From contig DASYZZ010000019.1 of NCBI GenBank assembly GCA_035945695.1, forward strand, positions 23,813 through 87,812: a DNA stretch of 64,000 nucleotides. The letters are read 5' to 3'. Of this stretch, positions 1-64,000 are shown piece by piece. The position numbers and the translations under genes were made by a program. Origin of the DNA: Candidatus Sulfotelmatobacter sp. GTDB lineage: Bacteria; Acidobacteriota; Terriglobia; Terriglobales; Acidobacteriaceae. The notes under the pieces were generated by a model. It worked only from the letters and a program-made list of their open reading frames with translations. It made no database searches and was not told the DNA's origin. Numbering within the stretch: the stretch's first letter is position 1; every line of letters begins with the position of its first letter.

Positions 1-1023
1 GAGCCGCCAGTTCTCGCCGCCATCATCAGAGCGATACAGCCCGCCATCGGGATTGTGCGCCTCAATCAGCGCATACACGCGCTCGGAATTCGACGCCACG
101 GCAACGCCGATCCTGCCGTAGGGTCCTTTCGGCAGCCCATGCTCCTCAAGCCGCTTCCAAGTTGTGCCACCGTCGTTCGAGCGATAGAGTCCGCTCCCCG
201 ACCCGCCGTCATCGAGACCCCATGAGGTGCGCCGCGTTTGCCATAGCGCACCGAACAGAATATTCGGATTGTGCGGATCGAACGTCACATCGATGCCGCC
301 AGTATTTTCATCTTTATAGAGAACCTTCTCCCAGGTCTTGCCGCCGTCCATTGTGCGGAAAATGCCGCGTTCGGTGTTTGGCCCGTAAACATGTCCGAGG
401 GCCGCGACAAACGCAATGTCCGGATTCGCCGGATTAATGATGACTTTTCCAATCGCCCGCGAATCTTTGAGCCCGACGTTCTTCCACGTCTTTCCGCCGT
501 CGAGCGTCTTGTAAACGCCATCGCCGTGCGAGATGTTGCCGCGAATACACGCCTCGCCGGTCCCGACATAAACAATGTTGGGATTGGAGTCCGCCACGGC
601 AATGCTCCCAATCGATGATGTGCCTTCTTTGTCGAACACCGGCGACCAGGTCATCGCGCCGTCAGTCGACTTCCACACTCCGCCGCCGGTCGCGCCGAAA
701 TAATAGGTCGTGGGATCTCCCGGAACGCCCGCCGCAGTCAACGATCTGCCGCCGCGGAACGGCCCGATCAGCCGGTACTTCATCCCTTTGAAGACTTTTT
801 CTTCCGGATTGGCGGATTCACTCTTCGCGTCGGGTGCCTTCTCCGCAGAAGCCGCGTCCGTCGACGGAGCCGATTGCGTGCGCTTCACCGCCTTCGACTG
901 CCGCTCAGGTTTGGCTTGAGCGTTGGCAGAAGGTGTGGAACTGAAGAAGGAAATTGCGAACATCAGCAGGAAAAGCGAACAGACGCAGAGTGACGCACTC
1001 TTGCGAAAGCTATCTAGGCCCAT
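1..1023 (-). CDS. BNR/Sortilin-VPS10-like beta-propeller protein (glycosyl-hydrolase-like), N-terminal part; continues beyond window start
   Basis: Absent from the ORF track because it has no stop in the window. My reverse translation from ATG 1023..1021 gives MGLDSFRKSASLCVCSLFLLMFAISFFSSTPSANA (signal peptide). Repeated blades follow in one frame down to base 1: GGGVWKSTDGAMTW, YKTLDGGKTW, FRTMDGGKTW, SNDGGTTW, DDGGENW. Confidence 0.75.
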   Translation of the reverse strand, partial: MGLDSFRKSASLCVCSLFLLMFAISFFSSTPSANAQAKPERQSKAVKRTQSAPSTDAASAEKAPDAKSESANPEEKVFKGMKYRLIGPFRGGRSLTAAGVPGDPTTYYFGATGGGVWKSTDGAMTWSPVFDKEGTSSIGSIAVADSNPNIVYVGTGEACIRGNISHGDGVYKTLDGGKTWKNVGLKDSRAIGKVIINPANPDIAFVAALGHVYGPNTERGIFRTMDGGKTWEKVLYKDENTGGIDVTFDPHNPNILFGALWQTRRTSWGLDDGGSGSGLYRSNDGGTTWKRLEEHGLPKGPYGRIGVAVASNSERVYALIEAHNPDGGLYRSDDGGENWRL

Positions 1024-1173
1024 TTTCTGGTTCTCCGGGAGGATCTGGACAATTCAGCTATGGTAATTCGTGAAGTCACGGCTGGAAAGAGGGACGTCGC
1101 GAAAGTGTCCGCCGGTCAGAGATTCGAAATGCCAATTGGAGCGTGAGGTCCAAAGATTTGGGCAAGGCACTAG

Positions 1174-1226
1174 CCACTAATCACTTTCCATTTGCTTAGC
1201 CCCCTAACCTCTGGCCCCTGGCCCCT
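1174..1226 (-). repeat. G-tract-rich (mRNA sense) 3-prime element abutting the ppk2 stop
   Basis: Plus strand CCACTAATCACTTTCCATTTGCTTAGCCCCCTAACCTCTGGCCCCTGGCCCCT. Shares its core with 13254-13304. Confidence 0.5.
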
Positions 1227-2103
1227 ATTTCTTCTCTTCCAAAACTTTCCTGGCCGCCGCAAGCTCTTTTTTCTTCACGTCATCGACTTTGGGATACGAA
1301 AGTTTCAGCGACTCCAGCGTGTCGACGAGCACCGTTGAAATCACCAGGCGCGAGAACCATTTATTATCTGCGGGCACAACATACCAGGGCGCGTGTCCGG
1401 TGGCAGTGTTGCGGATCATCTCCTCGTAGGCTTCCTGATACTCATCCCAATACTTCCGCTCGTGAATGTCGCTGGCGGAAAACTTCCAATTTTTCTCCGG
1501 CTCATCGAGTCTCGCCAGAAAACGCTTCTTCTGTTCTTTTTTCGACAGATTCAGAAAGAATTTCCGGATCACGGTCCCGCTGCGCGCCAGGTGCTTTTCG
1601 AACCAGCAAATATCTTCGAAGCGCTCCTCCCATATATGCTTTCCCACCAAAGACGGCGGTGTCTTCTGGCTTTTCAGAATGTCCGAATGCACGCGCACGA
1701 CGAGCACTTCTTCGTAATAAGAACGGTTAAAAACTCCAATATGACCACGCTCCGGCAACGCCACCGTCGTCCGCCATAAAAAATCGTGCTGAAGTTCGGT
1801 TTCCGTTGGCGCTTTGAACGAATGCACCTGGCAGCCCTGCGGATTGACTCCTGACATCACATGCTTGACGGCTCCATCTTTGCCCGCCGCGTCCATGGCC
1901 TGAAAAATCAGCAGCACCGACCAGTTGTCCTGCGCGTAAAGCATGTCCTGCAGTTCGGCGGTGCGCGCGATGCCTTGCGCGAGTGCGTCCTCTGCGTGCT
2001 CCTTCGACTTCCAGTGTCCCGTAAAGGCCGGATCGAAATCCTTCAGCCGAAAGTGCTTGCCACTGTCAACCCTGAATGTGTCCGCCAGCTTGCGAGTCTT
2101 CAT
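1225..2103 (-). CDS. ppk2: Polyphosphate kinase 2 family (polyphosphate:nucleotide phosphotransferase)
   Basis: 292 aa. Walker-A-like AMDAAGKDG, then the FNRSYYEEVLVVRVH and WYVVPADNKW blocks typical of single-domain PPK2. Confidence 0.88.
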   Translation of the reverse strand: MKTRKLADTFRVDSGKHFRLKDFDPAFTGHWKSKEHAEDALAQGIARTAELQDMLYAQDNWSVLLIFQAMDAAGKDGAVKHVMSGVNPQGCQVHSFKAPTETELQHDFLWRTTVALPERGHIGVFNRSYYEEVLVVRVHSDILKSQKTPPSLVGKHIWEERFEDICWFEKHLARSGTVIRKFFLNLSKKEQKKRFLARLDEPEKNWKFSASDIHERKYWDEYQEAYEEMIRNTATGHAPWYVVPADNKWFSRLVISTVLVDTLESLKLSYPKVDDVKKKELAAARKVLEEKK

Positions 2104-2136
2104 TCTTTTTCAACTCCTCAGGCCCTATCGGCGCGC

Positions 2137-3675
2137 TCACTTAGCTGAGCGCCGGGCGCGCCGCCGCTGTGGCGGCCTGATTCCCTTCTCCGGCACTTCT
2201 CTTTCGATCTTATCCGAGAGATGATGCAACGGTCGGTCTCCAGCCGAAGAAAGTTGCCGTCCCACGATCTTTGCTGTCAAACCCTGGCCCGTGTACGTCG
2301 CCTCGTTAAAGGTTGTGCCCGAACTCGCCTGCGCAACTGCGAATACACCGTGCGGTACGCCGTTCGTGAATGCCGTCGCGATGTAGTCGCCTACCATCAA
2401 TCCATTCTGGGATGTCGGCAACCATCCAAGCAGCATTGCTCCTGTCAGGGCGGTCGGCGTATTCCACGTCGCTCCGCCATTGCCGGAGGAGATGTATCCC
2501 ACAAATAGTTGGCAGGTCGCCACCATGCAATTGCTTTGCGAGTAGTAATAGTAGTGAAGGCCAATGTGCGCCGATGAACCGGAAGTCGCGGGATCGATCC
2601 CGATCCCAGGAATGAAATGATCCACCGTGCTCGACGTATCGTCGATCGGGATGCGAGACACCGCACTCCAGGTCACACCATCCGTCGACGTGCTGTAGAC
2701 AAGATCGTTGGTCGAGCATTGCGAGCGGAAGCGGCAGTCTTCCCACACGACCCACACGGTTCCCGCTCCATCCACCGCAGCGGAAGGTAGGGGACCGCTC
2801 CGAATTCCTCCTGCATCGCCGTGATACTGGACCGCCGAAATGACACCCGGTGCACTCCAGCTCGCGCCTCCGTTGGTCGAACCGAAAGACGACATCGCGT
2901 TCGTCTCGATCGGCACGATCACCGTTCCGTTGGGCTGAACGAGCGGCTGCCCGCCAATTCCGTAAGAAATAAATGCCGTGGGCAACGGAGTTCCCCACGT
3001 CAGCCCTCCGTCTGTCGACGTGCTCATCAGGATCTCATCCCCATTGTTTGGGTCATCCCACTCCAGATAACAGTTGCCGTAGAACGGACTCGAAGGCCAG
3101 CTGTCGCAGACAATCCAATTCTTGTCCGAGCTCTGTGCAATTGGATCTGCGCTCACAGGATTCTGCCAGGTGAAGCCTCCGTCCGTAGACCGGCTGACGG
3201 CGACCGCAGGAACCTGCAACGTCGCAGAAAGCGGCAACGCCGCAATCATCCAGACGCTGTGCTTCGCGTCGTATGCTACGACCGGATCGCTCGCCGCATC
3301 GTACGGACCGCTTCCCTCGCCCTTCGTCAGCCCGGGCAAAAATCCGTGACTCCAGGTCGTGCCGCCGTCGGTCGAAGTCGCCCAACCGATGTCGGTCGCG
3401 CCCCCCGGCGCGATCCGGCCAGTCTGAAACGTCGCCACGAGCGTCGATCCATTCGACAGCATGTGCGGTTCGACCTCGGTGGCATGCTGTCCTGGACCGA
3501 TCGAGTACGGATCGGAGCTGATCTGCGTGAGGTTCGATCCCACGGGATTGCCTGGCGGAGGCGGCGGGGTCGATGTAAATGAAGAGGAAGACGGCGATCC
3601 CGAGCACGCCGTCCACACGAGAGTAAGCAGAGTCACAAGAAATGCAGCCGCAAACTTCCAGTGATTCGTTGACAT
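2137..3675 (-). CDS. BNR-repeat (sialidase-fold) lipoprotein
   Basis: Lipobox LVWTAC near the N-terminus. Five or more S-x-D-x-G-x-T-W Asp-boxes: STDGGTTWS, STDGGFTWQ, STDGGLTWG, STNGGASWS, STDGVTWS. Confidence 0.8.
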   Translation of the reverse strand: MSTNHWKFAAAFLVTLLTLVWTACSGSPSSSSFTSTPPPPPGNPVGSNLTQISSDPYSIGPGQHATEVEPHMLSNGSTLVATFQTGRIAPGGATDIGWATSTDGGTTWSHGFLPGLTKGEGSGPYDAASDPVVAYDAKHSVWMIAALPLSATLQVPAVAVSRSTDGGFTWQNPVSADPIAQSSDKNWIVCDSWPSSPFYGNCYLEWDDPNNGDEILMSTSTDGGLTWGTPLPTAFISYGIGGQPLVQPNGTVIVPIETNAMSSFGSTNGGASWSAPGVISAVQYHGDAGGIRSGPLPSAAVDGAGTVWVVWEDCRFRSQCSTNDLVYSTSTDGVTWSAVSRIPIDDTSSTVDHFIPGIGIDPATSGSSAHIGLHYYYYSQSNCMVATCQLFVGYISSGNGGATWNTPTALTGAMLLGWLPTSQNGLMVGDYIATAFTNGVPHGVFAVAQASSGTTFNEATYTGQGLTAKIVGRQLSSAGDRPLHHLSDKIEREVPEKGIRPPQRRRARRSAK

Positions 3676-3837
3676 GTTTTTGGGATCACGGTCACACCGA
3701 GGCCCATTGGGACGCCCGGTTTTGCTCCCATGATTCGTGCTTCAAACTCCCAAGCTCGTAGGAGGCAGGCAGATCCCTCGTCAGCAGCCGGGGATCTCGC
3801 GTGCTGCTTCACCACAACAGCCACACAAAATCGATCT

Positions 3838-4995
3838 CTACTGCGCGTCGCTCAGCTTCTGGCGCCCGGTGTCCGAACCCTGCGCCTGCACCACCGTGAT
3901 CGGAGCCTGCAATGTAAAGTTCAATACGGTCTCGGACGGGAGTTTGATCTGCTGCGACTTCGAAGCCGCCTGCGCTCCCGCGCCTACGCCGGCGCCCGCC
4001 GCCGATCCAATCGCCGCTCCTTTGCCGCCACCTGCGATTGCGCCAATAATGCCGCCGATGATCGCGCCGCCGCCGACCTTCTCGGCCGTGTTCTTACCGC
4101 GCGACTTCCCTTCCTTGCGGTACTGATCCGTCTGCAGCCCGTATGTCTTCCCGCCCGACTTCAGGCTATCGAGCTGCAGCACCACCACGGATTGCCCCGC
4201 AAACGTGCCCGCGCTCTTCACATCAACCACGTGACCGGTGATTTCCACCCCTGCCGGAACCGCCTGCTCTCCATCCGAAGTTAGCGGCGCATTCAAGGTC
4301 GCGTGAAATGTATCGTTCACCTGGTTCTTTTCGCTGTCAATCGGATCGACCAGCCTCACGCTCAACTGCGTCCCCTGGTCGATGATGAACTGCCGCGGCG
4401 GAGGCGGCGGAGGCGGCACCGGTGTCGCATTATCAGCCGGAGCCGGCGCGGGTGCTGGCGCGGAATTCGCTGGCGGATTATTCGCCGCCATCTGGTTCTT
4501 CGAAGCCTGCTGATCATCGGATTGCTGTCCGCGCTTGTGAGCCGGCTTCGTCCGCTCACGACGCGGCTTCTCCGGCTTCGGACTCGCATCCGCTTTCGGA
4601 CTCGGATCCGACTTCGAATCCATCCCGGGATCAGGCTTCGCCTCAGGAGTGCTATTCGCAGCCTCCTGCGCCGCGGGCTGTGGTGCGGCTCCCGCTGCGG
4701 TGGATGCGTCCGCAATCTGCAGATTATTGATTACCGTCTTGACGCCGGGCTCCGATGCCGCCTGCTTGGCAGCCGCGTCCCGCTGGGCGTCGTTGTCGAC
4801 GGTTCCCGACAAAGTCACAACTCCGTTATTCGCTTGCACGGTCAACTGCTTCGTCGACAATCCGGAATCCTGGCTGAATTTGCTCTGGATATCGCTCGAC
4901 ATCTTCGCGTCATCCAGTTTCTTCGCACAGCCCACGCCCACGACTAGAATCGCCGCAAGAATGAAGGAATACACAACTGCGCATGTTTTTTTCAT
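3838..4995 (-). CDS. BON-domain lipoprotein with Pro/Ala-rich linker and C-terminal glycine-zipper region
   Basis: The track ORF reaches 5154, but the internal ATG at 4995 gives MKKTCAVVYSFILAAILVVGVGC (lipobox). BON-like segment LTVQANNGVVTLSGTVDNDAQRDAAAKQAASEPGVKTVINNL. Low-complexity PAP/PPPP stretch. GGGAIIGGIIGAIAGGGKGAAIGSAAGAG glycine zipper. Confidence 0.72.
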   Translation of the reverse strand: MKKTCAVVYSFILAAILVVGVGCAKKLDDAKMSSDIQSKFSQDSGLSTKQLTVQANNGVVTLSGTVDNDAQRDAAAKQAASEPGVKTVINNLQIADASTAAGAAPQPAAQEAANSTPEAKPDPGMDSKSDPSPKADASPKPEKPRRERTKPAHKRGQQSDDQQASKNQMAANNPPANSAPAPAPAPADNATPVPPPPPPPRQFIIDQGTQLSVRLVDPIDSEKNQVNDTFHATLNAPLTSDGEQAVPAGVEITGHVVDVKSAGTFAGQSVVVLQLDSLKSGGKTYGLQTDQYRKEGKSRGKNTAEKVGGGAIIGGIIGAIAGGGKGAAIGSAAGAGVGAGAQAASKSQQIKLPSETVLNFTLQAPITVVQAQGSDTGRQKLSDAQ

Positions 4996-5196
4996 AACTC
5001 CACTCCTGGATACTGGAAACAAAGGGTGAGGGACCACCCTCTCGGTTAAGTTTAGATGCTTCGGATGATTCCTGCAGATGTAAATCAATGAGGTACGCAG
5101 GTACAGCCGCTTGGCTGTTTGAGTGAAATCAAGAGCCGAGCAAACGCGCGCCATCGCGCAAATCCCTCGATCGATAGTCTGTCCGGAAAATTCGAC

Positions 5197-5721
5197 TTAA
5201 TGGATGAACTTATAATCGACGATGGAAGCCGCCAACGCTGCCGAAGACTGCTCTTCCTTGGCCTCGCCTTTGGCTCGCATCACCCGCCCCTGGCAGACAA
5301 CGTTGCTGTTCTTCTGCCCTGAGATTTCCTCCGGCATCTCGAACACCATCTCCACCAGCGCATTCACCGGCAAAGGCTGCGGACCGCTGAAGAGCACTCC
5401 GCTCTGGCTGATGTTTTCAATGATCCCCTCATACCATGTGCTGGTCTTGTTCACGCGGTAGCGGAGTGGGATGTCGAGTTTCAAACGCCGTGCTCGCGGC
5501 ACCCACGACGGACGCTTCTCCCGCGCATGGCTGCGCCGGATGCCCGTCTCCGCCTTCCGCTCCACACGCTCGGTTCGGCGCATGGTCGTCCAGTCATATT
5601 TGTATTCCGCGGCGCATAGCAGACATACCTGGTAGTAGTCGCCATCCGCACCTCGGCGTGGCCAGGAGAACTCGTGGGAGCAGCGCCCAAGCATAAGCAC
5701 ATCCATGAATTTCTGCGGCAT
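5197..5721 (-). CDS. PilZ-domain protein with Cys-rich N-terminal module
   Basis: C-terminal half carries PilZ-type RR...(D/N)xSxxG elements (ARRLKLDIPLRY ... IENISQSGVLF). N-terminus has CSHEF...CLLC. Confidence 0.65.
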   Translation of the reverse strand: MPQKFMDVLMLGRCSHEFSWPRRGADGDYYQVCLLCAAEYKYDWTTMRRTERVERKAETGIRRSHAREKRPSWVPRARRLKLDIPLRYRVNKTSTWYEGIIENISQSGVLFSGPQPLPVNALVEMVFEMPEEISGQKNSNVVCQGRVMRAKGEAKEEQSSAALAASIVDYKFIH

Positions 5722-5922
5722 TGTTTACGATTCCCGGTCGAACTTAGGACGCACCCCATCATCGCTCGAAGGTGCCCATTTGAATAGGTTACTTTCGTGC
5801 ATCCCCTTGACGCTCGCGTTCATAACTCGCCTGAACGGAGTCACTTACCGCGCCGATGCTGGAGGGTTGCCATGGCAGCAGGTCGTCGCCCCGCCGATTT
5901 GGCGCACCCATCCCGTTCCCAC

Positions 5923-6378
5923 TCAATGCCCCTGTTTCTCCGTCAGTTCCTGCGCATTCACCGCCTGCCATTTTCCCTTGTCTCGTACAAACACGTCTGT
6001 AAACAAAGTCCGCCGCAGGGTAACTCCTTCGCCTCGCACAACCGCCCCGTTCACAATGCCGGCATTTCCATAAATGCGCACCCGCACATCCTCAAAATGC
6101 TTCGGCTCTTGCACCCCGCGGTGCTTCCGCAAATACTCAATCTGCTCCTTTTTCGTGATCATTCCGCTCGGCAGCACATGTACAAAGTCCGGCGCCAGAA
6201 TCTCCTCTTGCACATCCGGATTATCTTCCGCATGCAGCCAACGATTCTCCACTTCGAGCAGTTCCTGTTTCGCTTTCTCATGATCAGGAACAGAGCGATT
6301 CGTCTGGCCCTGCATCGACGGCACCGCAAACAACAACGCGCCCGCAACAGCACTGGCAAAAAGAAGCCGCACTCTCAT
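5923..6378 (-). CDS. Secreted SnoaL/NTF2-like (DUF4440-type) protein
   Basis: The track ORF extends to 6792 and overlaps mobA antisense. The internal ATG at 6378 gives signal peptide MRVRLLFASAVAGALLFAVPSMQG, followed by the ELLEVENRWLHAEDNPDV...DVFVRDKGKWQAVNAQ pattern of DUF4440-like proteins. Confidence 0.62.
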   Translation of the reverse strand: MRVRLLFASAVAGALLFAVPSMQGQTNRSVPDHEKAKQELLEVENRWLHAEDNPDVQEEILAPDFVHVLPSGMITKKEQIEYLRKHRGVQEPKHFEDVRVRIYGNAGIVNGAVVRGEGVTLRRTLFTDVFVRDKGKWQAVNAQELTEKQGH

Positions 6379-6418
6379 CCTTCTTCCCCCCGTTTTTGGG
6401 TGAATTCGTTCACAGTGT

Positions 6419-7018
6419 ATGATCCACGAAATGTCCATGGAGCATCCACTCTCCGCCTTCATTCTTGCCGGCGGCCAGAGCACGCGCATGGGCGCCGACA
6501 AGGCCTTCGTCGCCCTCAACGGACGCACCCTGCTCCAACGCGTCCTCAACACCACACGCTCCGTCACCCCCAACGTCTCCATCGTCGGAGATCCGGCGAA
6601 ATTCGCGCCGTTCGCACCCGCCGTGGCCGACATCTTCCCCGCTTGCGGACCGCTCGCCGGAATCCACGCCGCCCTCCGCTCCTCGCTCTCTGATCTGAAT
6701 TTGATTCTCGCCGTCGACCTGCCCTTCGTTCCTCCGGCGCTGCTCCAATTCCTGAGAACACAAGCCGAATCTTCCCCGGTCGCGAATGCCATCGTCCCCC
6801 ATACGTCTCAGGGATGGCAGCCTCTCTGCGCCATCTATCGCCGCTCGTTCGCGGATCTCGCCGACGAAGCCCTGCGCTCCGGCCGTTACAAAATCGACAC
6901 GCTCTTTCCCGCCGCCCAAGTTCGCGCCATCGACGAAGATGAACTTCAATCCGCCGGATTCTCGGCGCAGCTCTTCCGCAACCTCAACACGCCGCAGGAT
7001 CTCGCCGCGAGCGAATAA
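6419..7018 (+). CDS. mobA: Molybdenum cofactor guanylyltransferase
   Basis: LSAFILAGGQSTRMGADKAF (nucleotide-binding LAGGxxxRMG), CGPLAGIHAAL, AVDLPF: canonical MobA motifs. 199 aa. Confidence 0.85.
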   Translation: MIHEMSMEHPLSAFILAGGQSTRMGADKAFVALNGRTLLQRVLNTTRSVTPNVSIVGDPAKFAPFAPAVADIFPACGPLAGIHAALRSSLSDLNLILAVDLPFVPPALLQFLRTQAESSPVANAIVPHTSQGWQPLCAIYRRSFADLADEALRSGRYKIDTLFPAAQVRAIDEDELQSAGFSAQLFRNLNTPQDLAASE

Positions 7019-7073
7019 TGGGCTAAGGCTCGCAATCGTTCTAACCGGATCACGCTTCTTGTACCATTCCGTC

Positions 7074-7535
7074 ATGCCGCTCAAGGGAGACAGCAACAAA
7101 GAGCAACGCGCCTACGAGGAACTGGCGGCCTGGACTTTGGGCCTTGGCGATGCAGCATTCCTTCATCAACACGTCGTCGACGCCTGGGCCGCACAGCACG
7201 CGACCGCGGAATCCAAGCCGATCAAGATTGCCTTCGCGCTGCTCGGCCTGTATCTCCACCTGGAACACGGATTCTCTGGACGTGAGGTGCAGCTTGCTCA
7301 CATGCGCCTCGCTCAGCCGTATGGCCGCGGTCCGGGCCGCAAAGAATGGCCGCATTTTCCTATCCCGAAAGCGAGAGTAAATCTTACGGCGCAAGATGTA
7401 GTCACCGCGCCTGAAAGCGAACGCCCGCGAGCTATCGATCGCTGGTGCCAATCCGTGTGGAACGGTTGGGAAGACAGCCACTCAGCAATCGCCGAATGGG
7501 TAACGTGCGATTTGGGAGATCCGCGAAAGCGCTGA
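7074..7535 (+). CDS. Hypothetical protein (DUF5946-like)
   Basis: The longer track ORF (6786) overlaps mobA. ATG 7074 gives MPLKGDSNKEQRAYEELAAWTLGLGDAAFLHQHVVDAWAAQHA, a pattern I recall for DUF5946. This family call is from memory only. Confidence 0.5.
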   Translation: MPLKGDSNKEQRAYEELAAWTLGLGDAAFLHQHVVDAWAAQHATAESKPIKIAFALLGLYLHLEHGFSGREVQLAHMRLAQPYGRGPGRKEWPHFPIPKARVNLTAQDVVTAPESERPRAIDRWCQSVWNGWEDSHSAIAEWVTCDLGDPRKR

Positions 7536-7758
7536 CGACGGCCTTCCTCCGTCAGGCAGAGCCAGATGCCCTTGGCCCGCAGACCATAGCTCACTTCTGA
7601 CTTCTCTCTGGCCTCCCGAGCAAACGCGGAGCACCTTTTGTGCTTCCCGTCCAAGTCGCCATAAACAGAACCGGCCGAGGTCTCCCGCGATCGCCTGCCA
7701 TCCCAAGCTGGCAAGCCATGGCGCGTCGCCTCGGCCAATTCCGCCCTTACAGTCGAAC

Positions 7759-10700
7759 CTAGAAGTACAAGCTCGCTCCTAGTTGAAATTCCCTGGGATC
7801 ATACGCTGCCGTCACGGCTCCAAAGTTCGATGCTCCATAATTCAGGCTGATTCCTCCGTTATTGGCATCGCCCTTGAATTGCGTGTGATTCCAGGCGTTA
7901 AACGCATCCGCGCGCAGTTCGAACCGGCTTCCGCGCCGCTCGCTGATCACGAAGCTTTTGAACAGCGACAGATTCCAGTCGTCCCGTCCCGGACCGCGCA
8001 AGGCATCGAACCCAAGATTGCCCCACGCGCCCGGAACCGGCGCCGAGAATACTCCCTGATTGAACCATGCCCCCACCGTTTTCGGATACGTTATGGGTCC
8101 AGTCACGTTCGGACGATTCCCCGCCGCAAACTGAATCACGCTCGCAACGTTGTTTCCGCTCACGCCTAAATTGATCGGCGCTCCGCTTTCCGCCGTGATG
8201 ATTCCCGAAAGCTGCCAGCCTCCGACCGCAGTCTTCAGGAACCGGTTCTGCGCATTCCGGAAGAACGGCAACTGATAGACGAAGTTCGTGAAGAAGACAT
8301 TCGTCCGGTCATACGACGACGGTCCAATATCGAACCGCCAGCCCGCGTACGGATTCGTGATGTTATTCAGGTCTCCGCCGTTGCCCGGTCCACCCACGTT
8401 CGGATCGATCGCCCGCTCCAGCGTGTACCCAACCTGCACTTGCAGATCCTGTCTGACATTTCCGTGGAGATCCAACTGTAATGAGTTGTAATGGCTGTTC
8501 TCTCCGTTGAACGCCAGCCGCATCGCCCCGAACCCTTTGTAATTGTAGAGTTGATTGATTCCTGCCCCGCCGGACGCGACCAGTCCCGTCAGAGAGGCAA
8601 CGGGGGGCAGATTGATCTGCTGGTAGTAATCTTCGTGCCGGTCCTGCGCTCCGACATACGACGCTCCGAATACCAGCCGTTTGCCCAGCGCTTGCTCCAT
8701 TCCCGCGCTGAATTGATACGTTGTTGGCAGCTTGTAATTCTGTGCTTGAATGCCAGTGATGTTCACCGGAAGAATGGGCAGATTCGCGGCGCTGATCGTC
8801 GTTCCCGCCGTGAGATTGAGTCCAGGATTCGAAAACGACACGTTATGCAGTGTCGGGCTCGCATCGAACGGAGTGTTCGTTGCCCCGTCGTACATGTCAT
8901 TTCCCTGTATCCGGTCGAACATAATTCCGAATCCGGCGCGGACCACGGTCTTCCCCGTTCCGAAGACGTCGTACGCCAGTCCAATCCGCGGACCAAAATT
9001 CTTCCACGTGTTGTTGACCAGTCCCTTCGGAACGCCATTCACTCCGCCGATCCCGATTCCGTTCTCGTAGAACGAGAGGCCTGCCAAAATCGGATTCGGA
9101 CTCGTCCCTAACCCAGGACTCGGCCCCGTGCATCCCGGATCCGTCGGCCCGCTGCAGATGTTTCCTGCAGCGTCGAACGTTGCTGCCGCAGCCGGATTGA
9201 ACAGATTGGGATAGAAGTTCGACGACTGATGGTTCGCCTCATACGTATGCGGCATTCCATCCCAGCGGAGTCCAAGGTTCAAAGACAATCGACTTGTCGC
9301 ACGCCAGTTGTCCTGCACGTACGCGTCATAGGAAACATTGTTCCACTGCCCGGTCGCCTGCACTGCATCTTCCGTGTACTGCTGGGCATCTCCCAGCAGG
9401 AAGTCGGCAAAATCATATCCGGTAAACGATCCGTTGAACGTGAAGTTCCCTTGCGTGTTCGCGAAGTACGATTGCGACTTCGTGTAGAGCATCCAGCCGA
9501 AGCCGAACTTCAGCTGATGGGCTCCCTTCTGCCACGACAAATCGTCGCGTATCTGGTAATCGTTCGCGGCATTGTTCCACGGAGTCCAGTTGGCCGTGTA
9601 TTGCGATCCCGTCACTCCACTCAGGTTGACTGACGGAATCCGGTTGTCGAGGTTCGGCCCCTTGAATAGCCGGTTGAAGGTGAATCCGCTCGGCGCCGAT
9701 ACCAGCCCCAGTGGAGTGATGTGAATCCGGTTCCCGTCATAATTGAACGCAACTTCGTTCAGCAATGTTGGGCTGATCGTGTGCGTCAGGTGCAACACCG
9801 CGCTGTACGCCGGATTGTTGAACGTATCCGAGATCGACGGCACGTTGTCGCCGCTCCACTGTGTTGTTCCATACTGCTGCGAAATCTGCTCCGAAATCCA
9901 GTGCCCGAAGATCGAGAATTTGTTGTTGAACTGGTGATCGATGCGTGCGATCTCTTCCCGCACATTCGTCGGCGTATTGTTTCCGCCGATGAACTGTCCC
10001 GTATTAGTTGTCGGCAGCGGGAAGATCCCGCCGTACTTCCCGCCCGCCGTCAGCGCCAGTCGCGCGTTCGGGTCAATCGCGCAATCGGGAATCGTATTCG
10101 CCGGAAACGGCGCGCCGGGTACGAGAGTCGCTCTCACCGGCGCCGGACAGTTCGCTGCGAATCCCGCAACTCCCGTCGGCACCGTAATGATGTTCGGCGT
10201 CGGAGATCCGGTGGCGCTCGGCAGCGATGTCGGAATTACTGCACCCGTTCCGGCTCCGCCGGCATCCGGATATTCGCTCGCCAGCGGCACCGTCTGATTC
10301 AACAACTGCCCGACAATCAGGCTGCGCCATTCCATGTTGTAAAAGAAGAATGTCTTATGCTCCTTCTTCCAGAAATCCACGGGGCCGCCAGCGTTGAATC
10401 CGTACAGGTTGTAACGAAGTTCGGCGACCGGATTCGGATACGGATTGAAATAGTTCCTCGCGTCCAGCGCATCGTTTCGCCCGAACCACCACGCGTTGGC
10501 GTGAAAGTCCTTGGTTCCCGACTTGATCACCTGCGTCACCGTCGACGCGCCATTCATACCGTACTCCGCGCTATAGTTCGACGTGTCCATGCGAAACTCC
10601 GCAATCGCCTCCATTGACGGAGCCACGCTGCCCGAACTGCCGCCGCGATCCAGGTTCTCGCCGCCATCAAGCAGTTGCAGATTGTGACCCGGCCGCTGGC

Positions 10701-11292
10701 CGTTGACGCTGACGTTGTTGTCGCCGCTCACCGCGGTCGGCTGTATGAAATCTCCCTGAATGCTCGACGCTCCCGGTGCCAGGGCGTACAGCGTGTACAT
10801 GCTTCGTCCGTTGGTCGGAAGATTGCTCACCTGGTTCGCGGTGATTACGTTGCTGATCTCGCCCGTATCCGTTTGCACCGCCACCGGATGCGCTTCCACG
10901 GTGACTGTCTGCGCCGTGTTGCCGATCTGCATCGTGAAGTCGACTCTCTCGCGCGCCCCTACCTGCAAGTTGATTCCCTGGCGCACGCCGGCCTTGAACC
11001 CGGTCGCTTCTGCGCGCACCGTGTAGGTGCCGATGTGCAGATCGGGAGCGATATATTGTCCGTTGCTTGCGGTATTCACTGTTGTGCTGATACCAGTATC
11101 GTTATTGGTAATCTTTACCACCGCGTTCGGAACCGTCGCTCCGCTCGGATCGGTAACCGTACCTAGAATCGTGGCTTCCTGCGCGATGGCAGCCACACTA
11201 AACAACAAAACACATACTGCAGACCAGGCCGCGGCGCGACGCGCGGACGTTCGTAGAAAAAAATGGGAAAAACGGAAAGGGAGGGTATTCAT
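7759..11292 (-). CDS. TonB-dependent outer-membrane receptor with N-terminal carboxypeptidase-regulatory-like domain
   Basis: 1177 aa. Signal peptide ...LLFSVAAIAQE. CarboxypepD_reg-like TILGTVTDPSGATVPNAVVKITNNDTGISTT...GTYTVRAEATGF. Plug-like region. Long beta-barrel ending in the aromatic terminus ...GASLYF. Confidence 0.9.
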   Translation of the reverse strand: MNTLPFRFSHFFLRTSARRAAAWSAVCVLLFSVAAIAQEATILGTVTDPSGATVPNAVVKITNNDTGISTTVNTASNGQYIAPDLHIGTYTVRAEATGFKAGVRQGINLQVGARERVDFTMQIGNTAQTVTVEAHPVAVQTDTGEISNVITANQVSNLPTNGRSMYTLYALAPGASSIQGDFIQPTAVSGDNNVSVNGQRPGHNLQLLDGGENLDRGGSSGSVAPSMEAIAEFRMDTSNYSAEYGMNGASTVTQVIKSGTKDFHANAWWFGRNDALDARNYFNPYPNPVAELRYNLYGFNAGGPVDFWKKEHKTFFFYNMEWRSLIVGQLLNQTVPLASEYPDAGGAGTGAVIPTSLPSATGSPTPNIITVPTGVAGFAANCPAPVRATLVPGAPFPANTIPDCAIDPNARLALTAGGKYGGIFPLPTTNTGQFIGGNNTPTNVREEIARIDHQFNNKFSIFGHWISEQISQQYGTTQWSGDNVPSISDTFNNPAYSAVLHLTHTISPTLLNEVAFNYDGNRIHITPLGLVSAPSGFTFNRLFKGPNLDNRIPSVNLSGVTGSQYTANWTPWNNAANDYQIRDDLSWQKGAHQLKFGFGWMLYTKSQSYFANTQGNFTFNGSFTGYDFADFLLGDAQQYTEDAVQATGQWNNVSYDAYVQDNWRATSRLSLNLGLRWDGMPHTYEANHQSSNFYPNLFNPAAAATFDAAGNICSGPTDPGCTGPSPGLGTSPNPILAGLSFYENGIGIGGVNGVPKGLVNNTWKNFGPRIGLAYDVFGTGKTVVRAGFGIMFDRIQGNDMYDGATNTPFDASPTLHNVSFSNPGLNLTAGTTISAANLPILPVNITGIQAQNYKLPTTYQFSAGMEQALGKRLVFGASYVGAQDRHEDYYQQINLPPVASLTGLVASGGAGINQLYNYKGFGAMRLAFNGENSHYNSLQLDLHGNVRQDLQVQVGYTLERAIDPNVGGPGNGGDLNNITNPYAGWRFDIGPSSYDRTNVFFTNFVYQLPFFRNAQNRFLKTAVGGWQLSGIITAESGAPINLGVSGNNVASVIQFAAGNRPNVTGPITYPKTVGAWFNQGVFSAPVPGAWGNLGFDALRGPGRDDWNLSLFKSFVISERRGSRFELRADAFNAWNHTQFKGDANNGGISLNYGASNFGAVTAAYDPREFQLGASLYF

Positions 11293-11531
11293 CTTGGGGA
11301 ACCTCCGGGAATTGCTTCCTCAGGTGGGCTGACTGCGTTACGGTGAGCGGATAGCTGAGCGGGTGCTATCGTATGTACATCCGGTTGAGATTCGTTGTCA
11401 AGAAAGAAAAACGTTTTTGTACTAAGGATTCTCCTTAATTGATTTCCGGCAACCCGGTCACCGCTCCCGGGCAACTAACGTGCGCGTTGTAACGCTGAGT
11501 AGATTTTTTATGCGCTGAATTCCGTAAGCGA

Positions 11532-11906
11532 TTGCCGCAACAATCGGCAGGCGTGAATGTTTCGTCTCCGTGCGAACGTCACCAGGCCCACCTCGACCGG
11601 ACTCTTGCAATTCCTGGGAGTGCACCTTTCGCGGAGCAAGAGCCTCGAAACCCCAAGGCGTTCACTCCCGATAAGCCTCTGCTCTACAAGTTCGCTCTGC
11701 CGAAGGTGTCATCTGTTCGTGTCTGGGCACAGAATCACGGTGTAGGTGCAGTCAAGCTCGTTTCCGATATACGACAGAAATCGCAGACGTTCGTGCCGAA
11801 TATCTTCTGGGCAAAGCCGGGCGATTACAAGAAAGCGGTCGAGAAGGTTTATCATTCGCCCGACGAGGCAAGCTTCATTGAGTTGCCGGTTGTGGTGATG
11901 AAGTAA
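11532..11906 (+). CDS. Hypothetical protein (weak)
   Basis: TTG-started 124-aa ORF just upstream of, and co-oriented with, 11932..13194. Only the C-terminal half looks protein-like. No recognisable motif. Confidence 0.3.
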   Translation: MPQQSAGVNVSSPCERHQAHLDRTLAIPGSAPFAEQEPRNPKAFTPDKPLLYKFALPKVSSVRVWAQNHGVGAVKLVSDIRQKSQTFVPNIFWAKPGDYKKAVEKVYHSPDEASFIELPVVVMK

Positions 11907-11931
11907 ACCCCGGCAGCTCATTACAATTCCC

Positions 11932-13194
11932 ATGCGAAATATCTTTCGGATGATTGCGGCAGTGTTGTTACTGGCGACACCCCTGTGCGCACAGGAGAAG
12001 CAGCTGTGGGTGCTGCGTGCACCGGGCGAGATGGTGGAGTACGATCCGGCAACATTCGCAGTCAAGCAGAGAGTCAAACTTCCCACGGACGCTCTGAAGT
12101 CGCCGGCAGCAATCGGAATAAATCGCGCCGGGCAAATCTTGTTTGCCCCTGCCCCTTCCTTCCCTCTTTCTGACGATGACATTAAAGCGCCGCACAAATT
12201 CTGGCTCTGGGACGGGCACACTGCGACAACGATTGACGAAGGCGTAAAGCACAACCTCGAAGAGACGGGATCAAATCAGGCGATCACGGAAGAAGCGCCG
12301 CTGGCGTATCTCTCCGCCGACGGAAAGCATCTCTACTGGTTTGCGAATCAGCCGCGCAAATTGGAGCGCGAGGGCGTCGATCTTTCGACCGAGATCACCT
12401 GGCAGGCCTGGCGCACCGATCTGAGCGGGGCTAATCGCGAAGAAGTCGCGTCGACCAAATTGCCCGAGTGCCGCTGCAAAACTGGAACCTGCGAGGACAC
12501 GTGCCCATCCGAGGTGGCGTGGGCTCCAGCCATTGGCATAGAAAATTTCTTCTTCGTTACCCAGTTCATTGCTGGACAAACAGGATCGATCTACAAGGCC
12601 ACTACGCGTTATCAGGAAGAAGCAGGCAAATGGGCATCGACCGATCTGCCTGAGCCGCTGCAAAGAATTTTGGACACGACTCCCGACGGGGCGACGGTCG
12701 TGGAAGCCATTCCCGACACCGGCTGCTGCGGATGGTCGAACCAGAGCGACGATCAGACGCTCGTGCTGAAGAACGGAAAAAAAATTGCGGCCTTCGATGA
12801 ACTGGCGACGTACAAGAATCCAGATTACGACGTCAGCTTTTTCACGCCCAGCGCGAAGCTTTCACCCGATGCGGATTCCATCGCGATGACAATCACCTCA
12901 ACCACGGCCGCGAACAAACCAATTCAACTCTCCGAACAAGGCCAGGCGAATCCGGAAGAGTCGGAGCGAATCCGCAAAGCCCTCGCAGACTTGCCCGCAG
13001 TCGTGGTGAAAAGTGTTGAAGATACTCCGCACCAAGTTGCGTTCGTGCCCCACGCGGTATTGGTAGGATGGATCACCGACAAAGAGTTGCTGGTGATTGA
13101 AGATCACCTGTTACTTGTTTACAACGTCGATCGGAAAACTAGACGAAGGACTACCGTTCGCGCGGAAGACTCTTCCTACGTCTTCCTGCGCTAG
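11932..13194 (+). CDS. Secreted hypothetical protein with Cys clusters
   Basis: Signal peptide MRNIFRMIAAVLLLATPLCAQE. Cys-rich patches CRCKTGTCEDTCPSE and DTGCCGWSNQSDD. No antisense competitor ORF of similar quality. Confidence 0.7.
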   Translation: MRNIFRMIAAVLLLATPLCAQEKQLWVLRAPGEMVEYDPATFAVKQRVKLPTDALKSPAAIGINRAGQILFAPAPSFPLSDDDIKAPHKFWLWDGHTATTIDEGVKHNLEETGSNQAITEEAPLAYLSADGKHLYWFANQPRKLEREGVDLSTEITWQAWRTDLSGANREEVASTKLPECRCKTGTCEDTCPSEVAWAPAIGIENFFFVTQFIAGQTGSIYKATTRYQEEAGKWASTDLPEPLQRILDTTPDGATVVEAIPDTGCCGWSNQSDDQTLVLKNGKKIAAFDELATYKNPDYDVSFFTPSAKLSPDADSIAMTITSTTAANKPIQLSEQGQANPEESERIRKALADLPAVVVKSVEDTPHQVAFVPHAVLVGWITDKELLVIEDHLLLVYNVDRKTRRRTTVRAEDSSYVFLR

Positions 13195-13253
13195 CGGTTG
13201 TGCCCCAGAGGCTAGATACCAGCGATCAGCGGCTTGAGTCGCTGCGGAACGAA

Positions 13254-13304
13254 CCACTATCCGCTATTCCCTGACCACCCCCTAACCTCTAGCCCCGACC
13301 CCCT
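13254..13304 (-). repeat. Second copy of the G-tract-rich 3-prime element, just downstream of the serine-hydrolase stop
   Basis: Plus strand CCACTATCCGCTATTCCCTGACCACCCCCTAACCTCTAGCCCCGACCCCCT. Core CCCCTAACCTCT(G/A)GCCCC is shared with 1174-1226. Confidence 0.5.
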
Positions 13305-13310
13305 GTCTTC

Positions 13311-14897
13311 TCACTTCTTCTCCGCGAGCGCCGGTTTCAGCAGCAGATCCTGATAATCAAAACTGAAATCCGCCAGCGGCGACACAGCAGCCATTTTCGC
13401 GCTATCGATCGACCCGTCCGGATTCAGCGAGAACGTGATGAATGCATCTTCAATCGTGTGCACTCGCCAGTGCGCTATGAAAGTGTCATGCTGCCAATGC
13501 TGCAGGTCTCCAATCATCATAGGCGTGTGATCGAACGAGATGACCAGCCCGCCATTTTCCATGCGGATGGTGATCGGCCCGTACCACGCATCGTTATAGA
13601 CGCCCGCATATTTTTCCAGAGGCAGCGACGGTTTGGAATTCGCATCGCGCCCACTCGCCGCTTTCGCCATCGTTTCGGCGGCGTCTTTCTCCTCTTTATC
13701 TTTCACCGCCTTGAATGCCGCGACCCAATCCGTCGGCGGAAGCTGCATGTAGTAATCGAGCACGTGATAGAGAATCGAATCGAAAGCGCCCCCTTCTTCG
13801 GCGTTGGTGAGGATCACGACGCCAAGATTTTCTTCCGGCACCAGCATTACGCGCGAGACGAATCCACCCACGCCACCCGTATGTCCGACCAGCTTCCGGC
13901 CGTGATAATCGCGCAATCCCCAGCCCAGCGCGTAGTCGGCGAAGTTCGCTCTAAGCCCGGCGAGCGGAGCCGGCGGATCACTGATCGGCAGAATCGTCTG
14001 CGGCGACCACATTTCTTTCTGGCGCTGCTCGGCAAAAAGCTGGCCCGGACGGTCGACGAACTTGCCATGATTCAGTTGCAACTGCACCCATTTCGCCATA
14101 TCCGCCGCGCACGAGTTAATCGACCCAGCGGGTCCGGCATTGTCGAGATCCTCGAATGGAATCACCTGCAGCTTGCCGTCGACCCGCGAATGAGGATACG
14201 CATAATCGCCGCCCGGCTTGTAGAGCGTCGTGCTCGTGTTGGAATGATTCATTCCGAGCGGGGCGAAGATGCGTTCGCGAATGTAGTCGTCCCACGACGT
14301 GCCGGTGACCGCCGGAATGATCTGCCCGGCCGTCATGTAGAGCAGATTGTCATACGCATAATGACTACGGAAGCTGGAATGCGGCTTCATGAAGCGCAGC
14401 TTGTAAATCACGTCCGCGCGCGAGTAGGTGGAATGCGGCCAGAACAGCAGGTCCCCTTCGCCCAGCCCCATGCCGCTGCGGTGCGTAAGCAGATCGCGGA
14501 TCGCCATCTCGTGCGAAACGTACGGATCGTACATGACGAATCCCGGCAGCCGCTGATACACGGGATCATCCCACGAGAGCTTGCCCGCATCGACCAGTGT
14601 GGCGAGCGCTGCAGTGGTGAACGCCTTGGTATTCGAGCCGATGCCAAACGTGGTGAACTCATCCACCGGAGTAGGGTCACCGAGTTTGCGGACGCCGTAA
14701 CCTTTCGCGGCGAGAATCTTGCCGTCTTTCACAATCGCAACGCCCATGCCCGGCACATCGAAGGTCTTCATTGAGCGTCCCACGTAAGCGTCGAGATCGG
14801 GCGGCAGAGTCGGCGAAGACTGCGCCCACGCACAAATCGATAGAGTCGCCACAACTGCCGAAATTACGGAAATCTTCAGGTGCCTTGAAAGCATCAA
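13311..14897 (-). CDS. Serine hydrolase, class-C beta-lactamase/PBP family, with C-terminal extension
   Basis: Signal peptide. S-x-x-K (GIGSNTKAF), Y-x-N (YAYDNLLY), H-T-G (LVGHTGGVGGF). 528 aa. Confidence 0.88.
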   Translation of the reverse strand: MMLSRHLKISVISAVVATLSICAWAQSSPTLPPDLDAYVGRSMKTFDVPGMGVAIVKDGKILAAKGYGVRKLGDPTPVDEFTTFGIGSNTKAFTTAALATLVDAGKLSWDDPVYQRLPGFVMYDPYVSHEMAIRDLLTHRSGMGLGEGDLLFWPHSTYSRADVIYKLRFMKPHSSFRSHYAYDNLLYMTAGQIIPAVTGTSWDDYIRERIFAPLGMNHSNTSTTLYKPGGDYAYPHSRVDGKLQVIPFEDLDNAGPAGSINSCAADMAKWVQLQLNHGKFVDRPGQLFAEQRQKEMWSPQTILPISDPPAPLAGLRANFADYALGWGLRDYHGRKLVGHTGGVGGFVSRVMLVPEENLGVVILTNAEEGGAFDSILYHVLDYYMQLPPTDWVAAFKAVKDKEEKDAAETMAKAASGRDANSKPSLPLEKYAGVYNDAWYGPITIRMENGGLVISFDHTPMMIGDLQHWQHDTFIAHWRVHTIEDAFITFSLNPDGSIDSAKMAAVSPLADFSFDYQDLLLKPALAEKK

Positions 14898-15010
14898 GTC
14901 TCCTCACGGTTCGTAAAATTTGCTGGCGAAGAAAATAGTCGCGGAAATTAAACCACAGAAACGCAGATTTTTCAGGTGGGTGCGTACACCACCGAAGACA
15001 TTCAACGAAC

Positions 15011-15045
15011 GGCGTAGTGGCCCCGCCCGCAGAGACCACTACGCC
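15011..15045 (-). terminator. 10-bp stem hairpin 9 nt downstream of the small ORF stop
   Basis: GGCGTAGTGG (15011-15020) pairs with CCACTACGCC (15036-15045) around a 15-nt loop. No U-tract follows, so intrinsic-terminator status is uncertain. Confidence 0.35.
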
Positions 15046-15053
15046 GGTTGCAC

Positions 15054-15227
15054 TCAGTTCATTCGATTCGAAAAGACAGCGTTCAGGTAATCGAGGATGT
15101 AATCGACTTCCAGTTCGCAACCAATCAGCGAAACCACCTGAGAAGGAGTAAGTCCCGTCCGGAACGAAACCTGTTCGATCAGTTCCGCCCGGGAGAGTTC
15201 CAGTAATGGATCGTGATAAACAATCAT
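15054..15227 (-). CDS. Small hypothetical protein (57 aa, below the track cutoff)
   Basis: My translation: MIVYHDPLLELSRAELIEQVSFRTGLTPSQVVSLIGCELEVDYILDYLNAVFSNRMN. Followed by the hairpin at 15011-15045. Confidence 0.3.
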   Translation of the reverse strand: MIVYHDPLLELSRAELIEQVSFRTGLTPSQVVSLIGCELEVDYILDYLNAVFSNRMN

Positions 15228-15315
15228 GCCGGCTCCTTGGAATTCGCAATGGGGAATGAGCTTTCGCGGTCAGCGATCGCGAAGCGGCGTGCCGCAGATG
15301 ACGAAGAGAGTGTGC

Positions 15316-15615
15316 CTAACAGCGAATGGAGCGGAGAAGAATCGGGCGGAAATTCGGAGGTATGCTGGCGCTGGATGCCCAGCCCGGCAGTTGGAATCGT
15401 AAAGCGTGATCCAAATTCGGCGTTGGAGAAGCGACTGCTATGTTTACCGAATTAGGTGCTCTCGTCGCATGCGCATGCACGACTACGGGAGCCGTGCCGC
15501 CATGAAATGCAATGTCCGGAAGATCGACGTCAGGTAACACGACGATCAGCAGCATCAGGAAAATAACGCCAACCAGGATCAGCAGCGCCGGCGTTTTGAT
15601 CTTCCATCGCGACAT
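15316..15615 (-). CDS. Small membrane-anchored hypothetical protein
   Basis: One clear N-terminal TM (ALLILVGVIFLMLLIVVL), then PDVDLPDIAFHGGTAPVVVHAH. No known domain. Confidence 0.4.
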   Translation of the reverse strand: MSRWKIKTPALLILVGVIFLMLLIVVLPDVDLPDIAFHGGTAPVVVHAHATRAPNSVNIAVASPTPNLDHALRFQLPGWASSASIPPNFRPILLRSIRC

Positions 15616-15781
15616 AGCGTCTTTCTCTTTTGCCAGAGGTCCGTCAGCCTGTCAACCGAAAAACTACGCCTGATAGAACTCTGACATAACATTCTGTAGC
15701 GTGACGGCAAGACGGTCCAGGTTGCCAAGGGCACCCCGCTGTTTCGGGAGCACTTGAAAGCGGCTGTACAAACGGCGACGG

Positions 15782-16675
15782 TTGGGTATACAAACTCTGA
15801 AAGCGGTGCGCAACCGGTACTTCGGGGGACCCGGGCCTTTGTACGTCAAGCCGAAAACTTTGCAGGAAGCTGTTTCTGTGCTGGCTTCGTCCGGCGGTCA
15901 GGTTCTGGCCGGCGGGACCGACTTCTATCCTGCCTTCGGAGAGCGCCTGCCCGCAGGCGACGTCGTCGACATTAGCTCTGTGCGTGAAATGCGCGGGATA
16001 TCCTTTGAACCCGACTGGGTCCGCATCGGTGCGCTCACCACTTGGACCGACGTGGTCCGAACTCCCTTGCCTCGATGTTTCGACGGCCTCAAGGCGGCAG
16101 GGCGTGAAATCGGTTCGGTGCAGATTCAGAACCGCGGGACCGTCGCCGGTAACTTGTGCAACGCATCCCCTGCGGCTGACGGAGTGCCCCCGTTGCTCGC
16201 GCTGGATGCGGAGGTCGAACTCACTTCAGCGAACGACACGCGGCGGATGCAGCTCGATCGATTCATCACGGGCAATCGAAAAACTGTGAAGAGACCGGAA
16301 GAAATTCTGACCGCCGTCCTCGTGCCGCGAACCGCAGAGGATGCGGCCTCCACATTCCTGAAACTCGGCGCGCGCAGATATCTTGTCATTTCAATTTCGA
16401 TGGTCGCGGTTGTCTTACAAAAAGACCACGCCGGCCAGATCGCGCAGGCGCGTGTTGCGGTCGGATCGTGCTCGGCGGTCGCGCGGCGACTGACCGATCT
16501 GGAAAAGAATCTGCTTGGCCGGCCCGCGAAAACTGGCATTTCAGAGTTCATCACTCCGGCGCATCTTTCGCCCCTGTCTCCAATCGACGATGTGCGGGCC
16601 ACGGCTTCATATCGGCGCGACGCATCGTTGACTCTGGTCCGGCGTGGACTCGAAGCCTGCGCGAGGAGCCTCTGA
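15782..16675 (+). CDS. Xanthine-dehydrogenase-family FAD-binding (CoxM-like) subunit
   Basis: KPKTLQEAVSVLASSGGQVLAGGTDFYP (FAD_binding_5 signature) and GSVQIQNRGTVAGNLCNASPAAD. The start is ambiguous: TTG 15782 or in-frame GTG 15806. Confidence 0.85.
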   Translation: MGIQTLKAVRNRYFGGPGPLYVKPKTLQEAVSVLASSGGQVLAGGTDFYPAFGERLPAGDVVDISSVREMRGISFEPDWVRIGALTTWTDVVRTPLPRCFDGLKAAGREIGSVQIQNRGTVAGNLCNASPAADGVPPLLALDAEVELTSANDTRRMQLDRFITGNRKTVKRPEEILTAVLVPRTAEDAASTFLKLGARRYLVISISMVAVVLQKDHAGQIAQARVAVGSCSAVARRLTDLEKNLLGRPAKTGISEFITPAHLSPLSPIDDVRATASYRRDASLTLVRRGLEACARSL

Positions 16676-16676
16676 C

Positions 16677-19463
16677 GTGGCCGAGATCCAGAACATTCCG
16701 ATCCAGGCTGGCGCCGAATTGATTTTGTTCTCGGTCAACGGGCATCGCGCTGAAGTGACCGCTTCTGACGCGCGGAGACTGTCGAGAGTCCTGCGCGAGG
16801 ATCTCGGCCTGACCGGAACCAAAGTTGGATGCGACGCCGGCGACTGCGGCGCTTGCACCGTGCTTCTGAATGGCGATCCGGTGTGCTCGTGCCTGGTGGC
16901 CGCGGGACAAGTCGCCGGATGCGAAATCACCACCGTAGAAGGACTGGCGAATCGATCTCCGCTGACGGGACGATTGCAGAAATCTTTTTTGTCGCAGGGA
17001 GCGGCACAGTGCGGAGCCTGCACTCCGGGAATGCTTGTTGCCGCCACTTCCCTGCTCGAAAGGAATCCACATCCGAGTGAAACCGAAGTGTTGGATGCGA
17101 TCGGTGGCGTGTTGTGCCGCTGTACCGGATATCGCAAGATCGTCACCGCGATCCTGAACGTCGATACGGAAACAGGGTCGTGTTCTCCGGACGCCGGAGC
17201 AGCGGTTGGGACACGTTTAGTACGACTCGACGGACAGAAGAAAATAGATGGCAGAGAAATCTTCGGAGCCGACGAGATTCCGGCAGGAACGTTGGGAGCG
17301 CGGGCGATCCGCAGTCCGCATCACCGCGCTCGTTTTGAGTTTGGCGATCTGAAGCAATTCGTGGCTTCGCATCCCGGCGTCGAACTTGTCCTTACGGCGC
17401 GAGACGTTCCGGGCGTCGATTGCTACGGCGTCATCCCCAGATTCGCCGATCAGCCGGTATTCGCGCATCGTGAGGCACGCTACCGCGGCGAGGCGGTCGC
17501 CGCGGTCGTGGGCGAAGCGGAGGCGCTGGAAGCACTCGATATTTTTGAGTTTCCCGTGAAGTGGGAAACGTTACCCGCTACTCAGACAATCGAAGAAGCT
17601 CTCGCCGATGACGCCGAGCCAATTCACGGCAATCGTAAGCAGAACGTGCTGGTGCGTGGTCGCGTCGTCTGCGGCGATGTCGATCACGCGCTCGCTAGTG
17701 CTGATGTTGTTGTGGAAGGCGAATACGAGACGGGATTCGTCGAGCACGCCTACATCGAGCCCGAAGCCGGTTTCGCACGCAGAGTCGGCGACACGATTGA
17801 GATTCAGGCATGCACGCAATCTCCGTACATGGACCGGGCGGACATCGCGAAGATACTCGGGATCGATCAGGAGAAAGTTCGAATCATCCCGACTGCGGTC
17901 GGGGGCGGATTCGGGTCGAAGCTGGACCTGTCGGTACAGCCGTTCATTGCGCTGGCGGCGTGGAAATTGAATCGCCCGGTGCGGATGGTGTACTCCCGAA
18001 CCGAATCCATCATCTCGACGACGAAACGGCATCCGGCAAAGATGAAGCTGCGCACCGGAGCAATGCGCGATGGGCAGATCACCGCGCTCGATTTCACGGC
18101 TGACTTCAACACGGGCGCGTACTCTTCGTGGGGACCGACGGTCGCCGGGCGCGTCCCGGTGCATGCGTCGGGTCCGTACCGCGTTCCGAATTATCGGGCG
18201 TTGACTCGCGCTGTGCACACCAACATTGTTCCCGCGGGAGCGTTTCGCGGATTCGGCGTGCCACAGGCGGCGATCGCGCAGGAACAGATTTATGACGAAC
18301 TGGCCGACCGCATTGGAATGGATCGTCTGGAGTTTCGCATCCTGAACGCGCTCGAAAACAACTCGCCGACGGTGACGGGCCAAGTGTTAGGTGAGGGCGT
18401 CGGTATTCGCGCCTGCTTTGAAGCATTGCGGCCGAACTGGAAAGCGACGCGCGAAGGTGCGGCGGAGTTCAACGCACGTAAAGAAGGACCGTTGCGCCGC
18501 GGCGTGGGAGTCGCGGGAATGTGGTACGGATGCGGCAACACATCATTGCCGAATCCGTCGACGGTGCGCATTGGACTGAAGCGCGATGGCAGAATCGCGT
18601 TGCATCAGGGAGCGGTCGATATCGGCCAAGGCTCGAACACGATCGTGACGCAGATCTGCGCGGACGCACTCGGAGCGCCGATCTCGCAGTTCGACCTCGT
18701 TTCAGGCGATACGGCCATCACGCCGGATTGCGGTAAGACATCGGCTTCGCGCCAGACATTTGTAACCGGCAAAGCGGCGCACATGGCTGGGAGCAAGCTG
18801 CGCGAGGGAATTCTAAAACTCGCGGGATCCTGCAAGTGCGGCTCGATTCAATTCGAAGACGGCAGTATCAGCGTTAGTGAAAAGGGAAAAGTTAATCCCA
18901 TTTCGCTTCAAAATTTGCCGCTCGACAAGTTTGGATATGTGATCACTTGTGAGGCGACATTCGATCCGCCAATTACGCCGCTCGATGAAAATGGCCAGGG
19001 AAATCCGTACGCGGTTTATGGATTCGGCGCCCACATGGCAGAGATCGAAGTGGACATCGAACTTGGAACCGTGCGCGTGCTGAAGGTTACCGCGGCGCAC
19101 GATGTTGGGCGCGCGATCAATCCGATGTTGATCGAAGGGCAGATTGAAGGTGGCGTTGCTCAGGGACTCGGCATGGCCTTGATGGAAGAATTCTTCCCCG
19201 GCAAGGGCGAGAATCTCCACGACTATCTGATTCCCTCGGCGGGAGATGTTCCTCCGATCGAATCGATTTTGATCGAAGATCCATCTTCGATCGGGCCCTT
19301 CGGCGCAAAAGGAATTGGAGAGCAAGCCGTGATCCCAACCGCGCCGGCGATTCTCAACGCGATTCACGATGCGGTCGGCGTGCGTATCCACCGAGTGCCA
19401 GCCACGCCCGATCGCGTGCGAGCAGCAATTCTCTCGAAAGCAACCGGAGGCGCGCGTGGCTGA
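16677..19463 (+). CDS. Xanthine-dehydrogenase-family fused [2Fe-2S] (CoxS-like) plus molybdopterin-binding (CoxL-like) subunit
   Basis: N-terminus: GCDAGDCGACTV...CSC and QCGACTPGM...CRCTGY (two 2Fe-2S motifs). The rest: PTAVGGGFGSKLD, AFRGFGVPQA, GAKGIGEQAV (Moco-hydroxylase motifs). I prefer GTG 16677, 1 nt after the upstream TGA (16673-16675), over the track start 16644. Confidence 0.9.
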   Translation: MAEIQNIPIQAGAELILFSVNGHRAEVTASDARRLSRVLREDLGLTGTKVGCDAGDCGACTVLLNGDPVCSCLVAAGQVAGCEITTVEGLANRSPLTGRLQKSFLSQGAAQCGACTPGMLVAATSLLERNPHPSETEVLDAIGGVLCRCTGYRKIVTAILNVDTETGSCSPDAGAAVGTRLVRLDGQKKIDGREIFGADEIPAGTLGARAIRSPHHRARFEFGDLKQFVASHPGVELVLTARDVPGVDCYGVIPRFADQPVFAHREARYRGEAVAAVVGEAEALEALDIFEFPVKWETLPATQTIEEALADDAEPIHGNRKQNVLVRGRVVCGDVDHALASADVVVEGEYETGFVEHAYIEPEAGFARRVGDTIEIQACTQSPYMDRADIAKILGIDQEKVRIIPTAVGGGFGSKLDLSVQPFIALAAWKLNRPVRMVYSRTESIISTTKRHPAKMKLRTGAMRDGQITALDFTADFNTGAYSSWGPTVAGRVPVHASGPYRVPNYRALTRAVHTNIVPAGAFRGFGVPQAAIAQEQIYDELADRIGMDRLEFRILNALENNSPTVTGQVLGEGVGIRACFEALRPNWKATREGAAEFNARKEGPLRRGVGVAGMWYGCGNTSLPNPSTVRIGLKRDGRIALHQGAVDIGQGSNTIVTQICADALGAPISQFDLVSGDTAITPDCGKTSASRQTFVTGKAAHMAGSKLREGILKLAGSCKCGSIQFEDGSISVSEKGKVNPISLQNLPLDKFGYVITCEATFDPPITPLDENGQGNPYAVYGFGAHMAEIEVDIELGTVRVLKVTAAHDVGRAINPMLIEGQIEGGVAQGLGMALMEEFFPGKGENLHDYLIPSAGDVPPIESILIEDPSSIGPFGAKGIGEQAVIPTAPAILNAIHDAVGVRIHRVPATPDRVRAAILSKATGGARG

Positions 19464-20922
19464 CGACGCGATCCGCTGCGATGCCTGCCCTGTGCTCTGC
19501 TACATCAAACCGGGACGCACGGGCTCGTGTGATCGCTACGGGAATCACGACGGCAAATTGGTGAGGCTCGATCCGCACGTGGTGCTCGATCGCGCAGTCG
19601 AACGCGGAGACTCGGTGGTCCCATTTCTCGAACGCAGCCGCGACTGGGACGGAACGCTGGTGAGCCACGGCCAAACGTTCGTGACCGCAATTGGAGCGGG
19701 CACGACTTACCCGGATTACAAGCCCGCGCCGTTCATCATCTCGTCGCAGATCGAAGGCGTGGACATGGTCACGGTCGTGACCGAAGGAATCTTCAGCTAC
19801 TGCGGCGTGAAGTTGAAGATCGACACCGATCGCCATCTTGGTGCGGAATGCAGCACGGTGCGGGCTCAGGGCGAAGCGGTTGGGCACGTCACGACCAGCG
19901 AATACGGTTCGCAGATGCTCTCGCTGGGCGGCGTGCGACATTTGACCGGAGGCAGCCGGCAGGAAGGAACCGCGACCTGCGACGCCCTCCTGAATCTGTG
20001 CAATGGCAATCCGGTCGAACTGAAGATTGATGATGGAGCGAAAGTGGTTGTGCAGGCCGGCAAGGCTCCGGTTGTCGATGGAGTGCAGGAAGAGAGAATG
20101 CGCGTGGGCTGCGGTTCGGCGACGATCGGCATGTTCGCCAAACAATGGTTCGGGAAAGTGGACGACGTTGTTGTCGTCGACGATCACATCACCGGAGTTC
20201 TCTCGGAGCATCAGGCCGGCAAGTTGCTTGGCGTGCGGGAAACCGGGATCAAGCTGAAAGGAAGGCGCTCCACGCCTGGAAGATATTTTCAGGTTGCAGA
20301 GCCGGGAACCTCGTGGGGCGGAACAGATATCGATGATCCGCTGGAAATTCTAGGAAAGTTCAACCCAAAGAAAGCGTGGCCTGGATTGCGGCTGCTGATG
20401 GTCAGCACAACCGGCGAGCATCACGCATACTTCGAACTGGACGAAGACCTGAAGCCGCGCGAAAAGGAATTGCCCAAGAATTTGAAGCAGTCTGTCGCGC
20501 GCATCCGCGAGAACTGTGAGCCGGCGTTGTGCACGGTCCTTTTTATGGGCGGTGCGGGCGGATCGTTGCGGGCCGGCGTGACCGAAAATCCGGTGAAGCT
20601 GACGCATTCTGTCGGGGACGCACTCACTCGCGTCACCTGTGGTGGCGCTCCGGTGTATATCTGGCCTGGGGGCGGAATCACGTTTATGGTGGATGTGACG
20701 CGGATGCCACAGAACGCGTTCGGATACGTGCCAACTCCCGCGCTGGTGGCTCCGATTGAATTCACGCTGAAGCTTTCCGACTATGCTGAACTTGGCGGAT
20801 ATGTGGAAAGCGTTCGTCCGTTAAGCTCGATCGTTTCGAATGCAGACGGGAGAAGGCGAGTGACAGCCCACGCGGAGAATCCATGGCCGCTCGAAGCAGG
20901 ATCGAAGGTAAAAAGAAAATGA
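19456..20922 (+). CDS. 6-hydroxynicotinate-reductase-like Fe-S protein
   Basis: About 488 aa. N-terminal Cys motif IRCDACPVLCYIKPGRTGSCDRYGN. The overall pattern matches what I recall of proteins annotated 6-hydroxynicotinate reductase (Hnr). GTG 19456 overlaps the upstream stop (19461-19463). Confidence 0.7.
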   Translation: MADDAIRCDACPVLCYIKPGRTGSCDRYGNHDGKLVRLDPHVVLDRAVERGDSVVPFLERSRDWDGTLVSHGQTFVTAIGAGTTYPDYKPAPFIISSQIEGVDMVTVVTEGIFSYCGVKLKIDTDRHLGAECSTVRAQGEAVGHVTTSEYGSQMLSLGGVRHLTGGSRQEGTATCDALLNLCNGNPVELKIDDGAKVVVQAGKAPVVDGVQEERMRVGCGSATIGMFAKQWFGKVDDVVVVDDHITGVLSEHQAGKLLGVRETGIKLKGRRSTPGRYFQVAEPGTSWGGTDIDDPLEILGKFNPKKAWPGLRLLMVSTTGEHHAYFELDEDLKPREKELPKNLKQSVARIRENCEPALCTVLFMGGAGGSLRAGVTENPVKLTHSVGDALTRVTCGGAPVYIWPGGGITFMVDVTRMPQNAFGYVPTPALVAPIEFTLKLSDYAELGGYVESVRPLSSIVSNADGRRRVTAHAENPWPLEAGSKVKRK

Positions 20923-21818
20923 ATTCGCGCGCCCAGATTCGAATGTTGCCGGACGGGCGGCGGCTGCACTTGCAGGATGGTCCGATCGATTTGATCGTCG
21001 AGGCGTTTGGCCGCCCGGAAGATGTGCAGTGCGCGTATGACGCGGCGTGCGCGCGGTTTGTGAACGTGCTGAACGAATTGTGCAGCGAGTTGGCATTTCT
21101 GCGCACGGCTTGCACTGCCGACTGCGATTGGCCTGGCGGTTCAGTGGCGCGGCGTATGACGGCTGCAGTCAGTCCCTACGCTGGCGAATTCTTTATCACA
21201 CCGATGGCGGCTGTGGCTGGAGCCGTTGCGGAAGAGATTCTGGCGGCTATGCTCTCGGCTGCGACGCTTTCGCGCGCTTACGTAAATGATGGAGGAGACA
21301 TCGCGCTGCATGTGGGCAAGGGAGAAAAGTTTGTGATCGGGATGGTGGAACGTCCGGATCGCCCTTCGCTGTTTGGAACTACGACGATTCGGTGCGAAGA
21401 TCCGGTGCGCGGGATCGCCACGAGCGGCTGGCGCGGGCGCAGCTTTTCACTGGGAATCGCAGATGCTGTCACGGTGCTGGCCGATCGCGCCGCTGCGGCC
21501 GATGCGGCCGCGACCATCATCGCGAATGCTGTGGACTTGCCCGGGCATCCGGCGATTATGCGGATTGCTGCGTGCGAACTTGCTCCTGACAGCGATCTCG
21601 GGGCGCGCCTGGTCACGCAGAACGTTGGACCGTTAACAGCCGCCGAAATCGACGAAGCACTCGCAGCGGGAGTTGCGACCGCGGAGAAACTGCTCAGGAT
21701 TGGTTTGATTCGAGGCGCGGCGCTGAATCTTGAGGGACAGACCCGTGTGGTCGGAGGCGTTGGTGCGCGAAGCATGATTTTCGCTGGCGTTGAGGAAAGG
21801 AATCTCGTTCATGCCTGA
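20919..21818 (+). CDS. UPF0280 family protein (ApbE-like superfamily), function unknown
   Basis: ATG 20919 forms an ATGA overlap with the Hnr-like stop (20920-20922). ITPMAAVAGAVAEEI and GIATSGWRGRSFSLGIADAVTV resemble UPF0280/ApbE-like cores. Family call from memory. Confidence 0.62.
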   Translation: MNSRAQIRMLPDGRRLHLQDGPIDLIVEAFGRPEDVQCAYDAACARFVNVLNELCSELAFLRTACTADCDWPGGSVARRMTAAVSPYAGEFFITPMAAVAGAVAEEILAAMLSAATLSRAYVNDGGDIALHVGKGEKFVIGMVERPDRPSLFGTTTIRCEDPVRGIATSGWRGRSFSLGIADAVTVLADRAAAADAAATIIANAVDLPGHPAIMRIAACELAPDSDLGARLVTQNVGPLTAAEIDEALAAGVATAEKLLRIGLIRGAALNLEGQTRVVGGVGARSMIFAGVEERNLVHA

Positions 21819-22395
21819 GGTGGTCATACGAAAGAGACTCACCTGTGTTGAGGCGATTTTTCACGAAGGCGGTGCGGTGGCGGCAAAGCCACTGCGGCGC
21901 GCGGCGATGCTGACGGTTATTCGAAATCCGTTTGCGGGATCGTACTTCGAAGACATCGCCAGCTTCATGGACGATCTGAAGCCTCTTGGTCTCGACATGG
22001 CGCGGAGGCTCGTTGCCGCGCTGGGCGGCGACGCGAAGATCGTCGAAGGCTACGGCAAAGGCGCGATCGTTGGATCGGCGGGAGAGATCGAGCATGGGGC
22101 GCTGTGGCACGTGCCCGGCGGGTACGGGATGCGTGAGGTGCTCGGCGGGGCGAAGGCGATTGTGGCGTCGACGAAGAAAGTCGGCGGACCGGGGACGCGG
22201 CTCGATATTCCGATCACGCACATCAACGCGTCGTACGTGAGGAGCCATTTCGATGCGATGGAAGTCGGCGTTCCGGATGCGCCGCGAGCCGACGAAATCG
22301 TGCTGGCGCTGGTGATGACTACTGGTGCTCGCGTCCATGCGCGGGTTGGCGGGCTGAAGGCTTCGGAGATCAAGGGCGAAGACGGGCTGAGGTGA
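21811..22395 (+). CDS. Amino-acid-synthesis family protein (DUF1185), copy 1
   Basis: ATG 21811 overlaps the upstream stop (21816-21818). AAMLTVIRNPFAGSYFEDI, GYGKGAIVGSAGEIEHGA, DIPITHINASYVRSHFDAMEV, GGLKASEIKGEDGLR. Confidence 0.8.
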   Translation: MPEVVIRKRLTCVEAIFHEGGAVAAKPLRRAAMLTVIRNPFAGSYFEDIASFMDDLKPLGLDMARRLVAALGGDAKIVEGYGKGAIVGSAGEIEHGALWHVPGGYGMREVLGGAKAIVASTKKVGGPGTRLDIPITHINASYVRSHFDAMEVGVPDAPRADEIVLALVMTTGARVHARVGGLKASEIKGEDGLR

Positions 22396-22402
22396 GAGCA
22401 CG

Positions 22403-22987
22403 ATGAAAGCGAAGATCCGCAAGATCGCGACGTTTGTGGAAGAGACGCTGAGGGAGATGGATCGCGAGATTTCTCCTCCGACGCGGAAGGCTGCGGCCGT
22501 GGCCGTGATTGAGAATCCGTGCGCGGGAAAATATGTGGAGGATCTCTCGGAGTTGATGGCTATCGGCGAAGAGTTGGGCGAGATGCTCACATCGCGCGCT
22601 GTCGCGGCGCTCGGGATTGCTGGGCCGTCGGCGGAAAGTTATGGCAAAGCCGCGGCGGTTGGCGAGAACGGCGAACTGGAACATGCGGCTGCGATTCTGC
22701 ATCCGAAGCTGGGGACGCCGGTGCGGCGCGTGCTGGGCAAGGGCGCGGCGCTGATCCCTTCGTCGAAGAAGCGCGGCGGGCTGGGAACGGTGCTCGATAT
22801 TCCGCTCGGCCACAAGGACGCGGCGTTCGTGCGGAGTCACTTTGACGGGATGGAAGTGCAGTTGAACGATGCGCCGCGGGCAAATGAAATTATGGTTGCT
22901 GTCGCGGTGACGGATAGCGGGCGTCCGCTGGCGCGCGTCGGCGGATTGACGAAGAATCAGATCAAGGGCGAGGACGGGTTGCGGTAA
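22403..22987 (+). CDS. Amino-acid-synthesis family protein (DUF1185), copy 2
   Basis: Paralogue of the previous gene: AAAVAVIENPCAGKYVEDL, SYGKAAAVGENGELEHAA, DIPLGHKDAAFVRSHFDGMEV, GGLTKNQIKGEDGLR. 7-nt gap to copy 1. Confidence 0.8.
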   Translation: MKAKIRKIATFVEETLREMDREISPPTRKAAAVAVIENPCAGKYVEDLSELMAIGEELGEMLTSRAVAALGIAGPSAESYGKAAAVGENGELEHAAAILHPKLGTPVRRVLGKGAALIPSSKKRGGLGTVLDIPLGHKDAAFVRSHFDGMEVQLNDAPRANEIMVAVAVTDSGRPLARVGGLTKNQIKGEDGLR

Positions 22988-22991
22988 AGCT

Positions 22992-23009
22992 GTCGCGCTT
23001 ACGCGCGAC
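22992..23009. terminator. Hairpin between convergent gene ends
   Basis: GTCGCGC-TTAC-GCGCGAC, a perfect 7-bp stem with a 4-nt loop, lying between stops at 22987 (+) and 23032 (-). No flanking T-tract. Confidence 0.4.
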
Positions 23010-23031
23010 CGGACAGCCGAGGCGGTTGTCG

Positions 23032-24228
23032 CTACGCTCGCACAACTTCCGGAACACGCGTTGCTGGCGGCGTGTTGCGGCTGCGCTGGATGCTGACTGC
23101 GCCGTCGGTGACTACCATGGCGACTCCGGGCAGGTCTCCTTTTTGAATGCTGTCGAGGAGATTTTTTCCTGACGACTGCTGCGCGGTGTCGAGGAGGACG
23201 AAGCTGGCTTCGCGGCCGGGAGTGATCCATCCGCAGTTGAGGCTGCGCATCTTCGCCGTGTTGCCGGTTGCGAGGCAGATCGCCTGCTCGGCAGGAATCT
23301 CACCCAGAGAAGAAAGCATCGAGATCATCCGCAGAATTCCTAACGGCTGCACGCCCGATCCGGCTGGCGAATCTGTGCCGAGGATCACGCGATCGAGTTG
23401 CTTCAGCGACTTTGCGGTGCGCAAGGCGAGAAGGGCGGCGCGCTCGTTTCCGTTGTGAACGATCTCGAGGGCGCGCGGAGATTTTTCGCAGAGGGCGACG
23501 ATCTGGTCGTCGGGGAGCGCGGTGTGGCCTCCGTTGACGTGGCCGATGACGTCGGCGTCGGTTTCGAGGACCATGTCTTTGTCGATGAGGCTGGAGCCGG
23601 GGATCGACGGGCCGCCGGTATGGATCGTGCTCTGGATGCCGTATTTGCGGGCCCAGGCGACCATGCGGCGTCCGGTGGTTCCGTCTTTGACGCTGCCGAG
23701 GCCGACTTCGCCGAGAAATTTCACGCCGGCGGCGGCGAGATCTTTGAAGTCATCTTCGACCATACCCTGCTCAAGCACGGGAGCGCCGGCGTAGATCTTG
23801 ACGCCGCCGGGACGGAAGGCGTGGAAGGCACGCTGCGCGAAGATGGCCATCGCCTTGAGGCCGACGATGTCTTTGGGACGTCCGGGCGTGTGGACTTCGC
23901 CGGCCGAGACCATCGTGGTGACGCCGCCGTGGAGACAGCTGTCGATCCAGCCGAGCTGATTCTGGCGGGGAGTCCAGTCGCCGCAGACGGGGTGAACGTG
24001 ACTGTCGATGAGTCCGGGAGCGAGCGCTGTGCCTTTGGCGTCGATCGTCGTGGTCGCTCCGGTTGTGTCGAGGTCTTTCTCTTTGCCCACCGAGTGAATC
24101 AAGCCGTCGATCGCAACGACAGTGTTGGCGTCGAGGATCGGGTGATCGAGGTCTCCGCTGAGAAGGAGTCCGATGTTGCGGATGACGAGCTTAGAAGTTG
24201 CCGCTTTGGCGGGAGTGTCGTGGCTCAT
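23032..24228 (-). CDS. Enamidase-like amidohydrolase (1,4,5,6-tetrahydro-6-oxonicotinate amidohydrolase family)
   Basis: 398 aa. LVIRNIGLLLSG...GLIDSHVHPVCGDW (HxH metal site), HGGVTTMVSAGE, IHTGGPSIPGSS, GHVNGGHTA, LGTDSPAGSG. The size and motif order are as I recall for enamidase. Confidence 0.75.
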   Translation of the reverse strand: MSHDTPAKAATSKLVIRNIGLLLSGDLDHPILDANTVVAIDGLIHSVGKEKDLDTTGATTTIDAKGTALAPGLIDSHVHPVCGDWTPRQNQLGWIDSCLHGGVTTMVSAGEVHTPGRPKDIVGLKAMAIFAQRAFHAFRPGGVKIYAGAPVLEQGMVEDDFKDLAAAGVKFLGEVGLGSVKDGTTGRRMVAWARKYGIQSTIHTGGPSIPGSSLIDKDMVLETDADVIGHVNGGHTALPDDQIVALCEKSPRALEIVHNGNERAALLALRTAKSLKQLDRVILGTDSPAGSGVQPLGILRMISMLSSLGEIPAEQAICLATGNTAKMRSLNCGWITPGREASFVLLDTAQQSSGKNLLDSIQKGDLPGVAMVVTDGAVSIQRSRNTPPATRVPEVVRA

Positions 24229-24399
24229 GAGAATTTTTTTTCTGGAAGGTGTTTTGGAGCGGACAAATCATAACCGATGCCAGTTTTCGGGATCGTTCGC
24301 GTTGGGGATTACTACCTGGTACATACCCTATCCCCCCTCCCCCTCGATCCACTGGAATCATCGAGTTAGCGGGAAAATCGCGAAATGATCCTTTGCTTT

Positions 24400-24569
24400 C
24401 AAGATTTTGCAGGCAAAATCTTGAAAACAAATCAGTTGCAAGCTCACCTGCGCGAAGATTTTTTCTGGTCGAGTCGCGCAAAATATTGTTTTCAAAGAAC
24501 TTATCGGATTCTAGCTGCCTAGTCTGCCTACAAAATCTTGAGACGCAGGGACTTACAGACAAAATCTTC
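24400..24569. promoter_or_regulatory. Array of six copies of a CAAAAT(C/A)TT(G/C) 10-mer, including one perfect inverted pair
   Basis: CAAGATTTTG (24400-09) CAGG CAAAATCTTG (24414-23). GAAGATTTT (24454-62, reverse orientation). CAAAATATTG (24479-88). CAAAATCTTG (24531-40). CAAAATCTTC (24560-69). Confidence 0.6.
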
Positions 24570-24912
24570 AAAACATTGACGTTAGAAGGAACAGGAATTT
24601 CCGGGGCCGACATTCGCGGTCCGCTGACATCATCGGAGTTTGGGGCTGTGGAAGGCTAGGGCAGATGTCACATCGGGCTGTGGAAAAGGGGTTGTTATCT
24701 GCGGTACTTGGTTCCGTCCCTATGAACTCGAGCGATCCGAAAATCGAATCGGCATTCTCGACGATGAAACGCCGGTTGCCTCACTCTCTTCCGCAGCAAG
24801 GCGACACAAGAGATTCCCCGTGAGGCAGCTTCGCAAGTGTTCATCGATGATATCTGCAAGCTCGGCGTTGACCCTGTTTTTGGGGTACGGATGGCGTAAA
24901 CTAGGCGCTCCC

Positions 24913-25674
24913 ATGTACCGGATTGCTAGCGTCCTTCTAATTTCCTGCCTTATTGCCGCAGGACAAATTGCAGGCAAGGGAGGGAAAGCGACTGGAAGTG
25001 AAGCGCACGCAAACGTGCAATCCCAACCAACCAATCAGGCGCCCATAATTCAGACTCGCCCCGACTCCGAACCGAGCCGAGAACGCACCGAACAGGCAGG
25101 GAGGAGCAACGGGCCTCATGATTGGGTAGACAAAGTTAACGCGCTGTCCACTCTCGTCATTGCTGCTTTTACCGCTGCCATGTTCTTTATGGTAAGGGCT
25201 CAGGTCCGTGAATACCGAACCCGCGAACGGGCTTGGATGGTTTTCTCTATCGAGCAGCCTCCCACGCAGGTTTCGCAGGGCGGGCAGCCGACTGGATTTA
25301 GTATCGTGGGATTCCTCCGCAACGTCGGGAGCACCCCCGCGACCATCGTCAAGCAAAGCCACTTTGGAAACATCGGCAACCGTGGCGATTTCACTGCCGT
25401 TCCGCCATACATGAGCGATAAACCTTTGGATTCCGCCTATTCGTTTGTCCCTAACGATGTACGACCTGCTCTTTTTCATGTGGACGATAGTCAAATGAGG
25501 GCCGCATTTGCAGGTCGCGTCCATATCTACGTATTTGGCCAGATCGTTTATAGGGACGTTTTCGGGAAAGGCCACGAAACTCGGTATTGTTTCCGCTACT
25601 ATCCGACCGCCACCGCCGACCATCAGACTGGGTTCTACCCAGAGGGTCCGGCTGAGTACTTGAAAGTGACCTGA
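24913..25674 (+). CDS. Hypothetical membrane protein
   Basis: ATG 24913 gives MYRIASVLLISCLIAAGQIAG (signal/TM). A second TM follows (LSTLVIAAFTAAMFFMV), then a about 150-aa soluble domain. The track start 24640 and ATG 24847 are alternatives. AT-richer than the flanks. Confidence 0.5.
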   Translation: MYRIASVLLISCLIAAGQIAGKGGKATGSEAHANVQSQPTNQAPIIQTRPDSEPSRERTEQAGRSNGPHDWVDKVNALSTLVIAAFTAAMFFMVRAQVREYRTRERAWMVFSIEQPPTQVSQGGQPTGFSIVGFLRNVGSTPATIVKQSHFGNIGNRGDFTAVPPYMSDKPLDSAYSFVPNDVRPALFHVDDSQMRAAFAGRVHIYVFGQIVYRDVFGKGHETRYCFRYYPTATADHQTGFYPEGPAEYLKVT

Positions 25675-25767
25675 CGTTGCTGGACAAGAACCTAATTGAC
25701 AGTTTCGACGGACGTCGGTCTTTAATGACGTTTTCCGTTCTTCGCGGCACCGGCTGAAAGGTTCGAA

Positions 25768-26643
25768 ATGTGGCTAAGTGCAGGATTCTTTGACGAGAGC
25801 ACGGATGAGGACACCGAAGGAACATGTTATGTGATTGCCGGATTCATAGGCGCTCAACTCATCACTGCAAAGGTAGAACTTCGCTGGCGCGATCTCCTAG
25901 ACAAATATGAGTTGGAATATTTCAAAGCGTCAGAGTTGAGCGCTGGCACTGGCCAATTTCAAAAGTTTCGCGATAATCCCTCTAGATATGGCTTCCGTTC
26001 TTTCTCGCAGCGAGAGAAGGACACGTTCAAGGAGATCAGCACTGCGTTTACAGACGTGATTGTGAATGCCGAGAGTCTTTATGGCATCGGGGCGGCGGTG
26101 ATTTTGCCCGACTTGCAGCGACTGCAAGCCGAATATCCGCGGGCAAAGAGGTTGCCACGCCCCTATCACATGTGTGCTCAATTGGTTTTGGTTGAAGCTG
26201 GTAACGAAATGCTAGCGCAAAACCAGCCACCACGCGGCGATGATACGTGTTTTCTCAGGCCGATTTTCGACGAACACGAGGAATTTAGTCGTCGGGCAAA
26301 GAAGGCATGGGATGGTTTCTGCCAAAAAAACCCCAACTGCTCGAAGTTTTTGCTGCCTCCTCATTATGAGTCAGAGAACACCTATCTGACCCTACAAGCT
26401 GCTGACCTCTTGGCGTTTGAGCTACGCAAGCTGATTCTGATGGAGCGAAGAAATCTTCAGACTCGGCGACAGCCTCTTAAAAGAATGGCCCAAACCGGCA
26501 ACATCATACGTACTTTCAAGGTCAACTACGATGCGTTGAAAATGATTGCCGACGCTAACATTGGCTCAGATCCTCAAGAGATCGTGAAGCGTATAGCACC
26601 AAACGAGGTGCCCTTCTCGGCTTTGCAGGATAGTGCAAAGTGA
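25768..26643 (+). CDS. DUF3800-family protein
   Basis: N-terminal SAGFFDESTDEDTEGTCYVIAGF (DES motif) and distal YLTLQAADLLAFELRK (QAAD motif), as I recall for DUF3800. Hand counts of two 60-nt lines gave 29 and 27 G+C. Confidence 0.62.
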   Translation: MWLSAGFFDESTDEDTEGTCYVIAGFIGAQLITAKVELRWRDLLDKYELEYFKASELSAGTGQFQKFRDNPSRYGFRSFSQREKDTFKEISTAFTDVIVNAESLYGIGAAVILPDLQRLQAEYPRAKRLPRPYHMCAQLVLVEAGNEMLAQNQPPRGDDTCFLRPIFDEHEEFSRRAKKAWDGFCQKNPNCSKFLLPPHYESENTYLTLQAADLLAFELRKLILMERRNLQTRRQPLKRMAQTGNIIRTFKVNYDALKMIADANIGSDPQEIVKRIAPNEVPFSALQDSAK

Positions 26644-26781
26644 AGGGAGCTCGCCAGACTTGTTGGCATGCGATAACTGGCTGCCGACTGTGAAAACGGA
26701 TCTTGTCAAGCGGCCCGTGGTGGAAGCCGGTTCTCGATTGGCGGCGCCTAACTCCAGCGCCTAAAGGCGGGTTCATTCTGG

Positions 26782-26847
26782 GTGCCTTTTCGGCACGCAT
26801 AAATGCGTGCCCTGATACGAACCCGATTTGGCGTGCCCTGACACGAA
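26782..26847. repeat. GGCACG-type palindrome plus 17-nt direct repeat (variant REP-like element)
   Basis: GGCACGCAT-AA-ATGCGTGCC (26792-26811). GCGTGCCCTGATACGAA (26805-21) is repeated as GCGTGCCCTGACACGAA (26831-47). Confidence 0.6.
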
Positions 26848-26915
26848 TCGCGCTTGTACCGGGTTCGGCATCGGCGCTACTATAGCCTGCTCTGCTGAAT
26901 CGGGGGGCGACCTTC

Positions 26916-27272
26916 ATGCCGCAAAATTACGTTCCGATCTTTATTTTCATCGCCATCGTGGGCACGCTGCTGCCGATTACGCTGCTGCTGGCGAAGCTGG
27001 TGCGTCCGTCGAATCCGAGCAAGACCAAGCTAATGCCTTACGAGTGCGGCATCGATCCGATCGACAGCGCTCGCGGCAGGTACACGGTGCGGTACTACAT
27101 CATCGCGATCCTTTTCGTAGTATTCGATGTGGAGACGATTTTTCTGTTTCCGTGGGCGGTGAAGTTCAAGGCGTTCGGGATTTTCGGGCTGGTGGAGATC
27201 CTGATTTTTCTGGCGATCCTGATCGTTGGGTATATATGGGTGTGGAAAAAGGGCGCGCTGGAGTGGGTGTAG
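26916..27272 (+). CDS. nuoA: NADH-quinone oxidoreductase subunit A
   Basis: 118 aa. YECGIDPIDSARGRYTVRYYIIAILFVVFDVETIFLFPWAV is the canonical NuoA/ND3 core. No nuoB follows. Confidence 0.9.
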   Translation: MPQNYVPIFIFIAIVGTLLPITLLLAKLVRPSNPSKTKLMPYECGIDPIDSARGRYTVRYYIIAILFVVFDVETIFLFPWAVKFKAFGIFGLVEILIFLAILIVGYIWVWKKGALEWV

Positions 27273-27297
27273 ACGTTCGGTGGCTTCCTGAATCAGC

Positions 27298-27717
27298 ATG
27301 ATGGATCCGAAAAATCCGATTGTGTGGCTGTGCGTGCAGGGGATGCAGGCTGAGGCCGGCGGAAAGCTGGAGGCGGCGCATCTGCTGTTCACGCAGGCGT
27401 GGGAAGAGAGCCATACCGACTACGAGGCCTGCGTGGCGGCGCATTATGTGGCGCGTCATCAGAAGACGGCCGAAGAGACGCTGCGCTGGAATCAGGAAGC
27501 GCTGGACCGGGCAAATCTTGTGAAAAACGGCGCCGTGCAGGGCTTTTATCCGTCGCTCTATTTGAATCTCGCCCAATCGCATGCGAGTCTCGGGAATCGG
27601 GAAGAAGCGAAGAAATATTATGAGTGGGCGTCGCTGGCGTCGTCGGCGCTCTCGGGAGATGTGTACGGAAAAACGGTGAGGGATGCGATCGCGCGCGGAC
27701 TGGAGCGGGTTGATTGA
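27298..27717 (+). CDS. Hypothetical helical (TPR-like) protein
   Basis: 139 aa, alpha-helical repeat-like (LYLNLAQSHASLGNREEAKKYYEWA). Its end overlaps the next start. Confidence 0.55.
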   Translation: MMDPKNPIVWLCVQGMQAEAGGKLEAAHLLFTQAWEESHTDYEACVAAHYVARHQKTAEETLRWNQEALDRANLVKNGAVQGFYPSLYLNLAQSHASLGNREEAKKYYEWASLASSALSGDVYGKTVRDAIARGLERVD

Positions 27718-28067
27718 TGGCTGACGACGGCGCCAATGCGTCGGTGAACGCGATGGACTCTTCTCCGGCCGAAACATTCAAGGCCAGCCGGTGGACGCAG
27801 GGGAATTTTTTCTTTCCGACGAAGCTGGTGGTGAGTCCGCAGAGGGTGATCCGGACGAAGTCGCGGATTTTTGGCAGCAATGAGGAAAGCATTCCGATCT
27901 CGAAGGTCGCTTCGGTGCATATTTCGACGGGAGTGTTCTGGTCGGAGATCGTGATTGAGTCGACCGGGGGATCGGACCCGATTACCAGCCATGGGCATCG
28001 GAAGGCGGATGCGCAACGCATTCGCGATTTGATTGAGAGTTATCAGTCGGGGGGGCGGAGTTCGTAA
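27714..28067 (+). CDS. Bacterial PH-domain-like protein
   Basis: 4-nt ATGA-type overlap with the previous gene. TKLVVSPQRVIRTKSRIFGSNEESIPISKVASVHISTGVFWSEIVIES resembles bPH/YdbT-type domains. Confidence 0.55.
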   Translation: MMADDGANASVNAMDSSPAETFKASRWTQGNFFFPTKLVVSPQRVIRTKSRIFGSNEESIPISKVASVHISTGVFWSEIVIESTGGSDPITSHGHRKADAQRIRDLIESYQSGGRSS

Positions 28068-28082
28068 GTGAGTTCCGGTTCC

Positions 28083-28153
28083 CTCAGGGGCTGAAGCCCC
28101 GCATCTTTGGTGGGGCTTGGCGGCACGGCTTGAAGCCGTGCCCTTCCCGAAAC
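28083..28153. repeat. REP-like double-hairpin element, copy 1
   Basis: GGGGCT-GA-AGCCCC (28087-28100) and GGCACGGCT-TGA-AGCCGTGCC (28122-28142), followed by CTTCCCGAAA. Near-identical to 40781-40853. Confidence 0.8.
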
Positions 28154-28310
28154 CTTCCGCGAACGGCCTCCGCGAAACCTTCCCCGAAAGATCTTCACGA
28201 AACGGGTTGTGGGAGGCCCCTTGGCGAGGATCATCCAGGTGGAAATCAGGTGTTCACGCGTGCATTGCGTGGCCGTTCCGGCTGTGATAGCCTCTTGTTG
28301 AGAGGCCACT

Positions 28311-29123
28311 TTGCAGGACAAAGTACCCACGGGGCTCGACCGTAAGGAAGCGGAAGTTTACCGGCACCTGGATCCGCAGCGGCTCCCAAAACACATCGCA
28401 ATCATTATGGACGGCAACGGGCGCTGGGCCAAGCGGCGCCACATGCCACGTGTCGCCGGGCACCGGGCCGGAGTTACGGCGGTGCGCTCGACGGTGGAGA
28501 CGGCGGCGCGCATTCACATTCCGGCGCTGACGCTGTATGCGTTTTCGGAGGAGAACTGGAAGAAGCGTCCGGCGAGCGAAGTGTCGTTTCTGATGGGGCT
28601 GCTGGCGCGGTATCTGAAGGCCGAAGTGCCGACGCTGAACAAAAATAATATCCGGCTGGAATACATTGGGCGGCAGCACGAATTGCCGGGGGACGTGCAG
28701 GAACGCATGTCGTGGGCGCGCGAGGCTACGGCGCGAAATACTGGGATGGTGCTGACGCTGGCGCTGAACTACAGCGCGCGTAGCGAACTGGTGGATGCGT
28801 TCCGGTCGATGGTAACGGCGTCATCGCAGAACGGCGGGATCGATCATCTGCGGATCGATGAGGACGTGGTTTCGCAGCATCTGTACACGCGGCATCTGCC
28901 GGATCCGGATCTGGTGGTGCGGACTTCGGGCGAGATGCGGCTTAGCAATTTCCTGTTGTGGCAACTGGCGTATGCGGAGATTTATGTGACTTCAACGCTG
29001 TGGCCGGATTTTCGGGGAGTGCATCTGCTGGAAGGGATCGCGGAATATCAGAAGCGGGAGCGGCGGTATGGCGGATTGAATCATCACGACGCGCACTTGA
29101 CGGCCGACATCGTTAAAATCTAA
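28311..29123 (+). CDS. uppS: Undecaprenyl-diphosphate synthase (isoprenyl transferase)
   Basis: HIAIIMDGNGRWAKRR, TLYAFSEENWKR, IRTSGEMRLSNFLLWQLAYAE. TTG start in the track. Confidence 0.9.
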   Translation: MQDKVPTGLDRKEAEVYRHLDPQRLPKHIAIIMDGNGRWAKRRHMPRVAGHRAGVTAVRSTVETAARIHIPALTLYAFSEENWKKRPASEVSFLMGLLARYLKAEVPTLNKNNIRLEYIGRQHELPGDVQERMSWAREATARNTGMVLTLALNYSARSELVDAFRSMVTASSQNGGIDHLRIDEDVVSQHLYTRHLPDPDLVVRTSGEMRLSNFLLWQLAYAEIYVTSTLWPDFRGVHLLEGIAEYQKRERRYGGLNHHDAHLTADIVKI

Positions 29124-29228
29124 CCCTAAAAAAAATCTAACCACGAAGGACACTAAGGTACACGAAGGAAAAACATCTTCCTGCCCTGCCCTCGCTATAA
29201 TTAGCATTTCATCAGCAAAATACCTTCC

Positions 29229-30125
29229 TTGCTCAAACGCATTGCTACCGCAGTCGTATTGATTCCGATTGTGCTGGTGCTGACTCTTCGGGCGCCGGTT
29301 TCGGTTCTCGCGATTGTTGTGGGATTCGTGGCGCTGTTGACGGTTCACGAATTCCTGAAGCTGACGGAAGCTTACGGCGTCCGTCCGCTGCGGCTGCTCA
29401 CATATATTTTCTGCGCTCTTTTCTTTCTGCTGCTGGCGCTGAATTTCGGGAATGACAAGCCGCTGCTTTCGACGGCGATCTTTGTGTACGCGCTGGGATT
29501 TTCGGCGGCGATTGCACCGTTTATTTTCCTGACGCGGGCGATGAAGAATGAGGCGCTGAGCACGGGGTATCCGGCGGCGGCGGCTTCGGTGTTTGCGTTT
29601 ACGTACATCGCGCTGCCCATGGGGATGCTGGTGCAGTTGCGGCAGCAGTGGGCAGGGGCGTTTTACCTGCTGTATCTGCTGCTGGTGGTGTGGGCGGGAG
29701 ATATCTTCGCTTATTTTGTGGGCAAGTCGGTGGGGCGGCACTTGATGGCTCCGAGAATCAGTCCGAAGAAGACGTGGGAAGGCGCGGCGGCTTCGCTCGG
29801 GGCGAGCGTCGCGGTGGGATGGGCGATGTTTCATTATGCCCTGCCGGTGAGCTCGGCGCTGCTGCGGGCGGGGCTGATCGAGCGGCGGGACGGGCTGTTC
29901 GGGCTGGAGCAGCCGGCGATGGCTCCGGTGATCGTGCTGACGATTGTGCTGAATGTGGCGGCGCAGCTGGGGGATCTGGTCGAGTCGCTGATCAAGCGCG
30001 GGGCGGGAGTGAAGGATTCGGGAGCGATCCTGCCGGGGCATGGCGGGATGCTGGACCGGATTGATGCGCTGCTGTTTGCGGCGCCGGTGCTGTGGTATTA
30101 CGCGGCCTGGAGAGTGATGCAGTAG
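29229..30125 (+). CDS. cdsA: Phosphatidate cytidylyltransferase (CDP-diglyceride synthase)
   Basis: Polytopic. SLIKRGAGVKDSGAILPGHGGMLDRIDALLFAAP is the CdsA signature. TTG start. Confidence 0.9.
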   Translation: MLKRIATAVVLIPIVLVLTLRAPVSVLAIVVGFVALLTVHEFLKLTEAYGVRPLRLLTYIFCALFFLLLALNFGNDKPLLSTAIFVYALGFSAAIAPFIFLTRAMKNEALSTGYPAAAASVFAFTYIALPMGMLVQLRQQWAGAFYLLYLLLVVWAGDIFAYFVGKSVGRHLMAPRISPKKTWEGAAASLGASVAVGWAMFHYALPVSSALLRAGLIERRDGLFGLEQPAMAPVIVLTIVLNVAAQLGDLVESLIKRGAGVKDSGAILPGHGGMLDRIDALLFAAPVLWYYAAWRVMQ

Positions 30126-30135
30126 AGATCAGAAA

Positions 30136-30387
30136 ATGTCCGATTCGAAGAAGTTCCCTCCTCTCAAACCACTCCATTCCGATGAATCTCTGAAGCCGCT
30201 GAAGCTGGCTAAATTCGAAACGCTTACCACGGAAGTTCTAATCGCTTCTTTGGCGGAGGAGGAAGGAAAACTGAAATGCCGACCGGATGGAACTATACTG
30301 GATGGACATCACCGGATTTACATCCTCCGACGAAGAGGAGTTGATGTCGATAATCTCCCGCGGGATATCATAAAGAAGGACGAGTAG
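30136..30387 (+). CDS. Small ParB-N/sulfiredoxin-fold-like protein
   Basis: 83 aa containing TILDGHHRIYILRR (the DGHHR motif of ParB N-terminal domains). One 60-nt line counted 28 G+C versus 38 in the adjacent cdsA. Confidence 0.5.
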   Translation: MSDSKKFPPLKPLHSDESLKPLKLAKFETLTTEVLIASLAEEEGKLKCRPDGTILDGHHRIYILRRRGVDVDNLPRDIIKKDE

Positions 30388-30395
30388 CGAAGATT

Positions 30396-30893
30396 ATGCG
30401 AACGGATCTGTATTGGGTAGATGGTCCTTGGCCGGGAAAGGTCGCACTCTCCGCTCGTCCTCGAGGGGACGATTGGTTACCCGATGAAATCGCTGGTTGG
30501 AAATTGGCGGGAGTCGCATCCGTGCTTTCGCTATTAACGCCTGAGGAGGTAAGGGACCTTGGCTTAAGTAAGGAAGCGGCGGAATCGCGCGACCAGGGAC
30601 TGGCGTTTCATTCCTTCCCGATCCCAGATCGTCAGGTGCCGGCATCAGAAGCGAAGCTTAATGAGGTCCTGACCGCGGTAGTGGCTACATTGAAGTCCGG
30701 GAAGAATCTCCTGATTCATTGCAGGCAAGGAATCGGGCGAACAGGATTAGTTGCCGCATGTCTGCTGGTACGAGGCGGAATGACGCCGAGCGCGGCCGTC
30801 GATGTGGTTTCAGCGGCGCGAGGAATTGCAGTTCCGGAGACCACGGAACAGCGAGATTGGATCGAGCGATACGCTCCGGTGGTGATGAAGTAG
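30396..30893 (+). CDS. Cys-based dual-specificity-type phosphatase
   Basis: Active-site loop LLIHCRQGIGRTGLVAACLLV (HCxxGxxR[ST]). An upstream FPIPD could carry the general-acid Asp. 165 aa. Confidence 0.75.
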   Translation: MRTDLYWVDGPWPGKVALSARPRGDDWLPDEIAGWKLAGVASVLSLLTPEEVRDLGLSKEAAESRDQGLAFHSFPIPDRQVPASEAKLNEVLTAVVATLKSGKNLLIHCRQGIGRTGLVAACLLVRGGMTPSAAVDVVSAARGIAVPETTEQRDWIERYAPVVMK

Positions 30894-30915
30894 CTCCACC
30901 CACGTCAGTGAAACT

Positions 30916-32100
30916 ATGAAACGAATTGCCATCCTGGGGTCGACGGGTTCGATCGGGCGGAGTACTTTGCGCGTGGCCGAGTCGTATCCGGAGCGGTTTG
31001 AGATTGCGACCCTTGCTGCTGGGAGCAATCTTGACGCGGCTTTCGAGCAGGCTCGGCGCTGGAAGCCTCGGGTGATTTCGATGGCGGCGGAGAAAGACGC
31101 CGAGATGTTGCTGGCCCGGCTGAAGAAGGAAGGGCTGCGCGGTATTGAGGTTGTGCATGGGGCTGCTGGCACGGTGCGCGTTTCGACGCATCCTGATGTT
31201 GATTTTGTCGTGAGTGCGATCGTTGGCGTGGCCGGGCTCGAGGCTACCTATGAAGCGGTACGCGCGGGGAAAACTCTGGGGCTGGCGAATAAGGAATGCC
31301 TCGTCGCTGCCGGGGAGTTGATCACGGCTGAAGCATGGAAGCGCGGGGTTGCGCTGTTGCCGATTGATAGCGAGCATAACGCGGTGCATCAGTGCATGCG
31401 CGGCGGACGGATGGAGGAAGTGGAGCGCGTGTGGCTTACGGCTTCCGGCGGGCCTTTCCGGAATACTCCGCAGTCGGAGTTTGCATCGATCACGGTGGAG
31501 CAGGCGTTGAACCATCCCACGTGGAAGATGGGGAAGCGGATCACGATCGATTCGGCCACGTTGATGAATAAGGGCTTTGAGGTGATCGAGGCGTGCAGGC
31601 TGTTTCACATGCCGGCGAAGAAAGTGGAAGTTATTGTCCATCCGCAGTCGACAATTCATTCCATGGTGGAGTTTGTGGATGGCAGCATACTTGCTCAGTT
31701 TTCAGCGACGGATATGCGGCTGCCGATACTTTACGCGCTAACATATCCTGAGCGGATTGAATCGGATATGCGCTTCGGGGTCAGTGACTTGCGTCATCTG
31801 GACTTCAGCCCTCCGGACCTGAAAAAATTTCCCTGCTTGCGCCTGGCCTATGAGGCTGCGGAGGCGGGCGGCGCCAAAACGGTGGCGCTGAATGCCGCCG
31901 ACGAGGTTGCAGTGGCGGCGTTCCTGGAAGGCATCATACGGTTTGACCAAATTCCCAGGGTTATCGAAGATGTGCTGGCGGCGACGGATTCTACAGGCCT
32001 TACCTCCATCCAGAAGGTGCTGGAATCCGATGCGGAAGCCCGGCAGATCGCCCGGGAACGGGTTTCGGCGGTAAAGCACACGGCAACATCGTTCGCGTAA
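30916..32100 (+). CDS. dxr: 1-deoxy-D-xylulose-5-phosphate reductoisomerase
   Basis: MKRIAILGSTGSIGRSTL, LANKECLV, PIDSEHNAVHQC, HPTWKMGKRITIDSATLMNKGFEVIEA. Confidence 0.95.
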   Translation: MKRIAILGSTGSIGRSTLRVAESYPERFEIATLAAGSNLDAAFEQARRWKPRVISMAAEKDAEMLLARLKKEGLRGIEVVHGAAGTVRVSTHPDVDFVVSAIVGVAGLEATYEAVRAGKTLGLANKECLVAAGELITAEAWKRGVALLPIDSEHNAVHQCMRGGRMEEVERVWLTASGGPFRNTPQSEFASITVEQALNHPTWKMGKRITIDSATLMNKGFEVIEACRLFHMPAKKVEVIVHPQSTIHSMVEFVDGSILAQFSATDMRLPILYALTYPERIESDMRFGVSDLRHLDFSPPDLKKFPCLRLAYEAAEAGGAKTVALNAADEVAVAAFLEGIIRFDQIPRVIEDVLAATDSTGLTSIQKVLESDAEARQIARERVSAVKHTATSFA

Positions 32101-32139
32101 TTTCTGAATCTAATCAGTGGGAGTGTACGTACCTCGAAT

Positions 32140-33468
32140 ATGTCTGATTTTCTGACCTCGCTCGTTGCCGTAGTCGGCGTTCTTGGCTTCATGATCCTGA
32201 TTCACGAGTTTGGCCACTACGCTGTGGCCAAGCTGCTTGGAGTCCGAGTGGAGCAGTTTGCGATCGGATTCGGCACGCGGCTCGTGGGATTCCGCAAGGG
32301 GGAGACGGACTACCGGATCAATGCGATCCCGCTCGGCGGCTACGTCAAGATGAGCGGCGAGAACCCGATGGATCAGCGGACGGACGATCCGCGCGAGTTC
32401 CTGAATCATTCCCGCTGGCACCGGTTCCTGATCGCGATTGCCGGGCCGTTCATGAATATCCTGCTGGCGATCGTGCTTCTGACGACCGTGTACATGGTGC
32501 ACTACGAATATCCCGCGGTGTATGACGAGCCGCCGGTGATTGGGTGGGTCATCGCGGATTCTCCGGCTGCGAAAGCAGGATTTGAAGCAGGCGACCGCAT
32601 TACGCGCATCGGCGACGTGGAGAATCCCACTTGGGAGCAGGTGGATTTGAAACAGGCACTGAGCCCAAGACAGCCATTGGATGTGCAGATCGAGCGAAAT
32701 GGCAAGATTCTGGACAAGACCGTGGTTCCCGAGGCTTCGGGCGTCGATGAGATCGGGTTTGCCGGCTGGGCTCCGAAAGAACAGAGTGTGGTCATCACCG
32801 ATCTGGTCGATGGCATGCCTGCGCAGAAAGCCGGATTGAAAGAAGGCGACAAGATTCTGACCATGGATGGCAAGCCCGTGCCGGCGCTCGCCGCCATGAT
32901 CGAGATGCTGAGGGTCACCAAGGACCAGCCACTCACGCTGACGGTCCTGCGTGACGGGCAGACGAAGACTTTCACGGTCCAGCCGGTGCTGTATGACAAG
33001 TCGTACCGCATCGGAATCGGCAGCATGGAGATGAAGGTCAAAACGCTGCCCTTCTCGGCCGCGTTGAGCAAATCGCTGCATGAGAACCGGCAGGACACGA
33101 TGCTGATTCTGGAATTGGTCAAGAAGATGGCTGAGCGCAAGATGTCGATGCGCTCGGTCGAAGGACCGATCCGGATTGGCCAGGCCGCGGGAGAAGCGGC
33201 GCGGCGCAAAGGCTGGACTCCGCTGATGAGCTTGACCGCGGCCATCAGCTTGAATCTGGGCATCTTCAACCTGTTGCCCATCCCGATTCTCGATGGCGGA
33301 GTGATTCTGTTTCTGCTAATCGAAGGATTGATGCGGCGGGATATCAGCCTGAACATTAAAGAACGCGTGTATCAGGCGGCGTTCGTGTTCCTGGTGCTGT
33401 TTGCGGTGATGGTCATCTACAACGATCTGATGAAGACCATTCCGGGGCTGGCGGATAAGCTGCCATAA
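32140..33468 (+). CDS. rseP: RIP site-2 metalloprotease
   Basis: HEFGHYAVAK (HExxH), PDZ-like middle region, and the C-terminal NLLPIPILDGG motif. Confidence 0.9.
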   Translation: MSDFLTSLVAVVGVLGFMILIHEFGHYAVAKLLGVRVEQFAIGFGTRLVGFRKGETDYRINAIPLGGYVKMSGENPMDQRTDDPREFLNHSRWHRFLIAIAGPFMNILLAIVLLTTVYMVHYEYPAVYDEPPVIGWVIADSPAAKAGFEAGDRITRIGDVENPTWEQVDLKQALSPRQPLDVQIERNGKILDKTVVPEASGVDEIGFAGWAPKEQSVVITDLVDGMPAQKAGLKEGDKILTMDGKPVPALAAMIEMLRVTKDQPLTLTVLRDGQTKTFTVQPVLYDKSYRIGIGSMEMKVKTLPFSAALSKSLHENRQDTMLILELVKKMAERKMSMRSVEGPIRIGQAAGEAARRKGWTPLMSLTAAISLNLGIFNLLPIPILDGGVILFLLIEGLMRRDISLNIKERVYQAAFVFLVLFAVMVIYNDLMKTIPGLADKLP

Positions 33469-33490
33469 CCCTATCCCTTTTGTTTTTTTC

Positions 33491-33517
33491 TCAGGCGACC
33501 GGCATACCGTCGCCTGA
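33491..33517 (+). terminator. Probable intrinsic terminator after rseP
   Basis: TCAGGCGAC (33491-99) / GTCGCCTGA (33509-17), a perfect 9-bp stem with a 9-nt loop, followed by the T-rich AGTCGTTTTGCAGGTTTT. Confidence 0.55.
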
Positions 33518-33626
33518 AGTCGTTTTGCAGGTTTTGATGAAAATATCGGAAAAATCAGCACTTGCGTACGGTTCACGATCACTCCGCGGCAGACGTAATA
33601 GCTGAATTTGGGCTTGCCAGTTTTGT

Positions 33627-33875
33627 ATGGTGGCGAGAGAATTGCATTGGGTTCGAACAAATCGAATGAAAGAGAAAATTGATTGGGTGGCTCTTGAGCG
33701 CGTCCGGGGAGGGACGAAAATCCTCCATGCCCTGCAACTAGCACTGAACGGAAAGTCGATGCGCGAAATTGAGCAGGAGTCTCAGGTTCCCTATTCTTCC
33801 TTGGACTCAATTAAGCTTCACGGCCCCTACGAGCACAGGAATCACGCCAAGGCCTCAGTTGAGTCGGAGAAATAG
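33627..33875 (+). CDS. Small HTH-like hypothetical protein (weak)
   Basis: LQLALNGKSMREIEQESQVPYSSLDSI looks like a helix-turn-helix. Lies in the AT-richer insert between rseP and ispG. The start is uncertain. Confidence 0.3.
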   Translation: MVARELHWVRTNRMKEKIDWVALERVRGGTKILHALQLALNGKSMREIEQESQVPYSSLDSIKLHGPYEHRNHAKASVESEK

Positions 33876-34258
33876 AGACTCCTGAGTGCAAGCCGGGCCA
33901 ATCCGTTGCTCTCATTCGCACTGGCATCGGAGCGTTTCGAGTGTTTGGGGCGACGGACAACAACCGAAACTCGTTCTGCTTTTCCCGGCTAGATAAGCGC
34001 AATGCGGAAACGATCTCATATGTTAGTGAATGAGTTTACCGAACGCCTCCCGAAGAGAACTGCGGTCTTCTTATCGGCATGGGGTCTGTGAGTTTTGACC
34101 TTGCCTTTCCGGCGAAGGCAAGCCAAAATGATGATTGGAGGTCAGCACTTCGGCTTGCCGAATTGTTGGTCTAAGGGCCGTTAGAGATTCCAGTCTCTAT
34201 CGGCTCTCGCTATTTGTAATTGTCATTAAGGCGGTTCCATCTGGCCCCCCTTCTTTCG

Positions 34259-34708
34259 TTATCGCTTCAGCGAAACAAACTTGTTCCGATTCCGAGTCTT
34301 GGTATCAAAGACATCCTTGTGCGATGCAAGGGCGGATTCTATTGCCTGTCTGGACGCCTTCTTTTTGAAATATTCGAGAGCATCTTGGAGGTCGGACACC
34401 TGAATCTCCCCCATCTGCTCAACAATGGCTCGCATCAGCATCCAAAGAGGAAGATTCTCGGTATCAAAGAAAATCCCTTTAGCATCTCCTCTGCTAGACG
34501 GTTCTCTTTCTTTGAACTTGTCCTCGCCGAGCACGACGATAATGCTTGCCGCTCGGTCGCGCCTGACCTTAGCTTCCCGCTCCAAGTCTTGGTAACGAAG
34601 AACCGCACCACGGAGTTTGTCTTGCTCCGCATAGTTCTTTTCCAAGTAGTCGTAGTCCATGTCGTATTGCTGGTTCAGTCGCGCTTTCAAGTTTGCGAAG
34701 CTAATCAC
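34259..34708 (-). CDS. Hypothetical protein (149 aa)
   Basis: Charged, helical. No motif recognised. The only convincing ORF in the insert. One 60-nt line counted 28 G+C. Confidence 0.5.
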   Translation of the reverse strand: MISFANLKARLNQQYDMDYDYLEKNYAEQDKLRGAVLRYQDLEREAKVRRDRAASIIVVLGEDKFKEREPSSRGDAKGIFFDTENLPLWMLMRAIVEQMGEIQVSDLQDALEYFKKKASRQAIESALASHKDVFDTKTRNRNKFVSLKR

Positions 34709-34925
34709 ATCTTCTACACTACACTTAGACGCAACTCGTGTAAAGAGTTTTGTTGATTCCGTGTTTAGTCAATCAACATTCATTTCGTTTGTTCTCCCCC
34801 CGATTTCTTTAGCTACAGTCTTTCCTCCCGATCGTCAGGGAGGAGTTGCGGATTTAAACTCAGCCGCGACCGAAGTATTGACGCGGGAAAGCAAGTGATT
34901 CAGCGTGATAAACTGGAAGTTCCCT

Positions 34926-36167
34926 ATGGCTACGATTCAACGCAGGAAGACTGTTACCGCCGTGGTCGGAGGCGTGCGGGTGGGGTCGGATGCACCAGTT
35001 GTGGTGCAATCCATGACCAATACCGACACGGCGGATGTTGCGGCGACGGTGCAGCAGGTGGCCGCTCTGGCCCGAGCCGGATCGGAACTGGTCCGCGTGA
35101 CCGTGAACAATGATGAGGCCGCTGCGGCCGTGCCGAGGATCGTCGAGCAGCTCGACAAGCAGGGCGTGCGGGTGCCGATCATTGGGGATTTTCACTACAA
35201 CGGGCACATCCTGCTGACGAAGTATCCGGAGTGCGCGCGCGATCTGGCGAAGTACAGGATTAATCCCGGGAATGCGAGCATCGGGCGCGGCGGAGATTCG
35301 AATTTCCGCACCATGATTGAAGTTGCGGTAAAGCATCAGAAGCCGGTGCGGATTGGCGTGAATTGGGGGTCTCTCGATTCGGCGCTGCTGACGCGGATGA
35401 TGGACGAGAATTCCAAGCTGGCGGAGCCGAAAGACGCGCGCGAAGTGACGATGGAAGCCATGGTCGTCAGCGCGCTGAATTCGGCGGACCTGGCGCAAAA
35501 GTTCGGATTGCGGGCGGACCAGATCATCCTGAGCGCGAAAGTCAGCGGAGTGCAGGACCTGATCGACGTGTACCGCGCACTGGCAGCGCGGTGTGAGTAT
35601 CCGCTGCATCTTGGGCTGACCGAGGCGGGAATGGGTGCCAAGGGGGTTGTGGCCTCGAGCGCGGCGATGGGCGTGGTCTTGCAGGAAGGGATTGGGGATA
35701 CGATCCGCGTGTCGCTGACCCCGGCACCCGGCGGAGATCGTACGGAAGAAGTCCGCGTCGCGCAGCAGATCCTGCAATCGATGGGCATTCGCAGCTTCAC
35801 TCCGCAGGTCACCGCGTGTCCGGGCTGCGGACGCACCACCAGCACGTTCTTCCAGGAGATGGCCGAACAGATTCAGTCGTATCTGCGCGAGCAGATGCCC
35901 GCTTGGAAGGGACGTTACCTCGGCGTCGAAGAGATGAAGCTGGCGGTGATGGGATGCGTGGTCAACGGTCCCGGCGAATCAAAGCACGCCAATATCGGCA
36001 TTTCCCTGCCCGGAACGTTCGAGGAGCCGAAGGCTCCGGTGTATGTTGACGGGCGGCTGTTCACTACTCTAAAGGGCGACCACATTGTCGAGGAGTTCAT
36101 TCGGATTCTCGACGAGTATGTGGACTCGCACTACGCGGCGCGGGAAGAGGTTCCGGTTAAAGCGTAA
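34926..36167 (+). CDS. ispG: 4-hydroxy-3-methylbut-2-en-1-yl diphosphate synthase
   Basis: [60 protein letters not shown] prefer ATG 34926 over the track GTG 34905. Confidence 0.93.
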
Positions 36168-36246
36168 GAGCGGCTGGAGCGAAACATCCGCAAAGAGCGT
36201 TTCATAAAGATACTCCCCGCCTAATGACAATCGAACCCCAGGGACT

Positions 36247-36307
36247 AAAGGCCGCATCATGTGCGGATTCTAGCGGCATGGCTGGAAGCCGTGCGCTTCC
36301 CAAAACC
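36247..36307. repeat. REP-like element, degenerate copy
   Basis: CCGCA-TCATG-TGCGG, then GGCATGGCT-GGA-AGCCGTGC, followed by GCTTCCCAAAAC. Same architecture as 28083 and 40781, with substitutions. Confidence 0.55.
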
Positions 36308-36389
36308 CCGTGTCCTTCCCAAGCCCCTGTCCCGAACAATGATTCTCTTCCCGCGAAACAGCCAGTCGCGGAGGACAGGCCATCGCGCT

Positions 36390-38444
36390 TTATGTTCCGG
36401 TGAGCAGGAAGATTGGGGATTGAGGGGGAGAGATCGGGACGGCTGTGCCTGTGTCCGTCGTCGAACTCGTGTCCGGGGCCGAGACGACCGCTTGGAATGA
36501 GGTTCCGCTCAATCCCGTGGCGGACACGGTTACCGTCAGGCCATTCAAATAGGTCGCCCCCACAGAGCTGGTAAGTCCGGTGATGGCGACGTGATTGCCC
36601 GGTACGAAGTTGTTCACGGCCTGGAAGGTCACCACTCCCGAACTGATCGAGAACGACGTGATCGTCGCGACGCTGGCGCAATTCGCCCCACTGCAACTTC
36701 CAAACGGCGTAACGATGTTCGTAATCAGAGTGTCGGGGGTATTGTTGCCGCTGCCGACCGAAATCGAACTGGTGGTCGTATCGATGTCGGCAATGGATCC
36801 TGCGTCGCAAATGCTCACATAGACGTGGCTGCTATCGGCGGCAGACGCAGTGAACATGCGGAAACGCGTGCTGCCGGGGGTATAGGTTGCTGCCGGGGCG
36901 CAGGAAGGAACTGGCGGCACAGCGTACTGGGTCGGCGCGTACTGCGGCGCGGAGAGCAGAGAGAGCGACGGAGCAGGCGCCAACAGCGTCGAACTCGGGG
37001 TCTTCGGCGCCATGCTGAGCGCGTCAAAGACGGTCAGGATAGGCACGATGCAGGGAGTCGTCGTGCCGATGTTGGGATCGGTGCAGTTTGGCTCGGACGC
37101 ATAGCTGGCCACGTAGAAACGGGTTCCATCGGGCAAGGCAGTCACCGATACCGGGGAGCACGCCTCGGCACAGGGCGGATTCGATCCCGCCGTCATCACG
37201 ATGGTGGAGAGTAACGCAGGAGTGTCGTTGGGAACGCCGGTGGGGTCAAGCCCTCCAGTTGCCGCATACACGAAGACCGTTCCCGTGGTGGGATTCGTGA
37301 CGTAAATGCGGTTCAGGGTCTTGTCATACAGCACGAAGTTCGCGCCCGCGCCCACGGAGAGATTCGTCTGACTCGGCAGGATCGTATTCGTAGCGACATC
37401 AATAGGAACCAGCGTCCCTGAACCCTGGGCCAACACATAGACGCGCTGGTTATCCGAGCGCGCCACAGCCCAAATCGGAGTGCCGGGGACGGAGATTGTG
37501 GCGAAGGTCGACAGATCCACCGGGGAAACATCCATGACGGTGTTGTTTCCCTGGTTGACGACATAAAGGTTCAACCCATCCGGCGTCTCCGCAAGCGCGA
37601 CTGGATGAGAGCCCGGCGTCAGATAGACGATGTTGGAAATCGAGTTTGTTGCGACACTGAGAGATGCCACCGAATCCGTGCTGCTGTAGTTGCAGTTGGG
37701 GCCGTTCTCCTCGCCGTAATTGGCGACGAACACGGTTGTGGTCTGAGTGGTGGTGACGTAATCGGGAAGGTAGCGGCAAAACAGGGGCACAGGAACGACG
37801 GCCTGTCCACCGGTGGCCGGAGCCAATCCGGTTACTGAGTCGAGGTATTGAAGCGTCGTGCCGTTCACTGCAGTGATCGTGAAGTTTCCGTTGTAGCCGC
37901 CGTTATTTGCGCCAGAGGTGATGACGTTGGAGATCGTAACTTGACCGTTCACCTGAGCCTGCATGAGCGGAGTGCTCAGCGTGACCGTCACCAGATTGCC
38001 TGCCTCGCTGATTGCAGTAATGCCCGACAACTGACCCGGCCCGAGATTTGGAAAACTGAAAATAGTGGGTGTTCCCAGACCTGTCGCTGTCGGGCTGTCA
38101 GTCGCCGGAGTGAAGGCGGTCACGATGTCGTTGTCGCCCGCGTTGAGGCTGCCGGCGCTGGTCACGAAAACGCGAGAATTACTGGGAAGGGTGGCGATAT
38201 GCGTGGGATTCTCGCCCATGTTGGCTGCGCCGATATTCGAGTCGCCGGATACATCGATCTGGAGCGCAGTCCCAGGGTTGAACTGCGCGTTGCTGCTGAT
38301 GCCGAACACGGCATGGAAGCTCGAAGGGTTAGGAGGAGTGGGATTGACCGGAAGAACCACAGGTCGATAGACGTCACCACACGACATCCAGAGCACGGTT
38401 GCGACAGCCATTGCGGCCAGCCCGCCCACACGTCGAAAACTCAT
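36390..38444 (-). CDS. YVTN/YncE-like beta-propeller lipoprotein
   Basis: GGAG lies 5 nt before ATG 38444. Lipobox VLWMSC. Repeated blades: SRVFVTSAGS, LNLYVVNQGNNTVMDV, QRVYVLAQGSGTLVPIDV, NRIYVTNPTTGTVFVY, TRFYVASY, SHVYVSICDAGSIADID. Confidence 0.8.
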   Translation of the reverse strand: MSFRRVGGLAAMAVATVLWMSCGDVYRPVVLPVNPTPPNPSSFHAVFGISSNAQFNPGTALQIDVSGDSNIGAANMGENPTHIATLPSNSRVFVTSAGSLNAGDNDIVTAFTPATDSPTATGLGTPTIFSFPNLGPGQLSGITAISEAGNLVTVTLSTPLMQAQVNGQVTISNVITSGANNGGYNGNFTITAVNGTTLQYLDSVTGLAPATGGQAVVPVPLFCRYLPDYVTTTQTTTVFVANYGEENGPNCNYSSTDSVASLSVATNSISNIVYLTPGSHPVALAETPDGLNLYVVNQGNNTVMDVSPVDLSTFATISVPGTPIWAVARSDNQRVYVLAQGSGTLVPIDVATNTILPSQTNLSVGAGANFVLYDKTLNRIYVTNPTTGTVFVYAATGGLDPTGVPNDTPALLSTIVMTAGSNPPCAEACSPVSVTALPDGTRFYVASYASEPNCTDPNIGTTTPCIVPILTVFDALSMAPKTPSSTLLAPAPSLSLLSAPQYAPTQYAVPPVPSCAPAATYTPGSTRFRMFTASAADSSHVYVSICDAGSIADIDTTTSSISVGSGNNTPDTLITNIVTPFGSCSGANCASVATITSFSISSGVVTFQAVNNFVPGNHVAITGLTSSVGATYLNGLTVTVSATGLSGTSFQAVVSAPDTSSTTDTGTAVPISPPQSPIFLLTGT

Positions 38445-38617
38445 CGGCACTCCGAAGTGAAAATTCAGGTTCAGATTACGGAAACGGATATTGTATCGGT
38501 TGCGGGAGTTACACGCTAGGCGAGAAGGGACTTTCCCGGTCTAGCTCTAGCCAAGGATGCGGGAGATCGAGTACAGGGATGCCTTGGCGGTTTTCAGACT
38601 GCGATTGCGGTTTGCCT

Positions 38618-39466
38618 TCAGCCTCTGCGACGCCGTGATTTTCCTGTGGCAGCGGGTTCCGGTTCTGCGGATTTGGCAGTAGCCGCGGGCTTCTTCTTGC
38701 CTTCCATCTGGGCCAGACTCTGCTTCAAGGCCGCCATAAGATCGACGACGGGAGCGAGCTTCTTCGGCTTTTCCACAGCCGCGACTTCCCCGCCCTCAAG
38801 CTTGGTCTCGATGAGTTTCTTGAGATTTTCCTGAAAATTGTCTTTGTACTTTTCAGGATCCCACTCGTCGGCCAAAGCCTCGATCAACTGGTGAGCGACT
38901 TTGATTTCGGCTTCCTTGAGTTCTACGTCAGGTGCGCCGAAGCCTTCGACTTTGCGGACCTCGTCCGCGTAGTACATCGTGTGCAGCATGAGCCCGCCTT
39001 CGGTGGGACGCAGGAAAACGGTGTATTCGCGATTGTGCATGGTGATCTTCGCGATGGCGACGTATTCGCTTTCTTCGAGAGCCTTGGTCAGCAGGGCATA
39101 AGGGCGGCGTCCGGCTTCCTCGGGCAACATGTAGTAGGAGGACTCGAAGTAGACGGGGTCTACGTCCGCCTCTTTGACGAATTCGAGAATCTCCATGGTC
39201 TTGGCTGTCTGAGGCTCGATCTTCTTTATCTCGTCGGGTTCGATGACGATGTATTCGTCCTTGCGAAATTCGTAGCCTTTGACGATCTCGCTGCGATCGA
39301 CGACGACGTTCTCAAGCGGGCAGATGTATTGCTGCTTCACGCGCTGCTTATCGGGACGGTGCAGCATGTTGAAGGAAATACCGGAGCTGCGCGCGCCGGA
39401 AAAAAGACGTACCGGCATGGAGATAAGTCCGAAGGTTAAATGACCTGACCAGACCGACGACGGCAT
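38618..39466 (-). CDS. ku: Ku protein (bacterial NHEJ)
   Basis: ATG 39466 gives MPSSVWSGHLTFGLISMPVRLFSGAR, the canonical Ku N-terminus. Basic C-terminal tail ...GKSRRRRG. Confidence 0.9.
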   Translation of the reverse strand: MPSSVWSGHLTFGLISMPVRLFSGARSSGISFNMLHRPDKQRVKQQYICPLENVVVDRSEIVKGYEFRKDEYIVIEPDEIKKIEPQTAKTMEILEFVKEADVDPVYFESSYYMLPEEAGRRPYALLTKALEESEYVAIAKITMHNREYTVFLRPTEGGLMLHTMYYADEVRKVEGFGAPDVELKEAEIKVAHQLIEALADEWDPEKYKDNFQENLKKLIETKLEGGEVAAVEKPKKLAPVVDLMAALKQSLAQMEGKKKPAATAKSAEPEPAATGKSRRRRG

Positions 39467-39741
39467 AGTTCCCCTCGCAGGTTTCCGAGCGCGGCCCACG
39501 ACCGGCCCGGAGGAAATCGCTAAACTCAATGGCAGAGAGAGTTTAGCCTAGAACCCACATTTGATGCATCAAACGCGTCGCATGGGGAATCGAAATTCGA
39601 AGCCGGCGAGAATGGGGTAGGCGGCGGAACGATACTAGGGATTGTTGTTTACCAGGCTGATTCCTCACATTCCGTGCGGGATTTCAGGGAGCGCGATGCT
39701 TTGAGCTTGCAAATTTAGACTCCAGGACCCGAGGAGAGATC

Positions 39742-40266
39742 ATGGAAGACCTGCGGTATCCGATCGGCAAATTCAAGTACGACGGAGCAGTCACGGAACA
39801 ACAGAAGCAGTCGCTATTGAGCGAGGTTGCGCAAACTCCGGCGAATCTGCGGAAGGCGATTCACGGCCTCTCCGATGCGCAACTTGACACTCCCTATCGG
39901 CCCGGTGGGTGGACGGTGCGGCAGGTGGTGCATCACCTGCCGGACAGCCATATGAATTCCTACGTGCGATTCAAGCTGGCGCTGACAGAAGATGAACCGA
40001 CGATTAAGACCTATGCGGAAGATCTGTGGGCGCAGTTGGCGGACACTGCGGCGACTCCGATAGAGATCTCGCTGACGTTGCTCGACTCCCTGCACGACCG
40101 ATGGGTGCGGCTGCTGCGATCGCTCACTCCCGAGCAATGGAAGCGAACGCTTCGGCATCCGGAACTTGGTCCGATGAATCTTGAGAAAACGCTCGCAATC
40201 TATGCGTGGCATGGGAAGCATCACGTGGCGCACATCACGGAGTTGCGCAAGAGAAACTCGTGGTGA
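39742..40266 (+). CDS. DinB/YfiT-family metal-dependent hydrolase (thiol-transferase-like)
   Basis: YPIGKF...GGWTVRQVVHHLPDSHMNSYVRFKLAL...AWHGKHHVAHI (His triad of the YfiT type). Confidence 0.85.
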   Translation: MEDLRYPIGKFKYDGAVTEQQKQSLLSEVAQTPANLRKAIHGLSDAQLDTPYRPGGWTVRQVVHHLPDSHMNSYVRFKLALTEDEPTIKTYAEDLWAQLADTAATPIEISLTLLDSLHDRWVRLLRSLTPEQWKRTLRHPELGPMNLEKTLAIYAWHGKHHVAHITELRKRNSW

Positions 40267-40299
40267 CTCCGGCAAGTCGTCGGGGAGAGAGGCAAATTT

Positions 40300-40725
40300 G
40301 TGGAGCAGCGCTTAAGCATTGTGACGCTCGGGGTAGACAACCTCTCCCGCAGCCGGGAGTTCTACGAGCGCCTGGGATGGCGCAAGTCGACAGCAAGTTC
40401 GGAAAACATTGTATTTTTTCAAGCCGGATGCATGGCGGTTGCGCTGTATGCTCGCGCCGAACTAGCGAAGGATGCGAATGTCGCGGCGGATGGCACCGGC
40501 TTCGGCGGCATCACTTTTGCTTACAATGCACGCAGCCGAGAGGACGTCGATGACGTGCTTGCCGAGGCCAAAACAGCAGGAGCGAAGATTCTGAAGCCCG
40601 CTCAAGAAGTTTTTTGGGGCGGCTATTCGGGATACTTTTCCGACCCCGACGGATTCCTGTGGGAAGTCGCATGGAATCCGTTCTTCCCTATCGCAGAAAA
40701 AGGGGCGATTCAACTTCCGGAGTGA
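40300..40725 (+). CDS. VOC (glyoxalase/bleomycin-resistance) family protein
   Basis: LSIVTLGVDNLSRSREFYERLGW ... GYFSDPDGFLWEVAWNP. Confidence 0.85.
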   Translation: MEQRLSIVTLGVDNLSRSREFYERLGWRKSTASSENIVFFQAGCMAVALYARAELAKDANVAADGTGFGGITFAYNARSREDVDDVLAEAKTAGAKILKPAQEVFWGGYSGYFSDPDGFLWEVAWNPFFPIAEKGAIQLPE

Positions 40726-40780
40726 GTTCTGCCCGTCACGACCTGTCCAGCGACGGCCGTTCATGAAAATAGATCGCTCG

Positions 40781-40853
40781 CTCAGGGGCTGAAGCCCGCA
40801 TCTCTATCCCCGGCTTCGGCGGCACGGCTTGAAGCCGTGCCCTTCCCGAAATC
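40781..40853. repeat. REP-like double-hairpin element, copy 2
   Basis: GGGGCT-GA-AGCCC (40785-97) and GGCACGGCT-TGA-AGCCGTGCC (40821-41), followed by CTTCCCGAAA. Confidence 0.8.
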
Positions 40854-40880
40854 ATTTGTGAGACCGCTACGAGTAAAACT

Positions 40881-42518
40881 TCAATTCTGCCACGTCACGC
40901 CCGGATACAAGCTCGGGACGCGGTAGGCGCGATAGGCATTCATGGGCACGGGAATATCCATCTTCCAAATGATGGAGGGAGTCGGTGTCTGAGTCACCTC
41001 CTGCACTTCGGAAGCAATGGTAGGGCCGGGGGGCACCTCCATGGCATTCACGTCGAACTCGACATTGCTGTTCGCGAGTTGATTGACGCTGCCTCCCCAG
41101 ACGCTGAAATAACCCGGTGCGTCGGCCCAACGGAGGTCGGCCACCATTGCGCTCTCATCGGCCTGAAAGATAGTCGCGCGCGAGTAGCAGGTGGGCGGCC
41201 CGGGAATTTGGCAGATCGTGCCATTCGTGTCTAGGGGGCGATAATCGCCGTTGTCCCACACAGCCAGCGTTGTGACTGAGCCACTCTGGCTGATGAATGA
41301 GGGGAAATGCTGGAACGAAAACCACAGGCTTGGGTCGTCGGTCGGAACGCCATTATTGGTTAACGCGAAGTCGCCCTCGTATCCAAGCTTCCATAGGACA
41401 TTGCCGGTTCCCGCTCCGTTGCTGTAGTCGATTTTGAGAATCCACGACTGGTGGCGCATGGAGAGCAGCAGGTTACCGTCGCCCGGCAAGTAGACAAGGC
41501 CGTTGCCGTGCGTCCAGTCAGGGAGTCCGTAAAGATGGCGGTTCACATCCAGATGATCGAAACCGTTCCAGGCCCAGACCGGATTCCAGTTTGGATCCAG
41601 ATCGACCAATGCGTCTCCGACGACCTGTGTTGTGCCCGGATATCCCGGAAGGTCGGTGAACGACTTTAGGACGTTGACCAGGACAATCACGTGCCCGTTC
41701 GCGAGAGGCATGAAGTCGTGGTGATAGCCCGTGGGCACAAAATCGTACCCTGCGGCTTGCATCCGTTGTTGCAGCACGGTGATGTCGAGTTCGCGAATGT
41801 TGTTGCCGGCGAGGTCGACTTCGCGGATGAGAGAGTCTCCGCCCTGATTCGCCATACTGAAAAGGAAATGACCATTCGGCAGAAGTTTGTAAGTATAGGG
41901 GAAGTAGCCGGGATCGACGTTGTAATACCAGATCGGATTGCCGTCGCGATCGGCGAAGAACGCCTGGATTTGGTTCGAGGTGGGAGCGACCGTGTCAATG
42001 AGTTCGACGCCGGGATTTTCGGAAACAGAGGGCGAGGGATCGGGCCTGGTTATCTGGAGAGCGGGAAACGGCATGGATGGCGGAGCGCCGGTTGTGAATG
42101 TCGAGTCCGGGCTTGTGATCGTGGTTCCGGAGCACTGGCGATCGGAGCGCATGTGGTAGGTGGTCGATGCGCGCATGCCAGCGACCTGGATGGTGAGCGG
42201 CTGGAGTGCAGAAATCGGGTACCAGGCGGTTGTGCGTCCGTATGTGGTATCGGTGCCGAACTCGACCATGACCTGGCCGGAGCATCCGCTGCCGACAGTG
42301 TACTGCGCGACAAGAGGATTCTGCGTCGCTGAAACCGACGTGTGCAGAATGGCCGGACGATCAGATGAGGAATTTCCGCAGCCCCCAAGAACTGCGGATG
42401 CGGAGAGCATGGCGGCGAGAACTACTCGGTTTGTCTTCCTTCGGACTCCTACTGCGGGGGGCTGAGCAGAATCGAGCGGCGTGCAAACGGAACAGCAGCG
42501 GCGCATACAATCTCCCAA
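40881..42518 (-). CDS. Arylsulfotransferase (ASST)-family beta-propeller lipoprotein
   Basis: Lipobox LGGCG. DGNPIWYY...LPNGHFLFSM...GYHHDFMPLANGHVIV...WTHGNGLVYLPGDGNLLLSMRHQSWILKIDY matches my memory of ASST-family proteins. Exact start uncertain. Confidence 0.62.
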   Translation of the reverse strand: MGDCMRRCCSVCTPLDSAQPPAVGVRRKTNRVVLAAMLSASAVLGGCGNSSSDRPAILHTSVSATQNPLVAQYTVGSGCSGQVMVEFGTDTTYGRTTAWYPISALQPLTIQVAGMRASTTYHMRSDRQCSGTTITSPDSTFTTGAPPSMPFPALQITRPDPSPSVSENPGVELIDTVAPTSNQIQAFFADRDGNPIWYYNVDPGYFPYTYKLLPNGHFLFSMANQGGDSLIREVDLAGNNIRELDITVLQQRMQAAGYDFVPTGYHHDFMPLANGHVIVLVNVLKSFTDLPGYPGTTQVVGDALVDLDPNWNPVWAWNGFDHLDVNRHLYGLPDWTHGNGLVYLPGDGNLLLSMRHQSWILKIDYSNGAGTGNVLWKLGYEGDFALTNNGVPTDDPSLWFSFQHFPSFISQSGSVTTLAVWDNGDYRPLDTNGTICQIPGPPTCYSRATIFQADESAMVADLRWADAPGYFSVWGGSVNQLANSNVEFDVNAMEVPPGPTIASEVQEVTQTPTPSIIWKMDIPVPMNAYRAYRVPSLYPGVTWQN

Positions 42519-42820
42519 CTACTTTATTTCTGCTCGACAACGTGCGCCCGCCACATCGATTACTTCAATTGTTACCGAGAAGCATTGTGTCGAATCCGCG
42601 GAGGAAACGCAACAGCGATCCGCTTGTTGAGCAAACAGCCCGCCGGATCGATTTTGTAGCGGCTTCGCGGTATCGGCGGCGATTCGTTTAGTGTTACTCT
42701 ATTCGTTCCGAACGATTTCATTCCCCCTGTTTTGGGCTATCCGTTAAGCCCCAGAGCCGGGGCGCATTCCGAAGGGTTCGTCCTTGAAGTGAAACTGCAA
42801 AGAGGAGAGAGGACCATACG

Positions 42821-43885
42821 ATGAGAATCGGCATTTTGACCGGCGGAGGGGATTGCCCGGGACTGAATGCAGTCATCCGCGCCGTCGTGCGCAAGGGGGT
42901 TTTCCATTACCACGACGAGTTCGTTGGATTTCTCGAGGGCTGGCGCGGCCTGGTGGAAGATCAGAGCACGGCTCTCGACCTCGATGCGGTCAGCGGCATC
43001 CTGCCTCGGGGCGGAACGATTCTGCGTACGTCGCGGACGAATCCGTCGAAGCGTCCGGACGGATTTGAACGCTGCATCAATACGCTGAAGAAACACAGGA
43101 TTGATGCTCTGGTTGCGATCGGCGGAGACGACACGCTTTCGGTAGCTCAGAAGCTGCACGAAAAGGGTGTGAGCGTGGTGGGGGTTCCGAAAACGATCGA
43201 CAACGATCTGGGCGGAACGGATTACACCTTCGGATTTGATACGGCCTGCAACATCGTGTGCGAAGCGATCGACCGCGTGCACACAACGGCCGAAGCTCAC
43301 AACCGTGTAATGGTCGTCGAAGTGATGGGACGAGATGCGGGCTGGATTGCCCTGTATAGCGGAATCGCCGGCGGCGCCGACGTGATTCTGATTCCCGAGC
43401 GGCCGTTCGATGTAGACAAGGTGGCGGAGTCGATCCGTCAGCGGCACGAGCGAGGGCGCTATTTTTCGATCGTTGTTGTGGCTGAGGGTGCAAAGTTCGC
43501 CACAGGTGCGGGCGCTCCGGTGATCCAGGATATGGGCAAGGACGAATTCGGGCATGCCAAGCTCGGAGGCATTGCCAACATTCTCGCCCGCGAGATTGAG
43601 CAGCGCACCGGCTTTGAAACCCGCGCCGTCGTGCTCGGACACATTCAGCGCGGCGGATCGCCAAGCGCATTTGATCGCGTTCTGGCGACGCGTTACGGCC
43701 TGGGCGCCATCGATATGGTGCATCGCGGCGAATTCGGCTGCATGGCCGCCCTGCGAGCCAATAAGATTGTTTCCATCACGCTGAAGGAAGCGATTTCCAA
43801 GAACCGCGTGGTCGACGATGAGATCATTCAGGTCGCCAGCGGATTATTCGAAGAGATCGGCGCGAAGGAAGCGGCCGGCAAATAA
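42821..43885 (+). CDS. pfk: 6-phosphofructokinase (ATP- or PPi-dependent; donor not determinable by eye)
   Basis: MRIGILTGGGDCPGLNAVIRAVV, IGGDDTL, GVPKTIDNDL, MGRDAGWIAL, LGHIQRGG. Confidence 0.9.
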   Translation: MRIGILTGGGDCPGLNAVIRAVVRKGVFHYHDEFVGFLEGWRGLVEDQSTALDLDAVSGILPRGGTILRTSRTNPSKRPDGFERCINTLKKHRIDALVAIGGDDTLSVAQKLHEKGVSVVGVPKTIDNDLGGTDYTFGFDTACNIVCEAIDRVHTTAEAHNRVMVVEVMGRDAGWIALYSGIAGGADVILIPERPFDVDKVAESIRQRHERGRYFSIVVVAEGAKFATGAGAPVIQDMGKDEFGHAKLGGIANILAREIEQRTGFETRAVVLGHIQRGGSPSAFDRVLATRYGLGAIDMVHRGEFGCMAALRANKIVSITLKEAISKNRVVDDEIIQVASGLFEEIGAKEAAGK

Positions 43886-43972
43886 TCTGGCGAGTTCCAG
43901 CTACTGCGGCAGCTGCAGCCGGGTGGTCGCCTATTTGCCGCCGGAGTTCGTGCAGCGCTCTTCCTCAACTCA

Positions 43973-45679
43973 ATGCAGAACCTCTACGCCCGGCTCGCGC
44001 CTTCCCTGCTTGTGATCATCGAGGCGCTACTGACGTTTGCCGGAATCCTGCTCGTCTTTGTCTCTCACAGCCGTCATGAGCACGGCCGCGGGCCGCTACG
44101 GTGGATACGAGGCGCCTTCAGTCGACTGGCGCGGCATCGAACGCTCGCGATCTTTTTCGTGGGAGCCGGCGTCATCGTCATTCGCGCGGCGCTGATCCCT
44201 GTACTTGGAATTCCGCAACCGCGATGGAATGACGAGTTCAGCTATCTCCTGGCAGCCGATACGTTCGCCCACGGGCGGCTAACGAATCCGACGCATCCGA
44301 TGTGGATTCATTTTGAAAGCTTCCACATCATCCAGCGTCCGACATATATGTCGATGTACCCTCCGGCGCAAGGGCTTGTGCTGGCGATGGGACAGTTATT
44401 GGGGAATCCGTGGATCGGGCAACTGCTCATCACGGCTGCGATGTGTTCAGTGCTGTGCTGGGCGCTGCAAGGATGGCTGCCTCCGCGATGGGCGCTGTTC
44501 GGCGCAGTGCTTGCCGCGTTGCGGCTCGGAATTCTCAGCTATTGGATGAACAGTTATTGGTGCGCTTCGGTGGCTGCGCTGGGTGGCGCGCTGGTGATCG
44601 GCGCGTGGCCGCGGCTGCGCAGGAAATTGTCCCCGGGTTCGGCGATTGCAATGGCGCTGGGTCTGGCGATACTGGCCAATAGCCGTCCCTATGAAGGGTT
44701 GGTTCTTGCCATTCCTGTTGCTCTTGCCATGCTCTACTGGCTCGCCGGGCCTTCTCGTCCACGTCTCGGGCGAAGCGTGCCCCGGGCTGTTTTACCCATG
44801 GCGTTTGTTCTCGTGATGGCTGCGTTGGGTACGAGCTACTACTATTTTGAGGTCACGGGAAATCCCTTCCGCATGACATATCAAGTGAATCGCGAGACCT
44901 ATGCGATGGCGCCCTATTTTCTATGGGAAAAACCGAGGCCGGAGCCTGAATATCATCACGAAATTTTTCGGACCTTTTATGAGTGGGAACTTGGACGCTT
45001 CGAAGACAGCCTGACACTGAAGGGTTATCTGAAAAGCACGACTGTGAAGGTAGAGCAATCGTGGCAGTTCTATGTAGGTCCGGCAATGACTCTTCTTTTG
45101 CTGGCACTGCCATGGGCGATTAGGGACCGGAAGGTATGGTTTCCGCTAGTGATTCTCGGAGGCATGGCGGTGGGATTCTCGGTGCAGACCTGGACGCTAC
45201 CCCATTATCTTGCGCCGGCAACTGTGCTTCTTTATCTCCTCATCGCGCAAAGCGCGCGGCATTTGCAGTTGTGGAAACGTCGGGCGCGGCTGGGACAATC
45301 GCTGGTTATTCTGATCCCGATTGTGGGCTGCGCTCTGATTATCCTGCGAGTAACGGCCGTCGTGGCGCAAGCTCCGATTGAACCGGCGTGGCCGAGGGGC
45401 AATCTGCAGCGTCCTAGAATTGTTCATCAACTGACGCAGATGCGGGGGCCGCAGCTGGTGGTTGTGAATTATGGGCCGCATCATGATGTCGACTGGGAAT
45501 GGGTCTGGAATTCGGCTGATATTGACCGCTCGAAAGTTGTGTGGGCCCGCGACATGGGCGCAGCCGGAAATCAGGACCTCCTGGATTACTTCAGAGGAAG
45601 AACAGTTTGGCGGTTGAATGGAGATGATCCGGTGCCCGAACTGAAGCCTTACGAAGCAGCCATTTCGAGTGCGCCCTGA
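43973..45679 (+). CDS. GT-C-type polytopic membrane glycosyltransferase-like protein
   Basis: About 12 or more TM segments. First-loop acidic motif [18 protein letters not shown], like the DE/DxD loop of PMT/ArnT-type GT-C enzymes. C-terminal soluble tail. Confidence 0.6.
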
Positions 45680-45709
45680 GTTTGATAGAGTCTCCGGCAT
45701 CCGAATCGC

Positions 45710-46981
45710 GTGAAACCGACGAAGAAAAATCAGGCTTTGATCTGGCTGCTGCTGAGCCTTTGCGTGAGCGCAATTGCGTGGTTCTATGCGCATCAGATTC
45801 TTGATCCGTGGGCTGATGCCCGAGATGCCCAAAAGGGCGGACTTAAAGCGCAGATGGGAGATATCTATCCGCGCTGGGTCGGGGCACGAGAACTTCTGAT
45901 TTATCGTCACAATCCCTATGGGGCCGATGTGAGCCACGAGATCCAGATGGCATACTACGGACACATTGTGACAGAGGAGGAATCGCGAACACGCGTTGTG
46001 GATGAACAGCGTTTCGTGTATCCCGTGTACGTTGTGTTTTTGCTCGCGCCGACCATCCACACGGATTTTGCGACGGTGCGGAGATGGGCGCCATTTGCGC
46101 TGGGCGCATTGGCGGGGCTCAGTGCTTTGCTGTGCATCGGGCTGCTCGACTGGAGTTTGCCTTGGGCGATGATCGTTGCTGTGGTTCTGTTTACGCTCGC
46201 TAGTCCGCAGATCGGGCAAGGAATTCGCCACCAGCAATTTGCGTTGCTGGTCGGATGCCTGCTCTTCGCAGGAGCGTGGTGCGTGCATAAAGGGCACTTG
46301 GCGAGCGGAGGAGTACTGCTGGCGCTTTCGACGATCAAGCCGCAGATGGCTTTGTTCCCGCTTGTCTGGTTCTTGATTTGGACAATCGGAGAGTGGCGGC
46401 CACGTTGGCGATTGCTGGCAAGTTTCGGATCAGCTTTAGGCGTGCTGGTGATCGGCGGTGCGATCTTGTTGCCCAGTTGGATCCGTGACTTCATCTCGGG
46501 TATGGCGGCTTATCGGAAGTACTTCCCTACTACGTCGATATTGCGCCTGTTGTTTGGGGACTGGCTTGGAATCGCGCTGTCGTCCGTCGTCATTATTTGG
46601 GTTTTAATCTACGGCTGGAGCCGGAGAAAAGCAGGAGGAGACTCGCGCAGTTTTGCTTCGACATTCGCCGCGTTCCTGATGGTCACGGTGATCACGTTTC
46701 CGTTGTTCACGCCGTTTAATCAGGTGCTGCTGATTCTGCCGGCGCTTCTTGTCGTGCAGGAATGGGCAAGGCTGCCTAAGGTTTCGCGGCTCGCGTTCGC
46801 GGCTGTCATTTGCTGGCCGTGGATCGCGTCATTCGCGCTACTGCTGTGGAGGCTTCCGGTGAATCCGGCGAATCGGATTCCGGTCGTCCCGGCAATTGCG
46901 TCCTCGCTGCTGCCATTGCTTCTGCCTGTGGTGCTCTTCATGCGAAAGAGCGATGTGCTGACTCAGGTTAAGGGAGCTTGA
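45710..46981 (+). CDS. GT87/DUF2029-type membrane glycosyltransferase
   Basis: Polytopic. Early loop GDIYPRWVGARELLIYRHNPYG...FVYPVYVVFLLAP resembles DUF2029 (polyprenyl-phosphate-mannose-dependent alpha-mannosyltransferase family). Confidence 0.68.
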   Translation: MKPTKKNQALIWLLLSLCVSAIAWFYAHQILDPWADARDAQKGGLKAQMGDIYPRWVGARELLIYRHNPYGADVSHEIQMAYYGHIVTEEESRTRVVDEQRFVYPVYVVFLLAPTIHTDFATVRRWAPFALGALAGLSALLCIGLLDWSLPWAMIVAVVLFTLASPQIGQGIRHQQFALLVGCLLFAGAWCVHKGHLASGGVLLALSTIKPQMALFPLVWFLIWTIGEWRPRWRLLASFGSALGVLVIGGAILLPSWIRDFISGMAAYRKYFPTTSILRLLFGDWLGIALSSVVIIWVLIYGWSRRKAGGDSRSFASTFAAFLMVTVITFPLFTPFNQVLLILPALLVVQEWARLPKVSRLAFAAVICWPWIASFALLLWRLPVNPANRIPVVPAIASSLLPLLLPVVLFMRKSDVLTQVKGA

Positions 46982-48229
46982 ATGGCAGGCGAGAATGCCA
47001 GCACTTTGGCGCGGCAATCAAGGAGTATTGATTCCTGGCTGACAGCAAAGCGTCTGTGCGCTCATGCAGCACTGCTCGGTGTAGCCCTGTGGTCGATCTA
47101 CACATGGACGCTCGCCACTCCCGGCTTGCGCGATCGCAATGGAAACTTGAAGGGCACCGACTTCCTGCACTTTTACACGCTGGGGTTGCTGGCTGATGCG
47201 CATCGCGGGACCGGCCTGTACAGCATTAGTGCGCAGACCGCGCTCGCGACTCAACGAGTCCCTGAGGCGACAGGCATTCGATATCTGCCTTTGTATCCTC
47301 CGCAGGTCTCGCTGTTTTTTGGACCTTTGGCCAGGCTCACTTACAGCGAGGCGCTTGCTGTTTGGTGGATCATCACCGCTGGGGTTTATTTCTGGTGCTG
47401 CCGGCTTATCTGGCAGTCATGCGGAAATCTGCGCAAACATAGAGCGACCACGATTGTTGCCGCGCTTGCTTTTCCCGCTTTCTTCAACCTGATTGCGTGG
47501 GGACAGACATCGGCGCTGGCTTTGGCCTGCTTCACAGTGCTGTTCTTTGCGCTGAAAAATCGACACGAGTTTGTGGCCGGGCTCGTCCTGGGATGCTTGA
47601 TCTTCAAGCCGCAATTGGGCCTTGCGGCAGCGGTGGTGTTTCTGGCGATCGGGGCCTGGAAGGTTGTGTTGGGCGCGATTCTTTCCGCGTCGGCGCAGTT
47701 GTCGATCGGAGTTCTCTATTACGGAATGGAACCACTTCGGCAGTGGGCAAGAATTCTGCGGAACGTCCGTTCTGTTTCTCAATGGCTTGAGCCGAGGCCC
47801 TATCAGACCCATTCGCTGCGCACATTCTGGTCGATGATTGCGCCTTGGAGTTCTGTCTCGGTGGTGCTGTACGGTATCACCGGCGTCCTGGTTCTGAGTG
47901 CGACGATTGCGTTATGGAGACGCGGCTCAGAGGTAATGTTGCCAGTGAAATACTCGGCGCTGTTGTTCGCGACCGTGCTGGTTGCTCCCCACCTGACTGT
48001 GTACGACTTAGTAATCCTTGCTCCTGCTTTCCTTCTTCTGGCGGACTGGCTGATTCAGGAGCAGTCAGCGAATAGCGGTATCGGAACACTTCTCTACCTC
48101 GCCTATGTTCTTCCTCTGCTTGCGCCTCTGACACGTTGGACGCACGTTCAGCTGTCTGTGATTGCGATGGCGGGGCTGGTGTACTTGCTGTGGCGCGTTT
48201 CTCAGGAGTATCGTACCCAGAATCCATAG
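46982..48229 (+). CDS. GT87/DUF2029-type membrane glycosyltransferase (second copy)
   Basis: Starts 1 nt after the previous stop. KGTDFLHFYTLGLLA...YLPLYPPQVSLFFGPLA is the DUF2029 first-loop pattern. Confidence 0.68.
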   Translation: MAGENASTLARQSRSIDSWLTAKRLCAHAALLGVALWSIYTWTLATPGLRDRNGNLKGTDFLHFYTLGLLADAHRGTGLYSISAQTALATQRVPEATGIRYLPLYPPQVSLFFGPLARLTYSEALAVWWIITAGVYFWCCRLIWQSCGNLRKHRATTIVAALAFPAFFNLIAWGQTSALALACFTVLFFALKNRHEFVAGLVLGCLIFKPQLGLAAAVVFLAIGAWKVVLGAILSASAQLSIGVLYYGMEPLRQWARILRNVRSVSQWLEPRPYQTHSLRTFWSMIAPWSSVSVVLYGITGVLVLSATIALWRRGSEVMLPVKYSALLFATVLVAPHLTVYDLVILAPAFLLLADWLIQEQSANSGIGTLLYLAYVLPLLAPLTRWTHVQLSVIAMAGLVYLLWRVSQEYRTQNP

Positions 48230-48254
48230 ATCCTTCGCCGCTAAAATCTGCGGC

Positions 48255-49121
48255 TCAGGATGACACGCGGGAGACGCTAAACAAGAATGCCAAAGCTTCG
48301 GGGAACCGGCGCGCCCATGCCGATTCGTGGTGTGTGGCTCCTTCTTCGACTTCCAGTTTCAGGCGTCTTTCATCCAAGCCGGCGCGGCGCATAATCGCGG
48401 CGAGTTCTCTTACGTCATCGACCATGCTTTGATCCCGCTCCGGGCGGCCCGCTTCGGCCGTCCCTGTCGCGAGGAAGACTCGCTCCGGCCAGTTGCGAAC
48501 TCCGCGGCTCTGACGAATCATCTGGCGGTTTGAGGCCCAGAGGGACGGACTCTCCAGCAACAGTCGTCCGATCACGCCGGGACGTGCGGCGGCGGTGTAG
48601 AGCGAGATGAGGGCGCCGAGCGAAGAGCCTCCCAGTCCCGTGTTCTCTGGGCCTGAGGCGATGCGGTAATAGCGCTTCACGAACGGCATCACTTCTTTCA
48701 TGAGGAAGTCAGGATAACGACTGCCCTGGACGCGCACGATCATTGGCTGCAGCGAACGATGCGGCAGGTATTCGCGCATTCGGTCTTTGGACGCATTGTC
48801 GATACCCACGATGATCATGGGCGGAATGACCGCTTCGCGAATCAGGCGGTCGGCCGTTTCGTCCACCTGCCACTCCACGCCGGTGAACGAGATTGCCGGC
48901 TCGAACAAGTTCTGGCCATCATTGAGGTAAAGCACGGGGTATTTTCTTCCCGCGTTCTGCGGATCGTCGTAGCCGGGCGGCAGCCATACGCGGAGGAATC
49001 GGGTGTTGTGAAAAACGCGACTCTGGAATTCGTGCAGACGCAAATCTCCAACGGCCGACTCAGCACGAATGACCGAAGGAATGGCCCGGTCCTGGGTTTC
49101 AGTTGGTTGGATTTCTTCCAT
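48255..49121 (-). CDS. Esterase family protein (enterochelin-esterase/CE1-like alpha/beta hydrolase)
   Basis: RVWLPPGYDDPQNAGRKYPVLYLNDGQNLF and nucleophile elbow GLGGSSLGALISL. Confidence 0.8.
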   Translation of the reverse strand: MEEIQPTETQDRAIPSVIRAESAVGDLRLHEFQSRVFHNTRFLRVWLPPGYDDPQNAGRKYPVLYLNDGQNLFEPAISFTGVEWQVDETADRLIREAVIPPMIIVGIDNASKDRMREYLPHRSLQPMIVRVQGSRYPDFLMKEVMPFVKRYYRIASGPENTGLGGSSLGALISLYTAAARPGVIGRLLLESPSLWASNRQMIRQSRGVRNWPERVFLATGTAEAGRPERDQSMVDDVRELAAIMRRAGLDERRLKLEVEEGATHHESAWARRFPEALAFLFSVSRVSS

Positions 49122-49154
49122 CAGGAGAATCCCGGACGCAAAGAATGAATCATC

Positions 49155-49616
49155 TCACGCTTCGGCGTTTTTAGTCCTCACCGTTATAAGGAGCGCTGTG
49201 ACGCTGATCAGGAAGATCAGGGCCTGCGAAGTGAGACACAAAATGCACCACGTCATCAACTGATAGGCCTCGATGTAGGTCAGGTAGAGCGCAAACGCAA
49301 AGCCAATGAGAGCGGCGATCAGGAGGCGGATCGGAGTCTCGGGGCGTGATCTCCAGATCGTGGCTAGCAAGAATAGAAGAGCGTACCCCGCGACACCAAT
49401 CGCCGCGACCGGAATTCCGGCCACGGTCGACCACTCGCTGCGGTTGACGATGTCGCAATTGAATTGCTGGTTGAAGTCGCAGTAGGTCGTCGCGGACTTC
49501 GCATAGTGTCGCTGGAGCGACAGGCCGGAAACAATCGCGCCGGCAAGCGACAGAATTGCAACGATCACGAAGAACGTGCGGTTGCCGCCCGAGAGTTCGC
49601 TCACGGGAGTTTGCAT
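49155..49616 (-). CDS. Vitamin K epoxide reductase (VKOR) family membrane protein
   Basis: Loop cysteines YCDFNQQFNCDIV and active-site MTWCILCL (CxxC) in a 4-5 TM protein. Confidence 0.85.
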   Translation of the reverse strand: MQTPVSELSGGNRTFFVIVAILSLAGAIVSGLSLQRHYAKSATTYCDFNQQFNCDIVNRSEWSTVAGIPVAAIGVAGYALLFLLATIWRSRPETPIRLLIAALIGFAFALYLTYIEAYQLMTWCILCLTSQALIFLISVTALLITVRTKNAEA

Positions 49617-50041
49617 CCGGTCTTGTCGCTCAGAGCTTCGAGGGACACGACGCCTTCTTTGGGCGGTTCATCGCCGAATTGCCAGCTGGGAAACAATTTC
49701 ACGCCCGCGATTTTGCAAGGCGTCGCCAATTCTCGGGAACCTTTGATGGCGCACTCTACATACGGGACGTAGTGAAACGCGTCGCCGAACATCTGCTTCT
49801 GCTCGATGCAGTGCGGACACCAGTAGAGCCCGTACATCTTGGCCTGCTTCGAGGCCAGACATTGCGCGAAGTGATCGTATTTATGATTGCGGTAATACCA
49901 ACCGGCGAAGTACGCCCCCACAAGAAGCACCACAACGATGCCGTAGCTCAGGAACTTTTTCGACTTCCCCGAAGCGTCGCTTCGTTCCTCTTGGCGTTTC
50001 CTTCTCTCTTCAGACATATTCCTCTGTTTATACCATGACAA
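49601..50041 (-). CDS. Membrane-anchored thioredoxin-like protein (VKOR partner)
   Basis: One TM (YGIVVVLLVGAYFAGW), then MYGLYWCPHCIEQK (WCPHC). 16-nt overlap with the VKOR gene. Confidence 0.75.
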   Translation of the reverse strand: MSWYKQRNMSEERRKRQEERSDASGKSKKFLSYGIVVVLLVGAYFAGWYYRNHKYDHFAQCLASKQAKMYGLYWCPHCIEQKQMFGDAFHYVPYVECAIKGSRELATPCKIAGVKLFPSWQFGDEPPKEGVVSLEALSDKTGCKLP

Positions 50042-50944
50042 TCAGGCGACAACGTTGAGAGAACCGGGCAGCACGTCGAGTTCCTCACAGTGGAGCGTTA
50101 ACACTTCCCCATCGACCATGACGTCGACTGGGTTTTCCAGACGAAACTCGATCCGCTTCGCGGCTGTCCGCTCGGCCAGCGGGTGCTCGATGTGCGTTCC
50201 ATCGTAAAGTCCCGGGAGATTGCGGATCAGACCCAAGCGGCCGATCGGTCCCCAGCGCACGTACTCGATCAACCCGTCGGAGACCTCAGCCTGGGGAGCG
50301 ATCATCATGGTGCCGCCGGTGAATTTGCTGTTATTGAAGGTCACGAAAAGGCAAGGACGCGTGTCGAATTCGTTCTGTTCCTCAACCCGCAAGGGAAACG
50401 GGCGGCGATTGAAACGGGCGAGAGTCAGGAAGATGGAGGTGAGGTAGCCGAGTTCTCCCCACGAACTGAAGCGGCGTTCGCGGAGCGTGGCCACGTCGGC
50501 GGAAAAACCCATGCTGAGCAGATTGATGAAGTGGATGACGCCCGTTCGATGCCGGAGGCGGAGAACGTCGCAAGGACGGCTTTTATTCGCGATCAGTGCG
50601 TCGATGGCATACTCGACCCCTTTGTCGCTGAAATCGCGCAAGAAGGAGTTCCCCGTCCCGAGCGGCAAGAATCCTAACGTTGGTCGCTCCGCATTCTGGG
50701 AAATGGGGAACAGTCCATTGACGATTTCATACGAAGTGCCGTCGCCGCCGACGGCGATGAAATTTCGAACGCCACGGGCGTAGGCGTCACGGGCAATCTC
50801 TGCTGCCTGGCCGGGAGCTTTTGTCGGGGCTACGTCAATCCCGAGTCCAGCAGTTCGCAGCCGGTCGAGGGCTGGATTCAGCAGCGCGCCTCGCCGGCCG
50901 CCGCCAGCGGCAGGATTCACAATCGCGAGATATTGTTGCCCCAA
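50042..50944 (-). CDS. Diacylglycerol-kinase-catalytic-domain lipid kinase (YegS/BmrU type)
   Basis: YLAIVNPAAGGGR ... NFIAVGGDGTSYEIVNG ... LPLGTGNSF. The stop abuts the next start (50042/50041). Confidence 0.85.
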   Translation of the reverse strand: MGQQYLAIVNPAAGGGRRGALLNPALDRLRTAGLGIDVAPTKAPGQAAEIARDAYARGVRNFIAVGGDGTSYEIVNGLFPISQNAERPTLGFLPLGTGNSFLRDFSDKGVEYAIDALIANKSRPCDVLRLRHRTGVIHFINLLSMGFSADVATLRERRFSSWGELGYLTSIFLTLARFNRRPFPLRVEEQNEFDTRPCLFVTFNNSKFTGGTMMIAPQAEVSDGLIEYVRWGPIGRLGLIRNLPGLYDGTHIEHPLAERTAAKRIEFRLENPVDVMVDGEVLTLHCEELDVLPGSLNVVA

Positions 50945-50978
50945 GGTGTGGTTCCAGTTTCGTCGAGCGCCCGGCGAA

Positions 50979-52688
50979 TCAGAGCGTTACTACCGCGCTG
51001 CGCTCGAACGACTTTCCGATCTCTTCCGCGAGAACCTGGCGTTTAATCTTCATCGACGCGGTGCGCGGAAAATCCTTGTCCCAAATAAGATATCCGCCGA
51101 CTCGCTTGAAATCGGGGAGGCGGCGGTTGCGCGCCGAGATCTCGTCGAGCAATTTGCTGTCGAATTTCTGATTCTGCTCGAGCCGAAGGACCAGCATGAG
51201 AGACTCGCGTCCAAGTTCCTTTTTCGGCCAGATGTAATTCGCCGCGAAGACTGCATATTCTTTTACAAGCAGGCCGTCGAAAACAGTCTCGATGTCCTCG
51301 GGATAAATATTTTTCCCGCCTTCGGTGACGATCATGTTTTTCTTCCGCCCGAATAGCTGCAGGTGACCGTGACGCTCGAAGCGTCCGAGATCGCCCGTCA
51401 GGAGCCAGCCATCGACGATGGTCTCCAGCGTGAGTTCAGGATCATCGAGATAGTGCGACATGACCGTCTTGCTGCGGACGGCGACCTCGCCCACGCCATC
51501 CTGATCGGGATTCAGAATGCGAATCTCAACGCCCGGAAGCGGCTTACCCACGGTATCCGCTCGAAACGGCTTCAGATCGTTCAGCGTCAGCGCGGTTCCC
51601 GCCTCGGAGAGGCCGTAGCCATTCACAACCGGAATGCCGAGATCGTAGAAAAATTGCATGGTCGACGGTTCCATGAATGCGCCACCTGTGATCAGGGCGA
51701 GCAGTTCCCCGCCCAATCCGCGGTGAATGTTTGAAAGCAGAAGGCGGCTGAGCTTCACATTCGGACGGCGCTTTGTAAGCACGCGGTTGATGCCGATCAT
51801 CGAATTCAGCAGGCCGCGCTTCCATGAGGGGAGTTCGTCGAACTTGGCCCGCAGTCCTCGCTCCAGGTTCTTCACGATCATCGGCACGAGCGAGACATAT
51901 GTAATGCGATAGCGGACAAAGGCGTCGCGAACGAACTCCGGACGCAAAGTTCGCAGGTGCACGACACACGCTCCGCAGACGAACGGTCCGATGAAGCCGA
52001 CCATGAAATCGATTGCATGATTGGTCGGAAGAATGCTCAGGTAACGAACTCCCGGCCAGAAGGGATACCACGCCGTGAGAGAGCGGCACTGTTCGAGGTA
52101 GTTCTCATGAGTCAGGACGCAGCCCTTGGGCCGACCTCCGGTGCCGGAGGAATAGACGATGCAGGCGACATCGTCTTTCTGGCGCATAACAAAATCCGGA
52201 GCACCTTTGCGCTTGAAATCTTCCCAGCGAAAAGCACCAGCCAAATCTGCGCCGAGCGGCGCTTCGGTGACGAGGACGATCTTGGTCGTGATCTTCTGGA
52301 ACTCGGGCGCTTGCATGATGGCGCGCCAGAGGTGGTATTCGACAATGAGCACCTTGGCCTTGGAGTGAGCCAGAAGTTGAAGGTGTTCGTCGGCCGAAAG
52401 CTTGTAGTCGAGCGGGACCACGACGCCGCCGCAGTAAAAAATGGCGTAGGCCGAGATCAGCCACTTCGACTGGTTGGTCATGATAATCGCGGCACGGTCG
52501 TTCGGGTCGAAGTCAGCGTCTTCGAGAGCGCGGGCGAGCGGGAGCGCAATCTCTTTGAAATCGGAGTAGGTGAGACGCAGTTTTTCGCGGTCGCGCTCGG
52601 CCTCGATCAGGCACACCTCGGAAGAGAACTGATCGAGAGCGTCGCGAAGGGCCGCGCCTAAGCAGGTGTATTTGCGGAGATCGAGCAT
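50979..52688 (-). CDS. Long-chain acyl-CoA synthetase-like adenylate-forming enzyme
   Basis: [21 protein letters not shown] (A3), [15 protein letters not shown]...GRKKNMIV. Confidence 0.85.
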
Positions 52689-52804
52689 GCCGAATTCGCC
52701 GAACCTTAGATTGTAGATTGCGGATGGGTAATCCGGACGCTAAGCTGCGTGGGCGTTCCTCGGCAATCAACAATCACGGACAGCAGTTAAGGATCCTTTT
52801 AGGT

Positions 52805-53047
52805 TTACATCCGCGCCTGAATCTTTCCAGCCAATGTGCGGAAATCGGTGACTCCCTGCAACTCGTAATCCGGCAATTCAACATGGAAATGGTTTTCCAG
52901 TTTCGTGAGCAGATCGAGCGTCTGCAGGCTGTCGATGCCGAGAGCTTTGAAAAAGTCATCGTCGGGAGACAGCTTTTCCCGCGGAACTTTGAAATGGGCC
53001 GCCGCGAGATTCAGGATTTCGTCGAGAGTATGGTCGAGTGTCTGCAT
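52805..53047 (-). CDS. Free-standing acyl carrier protein
   Basis: 80 aa. FFKALGIDSLQTLDLLTKLE carries the DSL phosphopantetheine-attachment serine. Confidence 0.85.
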   Translation of the reverse strand: MQTLDHTLDEILNLAAAHFKVPREKLSPDDDFFKALGIDSLQTLDLLTKLENHFHVELPDYELQGVTDFRTLAGKIQARM

Positions 53048-53065
53048 AAATGGGTTCTGTCCGGA

Positions 53066-53869
53066 TCAGGGCAAGTATGGCTGAGCGTCGGTGCTTTCCA
53101 CAAATTTCTTTAATCCCGCTCTGACTGCGGGCTTCTGAAATAACTCGCAGAAGAGATCGATCTCACGCCGCAGTTCGTCATACGGAATCGGCTTAATGAA
53201 CGCCTTGGCGGCAGCCGCCGTTCCGCGATCGAACTTGCCCATTTGAGCAGCGGTGGTGCGAGCGGCCCGCAATGCTTCGCCTTCAGAAACGACCTGGCTT
53301 ACCAGTCCGATCTGTTGCGCCTTGGCTGCGTTGAAGCTGCGTCCGGTCAATAGCAGATCGCGGACGACAGCATTGCCGAGATCGCGCTTCAGGCGCGGGA
53401 TTCCACCGAATCCGGGTACCAGGCCCAAGCGCAGCTCCGGGAAACAGAAGCGGGCCATCTTGTCAGCGATGATCACGTCGCAGACCAGTGCCAGTTCAAA
53501 ACCTCCGCCGAATGTGACTCCGTGGACGGCGGCGATTGTGGATAACGGCGACCCGTCAATTCGATTCAGCACGCGATGAATGCGCTCCAGAAAATCACGA
53601 ACGCCTTGAACAGCGTCGGACTTCTCCATCGTCTCCGAGCGCTCGTAGAGTTCGCGCAGGTCGGCGCCGGCACAGAACCCGGATTTCAGTTCGCTGTGGA
53701 TGATTAGCGCATGAGCATTTTTTTCGAAGTCTTCAAGGACGACGGCAAACTTTTCCAGTTCGGTGAGGGACAGCGATCCCAACTCATTGCAAGGCGGGCG
53801 ATGGAGCAGGAGTTCCACGACTCCACTCTTCAGCTCCCATGACAAAGCTTGTCCTCTGAATTGCTGCAC
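53066..53869 (-). CDS. Enoyl-CoA hydratase/isomerase (crotonase) family protein
   Basis: GFCAGADLRE (oxyanion hole), GVTFGGGFELALVCD and FPELRLGLVPGFGG (both catalytic Glu positions present). GTG start with AAGGA upstream. Confidence 0.85.
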   Translation of the reverse strand: MQQFRGQALSWELKSGVVELLLHRPPCNELGSLSLTELEKFAVVLEDFEKNAHALIIHSELKSGFCAGADLRELYERSETMEKSDAVQGVRDFLERIHRVLNRIDGSPLSTIAAVHGVTFGGGFELALVCDVIIADKMARFCFPELRLGLVPGFGGIPRLKRDLGNAVVRDLLLTGRSFNAAKAQQIGLVSQVVSEGEALRAARTTAAQMGKFDRGTAAAAKAFIKPIPYDELRREIDLFCELFQKPAVRAGLKKFVESTDAQPYLP

Positions 53870-53890
53870 GTCTAATCCTTTTTCAGCTTC

Positions 53891-55519
53891 TTAAACTGCC
53901 TGCCTGACCTGGTACATGTTTTCGATGTCGTCTTTCATGCGCGACGAAATCAAATCACGCTTCAGCTTGCCATTCGCCGTCAACATTCCGTTCTCGATCG
54001 AAAAAGGCTCAGGACGCAAACAAAAGGCGCGTACCTGCTTGTAATGCGGCAGATGCGGATTTACCTCATCCAAAGCCGACTGAACCTGCTCGCGATCCAC
54101 GGCGCCAGTCACTATAGCTGAAAGATATCCGCGGCCGTTGCCGACGATCACGACCTGCTGCGCCGTCGGAAGCTGGCGAGCGATTTCTTCTTCGATCGTT
54201 TCCGGAGCGATTTTGTGACCGGAGCCTAAAACGATCAGATTCTTGATCCGGCCGACGATTCGCCAAGTTCCTGTCGCTTCGATCTCGCCCTGGTCTCCCG
54301 TATGAAACCAGCCGTCTTTTAAAACCTCGGCGGTTTGTTGCGGGCGATTCCAGTATCCGGGGAAAACGTTGGGACCGCGAACAATGATTTCTTCGTTTTC
54401 GCCAAGCTTCATCTCGATCCCGGCGATGGTCGGGCCTACCCGTCCGGGAACTGGATTCTGGGGATCATCCATCGTGCAAATGCCGGTGGTCTCAGTGAGG
54501 CCGTAGACTTGCAGCACGGGGATGCCGAGCATGCGGAAGTAGTCCTGGGTCTCGGGAGTCAATGGAGCGGAGCCGCAGATGAGGGCTCGCAGATTCGCGC
54601 CGGCCATCTTCTTGCGGATCGCGGGAAATATGGCGGCATTCGCCAGCCAGAGCCAGAATCCGTTACCGTTGCGGGCCCAGTCTGCTTTCGCTCGAGAATA
54701 AACAACCAACACGACTCCGCCTTTTGTCGCGATCTGCTCGTCCACGGCGCGTCGCATGCGCTCGAGCAACTGCGGAACATTCAGGAAATAGTGTGGAGCG
54801 ACCGCGGGCATGTCGTTGGGAATCTTCGTCAGGTCTGTATTCAGAGTGACGAGACTGCCGCGCAACATGAATGAGAGCACGGCGATCCAGGACGCGCAGA
54901 AGTTGAACGGCAGGTAGTGAAAGATCCGGTCTTGCCCTGTTCGGCCTCCCATCAACTGATCGAGGCGCGCCGACGTGCATCCCAACATGAATCCCACGTT
55001 GGCCGCGGTGAGCACGACCCCTTTGGATTCGCCGGAAGTCCCCGAAGTGTAGATGATCGTGACCGGATCTTCATCCCGGACTTGTGGGCGATCGAGCGGG
55101 ACTCCTTCAACTCCGGCGAAGATTTCATCGAATAGAAAACGTGGCGGAGCTTGTGGCCAGGCCTGCTCAACGCCAGCGCGCAAGGTCGCGTCCCCGCAGC
55201 AGACGAGCGAGGGCGTACTGTCGATCATCATCGCGATCAGTTCGGCGGGCGCTTGCCGTGAATAAAGCGGCACAACGATGAAGCCCTCGGCGATCGCGGC
55301 CAGATCCAATGCGATCCAGCGAATGCTGTTCGCGGCGAGAATGCCGCAACGGTCCCCCTTCCTCAGTCTCTTTGAAGCGAGGAACGTGCGCGCTTTGCGA
55401 ACCAGTTCGAGAAATTCCGATCCTGTGACGCCGCTGATCTGGCCGTCGCGAATCTCCTGTAGCACGACCGCATTGGGCGTGGCTTTCAGTTGCAAGAAGA
55501 TTTCTCCGACGAATGGCAT
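53891..55519 (-). CDS. AMP-dependent synthetase/ligase (second adenylate-forming enzyme)
   Basis: IIYTSGTSGESKGVVLT, VYGLTETTG, TGDQGEI...GRIKNLIV. I prefer ATG 55519 (MPFVGEIF), 19 nt after the upstream stop. Confidence 0.85.
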   Translation of the reverse strand: MPFVGEIFLQLKATPNAVVLQEIRDGQISGVTGSEFLELVRKARTFLASKRLRKGDRCGILAANSIRWIALDLAAIAEGFIVVPLYSRQAPAELIAMMIDSTPSLVCCGDATLRAGVEQAWPQAPPRFLFDEIFAGVEGVPLDRPQVRDEDPVTIIYTSGTSGESKGVVLTAANVGFMLGCTSARLDQLMGGRTGQDRIFHYLPFNFCASWIAVLSFMLRGSLVTLNTDLTKIPNDMPAVAPHYFLNVPQLLERMRRAVDEQIATKGGVVLVVYSRAKADWARNGNGFWLWLANAAIFPAIRKKMAGANLRALICGSAPLTPETQDYFRMLGIPVLQVYGLTETTGICTMDDPQNPVPGRVGPTIAGIEMKLGENEEIIVRGPNVFPGYWNRPQQTAEVLKDGWFHTGDQGEIEATGTWRIVGRIKNLIVLGSGHKIAPETIEEEIARQLPTAQQVVIVGNGRGYLSAIVTGAVDREQVQSALDEVNPHLPHYKQVRAFCLRPEPFSIENGMLTANGKLKRDLISSRMKDDIENMYQVRQAV

Positions 55520-55538
55520 GTTTGAAATTGAGACTGGA

Positions 55539-56948
55539 TCAGCTGTAAGCTGCGACCAACTGCCGCAGCGAGGCATTCATGGGCGGAAGATAGTCTTCCC
55601 AGTTCCACTCGCCTCGACGCGTCGGAAACTCGGGGTAGCGGCGCTGCACTTCCTCCTCGAAGAAAACTCCCATGCGCGCCATGACTTTCAGATTCTTCAC
55701 TACAGTGCGCGCGATGCCATCGGCGATACGTTCACCCTCAGTCGCCAATTTCTCGAGTGCCGCGAGAAGCTTGGATTCGAGATCGGGATCGTCGACCGTC
55801 ATCAGCAATTCCTGATGCCCGCGCTCCCGCATCAGATTGCGAATACGCTCGTCCATGGTGATTCCCGCGGAGGGCACAAGGGCCGGCATCGAAGTAACGA
55901 TGCCGTGATAGCGCGATGAAGCCATCATGTGGCACGAACGCAGAACGCTGACCAGTTCGTACATATTGTACTGGTCTGAGCTCAGGACGGGGACGCCTCC
56001 CAGTCTCTCCGAGATGCGCTTGGCAGGACGAGCGTCGAGGCGCTCGGTTGCGGCCAGAATCACGAACACCTTGCGCTGCTTGCGGAATGCATCGACCGCA
56101 TTCCCAATCGAAGTCAGATAATGCTGGTACGCTCGGTCGGCCGCCGGGCCGGAATTGTGAAAGTAGACCGTACGGTAGTGGCTGTCTTTGAAGGCTCCGG
56201 TCAAGCTGTGCACAGCATATTTCGCAACGGATGCGCGGACCGGCCATTCAAAGGGATTGATCGGGCAGACGACCAGCACGGGAGTGTGACCGTCCCAACC
56301 GAGCTGCCGCAGAACCGACTGACCGTATTCCGCGGGCTGCGGCTCGAATGTCCAAGCCGTATCGGTGCCAAGTTCTGTGGGAACCCCAAGCTCGCGAAGA
56401 ATCGTGCGCGACTCCTCGTTGCGTGTGATGACCAGAGAGTTCTTGCAATAGCGGCCGCACATCTTCGCGACCAGCGGATCCATGTGGCCCGCCTCTGCGC
56501 CATATCCCACGGAAAGCTTGTTTTCGACGGCGGCAATTCCGAGGGAGCCGATCATCATCGTCGTGAGGGCATTGGCGAACTTGCTCTTAAACATGGAGCC
56601 TTCGCAGGCAACGACGCCGTGATGCTTACGAACTTCGTCATACAAGAAGGGAGGAAAAATGTCGGGAAGATGTACCTGCTTTGTTCCCTCGAAATATCCT
56701 TTGGAGAACTCGAACACCTGGCTCATCACGCTGAAGTCCACGCGCTCGGCCCCGAGGATGTGGCGAATCTGGCGAATCATCTCCTCCACCCGAACGTCGG
56801 AACCCATGTTGCGCGTACCGTTGTAACCCGCAAACAGGAGCTTCAGCTTTTCTCCGGGCTGCCAGGGCTTGTTGGCGCCGAGCATCCAGCGCAGCTTTGC
56901 GCGTTCGATATTGCCGCTGACCCAGGCTTCCAGAATGAAATCCATCAT
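55539..56948 (-). CDS. Polysaccharide pyruvyl-transferase-family protein
   Basis: [18 protein letters not shown] near the N-terminus and [14 protein letters not shown] (the RxHg motif I associate with PF04230). ATGATG at 56948-56943 overlaps the upstream TGA. Confidence 0.65.
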
Positions 56949-58078
56949 GCGGCGCTGCCTCCGCGGGCGGCAGGCCACGGCTGATACTTGTATTCAAAAT
57001 TGTTCTCGCGGCTGAATTTCAATAGCGGAAAGCTATACTGCGAGAACGGAACGGGCCTTCGGCCTAGCTCTGAGGTCGCGCGCGTGTTGTCGAAAACTGT
57101 GTTCCAGACCAGATACGGCATGAAAACCTTCAGCAACGTAGCCCCCTGGCCAATGGGTCCTTTGCGATTGGAAAGGAAGTTCACGGATCCGGCAAACGGC
57201 CTTTCAGTGAATGGCGCGAAAACAGGCTTGCGCTTCTGCTGAGCAGAGGCCAGTGCGTTCGTAATTTCGCGGAAGGTCTGGGAAGCGGTGCCCGAAGATA
57301 AATGATAAGTATCGTACTGCGGCTGATCTTTCTGATGCAGGGTTGCGATTGCGTCCGCGACAAAATCGACATTGACGATGTCAATTTTGTCGGTTGGCCG
57401 GAAAGGTAGCGCCGGCAGCCCGGCCAGGAATACGAAGGCCTTCACCATATCGAATTGCGTGGTTTCCGCGCGGCGACTATCTCCCAGGACGATGCTCGGA
57501 CGGAAAACAGTTTTCGGCGTGTCCGGCAATAAGACGTTCGTCATGTGCTCGCAGAATTTCTTGGTACGCGCGTACGGATCGTAGTCAGAACGATCCCATT
57601 CAATCGAGCGATCCTCCGTCACAACCTCATTGCTGCGCTTGCCCGCGACGGCAACCGTGCTGACTTCGCTGAATCGACGGAGACCGTGGTAATGCTCGGC
57701 CTGCCGGGCCAGCGTCAGCACTTCAAGCGTGCCTCGCAGATTCACATTCAAGCAGCTCTTCTCGGACTTTCGGTTCAACGATGCGGCGCAGTGAATCACC
57801 GAATCGGTGGTGTGCACCAGTCGATCGTAATTATCGCGATCGAGGCCGAATCCGGAAGAGGTCAGATCTCCGCAAAAGATTCGCACTTTCGTTTGCAAGT
57901 ACTCGTAAAACCGCGGGAAATCGAGATGCAGTTGCAAAGAACGCCACAGGCGCGCCTGGGCCTCCTGCGGGTCGCGCGCGCGTACCAGCAGGTTCAGCGA
58001 GGCGCCGTGGCCGTCAAGAAGGTTGGCGGCGACGTGCGCGCCAATGTATCCGGTCGATCCGGTCAGGAATATCGCCAC
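56945..58078 (-). CDS. Thioester-reductase-type SDR (NAD_binding_4 / male-sterility family)
   Basis: [16 protein letters not shown] (GxxGxxG), [15 protein letters not shown] (YxxxK). Confidence 0.8.
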
Positions 58079-60402
58079 GTGGCTCCGTTAGTCCCGGTCT
58101 TCACGGTGTCGCCGTTGACGGGAGTGAGTTGAAAAGTGCGGGGCGGCCGCGCCTCCAAGGGACGGCCTTCGATCAGAGGATACGTCCAGCGCCGCAACGC
58201 GGGGATATGGATGTTGATCCAGTATTCCCACCAATCGAGAGAGCGCGTGTCGTAGGCGAACTGATCTCGCTCTTCTGGGATCAGTGCGTACGACAGTTTC
58301 TCGATGTTTTCAGCGGTGAAGTCATGTTCGTTGAGCAGGATGAAAGGCTCGAACAATTCGATCAGTTTCTCAACTCGTTGCAGGTTTCGCTCGGCTTTCA
58401 CCAGGGGAGCTTTCTTCAGCGGCAGCGGTGACATGATCCGTTGAATCGATTTCACGATCGCCTTTTGTGCGGGCGCGGACATGCGGTTGTAGCGCGCCTT
58501 GGAAACGGGGATAGCGTCGAACCTCAGCCGCAACCACGATTCCAGCCCTTCCTGAGCACGATAGTGCTTGCGGTGCGCCAGAGAAGTGAGCTCGATGGAT
58601 CGTCCCATGTCGCACGGATTTGTGACGGACGTGGCTAGCTGATAGAGAGGATCATGCCGGCGCTCCATTACCGCGGCTGCAATTAAGGTCATTCCGGCGC
58701 AAACGGAGTCCACAGGGATAATGTCGAGCCGCTTGCTTTCATTCGAGGGCAACTGGCGGAAATAAGTTCCTAATAAATAGGAGAGCGAAGCCGAGGTGTT
58801 GATGCCCTCATTCCAGCCCAGGAAGGGTTTTGCCACCGATGTTTCTACGATCGCCGGCCGGACGACAGCGACGGGTAATCCGCTTCCGTACTTTGCGATC
58901 AAAGACTCGGCTAAGCTCTTGGTGAGCGTGTACGTGTTGGGCCAGCCGAGTTCCTTGGCGCGGCGCGTTCCAGCTTCCGTCAGGTACGTCTTCAGCCAAC
59001 GGACACGATTTTTGCGAATCTGGTTTTCAAGCGCCGCGCCCTGCAGATTCTTCGCGGCGTGTTCTTTGGATTGAGCCTGCATACGCAGGCCGGAGGTTAC
59101 TTCCTCGCTCTCGGAACGGGCTTCGCCTTCCTTGACGAGTTCGTACAACGAGCGCCATTCCTGCTCGGCGTCAAAGTCATCCAGACCGCGCGGATTGTAG
59201 TTTGGCGTCAGCTTCTCGCTGACACGTCCGTCCTGCTCGCCTGCGACATAGCACGTCGAGAGGTGCACCAACCCGGCGTGATCGGATGACCGGACAAACT
59301 CGAGAACATTCAGCGGAGCATCAGTATTGGTGGCAAGAGCGTCGCGCAGGTCGGGATTGAAATCGGTAAGACCGGAGCTGTTGATAATCAGATCGAGATT
59401 CGACTGCAGGCGCCGGCTGACCTGATCCGTGAAACCAAGACCCGGTTGAGTCACATCGCCTTCCACGACCTCAATCTTTTCCTGAAGAAAATCGGCGAGC
59501 TTGTCTCCGTATTTCTCGAACAGCGGATCGAAAACCGGCGAGTCTTCGATCATCTTCTGAAATCGTTGCTGTCCGGGATTCGATTTCTGGCGACGAATCA
59601 GCAGGCAGATTCGCTTGATCTCGGGCAAGTCGAGCAACGTGTTCGCGAGCCAGACCTTGCCGATAAATCCAGTTACGCCAATCAACATCACCTGCTTGCC
59701 GGCGAATGCGCGGCGCACTGAAAATCCATTGGCTTGCTTGTGCCCGTCGAAGTGAACGATCGGACGAACCGGAAATGACGATTGCCGCTCGGCAGGAATT
59801 ACCGCCCCGCGCAATTCGTCGAAGGAGATGTCGAGATGCCGCGCCAGAGTTTTCGGCGCTCGCCGGCCGTCGGGCATGTTTTCGCGGAATGGCGCAAAAG
59901 CGCCTCTTGGACGGATCACGGGCTCCAGCAAACGGCCCGTGGCGGTCCCGTCGCGGAATTCCAGACGGTTGGCGACAATGTGCCGCACTCCAAGATGCTT
60001 CGCCAGAGGTCGCATGATCTGTTCGAGCGCCTGGCTCACGAGAACAACATCCGCGCCGCTTCGAACCAGCTCCTGAACCTGGTTGACCCCGCCCTCTTTC
60101 AACCGGGGCTTCAACTTGTACTCGAAATATTCTTCCCCTAGAAGGTCGAGGCGGTCTCGGGTAACACCGCGCAAGACGGTGTGCACAACCCGCGTCGCGA
60201 ACTTGCGATTGGTGGAATAAAGAAAAGGGCGCAACAAGGCCATCACGAAGATCAGCCCGCGCCGGCGGAAGCGCTCCGTGAAGGTCTGCGCATTCCAGGT
60301 GAAAAACGCCACCGGCCTGACCACCGTCAGGTCGAGCAGGCTGCCTTCCACCCGCCAGTAGACGGTCGGAGACCCACTGGAGTTGTGGTTTGAGGAATCC
60401 AA
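58063..60402 (-). CDS. HAD-IB-like domain fused to a fatty acyl-CoA/ACP reductase (NAD_binding_4 plus FAR C-terminal domain)
   Basis: 779 aa. The N-terminal about 200 aa are HAD-IB-like ([31 protein letters not shown]). Then [13 protein letters not shown] (GxxGxxG), [15 protein letters not shown] (YxxxK) and a long C-terminal domain. TTG start. 16-nt overlap with the next gene. Confidence 0.8.
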
Positions 60403-60508
60403 AATTGCGTTCGTCCTTACAAAATCGTCTTTTTAGTCCAGACGAAACCTATATTGTAAACAATCAGGCGCAGGGAGCGAAGCAGGAAGGTACCGTAAGC
60501 CCCTGCAA

Positions 60509-61825
60509 TCACGCACCAGACTGTGGCCGACCCGCGACGAGAGCACCCTTGAGTGCCGGACGGCCGACAATCAGGGCCGCGGCACCACTGAGCGCGACGG
60601 TCGCAGCGATTGCCAGCAGGCCTCCACGGAAACCTCCGCTCTCACTTCGAAATACTCCCACGATATCGGGCCCGAAGTAACCTCCAAGATTGGCCAGGGA
60701 GTTGATTACAGCGATTCCTGCCGCGGCCGAAAGACCGGCCATGCGGGACGTCGCCATCGCCCAGAAGGGGCCGCACATCGATTCGGCGAAGGCCAGTCCT
60801 ACTCCGATTCCGGCCACCACGACGATGGTCGAATGTCCGTAGGCCGCGGCGACCAGCCCTGCCCCGGCGGCAAAGGCGGGCACGGCGGTATGCCAGCGTC
60901 GTTCGCCACTTCGGTCCGAGGCCATTCCTACAAGAACCATGGCAACGACGGTTACGAGGAATGGAAGGACGGCAACAACTCCGGTCCAGAAGTAGCTCAG
61001 GCCGGAAAACGCGCGAATCACCGTCGGCAACCACAGAGTGACACCATACATGGTCGTCGACACTCCAAAGTATACGAGCGACAGGAGCCAGATTCGTCCG
61101 CTGAACAGCACTGCCCAGATGCTTCGAAGCGGCACGATGGCATCTTCTTTCTGCTCCTGCGCCAGGGTCTCGAGCAACCAGGTTTTTTCGTCACCCTTGA
61201 GCCAGTGCGCCTCGTCCGGAGTGTCGGCCAGGGTCAAAAAAACCACACCGCCGAGAATGATGGCGGGCAGGCCTTCGATCAGGAAAACCCACTGCCAACC
61301 AGCAAGGCCGGCTCCGTGAAGACCGAGCAGGGTCCCTGAAATCGGGCTGCCGATGACGCCCGCGAGCGGATTCGCAGTCATGAACCAGGCCACGGCGCGC
61401 GCCCGGGACCGGGCGGGGAACCATCGCTTCATATAAAGGATGATCCCCGGGAAAAATCCCGCCTCCGCCGCCCCAAGCAGAAAACGCATCGTGTAGAAAC
61501 TGAACGGTCCTTTAATAAAGACCATCAGGCAGGAGATCACTCCCCAGGTCACCATTAGCGCCGAAATCCAGCGCCGAACCCCGAACTTCTCCAGCACCAG
61601 ATTGCTCGGCAACTGAAAGAAGAAGTATCCGGCGAAGAAGATTCCTGCGGCGCGGCCGTAAACGCGATCCGTAAGACCGAGTTGGCTGCGCATCTGCAGC
61701 ACGCCGAAGCTGACGTTAATGCGGTCGAGGTAGGCAACTATATAAAGGAGGAAAAGGAAGGGCATCAGCCGCCACATAAGCCGGGAGACTACGGCGGATT
61801 CGAGGCGGTCAGACTTGATATCCAA
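60509..61825 (-). CDS. MFS transporter (anion:cation symporter-like)
   Basis: 12-TM pattern. YLDRINVSFGVLQM and GRAAGIFFAGYFFFQLPSN are typical of ACS-family MFS. TTG start in the track is uncertain. Confidence 0.82.
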   Translation of the reverse strand: MDIKSDRLESAVVSRLMWRLMPFLFLLYIVAYLDRINVSFGVLQMRSQLGLTDRVYGRAAGIFFAGYFFFQLPSNLVLEKFGVRRWISALMVTWGVISCLMVFIKGPFSFYTMRFLLGAAEAGFFPGIILYMKRWFPARSRARAVAWFMTANPLAGVIGSPISGTLLGLHGAGLAGWQWVFLIEGLPAIILGGVVFLTLADTPDEAHWLKGDEKTWLLETLAQEQKEDAIVPLRSIWAVLFSGRIWLLSLVYFGVSTTMYGVTLWLPTVIRAFSGLSYFWTGVVAVLPFLVTVVAMVLVGMASDRSGERRWHTAVPAFAAGAGLVAAAYGHSTIVVVAGIGVGLAFAESMCGPFWAMATSRMAGLSAAAGIAVINSLANLGGYFGPDIVGVFRSESGGFRGGLLAIAATVALSGAAALIVGRPALKGALVAGRPQSGA

Positions 61826-61855
61826 GGGTAAGGTCCGGACGGCGGTTTGAGGATT

Positions 61856-62341
61856 CTACTCTAAGCCGAGCTGCTGGCGAATCTTCTCGACGATTTGCTC
61901 CGGAGAAGCCGAGATTTCGACAGTCACGGCATCGTGTGGTTCCTCGAGATCGTAAAGCTGACCGGCAAGGATCTGTTCATTGGCGAAATGTCCGTGCCGG
62001 GTACTTAGGCGTTCTGCAATTAAGGCGGGTCTTCCCTTCAAATAAACGAAACGGACTTCGGGTCCGGCGCGCAACATCTCGCGGTAGCTGCATTTCAGGG
62101 CGGAGCAGGCCAGCACGACATTTTGACCCGCCTTGATCCACAAGGTGATGGATGAGCAAAGACTCTTGAGCCATGGCTCGCGATCCGCATCAGTCAGCGA
62201 AATTCCGTGGCGAATCTTGTCGATGTTCGCCTGAGGGTGAAAATCGTCGGCATCGGCGAATTCCCATCCCAGTTGCTGTGCGAGCATCCGGCCAATTGTG
62301 GTCTTTCCGGCCCCGACCACTCCCATAACGATCACGATCAT
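61856..62341 (-). CDS. gntK: Gluconokinase
   Basis: The internal Met of the track ORF gives MIVIVMGVVGAGKTTIGRMLAQQLGWEFADADDFHP (P-loop plus the GntK-type DADxxHP), then LACSALK. Its ATG overlaps the upstream TGA (ATGA). Confidence 0.85.
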   Translation of the reverse strand: MIVIVMGVVGAGKTTIGRMLAQQLGWEFADADDFHPQANIDKIRHGISLTDADREPWLKSLCSSITLWIKAGQNVVLACSALKCSYREMLRAGPEVRFVYLKGRPALIAERLSTRHGHFANEQILAGQLYDLEEPHDAVTVEISASPEQIVEKIRQQLGLE

Positions 62342-63378
62342 TTGGGCATCGCTTTGGTGTAAGTCTTCTCCATACCCGTGCGCTCGTTCGTGACCGTGAA
62401 CGTGCCGTCGCTTTGCGCGACGACCTTGAGTCCCTTCCCTTCGCAGTTTTCTTTTACGTTCGCGATGTGGTCGGGATCGACGTTGTGCGCCCGGTCGGAT
62501 TCTTCGGCATAGTGCAGCTGCCACAGGTCCTCAAGGCCGGGCGAATCGTGAATGATCTGCCAGGCAGCCGGACTTGCGCCTTTTCGCGGGCCATTGTCGA
62601 TGATCGCAACTCTCGGATGAAGCGCCCAGTCCATGGCCTTCGTGTTGGAAAGATCCGTTCCGTGGTGAGTGGCGAGGAACAGGTCAACGTTGCCAATCAT
62701 GTTGTTGGGGCATGCGATTTCCAGTTCCTTCTTCTTGGTGAGATCCCCGAGATCCAGGAACCTGAAATCGCCGTAGGTGATCAGAACGCCGATGGAACGC
62801 GCGTTCTCGGTGTTATCGACAGCAGCTTTCGGTTCAGCGTTGCAATACTTGTTTTCCTGTCCGGCTCCGGGCAACGGCTCGGTTATGTGCTCGCCTGCCG
62901 CGGTTAGCACGCGGACTTGTATGCCTTTGATGGGAAGTCCCCATCCGGGTTTCACAATGACATGCGGATGTCCGGCACTCGCCTTTTCGTACGCGGCGTA
63001 GTCGGTGCGAGTGACTTCTGAGTCCTCCATGTTCGGGCCGTGATCTACGAAGGTTCCGACCTTCATGCCGTCGACCAGCTGCGGAACTCCGCCGACGTGG
63101 TCGCGGTGATAGTGCGTGATCAAAACATAGTCGATCTGCTTCAGGCCGGCCTGATGCACGGCAGACACAATGCGGTCGGCGTCGCGGCCTTCATACCCGG
63201 GCCAACCCGTGTCGATCAAAAGCGATTGCCCGGAGGGACTCACGATCACCGTCGACTGCCCACCTTCCACGTCGATCACATAGATCTGCAGGGGCTTCGG
63301 TGCTGGAACCTTCGCCCCGCACGGGAGAACGATCACGAAGACACAAAAGCAGAGAAATAGAAGGAAGAATTTTCGCAT
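62338..63378 (-). CDS. Secreted MBL-fold metallo-hydrolase
   Basis: ATG 63378 gives MRKFFLLFLCFCVFVIVLPCGA (signal peptide). LITHYHRDHVGG (HxHxDH). A later LATHHGTD. Confidence 0.8.
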   Translation of the reverse strand: MRKFFLLFLCFCVFVIVLPCGAKVPAPKPLQIYVIDVEGGQSTVIVSPSGQSLLIDTGWPGYEGRDADRIVSAVHQAGLKQIDYVLITHYHRDHVGGVPQLVDGMKVGTFVDHGPNMEDSEVTRTDYAAYEKASAGHPHVIVKPGWGLPIKGIQVRVLTAAGEHITEPLPGAGQENKYCNAEPKAAVDNTENARSIGVLITYGDFRFLDLGDLTKKKELEIACPNNMIGNVDLFLATHHGTDLSNTKAMDWALHPRVAIIDNGPRKGASPAAWQIIHDSPGLEDLWQLHYAEESDRAHNVDPDHIANVKENCEGKGLKVVAQSDGTFTVTNERTGMEKTYTKAMPK

Positions 63379-63923
63379 CGGTGGCACCTGGTCAGAAACG
63401 TTCCGACGATTATGCCACGCAGGAGAGAGAACCCGCAGGAATGTTCGCGCTCTTTGGGATTTCAGCGATAAACAACAGAGGCAAACGCCGAATCTTTACA
63501 AATCCTAGTTCGATTTCGGGGCTTCGGCCCGATTGTTCGTCCGATTGCGTGTCTTATATCACGGTGACGCCGACTGACATAAACATCGGAGGCACAATGA
63601 GTACGAGAATGTCGGTCCGCAAGCCCGGATGAACCGACGGCCGAATCCAGCTGCCTTCGTATACTAAAGAGCGCGGCTCTGTGCATGGGAGGCAGCTTTG
63701 CCGCCAGCACCAGAGCGCCAAGTATCGTCGCCCTTGGCGCCACCTGAGACGCGTCGCAGCCGCAGAAAGCTGACACGACCACCCTCGCAGGAATCAGCGT
63801 CCTCATGCACCTCGGAACGGAAAAGCGGAGTTTCCGGCCTGGACTGGAATAGCCCGCTCTTCGCAGCAAAATTCGTCAAGACCGTGACTGTGCAAAGAAA
63901 TTAACAGCCGGCACGAAGGAGCT

Positions 63924-64000
63924 ATGGCAACCATTGCAGCAGTGGAACGCGGGCAGCCTGTCGGATCCGGCAAGGCATCACTGCTTTTTCGATGCCTCCG
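63924..64000 (+). CDS. Start of an unidentified CDS (runs off the window end)
   Basis: AAGGAG at 63916-63921, 2 nt upstream of ATG 63924. Open to the window end (MATIAAVERGQPVGSGKASLLFRCL). Confidence 0.35.
   Translation, partial: MATIAAVERGQPVGSGKASLLFRCL

Follow-up and report, generated by a model that had tools for sequence, protein, structure and literature searches.

A gene cluster in a soil acidobacterium predicted to encode the upper part of the reductive nicotinate pathway

Seven adjoining genes of Candidatus Sulfotelmatobacter sp. probably encode the upper steps, through ring opening, of the reductive nicotinate pathway of Eubacterium barkeri, Azorhizobium, and Bradyrhizobiaceae; from sequence comparison, we assign this reading a probability of about 80%. 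The genes lie at positions 15782–24228 of the window, which is the whole 64,000-nt stretch of DNA analyzed here. Because the cluster type is already published and the window holds an ordinary further copy of it in a soil acidobacterium, little is gained scientifically. Through this copy, an abundant group of soil Acidobacteriota joins the organisms with the reductive (Hnr/enamidase) nicotinate route, which has a bearing on niacin turnover in soil. It is also useful for annotation because most such proteins are called "hypothetical." The electron source of Hnr, flavin attachment by UPF0280, the role of DUF1185, and the consumption of 2-formylglutarate are questions of the whole family and not specific to this locus.

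Organization of the gene cluster

Six tightly coupled plus-strand genes (15782–22987) are followed by a convergent amidohydrolase gene (23032–24228).

15782–16675, plus strand: FAD-binding subunit of an XDH-family molybdenum hydroxylase (NdhF equivalent), 297 aa; Pfam FAD_binding_5 (1e-39) and CO_deh_flav_C
16677–19463, plus strand: fused 2x[2Fe-2S] and molybdopterin subunit (NdhS+NdhL+NdhM equivalent), 928 aa; Pfam Fer2, Fer2_2, Ald_Xan_dh_C (hammerhead), and MoCoBD_1/2
19456–20922, plus strand: 6-hydroxynicotinate reductase (Hnr) homolog, 488 aa; similarity to E. barkeri Hnr
20919–21818, plus strand: UPF0280/ApbE-like protein, 299 aa; NCBIfam NF003322, 412 bits (cut-off 290)
21811–22395, plus strand: DUF1185/AA_synth paralog 1, 194 aa; Pfam PF06684, 2e-71
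22403–22987, plus strand: DUF1185/AA_synth paralog 2, 194 aa; Pfam PF06684, 4e-73
23032–24228, minus strand: enamidase (1,4,5,6-tetrahydro-6-oxonicotinate amidohydrolase) homolog, 398 aa; PDB 2VUN, E 5e-111

This arrangement had been predicted, and all of its junctions were found where the prediction placed them. As read from the sequence, the TGA of the FAD subunit gene (16673–16675) is separated by 1 base from the GTG of the molybdenum protein gene (16677), the TGA of the latter (19461–19463) is overlapped by the GTG of hnr (19456), and hnr and the UPF0280 gene share an ATGA (20919–20922). The UPF0280 gene and the first DUF1185 gene overlap by 8 nt (ATG at 21811 and TGA at 21816–21818), and a gap of 7 nt separates the two DUF1185 genes (TGA at 22393–22395 and ATG at 22403). 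The convergent gap, from the plus-strand stop (22985–22987) to the end of the minus-strand gene (23032), is 44 nt. The GTG start of hnr is backed by a relative (L087), in which a TTG lies exactly at the equivalent position and the sole other candidate start nearby, a GTG, lies 36 nt deeper into the gene. For the molybdenum protein, GTG 16677 and GTG 16644 are both possible starts.

The cluster is flanked by genes for a β-lactamase-fold/DUF3471 protein, a TonB-type outer-membrane barrel, family-less proteins, and NuoA. Among these flanking genes in the window, no transporter gene (including a Liv-type ABC transporter) adjoins the cluster, and no regulator gene (including MarR) does so either, the latter as claimed in the original prediction. 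The 10-mer CAAAATMTTS occurs in five copies at 24400–24569 (0.5 expected). It was considered as an operator common to both transcription units and rejected because it is absent upstream of the operon. Scans for sigma-70 promoters and intrinsic terminators gave sites no more frequent than in shuffled sequence, and a 7-bp GC hairpin in the convergent gap was statistically not notable (z = −1.3).

Molybdenum hydroxylase

For the FAD subunit, identity amounts to 32% with NdhF of the E. barkeri cluster (L001:5095–5901, where L001 denotes that cluster), 51% with its alphaproteobacterial counterpart in L032, and 68% with the syntenic copy in L031. The 928-aa Fe-S/Moco chain is collinear with the concatenated E. 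barkeri NdhS, NdhL, and NdhM (41.5% identity over 899 columns); the identities per subunit are 48% (NdhS), 38–40% (NdhL), and 41% (NdhM). The GAKGIGE motif, which bears the catalytic Glu in XDH-family enzymes, is kept. In a phmmer search against the PDB, the chain matched the L (269 bits), M (238 bits), and S (137 bits) subunits of 3HRD (chains A, B, and D), with a sum of 644 bits, whereas the next best solved XDH-family enzyme, MOP of D. gigas, reached 397 bits with its best single chain. E. barkeri nicotinate dehydrogenase is the nearest characterized relative of the molybdenum enzyme. The fusion of the Fe-S and Moco subunits beside a separate FAD subunit had been put forward as a departure from the known system. 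It does differ from E. barkeri, but it is not unusual, being the normal layout outside E. barkeri, as in L032 and the isolate locus L022. The genome also contains a selD homolog with an in-frame TGA and two XdhC-type genes away from the cluster.

6-Hydroxynicotinate reductase homolog

The predicted relationship of the 488-aa protein to Hnr is significant: it shares 41% identity over 455 aa with E. barkeri Hnr (L001:1830–3329; tblastn E values 5e-94 and 1e-102). It is 65–67% identical to alphaproteobacterial proteins that are named 6-hydroxynicotinate reductase by PGAP. The invariant residues are C8, C11, C15, C25, the G218-C219-G220-S221-A222 motif, and C354. Among 1.84 billion entries, the Hnr family comprises 314 representatives at 50% identity (E ≤ 1e-30), and this compactness favors a single function. 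Searches of Pfam, NCBIfam, and the PDB gave no family and no PDB relative for the protein, and the sole match in a profile search of the PDB was a Fer4 domain, contributed by the anaerobe sequences. With an alignment of 17 sequences, AF2 gave a poor model (pLDDT 62, pTM 0.55), and a Foldseek search of the PDB with this model gave no match at E ≤ 0.001.

Residues 1–60 of E. barkeri Hnr match Pfam Fer4 families (a dicluster domain, 2x[4Fe-4S]). In the alignment, the window Hnr begins after these residues and thus lacks the N-terminal ferredoxin domain. The proteobacterial-type Hnr proteins likewise lack it and align from residue 1–6 of the window Hnr. Two [4Fe-4S] clusters and a covalently bound flavin have been reported for the purified E. 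barkeri enzyme, which presumably takes electrons from ferredoxin via the 2x[4Fe-4S] domain. The electron donor of the window Hnr must differ from that of E. barkeri.

Enamidase homolog

The original prediction also held for the 398-aa protein, which matches the enamidase structure 2VUN from end to end and gaplessly (residues 12–395 on 2–385, E 5e-111) and is 45% identical over its full length to the E. barkeri protein (tblastn, L001:10001–11155). The HxH, GEVGLG, HTGG, H(V/I)NGG, and G(T/N)D(S/A)P motifs of binuclear-metal amidohydrolases are all kept, and no second homolog was found in the genome. The look-alikes of nicotinate dehydrogenase, Hnr, and enamidase that had been noticed at this locus are therefore confirmed; indeed, all seven proteins match the E. 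barkeri cluster.

UPF0280 and DUF1185 proteins

Of the 16 isolate and MAG loci with both genes, 15 have the UPF0280 gene directly after hnr (the exception is L009), and so do the metagenome loci wherever the contig extends past hnr. The window protein is 31% identical to its E. barkeri homolog. It has no Pfam match, and its profile matches to ApbE chains in the PDB are weak (E 0.01–0.24). The E. barkeri ortholog exceeds the Pfam ApbE threshold (29.3 versus 25.6 bits), and PF27030 AbpE_bact is the precomputed family assignment of the L031 relative. In a Foldseek search with the AF2 model (pLDDT 88.6, pTM 0.89), the nearest structure was not an ApbE/Ftp chain but the uncharacterized DUF375 protein DVU1097 (2O34; 1e-11). 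It was followed by 39 consecutive ApbE/Ftp/FmnB flavin-transferase chains at ranks 3–41, with a probability of 0.99–1.00 and a TM of about 0.4–0.5. The model confidently suggests an ApbE-like fold. This fold is common to the ApbE/Ftp FAD:protein FMN transferases, whereas the sequence identity to them is just 10–16%. Because of its predicted fold, UPF0280 is likely to be a flavin-attachment factor for Hnr and is our candidate for this role. The candidate flavin target motif in Hnr, GCGSAT, presumably differs from the canonical ApbE acceptor motif.

The two DUF1185 paralogs are conserved core partners of the cluster. Paralog 1 matches PDB 3BYQ (8e-57) and shares 47% identity with the E. barkeri copy located directly after ena (L001:11191–11772) and 79% with its ortholog in the Neorhizobium locus L033. 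Paralog 2 shares 55% identity with the E. barkeri copy and 65% with an L033 ortholog of its own, separate from that of paralog 1. It is the best conserved protein of the cluster, with 82–96% identity across the soil loci, which is at least that of Hnr.

Conservation and distribution

The order FAD subunit, FeS-Moco chain, Hnr, UPF0280, DUF1185, DUF1185 was observed in 80 of 80 soil-metagenome loci, as far as the contigs extend, and this recurrence is far beyond chance. The metagenome scan yielded close relatives only (80–91% identical) and so provided synteny information but no added alignment depth. Metagenomes contain more than 8000 close homologs, and Hnr is 80–96% identical within the clade. 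Hnr was found in 7 of 25 genomes of the genus, in 0 of 16 of the rest of the order, and in 1 of the 185 genera of the phylum sample. The GC content of the cluster is 60.7%, compared with 57.6 ± 1.1% for the genome, placing it in the top 0.26% of genomic windows. The patchy, genus-only occurrence in the sampled phylum and the high GC content suggest horizontal gain. The cluster is an accessory trait, probably gained by horizontal transfer within a single acidobacterial genus; close relatives in this genus bear the label Candidatus Sulfotelmatobacter.

The neighbors of the cluster in related loci are variable and include genes for a TRZ/ATZ hydrolase, a NupC nucleoside transporter, a ureide permease-like protein, and a metallo-β-lactamase-fold protein. 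The TRZ/ATZ-family amidohydrolase of these relatives scores 454 bits with NF006549, which is under the cut-off, and is absent from the window. A weakly nicotinamidase-like isochorismatase also adjoins the cluster in relatives.

Proposed pathway and alternative explanations

Here, we propose a pathway based on homology to the E. barkeri enzymes. The two-gene molybdenum hydroxylase would convert nicotinate to 6-hydroxynicotinate. The Hnr homolog, in which one four-Cys cluster site is kept, would then reduce 6-hydroxynicotinate to 1,4,5,6-tetrahydro-6-oxonicotinate, and the convergent enamidase would convert this compound to 2-formylglutarate and ammonia. The flavin of Hnr would be put in place by the ApbE-like UPF0280 protein, as judged from the fold of this protein and its obligate adjacency. 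For the DUF1185 paralogs, two roles are conceivable: a heteromer that works with Hnr, or handling of the enamine/imine product. Several points count against the nicotinate reading: the identity of the substrate rests on 41–45% identity to the E. barkeri enzymes and on synteny, the window Hnr lacks the 2x[4Fe-4S] domain, neither a transporter nor a regulator gene adjoins, a full carbon route is not visible in the genome, and the variable neighbors in related loci could indicate other heterocycles.

As to the later steps, their genes are absent from the window, as claimed in the original prediction. When the search was extended to the whole genome (tblastn of the E. barkeri proteins; 90.6% complete, 46 contigs), no late enzymes of E. 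barkeri were detected: there were no matches to Mgm, Mii, the MutL-like protein, Dml, or Hmd, and those to Hgd (33%; 3-hydroxyisobutyrate-dehydrogenase type) and DmdAB (aconitase/IPM-isomerase family) were generic only. The genome as assembled contains four or five ACAD-family genes but no convincing candidate for glutaryl-CoA dehydrogenase; the two short acyl-CoA dehydrogenases among them were considered and rejected, as they look more like butyryl-CoA dehydrogenases. CsiD was not found in the genome at this completeness either. A complete carbon route is consequently not visible, and the fate of 2-formylglutarate differs from that in E. barkeri.

It is conceivable, at odds well short of even, that the same chemistry serves nitrogen scavenging or niacin detoxification and not growth on nicotinate carbon, so that the pathway stops or passes to generic enzymes once ammonia is released. 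The missing late steps (the B12-dependent pathway, a clear glutaryl-CoA dehydrogenase, and CsiD) are consistent with such a role, as is the lack of a dedicated adjoining transporter or regulator gene. Kitts et al. in 1992 are said to have traced the physiological benefit of Azorhizobium to the released ammonium. On the other hand, the genome is incomplete, and a route that homology does not reveal could be completed by the Hgd-type homologs together with short-chain acyl-CoA dehydrogenases and aldehyde dehydrogenases.

The same enzymes might instead act on another N-heterocycle (another pyridine carboxylate, a 6-substituted nicotinate supplied through dechlorinase or deaminase action, or a compound resembling a purine or pyrimidine), the specificity of the clade having shifted from nicotinate. 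We consider this improbable. The identity to characterized enzymes is just 41–45%, many close relatives have the TRZ/ATZ, NupC, ureide-permease-like, and metallo-β-lactamase-fold genes between or beside the cluster genes, and the alphaproteobacterial versions have HyuA/HyuB in place of enamidase within 9 kb on each side. However, the full set of seven families is common with the biochemically defined E. barkeri cluster, and Hnr belongs to a small family with very strong conservation, both within the clade and toward Alphaproteobacteria. In addition, the hnr block of one proteobacterial cluster (L033) adjoins a gene for a non-homologous, NicB-type nicotinate hydroxylase; this ties Hnr to 6-hydroxynicotinate, whichever hydroxylase supplies it. 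The TRZ/ATZ neighbor would fit a feeder role, as with the 6-chloronicotinate chlorohydrolase of Bradyrhizobiaceae SG-6C (PMC3511419).

A more elaborate version of the nicotinate reading is speculative, and we doubt that it is correct. In it, the Hnr without a ferredoxin domain, the ApbE-like maturase, and the two DUF1185 paralogs, which diverged anciently, would make up a distinct "aerobic-type" reductase system, translationally coupled to the molybdenum hydroxylase and receiving its two electrons directly from it. A redox-neutral, self-contained complex would then turn nicotinate and water into tetrahydro-6-oxonicotinate with no external carrier, and the DUF1185 pair would be an obligatory structural or enamine-handling subunit.

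Finally, the cluster is most improbably a decaying, non-functional relic of horizontal acquisition: it is patchy within the genus, its GC content is atypical, and hnr of the relative G001 is split in two reading frames, but all seven frames are intact in the window, the overlaps between start and stop codons are kept, and the 61–96% identity of the cluster proteins and their invariant order across 80 independent soil loci indicate purifying selection.

Comparison with known systems

The nic cluster of Pseudomonas putida KT2440 encodes an aerobic maleamate route with the NicAB hydroxylase, the NicC monooxygenase, and the NicX dioxygenase. The first intermediate, 6-hydroxynicotinate formed by a molybdenum hydroxylase, is common to this route and the proposed pathway, but the architecture of NicAB differs from that of the window enzyme, and no NicB-type gene is present in the window. 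The later steps of P. putida are also different, namely oxidative decarboxylation to 2,5-dihydroxypyridine and dioxygenolytic ring cleavage.

The nicotinate fermentation cluster of E. barkeri, with ndhFSLM, hnr, ena, and other genes, was reportedly described by Alhapel et al. in PNAS in 2006. It contains homologs of all seven window proteins, and the first three reactions would be alike. As in the window, the UPF0280 gene directly follows hnr; DUF1185 is there located directly after ena. The two clusters differ in several respects. NdhS, NdhL, and NdhM are separate in E. barkeri and form one chain in the window. E. barkeri Hnr has the N-terminal 2x[4Fe-4S] domain, whereas the window Hnr lacks it and has a C-terminal tail of ~30 aa. 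DUF1185 is present as one copy in E. barkeri and as two paralogs in the window, and ena is co-directional in the former and convergent in the latter. The LysR regulator, Hgd, and the EIIC-like permease of the E. barkeri cluster are absent from the window cluster, nor does the genome encode the B12-dependent late pathway.

A reductive branch had been called unexpected in a presumed aerobic soil heterotroph. It is not, because the reductive route is already published in aerobes: in Azorhizobium caulinodans, with clusters in Bradyrhizobium, Rhodopseudomonas, and Bradyrhizobiaceae SG-6C (Shettigar et al. 2012, PMC3511419). The proteobacterial clusters include A. caulinodans AZC_2790-2804, B. japonicum blr3818-3830, and R. 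palustris HaA2 (PMC3511419). We made the comparison on plasmid-borne versions from Fuscovulum and Neorhizobium (L032 and L033), with 9 kb on each side. The alphaproteobacterial L032 resembles the window in its separate FAD subunit, fused FeS/Moco chain (885 aa), Hnr without a ferredoxin domain, and UPF0280, and its gene order is that of the window from the FAD subunit through one DUF1185 copy. Neorhizobium L033 shares hnr, UPF0280, and the block of two DUF1185 genes. The proteobacterial clusters adjoin a Liv-type ABC transporter (and MarR in the examined loci), whereas the window cluster adjoins neither. The plasmid versions have HyuA/HyuB hydantoinase/oxoprolinase genes and no enamidase gene within 9 kb, whereas the window has a true enamidase, and the host is an acidobacterium instead of a proteobacterium. 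The proteobacterial trait of the three pathway genes together with UPF0280 and DUF1185 in one cluster is present in the window, and the proteobacterial nicotinate cluster is the closest described kind.

Organization of the gene cluster

Six coupled plus-strand genes (15782–22987) and a convergent amidohydrolase gene had been predicted here, and the ORF map and direct reading of the sequence bore out all of the junctions.

Genes of the cluster and their domain scan results
15782–16675, +, FAD subunit, first operon gene (FAD_binding_5, CO_deh_flav_C)
16677 (or 16644)–19463, +, FeS/Moco chain, 928 aa (both [2Fe-2S] domains, hammerhead, both Moco-binding domains)
19456–20922, +, Hnr (6-hydroxynicotinate reductase) homologue, 488 aa (no family)
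20919–21818, +, UPF0280 protein (NF003322, 412 bits)
21811–22395, +, DUF1185-1 (AA_synth/DUF1185)
22403–22987, +, DUF1185-2 (AA_synth/DUF1185)
23032–24228, −, amidohydrolase, 398 aa

The TGA of the FAD-subunit gene (16673–16675) is followed by one base and GTG 16677; the Mo protein could start there or at 16644. The GTG start of Hnr (19456) overlaps the TGA of the FeS/Moco gene (19461–19463). This start is supported by a relative's locus (L087), because its sole start near the equivalent point is a TTG at exactly this position, the other candidate lying 36 nt further in. The hnr and UPF0280 genes meet in an ATGA (20919–20922), DUF1185-1 (ATG 21811) overlaps the UPF0280 gene (TGA 21816–21818) by 8 nt, and a 7-nt gap precedes DUF1185-2 (ATG 22403). 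A 44-nt gap separates the operon from the convergent gene.

Similarity to the nicotinate cluster of Eubacterium barkeri

The amidohydrolase aligned end-to-end and without gaps with E. barkeri enamidase (PDB 2VUN; E 5e-111), and the next PDB match had an E value of 3e-6. The nicotinate locus of E. barkeri VPI 5359 (L001) was retrieved using the 2VUN sequence from this alignment. By tblastn, the seven window proteins match seven places, all within this one cluster: Hnr at 1830–3329 (41% identity over 455 aa), the enamidase at 10001–11155 (45%), the FAD subunit at NdhF (32%), the Fe-S part at NdhS (48%), the Moco part at NdhL and NdhM (38–41%), UPF0280 at the gene immediately 3′ of hnr (31%), and the DUF1185 proteins at the gene immediately 3′ of ena (47% and 55%). 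The similarity of the 488-aa and 398-aa proteins to Hnr and enamidase, on which the original prediction hinged, is thus evident, and each of its three look-alikes, including the Mo-hydroxylase, has a counterpart in the E. barkeri cluster.

Over 899 columns, the fused Mo protein aligns collinearly with NdhS, NdhL, and NdhM at 41.5% identity, and it contains the GAKGIGE motif, which carries the catalytic Glu in this Mo-enzyme family. The three chains of 3HRD sum to 644 bits, versus 397 for the best single chain, Desulfovibrio gigas aldehyde oxidoreductase; therefore, nicotinate dehydrogenase is the nearest characterized enzyme, despite the fused layout shared with the latter. These sequence comparisons support the first reading of the locus. 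It is an acidobacterial addition to the known Ndh/Hnr/enamidase clusters for nicotinate and belongs to the type seen in proteobacteria.

Hnr and the accessory proteins

A 2×[4Fe-4S] ferredoxin domain (Pfam Fer4) is N-terminal in E. barkeri Hnr and in all other ~500-aa Firmicutes and deltaproteobacterial copies, whereas the window protein begins right after it; the electron donor must therefore differ from that of E. barkeri. The invariant Cys8, Cys11, Cys15, Cys25, and Cys354 and the G-C-G-S-A motif (218–222) are retained. Three family representatives are much longer, with the Hnr-like part C-terminal (P0139, 982 aa; P0146, 969 aa) or near the N terminus (P0184, 755 aa), and their fusion partners might hint at the donor. 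In a genome of the same genus (G001:C11:132524–133994), hnr lies in two overlapping frames (residues 1–288 and 275–485), a probable frameshift pseudogene or else an assembly error.

Among the 16 loci from isolates and MAGs with both genes, the UPF0280 gene lies directly 3′ of hnr in 15 (all but L009), and it does so in the metagenome loci as well. One relative's locus has a ~1.1 kb insertion with an ORF of ~350–380 aa between the two genes (L039:9473–10566), an adjacency otherwise invariant. In a Foldseek search with the confident AF2 model of UPF0280 (pLDDT 88.6, pTM 0.89), DVU1097 (DUF375) was followed by ApbE/Ftp/FmnB flavin transferases at all ranks from 3 to 41, and the sequence profile gave the identical list with weak matches. 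The E. barkeri orthologue exceeds the Pfam ApbE threshold, and the precomputed family of one relative's UPF0280 is PF27030 ("AbpE_bact"). E. barkeri Hnr reportedly contains a covalently bound flavin. In the simplest reading, UPF0280 would install this flavin on Hnr, with the invariant GCGSA(T) segment as a candidate site for its attachment.

The DUF1185 proteins are distinct orthologues of ancient divergence, since each best matches its own partner on a Neorhizobium plasmid (L033; 79% and 65%), with cross-matches of 46–50%. RidA/YjgF enamine/imine deaminases belong to the same fold class as Bacillus chorismate mutase. Solved DUF1185 relatives, ligand-less so far, adopt a variant of that fold (PMC2954203). 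By this analogy, one idea is that the DUF1185 proteins handle the enamine from ring opening; another is that they are structural partners of Hnr. The electron donor, flavin attachment, DUF1185 role, and downstream route are questions for the whole family rather than for this locus.

Genome context

As predicted, no regulator gene adjoins the cluster, nor does a transporter gene; the flanks encode a β-lactamase-fold/DUF3471 protein, a TonB-type barrel, and unknowns, and include a solitary nuoA. The 10-mer CAAAATMTTS is present in five exact copies at 24400–24569 (chance expectation, 0.5), including an inverted pair (24400–24423), 170–340 nt upstream of the enamidase start. A shared operator for both transcription units was ruled out, with zero copies upstream of the Mo-hydroxylase operon.

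In the 4.05 Mb genome (90.6% complete), hnr, UPF0280, and ena are each single-copy. The later steps, which the prediction had not seen in the window, were sought here: homologues of the E. barkeri late enzymes (Mgm, Mii, the MutL-like protein, Hmd, and Dml) and CsiD of the Azorhizobium-type glutarate route were absent. The genome has no more than four or five genes for acyl-CoA dehydrogenases, and the two short ones resemble butyryl-CoA rather than glutaryl-CoA dehydrogenase. The role of the cluster is possibly mainly nitrogen release. A selD homologue outside the window (C12:5539–6564, L119) has one in-frame TGA, suggesting a selenocysteine-containing SelD and therefore selenium metabolism in this genome, which is relevant since the nicotinate dehydrogenase of E. 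barkeri depends on selenium.

Distribution

The closest relatives are MAGs labeled Candidatus Sulfotelmatobacter. Hnr was found in 7 of 25 genomes of this genus and in none of 16 from the rest of the order; across 301 evenly spread genomes of the phylum (185 genera), it was confined to this genus. The GC content of 15782–24228 is 60.7% against 57.6 ± 1.1% for the genome (top 0.26% of equal-sized windows), and both flanks (56.6% and 55.9%) are under the mean. Proteins encoded in 26 alphaproteobacterial plasmid records, most annotated as 6-hydroxynicotinate reductase, are 65–67% identical to the window Hnr. Together, GC content and identity suggest that the cluster was gained horizontally and then retained patchily.

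The genus is abundant in soil, and over 8000 close homologues turned up in metagenomes. The six operon genes keep an identical order in 80 metagenome loci as far as the contigs extend.

Protein identity over the 80 loci
DUF1185-2, 82–96%
Hnr, 80–91%
DUF1185-1, 80–89% (full-length matches)
Enamidase, 76–92%
FeS/Moco, 71–92%
UPF0280, 61–77%
FAD subunit, 61–77%

The enamidase gene is convergent in these loci, adjoining or 1–3.5 kb off across variable genes (TRZ/ATZ hydrolase, metallo-β-lactamase-fold protein, isochorismatase, NupC transporter, ureide-permease-like protein). The TRZ/ATZ-family amidohydrolase (deaminase/chlorohydrolase type, ~470 aa), absent from the window, lies between DUF1185-2 and the enamidase in many close relatives (L069:12327–13787, L094:11142–12548, L100:10278–11687, L104:11559–13160) and is reminiscent of the 6-chloronicotinate chlorohydrolase beside the SG-6C cluster. 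In a single soil contig, DUF1185-2 and this amidohydrolase are separated by an inserted reverse-transcriptase gene (RVT_1; L100:8515–9885). Other changeable neighbors of the enamidase gene in relatives (L069:15870–17105, L104:14848–15825, L044:14389–15018, L031:16260–16874) encode the NupC-type nucleoside transporter, the ureide-permease-like protein, and the isochorismatase, whose single NCBIfam match is nicotinamidase/pyrazinamidase (weak, 48 bits).

Comparison with proteobacterial clusters

Two loci from the 26 plasmid records were inspected. The cluster on a Fuscovulum plasmid (L032) comprises MarR, the FAD subunit, an 885-aa chain fusing the FeS and Moco parts, hnr, UPF0280, and a single DUF1185, along with a Liv-type ABC transporter; the window cluster lacks the adjoining MarR and transporter. 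On the Neorhizobium plasmid, MarR, hnr, and UPF0280 occur with a pair of DUF1185 genes, and a nearby NicB-type nicotinate hydroxylase gene replaces the XDH-type pair. No enamidase homologue was found within 9 kb on either plasmid. HyuA/HyuB hydantoinase/oxoprolinase genes occur in both clusters (L032:17986–19422, L033:12629–16422) and may provide an alternative, ATP-dependent lactam ring opening. Two points in the original prediction need revision. The Fe-S/Moco fusion, taken as a distinguishing feature, is the norm outside E. barkeri. A reductive branch had been deemed unexpected in an aerobe, but Shettigar et al. 2012 (PMC3511419) describe a conserved cluster shared by A. caulinodans, B. japonicum, R. 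palustris, and strain SG-6C and also note that aerobic Azorhizobium uses the tetrahydro-6-oxonicotinate route.

Follow-up and report, generated by a model that had tools for sequence, protein, structure and literature searches.

A conserved acidobacterial operon with a candidate enolpyruvyl-ether route to an ether-type glycerolipid

An operon in a 64,000-nucleotide stretch of DNA (the window) from an acidobacterium of the class Terriglobia most likely encodes an undescribed route to a fatty-alcohol-derived, ether-type membrane lipid, and possibly new chemistry. In the preferred reading, which was given a probability of about 40%, it would convert a preformed fatty acid into the precursor of a non-ester glycerolipid by way of an enolpyruvyl ether. 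The operon thus offers a testable answer to ether-bond formation in soil Acidobacteria. No publication describing the operon was found. The acidobacterial host, which the initial annotation had only supposed, was confirmed.

Gene content and layout

The initial annotation had described seven co-directional genes with tight junctions. Coordinates and Pfam searches confirmed the genes, their minus-strand positions, domains and junctions, and profile searches with each protein matched the expected families. The first gene (58063-60402, 779 aa, TTG start) encodes a fusion of an HAD-like domain and a fatty acyl reductase (HAD-like::FAR; PF12710 1.5e-11, PF07993 2e-51, PF03015 2.9e-10). Its 16-nt overlap with the gene of the stand-alone thioester reductase TR (56945-58078, 377 aa, GTG start; PF07993 1.6e-41) spans 58063-58078 and is genuine. 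An ATGA overlap at 56945-56948, seen directly in the sequence, joins TR to PSPT, a pyruvyl-transferase-like GT-B protein of 469 aa (55539-56948). The adenylating ligase A is ACSL/FadD11-like (53891-55519; PF00501 1.6e-54, PF23562 (AMP-binding_C_3) 9e-9). The 19-nt gap upstream of it holds only if ligase A starts at ATG 55519; the ATG at 55576, which is in frame, and the later start of a public gene call (534 aa) are alternatives. It is followed by a crotonase-fold enoyl-thioester hydratase (53066-53869, 267 aa; PF00378 (ECH_1) 4.9e-45), a free-standing ACP (52805-53047, 80 aa; PF00550 (PP-binding) 9.3e-13), the adenylating ligase B of the long-chain fatty-acid ligase type (50979-52688, 569 aa; PF00501 2.7e-67) and, on the same strand, a YegS/BmrU/DagK-type soluble lipid kinase (50042-50944, 300 aa; PF00781 (DAGK_cat), PF19279 (YegS_C)). 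The gaps of 21, 18, 116 and 34 nt in this part were exact.

Pfam and NCBIfam profile searches detected no ketosynthase (KS), acyltransferase (AT), condensation (C) or thioesterase (TE) domain in the module genes. This supports the original proposal that a preformed fatty acid is activated and reduced, rather than assembled by a PKS or NRPS. An acyl dehydrogenase that would supply an ordinary enoyl substrate was not present. No protein met an NCBIfam equivalog cut-off. Only the lipid-kinase subfamily model TIGR00147 was above threshold, with 135.1 bits for the kinase against a cut-off of 118.65.

Conservation of the operon

Synteny extended beyond one genome, to 80 related genomes and to Acidiferrales-type and Myxococcales MAGs. 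The order HAD::FAR, TR, PSPT, ligase A, crotonase, ACP, ligase B and kinase was colinear in all 80 related species genomes. All ten genes from HAD::FAR to the VKOR gene downstream of the kinase were colinear on one strand in 46 of 46 loci, these being the related Terriglobia loci, out of 80, that were long enough to hold them. The upstream flank varied among related loci. The arrangement is far beyond chance. An MFS transporter gene was located upstream in 33 of the 80 loci and was not conserved with the cluster.

Eight genes in identical order, with 44-73% protein identity, were present in the loci L084 and L093 and in a Myxococcales MAG. The PSPT of L084 clustered with a Ca. Acidiferrales MAG protein. 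The operon is vertically conserved, and comparative genomics showed PSPT, ligase A and TR as its fixed, deepest conserved core. In Acidobacteriota and Myxococcota, this core was accompanied by ligase B, ACP and HAD-like::FAR as an alcohol-forming arm, together with the crotonase and the DagK-type kinase. No cultured organism with the full cluster was found, and therefore no lipid phenotype was matched to it.

PSPT as the signature enzyme

The initial annotation had listed the pyruvyl-transferase-family protein as an extra partner. This view had to be reversed: judged by its conservation, PSPT is central to the system and its signature enzyme. It was the single gene kept in every cluster variant. 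Its identity was 81-98% over 80 species genomes, with a median of 85% over the 80 loci that only the small ACP exceeded, and at least 564 loci in species genomes matched it. Fusions to partners occurred as PSPT::ligase A (P0179) and as FAR C-terminus::PSPT (P0136); with TR::ligase A, these make three independent fusions in the system. TR adjoined PSPT in 47 of 63 informative metagenomic loci, with PSPT identities as low as 30%. Planctomycete homologues were solitary, which was counted against the preferred reading.

PSPT matched PF04230 (PS_pyruv_trans) weakly, with 29.6 bits at a cut-off of 25.3; this was the sole Pfam match in 51 of 53 diverse family members. The polysaccharide pyruvyl transferase CsaB (TIGR03609) was matched over nearly the full length with 54.9 bits, below the equivalog score. 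The AF2 model (pLDDT 96.8) had a GT-B fold, for which Foldseek returned generic GT-B folds only. Invariant residues were R53, R176, D196, P236, D305, H348 and D366, including the SRxH motif. This C-terminal motif and the GYxGxxNxG(S/A)D-like N-terminal motif, both of which presumably take part in PEP binding, are shared with CsaB, Pvg1p and WcaK, as are PF04230 and the GT-B fold. Unlike these polysaccharide pyruvyl transferases, PSPT is about 150 residues longer and stands with lipid reductases, ligases or kinases instead of in a polysaccharide context; its acceptor is presumably a lipid alcohol. PSPT is proposed as a candidate PEP-dependent enolpyruvyl transferase with a lipid alcohol as acceptor. 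Because the Pfam score was weak and the Foldseek folds generic, its use of PEP is putative. The characterised PF04230 enzymes act on sugars, where they form pyruvate ketals; enol ethers on lipid alcohols are not among their known products.

Reductases, ligases, hydratase and kinase

The FAR part is of the alcohol-forming type with a C-terminal 'Sterile' domain and contains the motifs GVTGFIG and YTLTK. The nearest solved relative of HAD::FAR was the fatty acyl-CoA reductase 7eoz (E 9e-38). HAD motif I is RVEGS(L), not DxDGT, in the window and in L084 and L086. As the nucleophile Asp is missing in these three distant lineages, a phosphatase role was ruled out and the domain is considered catalytically degenerate. 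HAD and FAR were separate genes in the Myxococcales MAG. TR scored 123 bits against the thioester-reductase model TIGR01746, below its cut-off, and kept the motifs TGxxGxxG and YARTK in four lineages. Fusions of TR to a ligase-A-type protein were present in about 40 metagenomic loci and in L094.

The two ligases share only about 25% identity. Ligase A adjoined PSPT in Terriglobia, Acidiferrales-type, Myxococcales and Pleurocapsa loci and occurred with PSPT as a reductase-ligase (R::A) fusion in the minimal clade. The ligase half of P0179 matched ligase A with 233 bits and ligase B with 123 bits. Ligase A is the ligase that always accompanies PSPT. Ligase B is probably the loader of ACP or an acyl-CoA maker for the alcohol-forming arm. 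The ACP has the serine motif GIDSL (DSL serine) and pairs with ligase B, whose gene abuts or overlaps that of the ACP in L084 and has moved with it to the opposite strand in L152. Five lineages kept the oxyanion motif of the crotonase (FCAGAD) and its two catalytic Glu residues (GGGFELAL, FPELRLG), the latter recognised from the start.

No PlsC-type acyltransferase homologue was detected in the whole window, nor any acyltransferase in the 80 closest loci. A PF01553 (PlsC-type) acyltransferase directly followed the kinase in L084, L086, L093, L147 and L153, with a CDP-alcohol (CDP-OH) phosphatidyltransferase beside it in L084, L093 and L147. The operon therefore seems to feed phospholipid assembly. 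These genes of the relatives uphold the ether-lipid or glycerolipid part of the initial proposal. Free fatty alcohol or aldehyde, its other suggested product, is more likely an intermediate than an end product, because a lipid kinase follows, elsewhere with an acyltransferase. Neither the crotonase nor the kinase was present in the Pleurocapsa, L150-152 and minimal variants, whose pathways must therefore have another ending.

Proposed route

In the proposed route, a fatty acid would be activated and then reduced to a fatty alcohol, to which PSPT would add the enolpyruvyl group from PEP to yield an alkyl enol ether (2-alkoxyacrylate). Ligase A or ligase B would convert its carboxylate into a thioester. 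The crotonase would add water at C3 of the 2-alkoxyacrylate thioester, and either FAR or TR would reduce the thioester to the alcohol. The product would be a 2-O-alkylglycerol with a backbone derived from PEP. The lipid kinase would phosphorylate the alkylglycerol, and an acyltransferase would acylate the remaining hydroxyl. The kinase would be needed because the backbone is unphosphorylated at entry. An enolpyruvyl ether thioester would already be an enoyl thioester and would thus fit the crotonase without an acyl dehydrogenase.

The single steps have precedents. MurA uses PEP to make an enolpyruvyl ether on an alcohol. Crotonases hydrate 2-substituted acryloyl-CoA at C3, as in the conversion of methacrylyl-CoA to 3-hydroxyisobutyryl-CoA. 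MurA/MurB and methacrylyl-CoA hydratase are chemical precedents for one step each, not homologous systems, and the MurA fold is unrelated to PSPT. In favour of the route, 2-O-monoalkyl glycerols are known in bacteria (PMC5552659). The Acidobacteria monoethers on record are 1-O-alkyl (PMC10087280), whereas the route predicts an sn-2 ether. Acidobacteria that produce ethers lack the ether-forming Ger (PMC13159169), a gap that the proposed route would fill.

The FAR-GNPAT-AGPS ether-lipid route of eukaryotes and myxobacteria also opens with an alcohol-forming FAR from this (7eoz-like) family and would end, like the proposed route, in an alkyl-acyl-glycerophosphate-type intermediate. AGPS and GNPAT are absent from the cluster, where the ether bond would arise by enolpyruvyl transfer and not by acyl/alkyl exchange on acyl-DHAP. 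Carboxylic acid reductases (A-T-R) similarly act on a carboxylic acid with an adenylation domain, a carrier and a thioester reductase. TR and ligase A matched NF041592 partially, with scores far under the family cut-off. The components are unfused in the window, unlike in A-T-R, and the fused R-A of the minimal clade lacks a carrier domain.

Alternative explanations

The best surviving alternative, itself unlikely, is a pathway of the elb type, in which the fatty acid is adenylated, loaded on ACP, reduced to aldehyde or alcohol and joined to a glycerol-phosphate-derived acceptor, with PSPT, the crotonase and the second ligase in tailoring or unrelated roles. This joining step is proposed but unproven for ElbD. 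[quoted passage not shown] The likeness to elb seen in the initial annotation proved larger than anticipated at the domain level. An HAD-IB-like protein, NAD_binding_4 reductases (FAR-like and a second NAD-dependent one), an adenylating ligase (ACS), ACP and the reductive logic from a preformed fatty acid are shared (PMC9131029), as is AGPAT, though only in sister lineages and not in the window. The R::A fusions of the minimal clade also match the domain order of the ElbD N-terminus (PMC9426513). The fused ElbD that defines elb clusters is missing, however, and the locus is therefore not strictly an elb cluster. The parts in the window are separate genes, with HAD-like fused to FAR, and include a second ligase along with a crotonase, a DagK-type kinase and, most notably, PSPT as the best conserved member. 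It is PSPT, not the reductase-ligase pair alone, that is conserved best and associated most widely. An elb-type pathway would leave a thioester-dependent crotonase with intact catalytic residues without a role and would make the kinase superfluous if the backbone enters as glycerol-3-phosphate.

It is quite unlikely that the product is, instead of a membrane phospholipid, a reduced lipid left free or secreted: a fatty alcohol, an aldehyde, a wax or a small lipid metabolite of the 'NRPS-like' kind. Two reductases and two ligases without a synthase would suit such a product, as would a cyanobacterial variant with a TubC_N docking domain and a Rieske oxygenase, typical of natural-product clusters. 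The upstream MFS gene would also suit it, but is not conserved with the cluster. A DagK-type kinase is kept in the array, sister lineages place the PlsC-type acyltransferase after it (the Acidiferrales-type also the CDP-alcohol phosphatidyltransferase), and the identity and spread of PSPT fit a housekeeping function better.

A glycerol-free diol lipid is improbable. Here, the 3-hydroxyacyl thioester from the crotonase would become a long-chain 1,3-diol that is capped with a ketal by PSPT or directly phosphorylated and acylated. Hydratase, reductases and kinase are all there, and a pyruvate ketal on a diol is known PF04230 chemistry, but the ketal would take both hydroxyls and leave none for kinase and acyltransferase. 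The dehydrogenase for a 2-enoyl substrate is absent, and the fusion of ligase A with PSPT is left unexplained. Chance juxtaposition of unrelated fatty-acid metabolism genes, conceivable since each domain is common in bacterial genomes and TIGR00147 alone passed its threshold, was refuted by order, strand and overlapping junctions kept in two phyla (Acidobacteriota, Myxococcota) and by three kinds of fusion among the members.

Downstream neighbours

Three further minus-strand genes follow the kinase. They encode a membrane-anchored Trx-like protein with a CPHC (CxxC) motif and no Pfam match (49601-50041), its partner of the VKOR family (49155-49616; PF07884 7.7e-25) and a PF00756 'putative esterase' (48255-49121; 1.9e-23). 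The esterase gene was present in 58 of the 80 related loci and lacking in some complete ones. The initial annotation had let the gene string run on into the kinase and the Trx/VKOR pair, of which the kinase belongs to the array. The Trx-like gene was present in 64 and the VKOR gene in 66 of the 80 related loci; the former was absent from the L084, L086 and L093 clusters and the latter from distant clusters. As they are neighbours only in Terriglobales-type loci and an acyltransferase takes their place elsewhere, the pair is lineage-specific and not core, and the Trx-like protein is probably outside the pathway.

Gene organisation and domain content

Seven co-directional ORFs occupy 50979-60402 on the minus strand. 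They encode a HAD-like::FAR fusion (HAD::FAR, 58063..60402), a thioester reductase (TR, 56945..58078), a pyruvyl-transferase-like protein (PSPT, 55539..56948), ligase A (53891..55519), a crotonase (53066..53869), an ACP (52805..53047) and ligase B (50979..52688). The genes for HAD::FAR and TR share 16 nt (58063-58078), and inspection of the sequence identified the junction of TR and PSPT as an ATGA overlap (56945-56948). The following intergenic gaps of 21, 18 and 116 nt, and that of 34 nt before a lipid kinase (50042..50944), were exact. The 19-nt gap between PSPT and ligase A holds only with ATG 55519 as the start of ligase A, for which an upstream ATG at 55576 and the later start of the public gene call are the other options. 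With this one start-dependent gap, the array described in the initial annotation was reproduced, and each of its domain assignments was upheld by Pfam profile search. HAD::FAR comprised HAD, NAD_binding_4 and Sterile domains and TR an NAD_binding_4 domain. Ligase A matched AMP-binding and AMP-binding_C_3, ligase B AMP-binding, the crotonase ECH_1 and the ACP PP-binding. PSPT matched PS_pyruv_trans weakly. Downstream, DAGK_cat and YegS_C were found in the kinase and VKOR in a VKOR-family protein (49155..49616). The Trx-like ORF between them (49601..50041) showed a CPHC motif and no Pfam domain.

The kinase exceeded the cut-off of TIGR00147, the YegS/Rv2252/BmrU subfamily model, with 135.1 bits against 118.65. 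No other protein of the array reached an NCBIfam cut-off, and the product is therefore not readable from annotation alone. The operon extends over 50042-60402, about 10.4 kb with 8-9 genes, and lineage-specific neighbours reach 48255. Promoter and terminator scans gave counts no higher than those in shuffled sequence and did not inform the operon boundaries. Neither tRNA genes nor Rfam matches were present in the window. An in-frame GTG lies 30 nt upstream of the PSPT start (56949-56978, minus strand) and would give a 479-aa PSPT. Homologues are mostly 469 aa long, with a minority annotated at 479-480 aa; the ATGA coupling favours the start at 56948.

Conservation in Terriglobia

More than 7,700 PSPT relatives were present in a large protein collection. 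The best 120 of these all showed at least 89% identity and carried MAG labels of Ca. Sulfotelmatobacter or Terriglobales. A genome scan with one genome per species, built on 16 closer sequences, returned at least 564 loci encoding a PSPT relative. The best 80 of them were all from Terriglobia MAGs, with PSPT identities of 81-98%, and were typed with the proteins of the window as reference. In each of the 46 loci long enough for all ten genes, HAD::FAR, TR, PSPT, ligase A, crotonase, ACP, ligase B, kinase, Trx-like protein and VKOR followed one another colinearly on a single strand. The upstream genes (MBL-fold, gluconokinase-like and MFS) varied among the 80 loci. The colinearity of ten genes next to variable upstream genes therefore places the 5' boundary at HAD::FAR. 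Median identities were highest for ACP (88%), PSPT (85%), ligase B (84%) and TR (82%), followed by crotonase (80%), HAD::FAR (79%), kinase (74%), ligase A (71%), Trx (67%) and VKOR (60%). The locus is a real and strongly conserved operon. Conserved synteny across Acidobacteriota and Myxococcota, a point left to be checked by the initial annotation, was found in these 46 long Terriglobia loci and in a Myxococcales MAG.

The Trx-like protein and VKOR were rejected as pathway members, being kept in Terriglobales-type loci only. The MFS transporter was rejected as well; it was not kept outside Terriglobales-type loci and was variable even inside them. Neither the window nor the 10-kb surroundings of the 80 closest loci held a PlsC-type acyltransferase homologue; in those loci, the kinase was followed by the Trx-like protein, VKOR and usually a PF00756 esterase.

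In the window, this 'putative esterase' is located at 48255-49121 (minus strand), and it followed VKOR in 58 of the 80 related loci. The PF00756 family includes mycolyltransferases with acyl-transfer activity, and the esterase might substitute for the acyltransferase missing from Terriglobales-type clusters. In two related MAG loci, L023 and L027, the array seemed to end after the ACP (from about 14200 onward), with no ligase B, kinase, Trx or VKOR within 7 kb; rearrangement or misassembly is possible in both.

Gene context in distant relatives

The PSPT family comprised 866 representatives at 50% clustering. Two loci, L084 and L093, held eight genes of the array in unchanged order at 52-73% identity, and the PSPT of L084 clustered with a Ca. 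Acidiferrales MAG protein. In both, a PF01553 (PlsC/AGPAT-type) acyltransferase gene directly followed the kinase, with a CDP-alcohol phosphatidyltransferase adjoining. The Myxococcales MAG kept the array with HAD and FAR as two overlapping genes, and the acyltransferase again followed. The metagenomic loci L147 and L153 had this arrangement as well. These contexts show a reductive lipid operon, the output of which would pass to a lipid kinase, with a PlsC-type acyltransferase and a CDP-alcohol phosphatidyltransferase acting next. The gene order is that expected if a monoradyl-glycerol-like alcohol were turned into a phosphatidic-acid analogue.

Other variants held fewer of these genes. The cyanobacterium Pleurocapsa (L088/L089, 7069-15562) encoded an ACP, a TubC_N::NAD_binding_4 reductase, TR, PSPT, ligase A, a Rieske protein and a DUF2515 protein. 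Its TubC_N docking domain suggests that the acyl chain is passed on from a PKS or FAS. HAD::FAR, TR, PSPT and ligase A were retained in L150-152, with ACP and ligase B jointly on the opposite strand; crotonase and kinase were not found nearby. A large clade carried a minimal module of PSPT, a TR::ligase-A-type fusion of about 920 aa (reductase-adenylation order, without carrier domain) and a protein of 182-196 aa with a sub-threshold match to ATC_hydrolase (PF14196). It was represented by L094 (10001-14694) and the metagenome loci L096-L130, L146, L158-L159 and L163-L165, and was kept at PSPT identities of 30-78%. The genes neighbouring L094 resembled those of Firmicutes. In eight further loci (L128, L129, L132-L134, L136, L142 and L157), a divergent DagK-type kinase gene was located beside one or two PSPT genes. 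Where two were present, they formed a tandem pair of paralogues, after which L129 encoded an amine-oxidase-type flavoprotein and a methyltransferase.

Among 63 metagenomic loci whose DNA was long enough to judge, 47 had TR adjoining PSPT, and the PSPT identities in them spanned 30-78%. Three kinds of fusion link members of the array: PSPT::ligase A (P0179), the FAR C-terminus::PSPT (P0136) and TR::ligase A. The ligase half of P0179 scored 233 bits against ligase A and 123 bits against ligase B. Neighbourhoods and fusions together show PSPT, TR and ligase A to be the ancient core. ACP and ligase B behave as a pair in the comparative genomics. Crotonase, kinase and acyltransferase would be finishing steps of the acidobacterial and myxobacterial version.

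Planctomycete PSPT homologues stood alone. A search for cultured carriers of the full cluster found none; the one cultured match was Schlesneria paludicola, with an isolated PSPT homologue. In S. paludicola (L092, JH636435.1), the homologue (10001-11446, 51% identical) immediately preceded a PEP carboxylase gene, and an SdsA-type alkyl sulfatase gene lay in divergent orientation to it. SdsA-type alkyl sulfatases liberate fatty alcohols. At this single locus, both neighbours fit a reading of PSPT as an enzyme of PEP and fatty alcohol. GMC oxidoreductases, a family that includes long-chain alcohol oxidases, occurred twice near PSPT: as a C-terminal fragment in the PSPT-family protein P0267 (551 aa) and as a full gene after the minimal module in L164 (12543-13868).

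Residues and activities of the associated enzymes

The reductase part of HAD::FAR showed PF07993 (2e-51) and PF03015 (Sterile, 2.9e-10), the Rossmann motif GVTGFIG and a catalytic YTLTK, and its closest solved structure was a fatty acyl-CoA reductase. It is predicted to be of the alcohol-forming fatty acyl reductase type. TR kept its Rossmann and YxxxK motifs. The HAD-like domain scored 49.9 bits against the cut-off of 98.3 of TIGR01490. Its motif I, expected as DxDx(T/V), was RVEGS(L) both in the window and in L084; the free-standing Myxococcales protein of L086 had RVEGI(L). A role as phosphatase on a phosphorylated intermediate was rejected, the nucleophilic Asp being absent in all three lineages examined. 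From its residues, the domain is a conserved non-phosphatase module.

The crotonase (ECH_1, 4.9e-45) reached no NCBIfam equivalog cut-off. It kept the oxyanion motif FCAGAD and both catalytic Glu (GGGFELAL, FPELRLG) in five lineages, which argues that it is a true enoyl-thioester hydratase, as predicted from these motifs. The ACP carried the serine of the DSL motif. Judged by sequence, the operon holds predicted activities that would suffice for the whole way from a fatty acid to a lipid alcohol that is phosphorylated and can be acylated.

Family and fold of PSPT

PSPT exceeded the gathering threshold of PF04230 with 29.6 against 25.3 bits. This was the sole family matched by 51 of 53 diverse members, with a best E-value of 1.2e-17. 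The cut-off of the CsaB equivalog TIGR03609 was missed (54.9 against 213.1 bits), with an alignment over profile positions 2-292 of 301. To our knowledge, PF04230 enzymes are solely ketal-forming sugar pyruvyltransferases. Such a function on a sugar diol is poorly matched by the context of PSPT, which in every clustered variant consisted of lipid reductases, ligases and kinases and was not a polysaccharide locus. The invariant residues included R53, R176, D196, D305, H348 and D366 and an SRxH motif, which we take to be the PEP-binding motif of pyruvyltransferases.

An AF2 model of PSPT (pLDDT 96.8) showed a GT-B fold of two Rossmann domains. The top Foldseek matches were GT-B enzymes at a TM of about 0.5-0.66, among them UDP-GlcNAc 2-epimerases and UGTs, and no solved pyruvyltransferase was among the top 50. 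Searches of PDB sequences with the single sequence and with a 53-sequence profile returned no relatives. The fold search thus confirms a predicted GT-B fold, on which a PEP-using and a nucleotide-sugar-using GT-B enzyme look alike.

Relation to described systems

The nearest known system was the elb operon of Myxococcus xanthus. There, ElbD combines FAR-like, ACS, ACP and AGPAT domains in one protein, whereas here the reductase, the ligases and the ACP are each encoded by a gene of their own and the AGPAT domain is absent from the operon genes. As candidate counterparts of ElbB (HAD-like) and ElbE (NAD-dependent epimerase/dehydratase), a HAD-like domain and a second NAD_binding_4/Epimerase protein are present. 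With the fused ElbD absent, membership in elb therefore fails. The initial annotation had read the locus as disassembled elb chemistry with extra partners. Its parts list was fair, but the fused ElbD was missing and PSPT, counted among the extras, belongs to the core. That interpretation is supported in part and is sharpened here: the operon appears to be of the reductive ether-lipid type, not strictly elb, and a variant not previously known. Elb-like clusters of sponge symbionts have been recognised by homologues of ElbD and ElbB, and some have DAG kinases and acyltransferases in their surroundings; their description mentions no pyruvyl-transferase-like gene (bioRxiv 10.64898/2026.06.23.733905).

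Carboxylic acid reductase (NF041592) is a fused A-T-R protein, whereas the corresponding parts are separate genes here and scored 75-128 bits against a cut-off of 1300. The eukaryote-type FAR/GNPAT/AGPS route has FAR alone in common with the operon, and Pfam searches found neither AGPS (alkylglycerone-phosphate synthase) nor GNPAT among the cluster genes. In full-text searches of the literature, no paper was found that connects a pyruvyl transferase with ether lipids or with the gene set of this operon. Searches on pyruvyl transferase with FAR, ACP or enoyl-CoA hydratase, and on Acidobacteria FAR/ether, conserved NRPS-like clusters in Terriglobia and MXAN_1529, returned nothing relevant.

Proposed pathway

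One possible reading of the operon, to which we give a probability of roughly 0.3, is a PEP-based formation of ether bond and glycerol backbone, a new route without oxygen or radical chemistry. The ether bond would be formed first and the C3 unit made into glycerol in place. MurA transfers the enolpyruvyl group of PEP to a sugar hydroxyl. In the proposed route, one ligase/reductase arm would convert a fatty acid to a fatty alcohol, and PSPT would move the enolpyruvyl group of PEP onto it in a MurA-like manner. The product would be an enol ether, 2-alkoxyacrylate, without ketal closure because the acceptor is a mono-alcohol. Its carboxylate would be thioesterified, and the crotonase would hydrate the resulting 2-substituted acryloyl thioester at C3, comparable to the conversion of methacrylyl-CoA to 3-hydroxyisobutyryl-CoA. 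Reduction of the thioester would give 2-O-alkylglycerol, to be phosphorylated by the kinase and then acylated by an acyltransferase. The kinase would be needed because the backbone enters unphosphorylated.

This scheme employs every conserved enzyme and would explain a crotonase without acyl dehydrogenase as well as the PSPT fusions to ligase and FAR. The reductase-adenylation fusion of the minimal clade could equally be an alcohol-forming arm like the ElbD N-terminus. Counting against the PEP scheme are the weak Pfam score of PSPT and its placement in a family of sugar ketal enzymes. The predicted ether at sn-2 also counts against it: monoethers reported for Acidobacteria are 1-O-alkyl (PMC10087280), although other bacteria do have 2-O-monoalkyl glycerols (PMC5552659). 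Further points against it are the Terriglobia loci without a nearby acyltransferase and the lack of a cultured carrier of the full cluster among the matches.

Relevance for ether lipids in Acidobacteria

At least several hundred species genomes carry the operon, its signature enzyme PSPT is very strongly conserved, and its size permits heterologous expression of the whole unit. Branched GDGTs are common palaeo-temperature and pH proxies and are mostly ascribed to Acidobacteriota. Ger was present in every other alkyl-ether producer surveyed and absent from Acidobacteria, and the operon bears on how aerobic Acidobacteria come to have ether lipids (PMC13159169). Among cultured strains, ElbD was mainly limited to subdivision 4, and even its steps to the ether bond are undefined (PMC9131029). 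If the PEP mechanism is true, a further reaction that forms ether bonds would be added to those known, the pyruvyl-transferase family would gain a new function, and the operon could serve to mark ether-lipid producers in the environment. Terriglobia, which dominate among soil Acidobacteria, would then hold their own ether-lipid route, possibly to branched GDGT precursors. If, in addition, ElbC is a relative of PSPT, the mechanism may account for the ether-forming step of elb.

Other features near the operon

Two abutting genes for GT87-family membrane glycosyltransferases of 423 and 415 aa were located at 45710-48229 on the plus strand, convergent on the cluster. The second begins one base past the end of the first, and the gene nearer the cluster was kept in 39 of the 80 related loci. 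An arylsulfotransferase (ASST) gene (40881-42518, minus strand) and a phosphofructokinase (PFK) gene (42821-43885, plus strand) were also present. A 328-aa ORF without Pfam match that overlaps the PFK gene on the opposite strand is probably spurious. The GC skew changed sign at about 12000-15000, with negative values from position 1 up to about 14 kb, positive values from there to 48 kb and values close to zero over the cluster; this pattern may simply track gene orientation.
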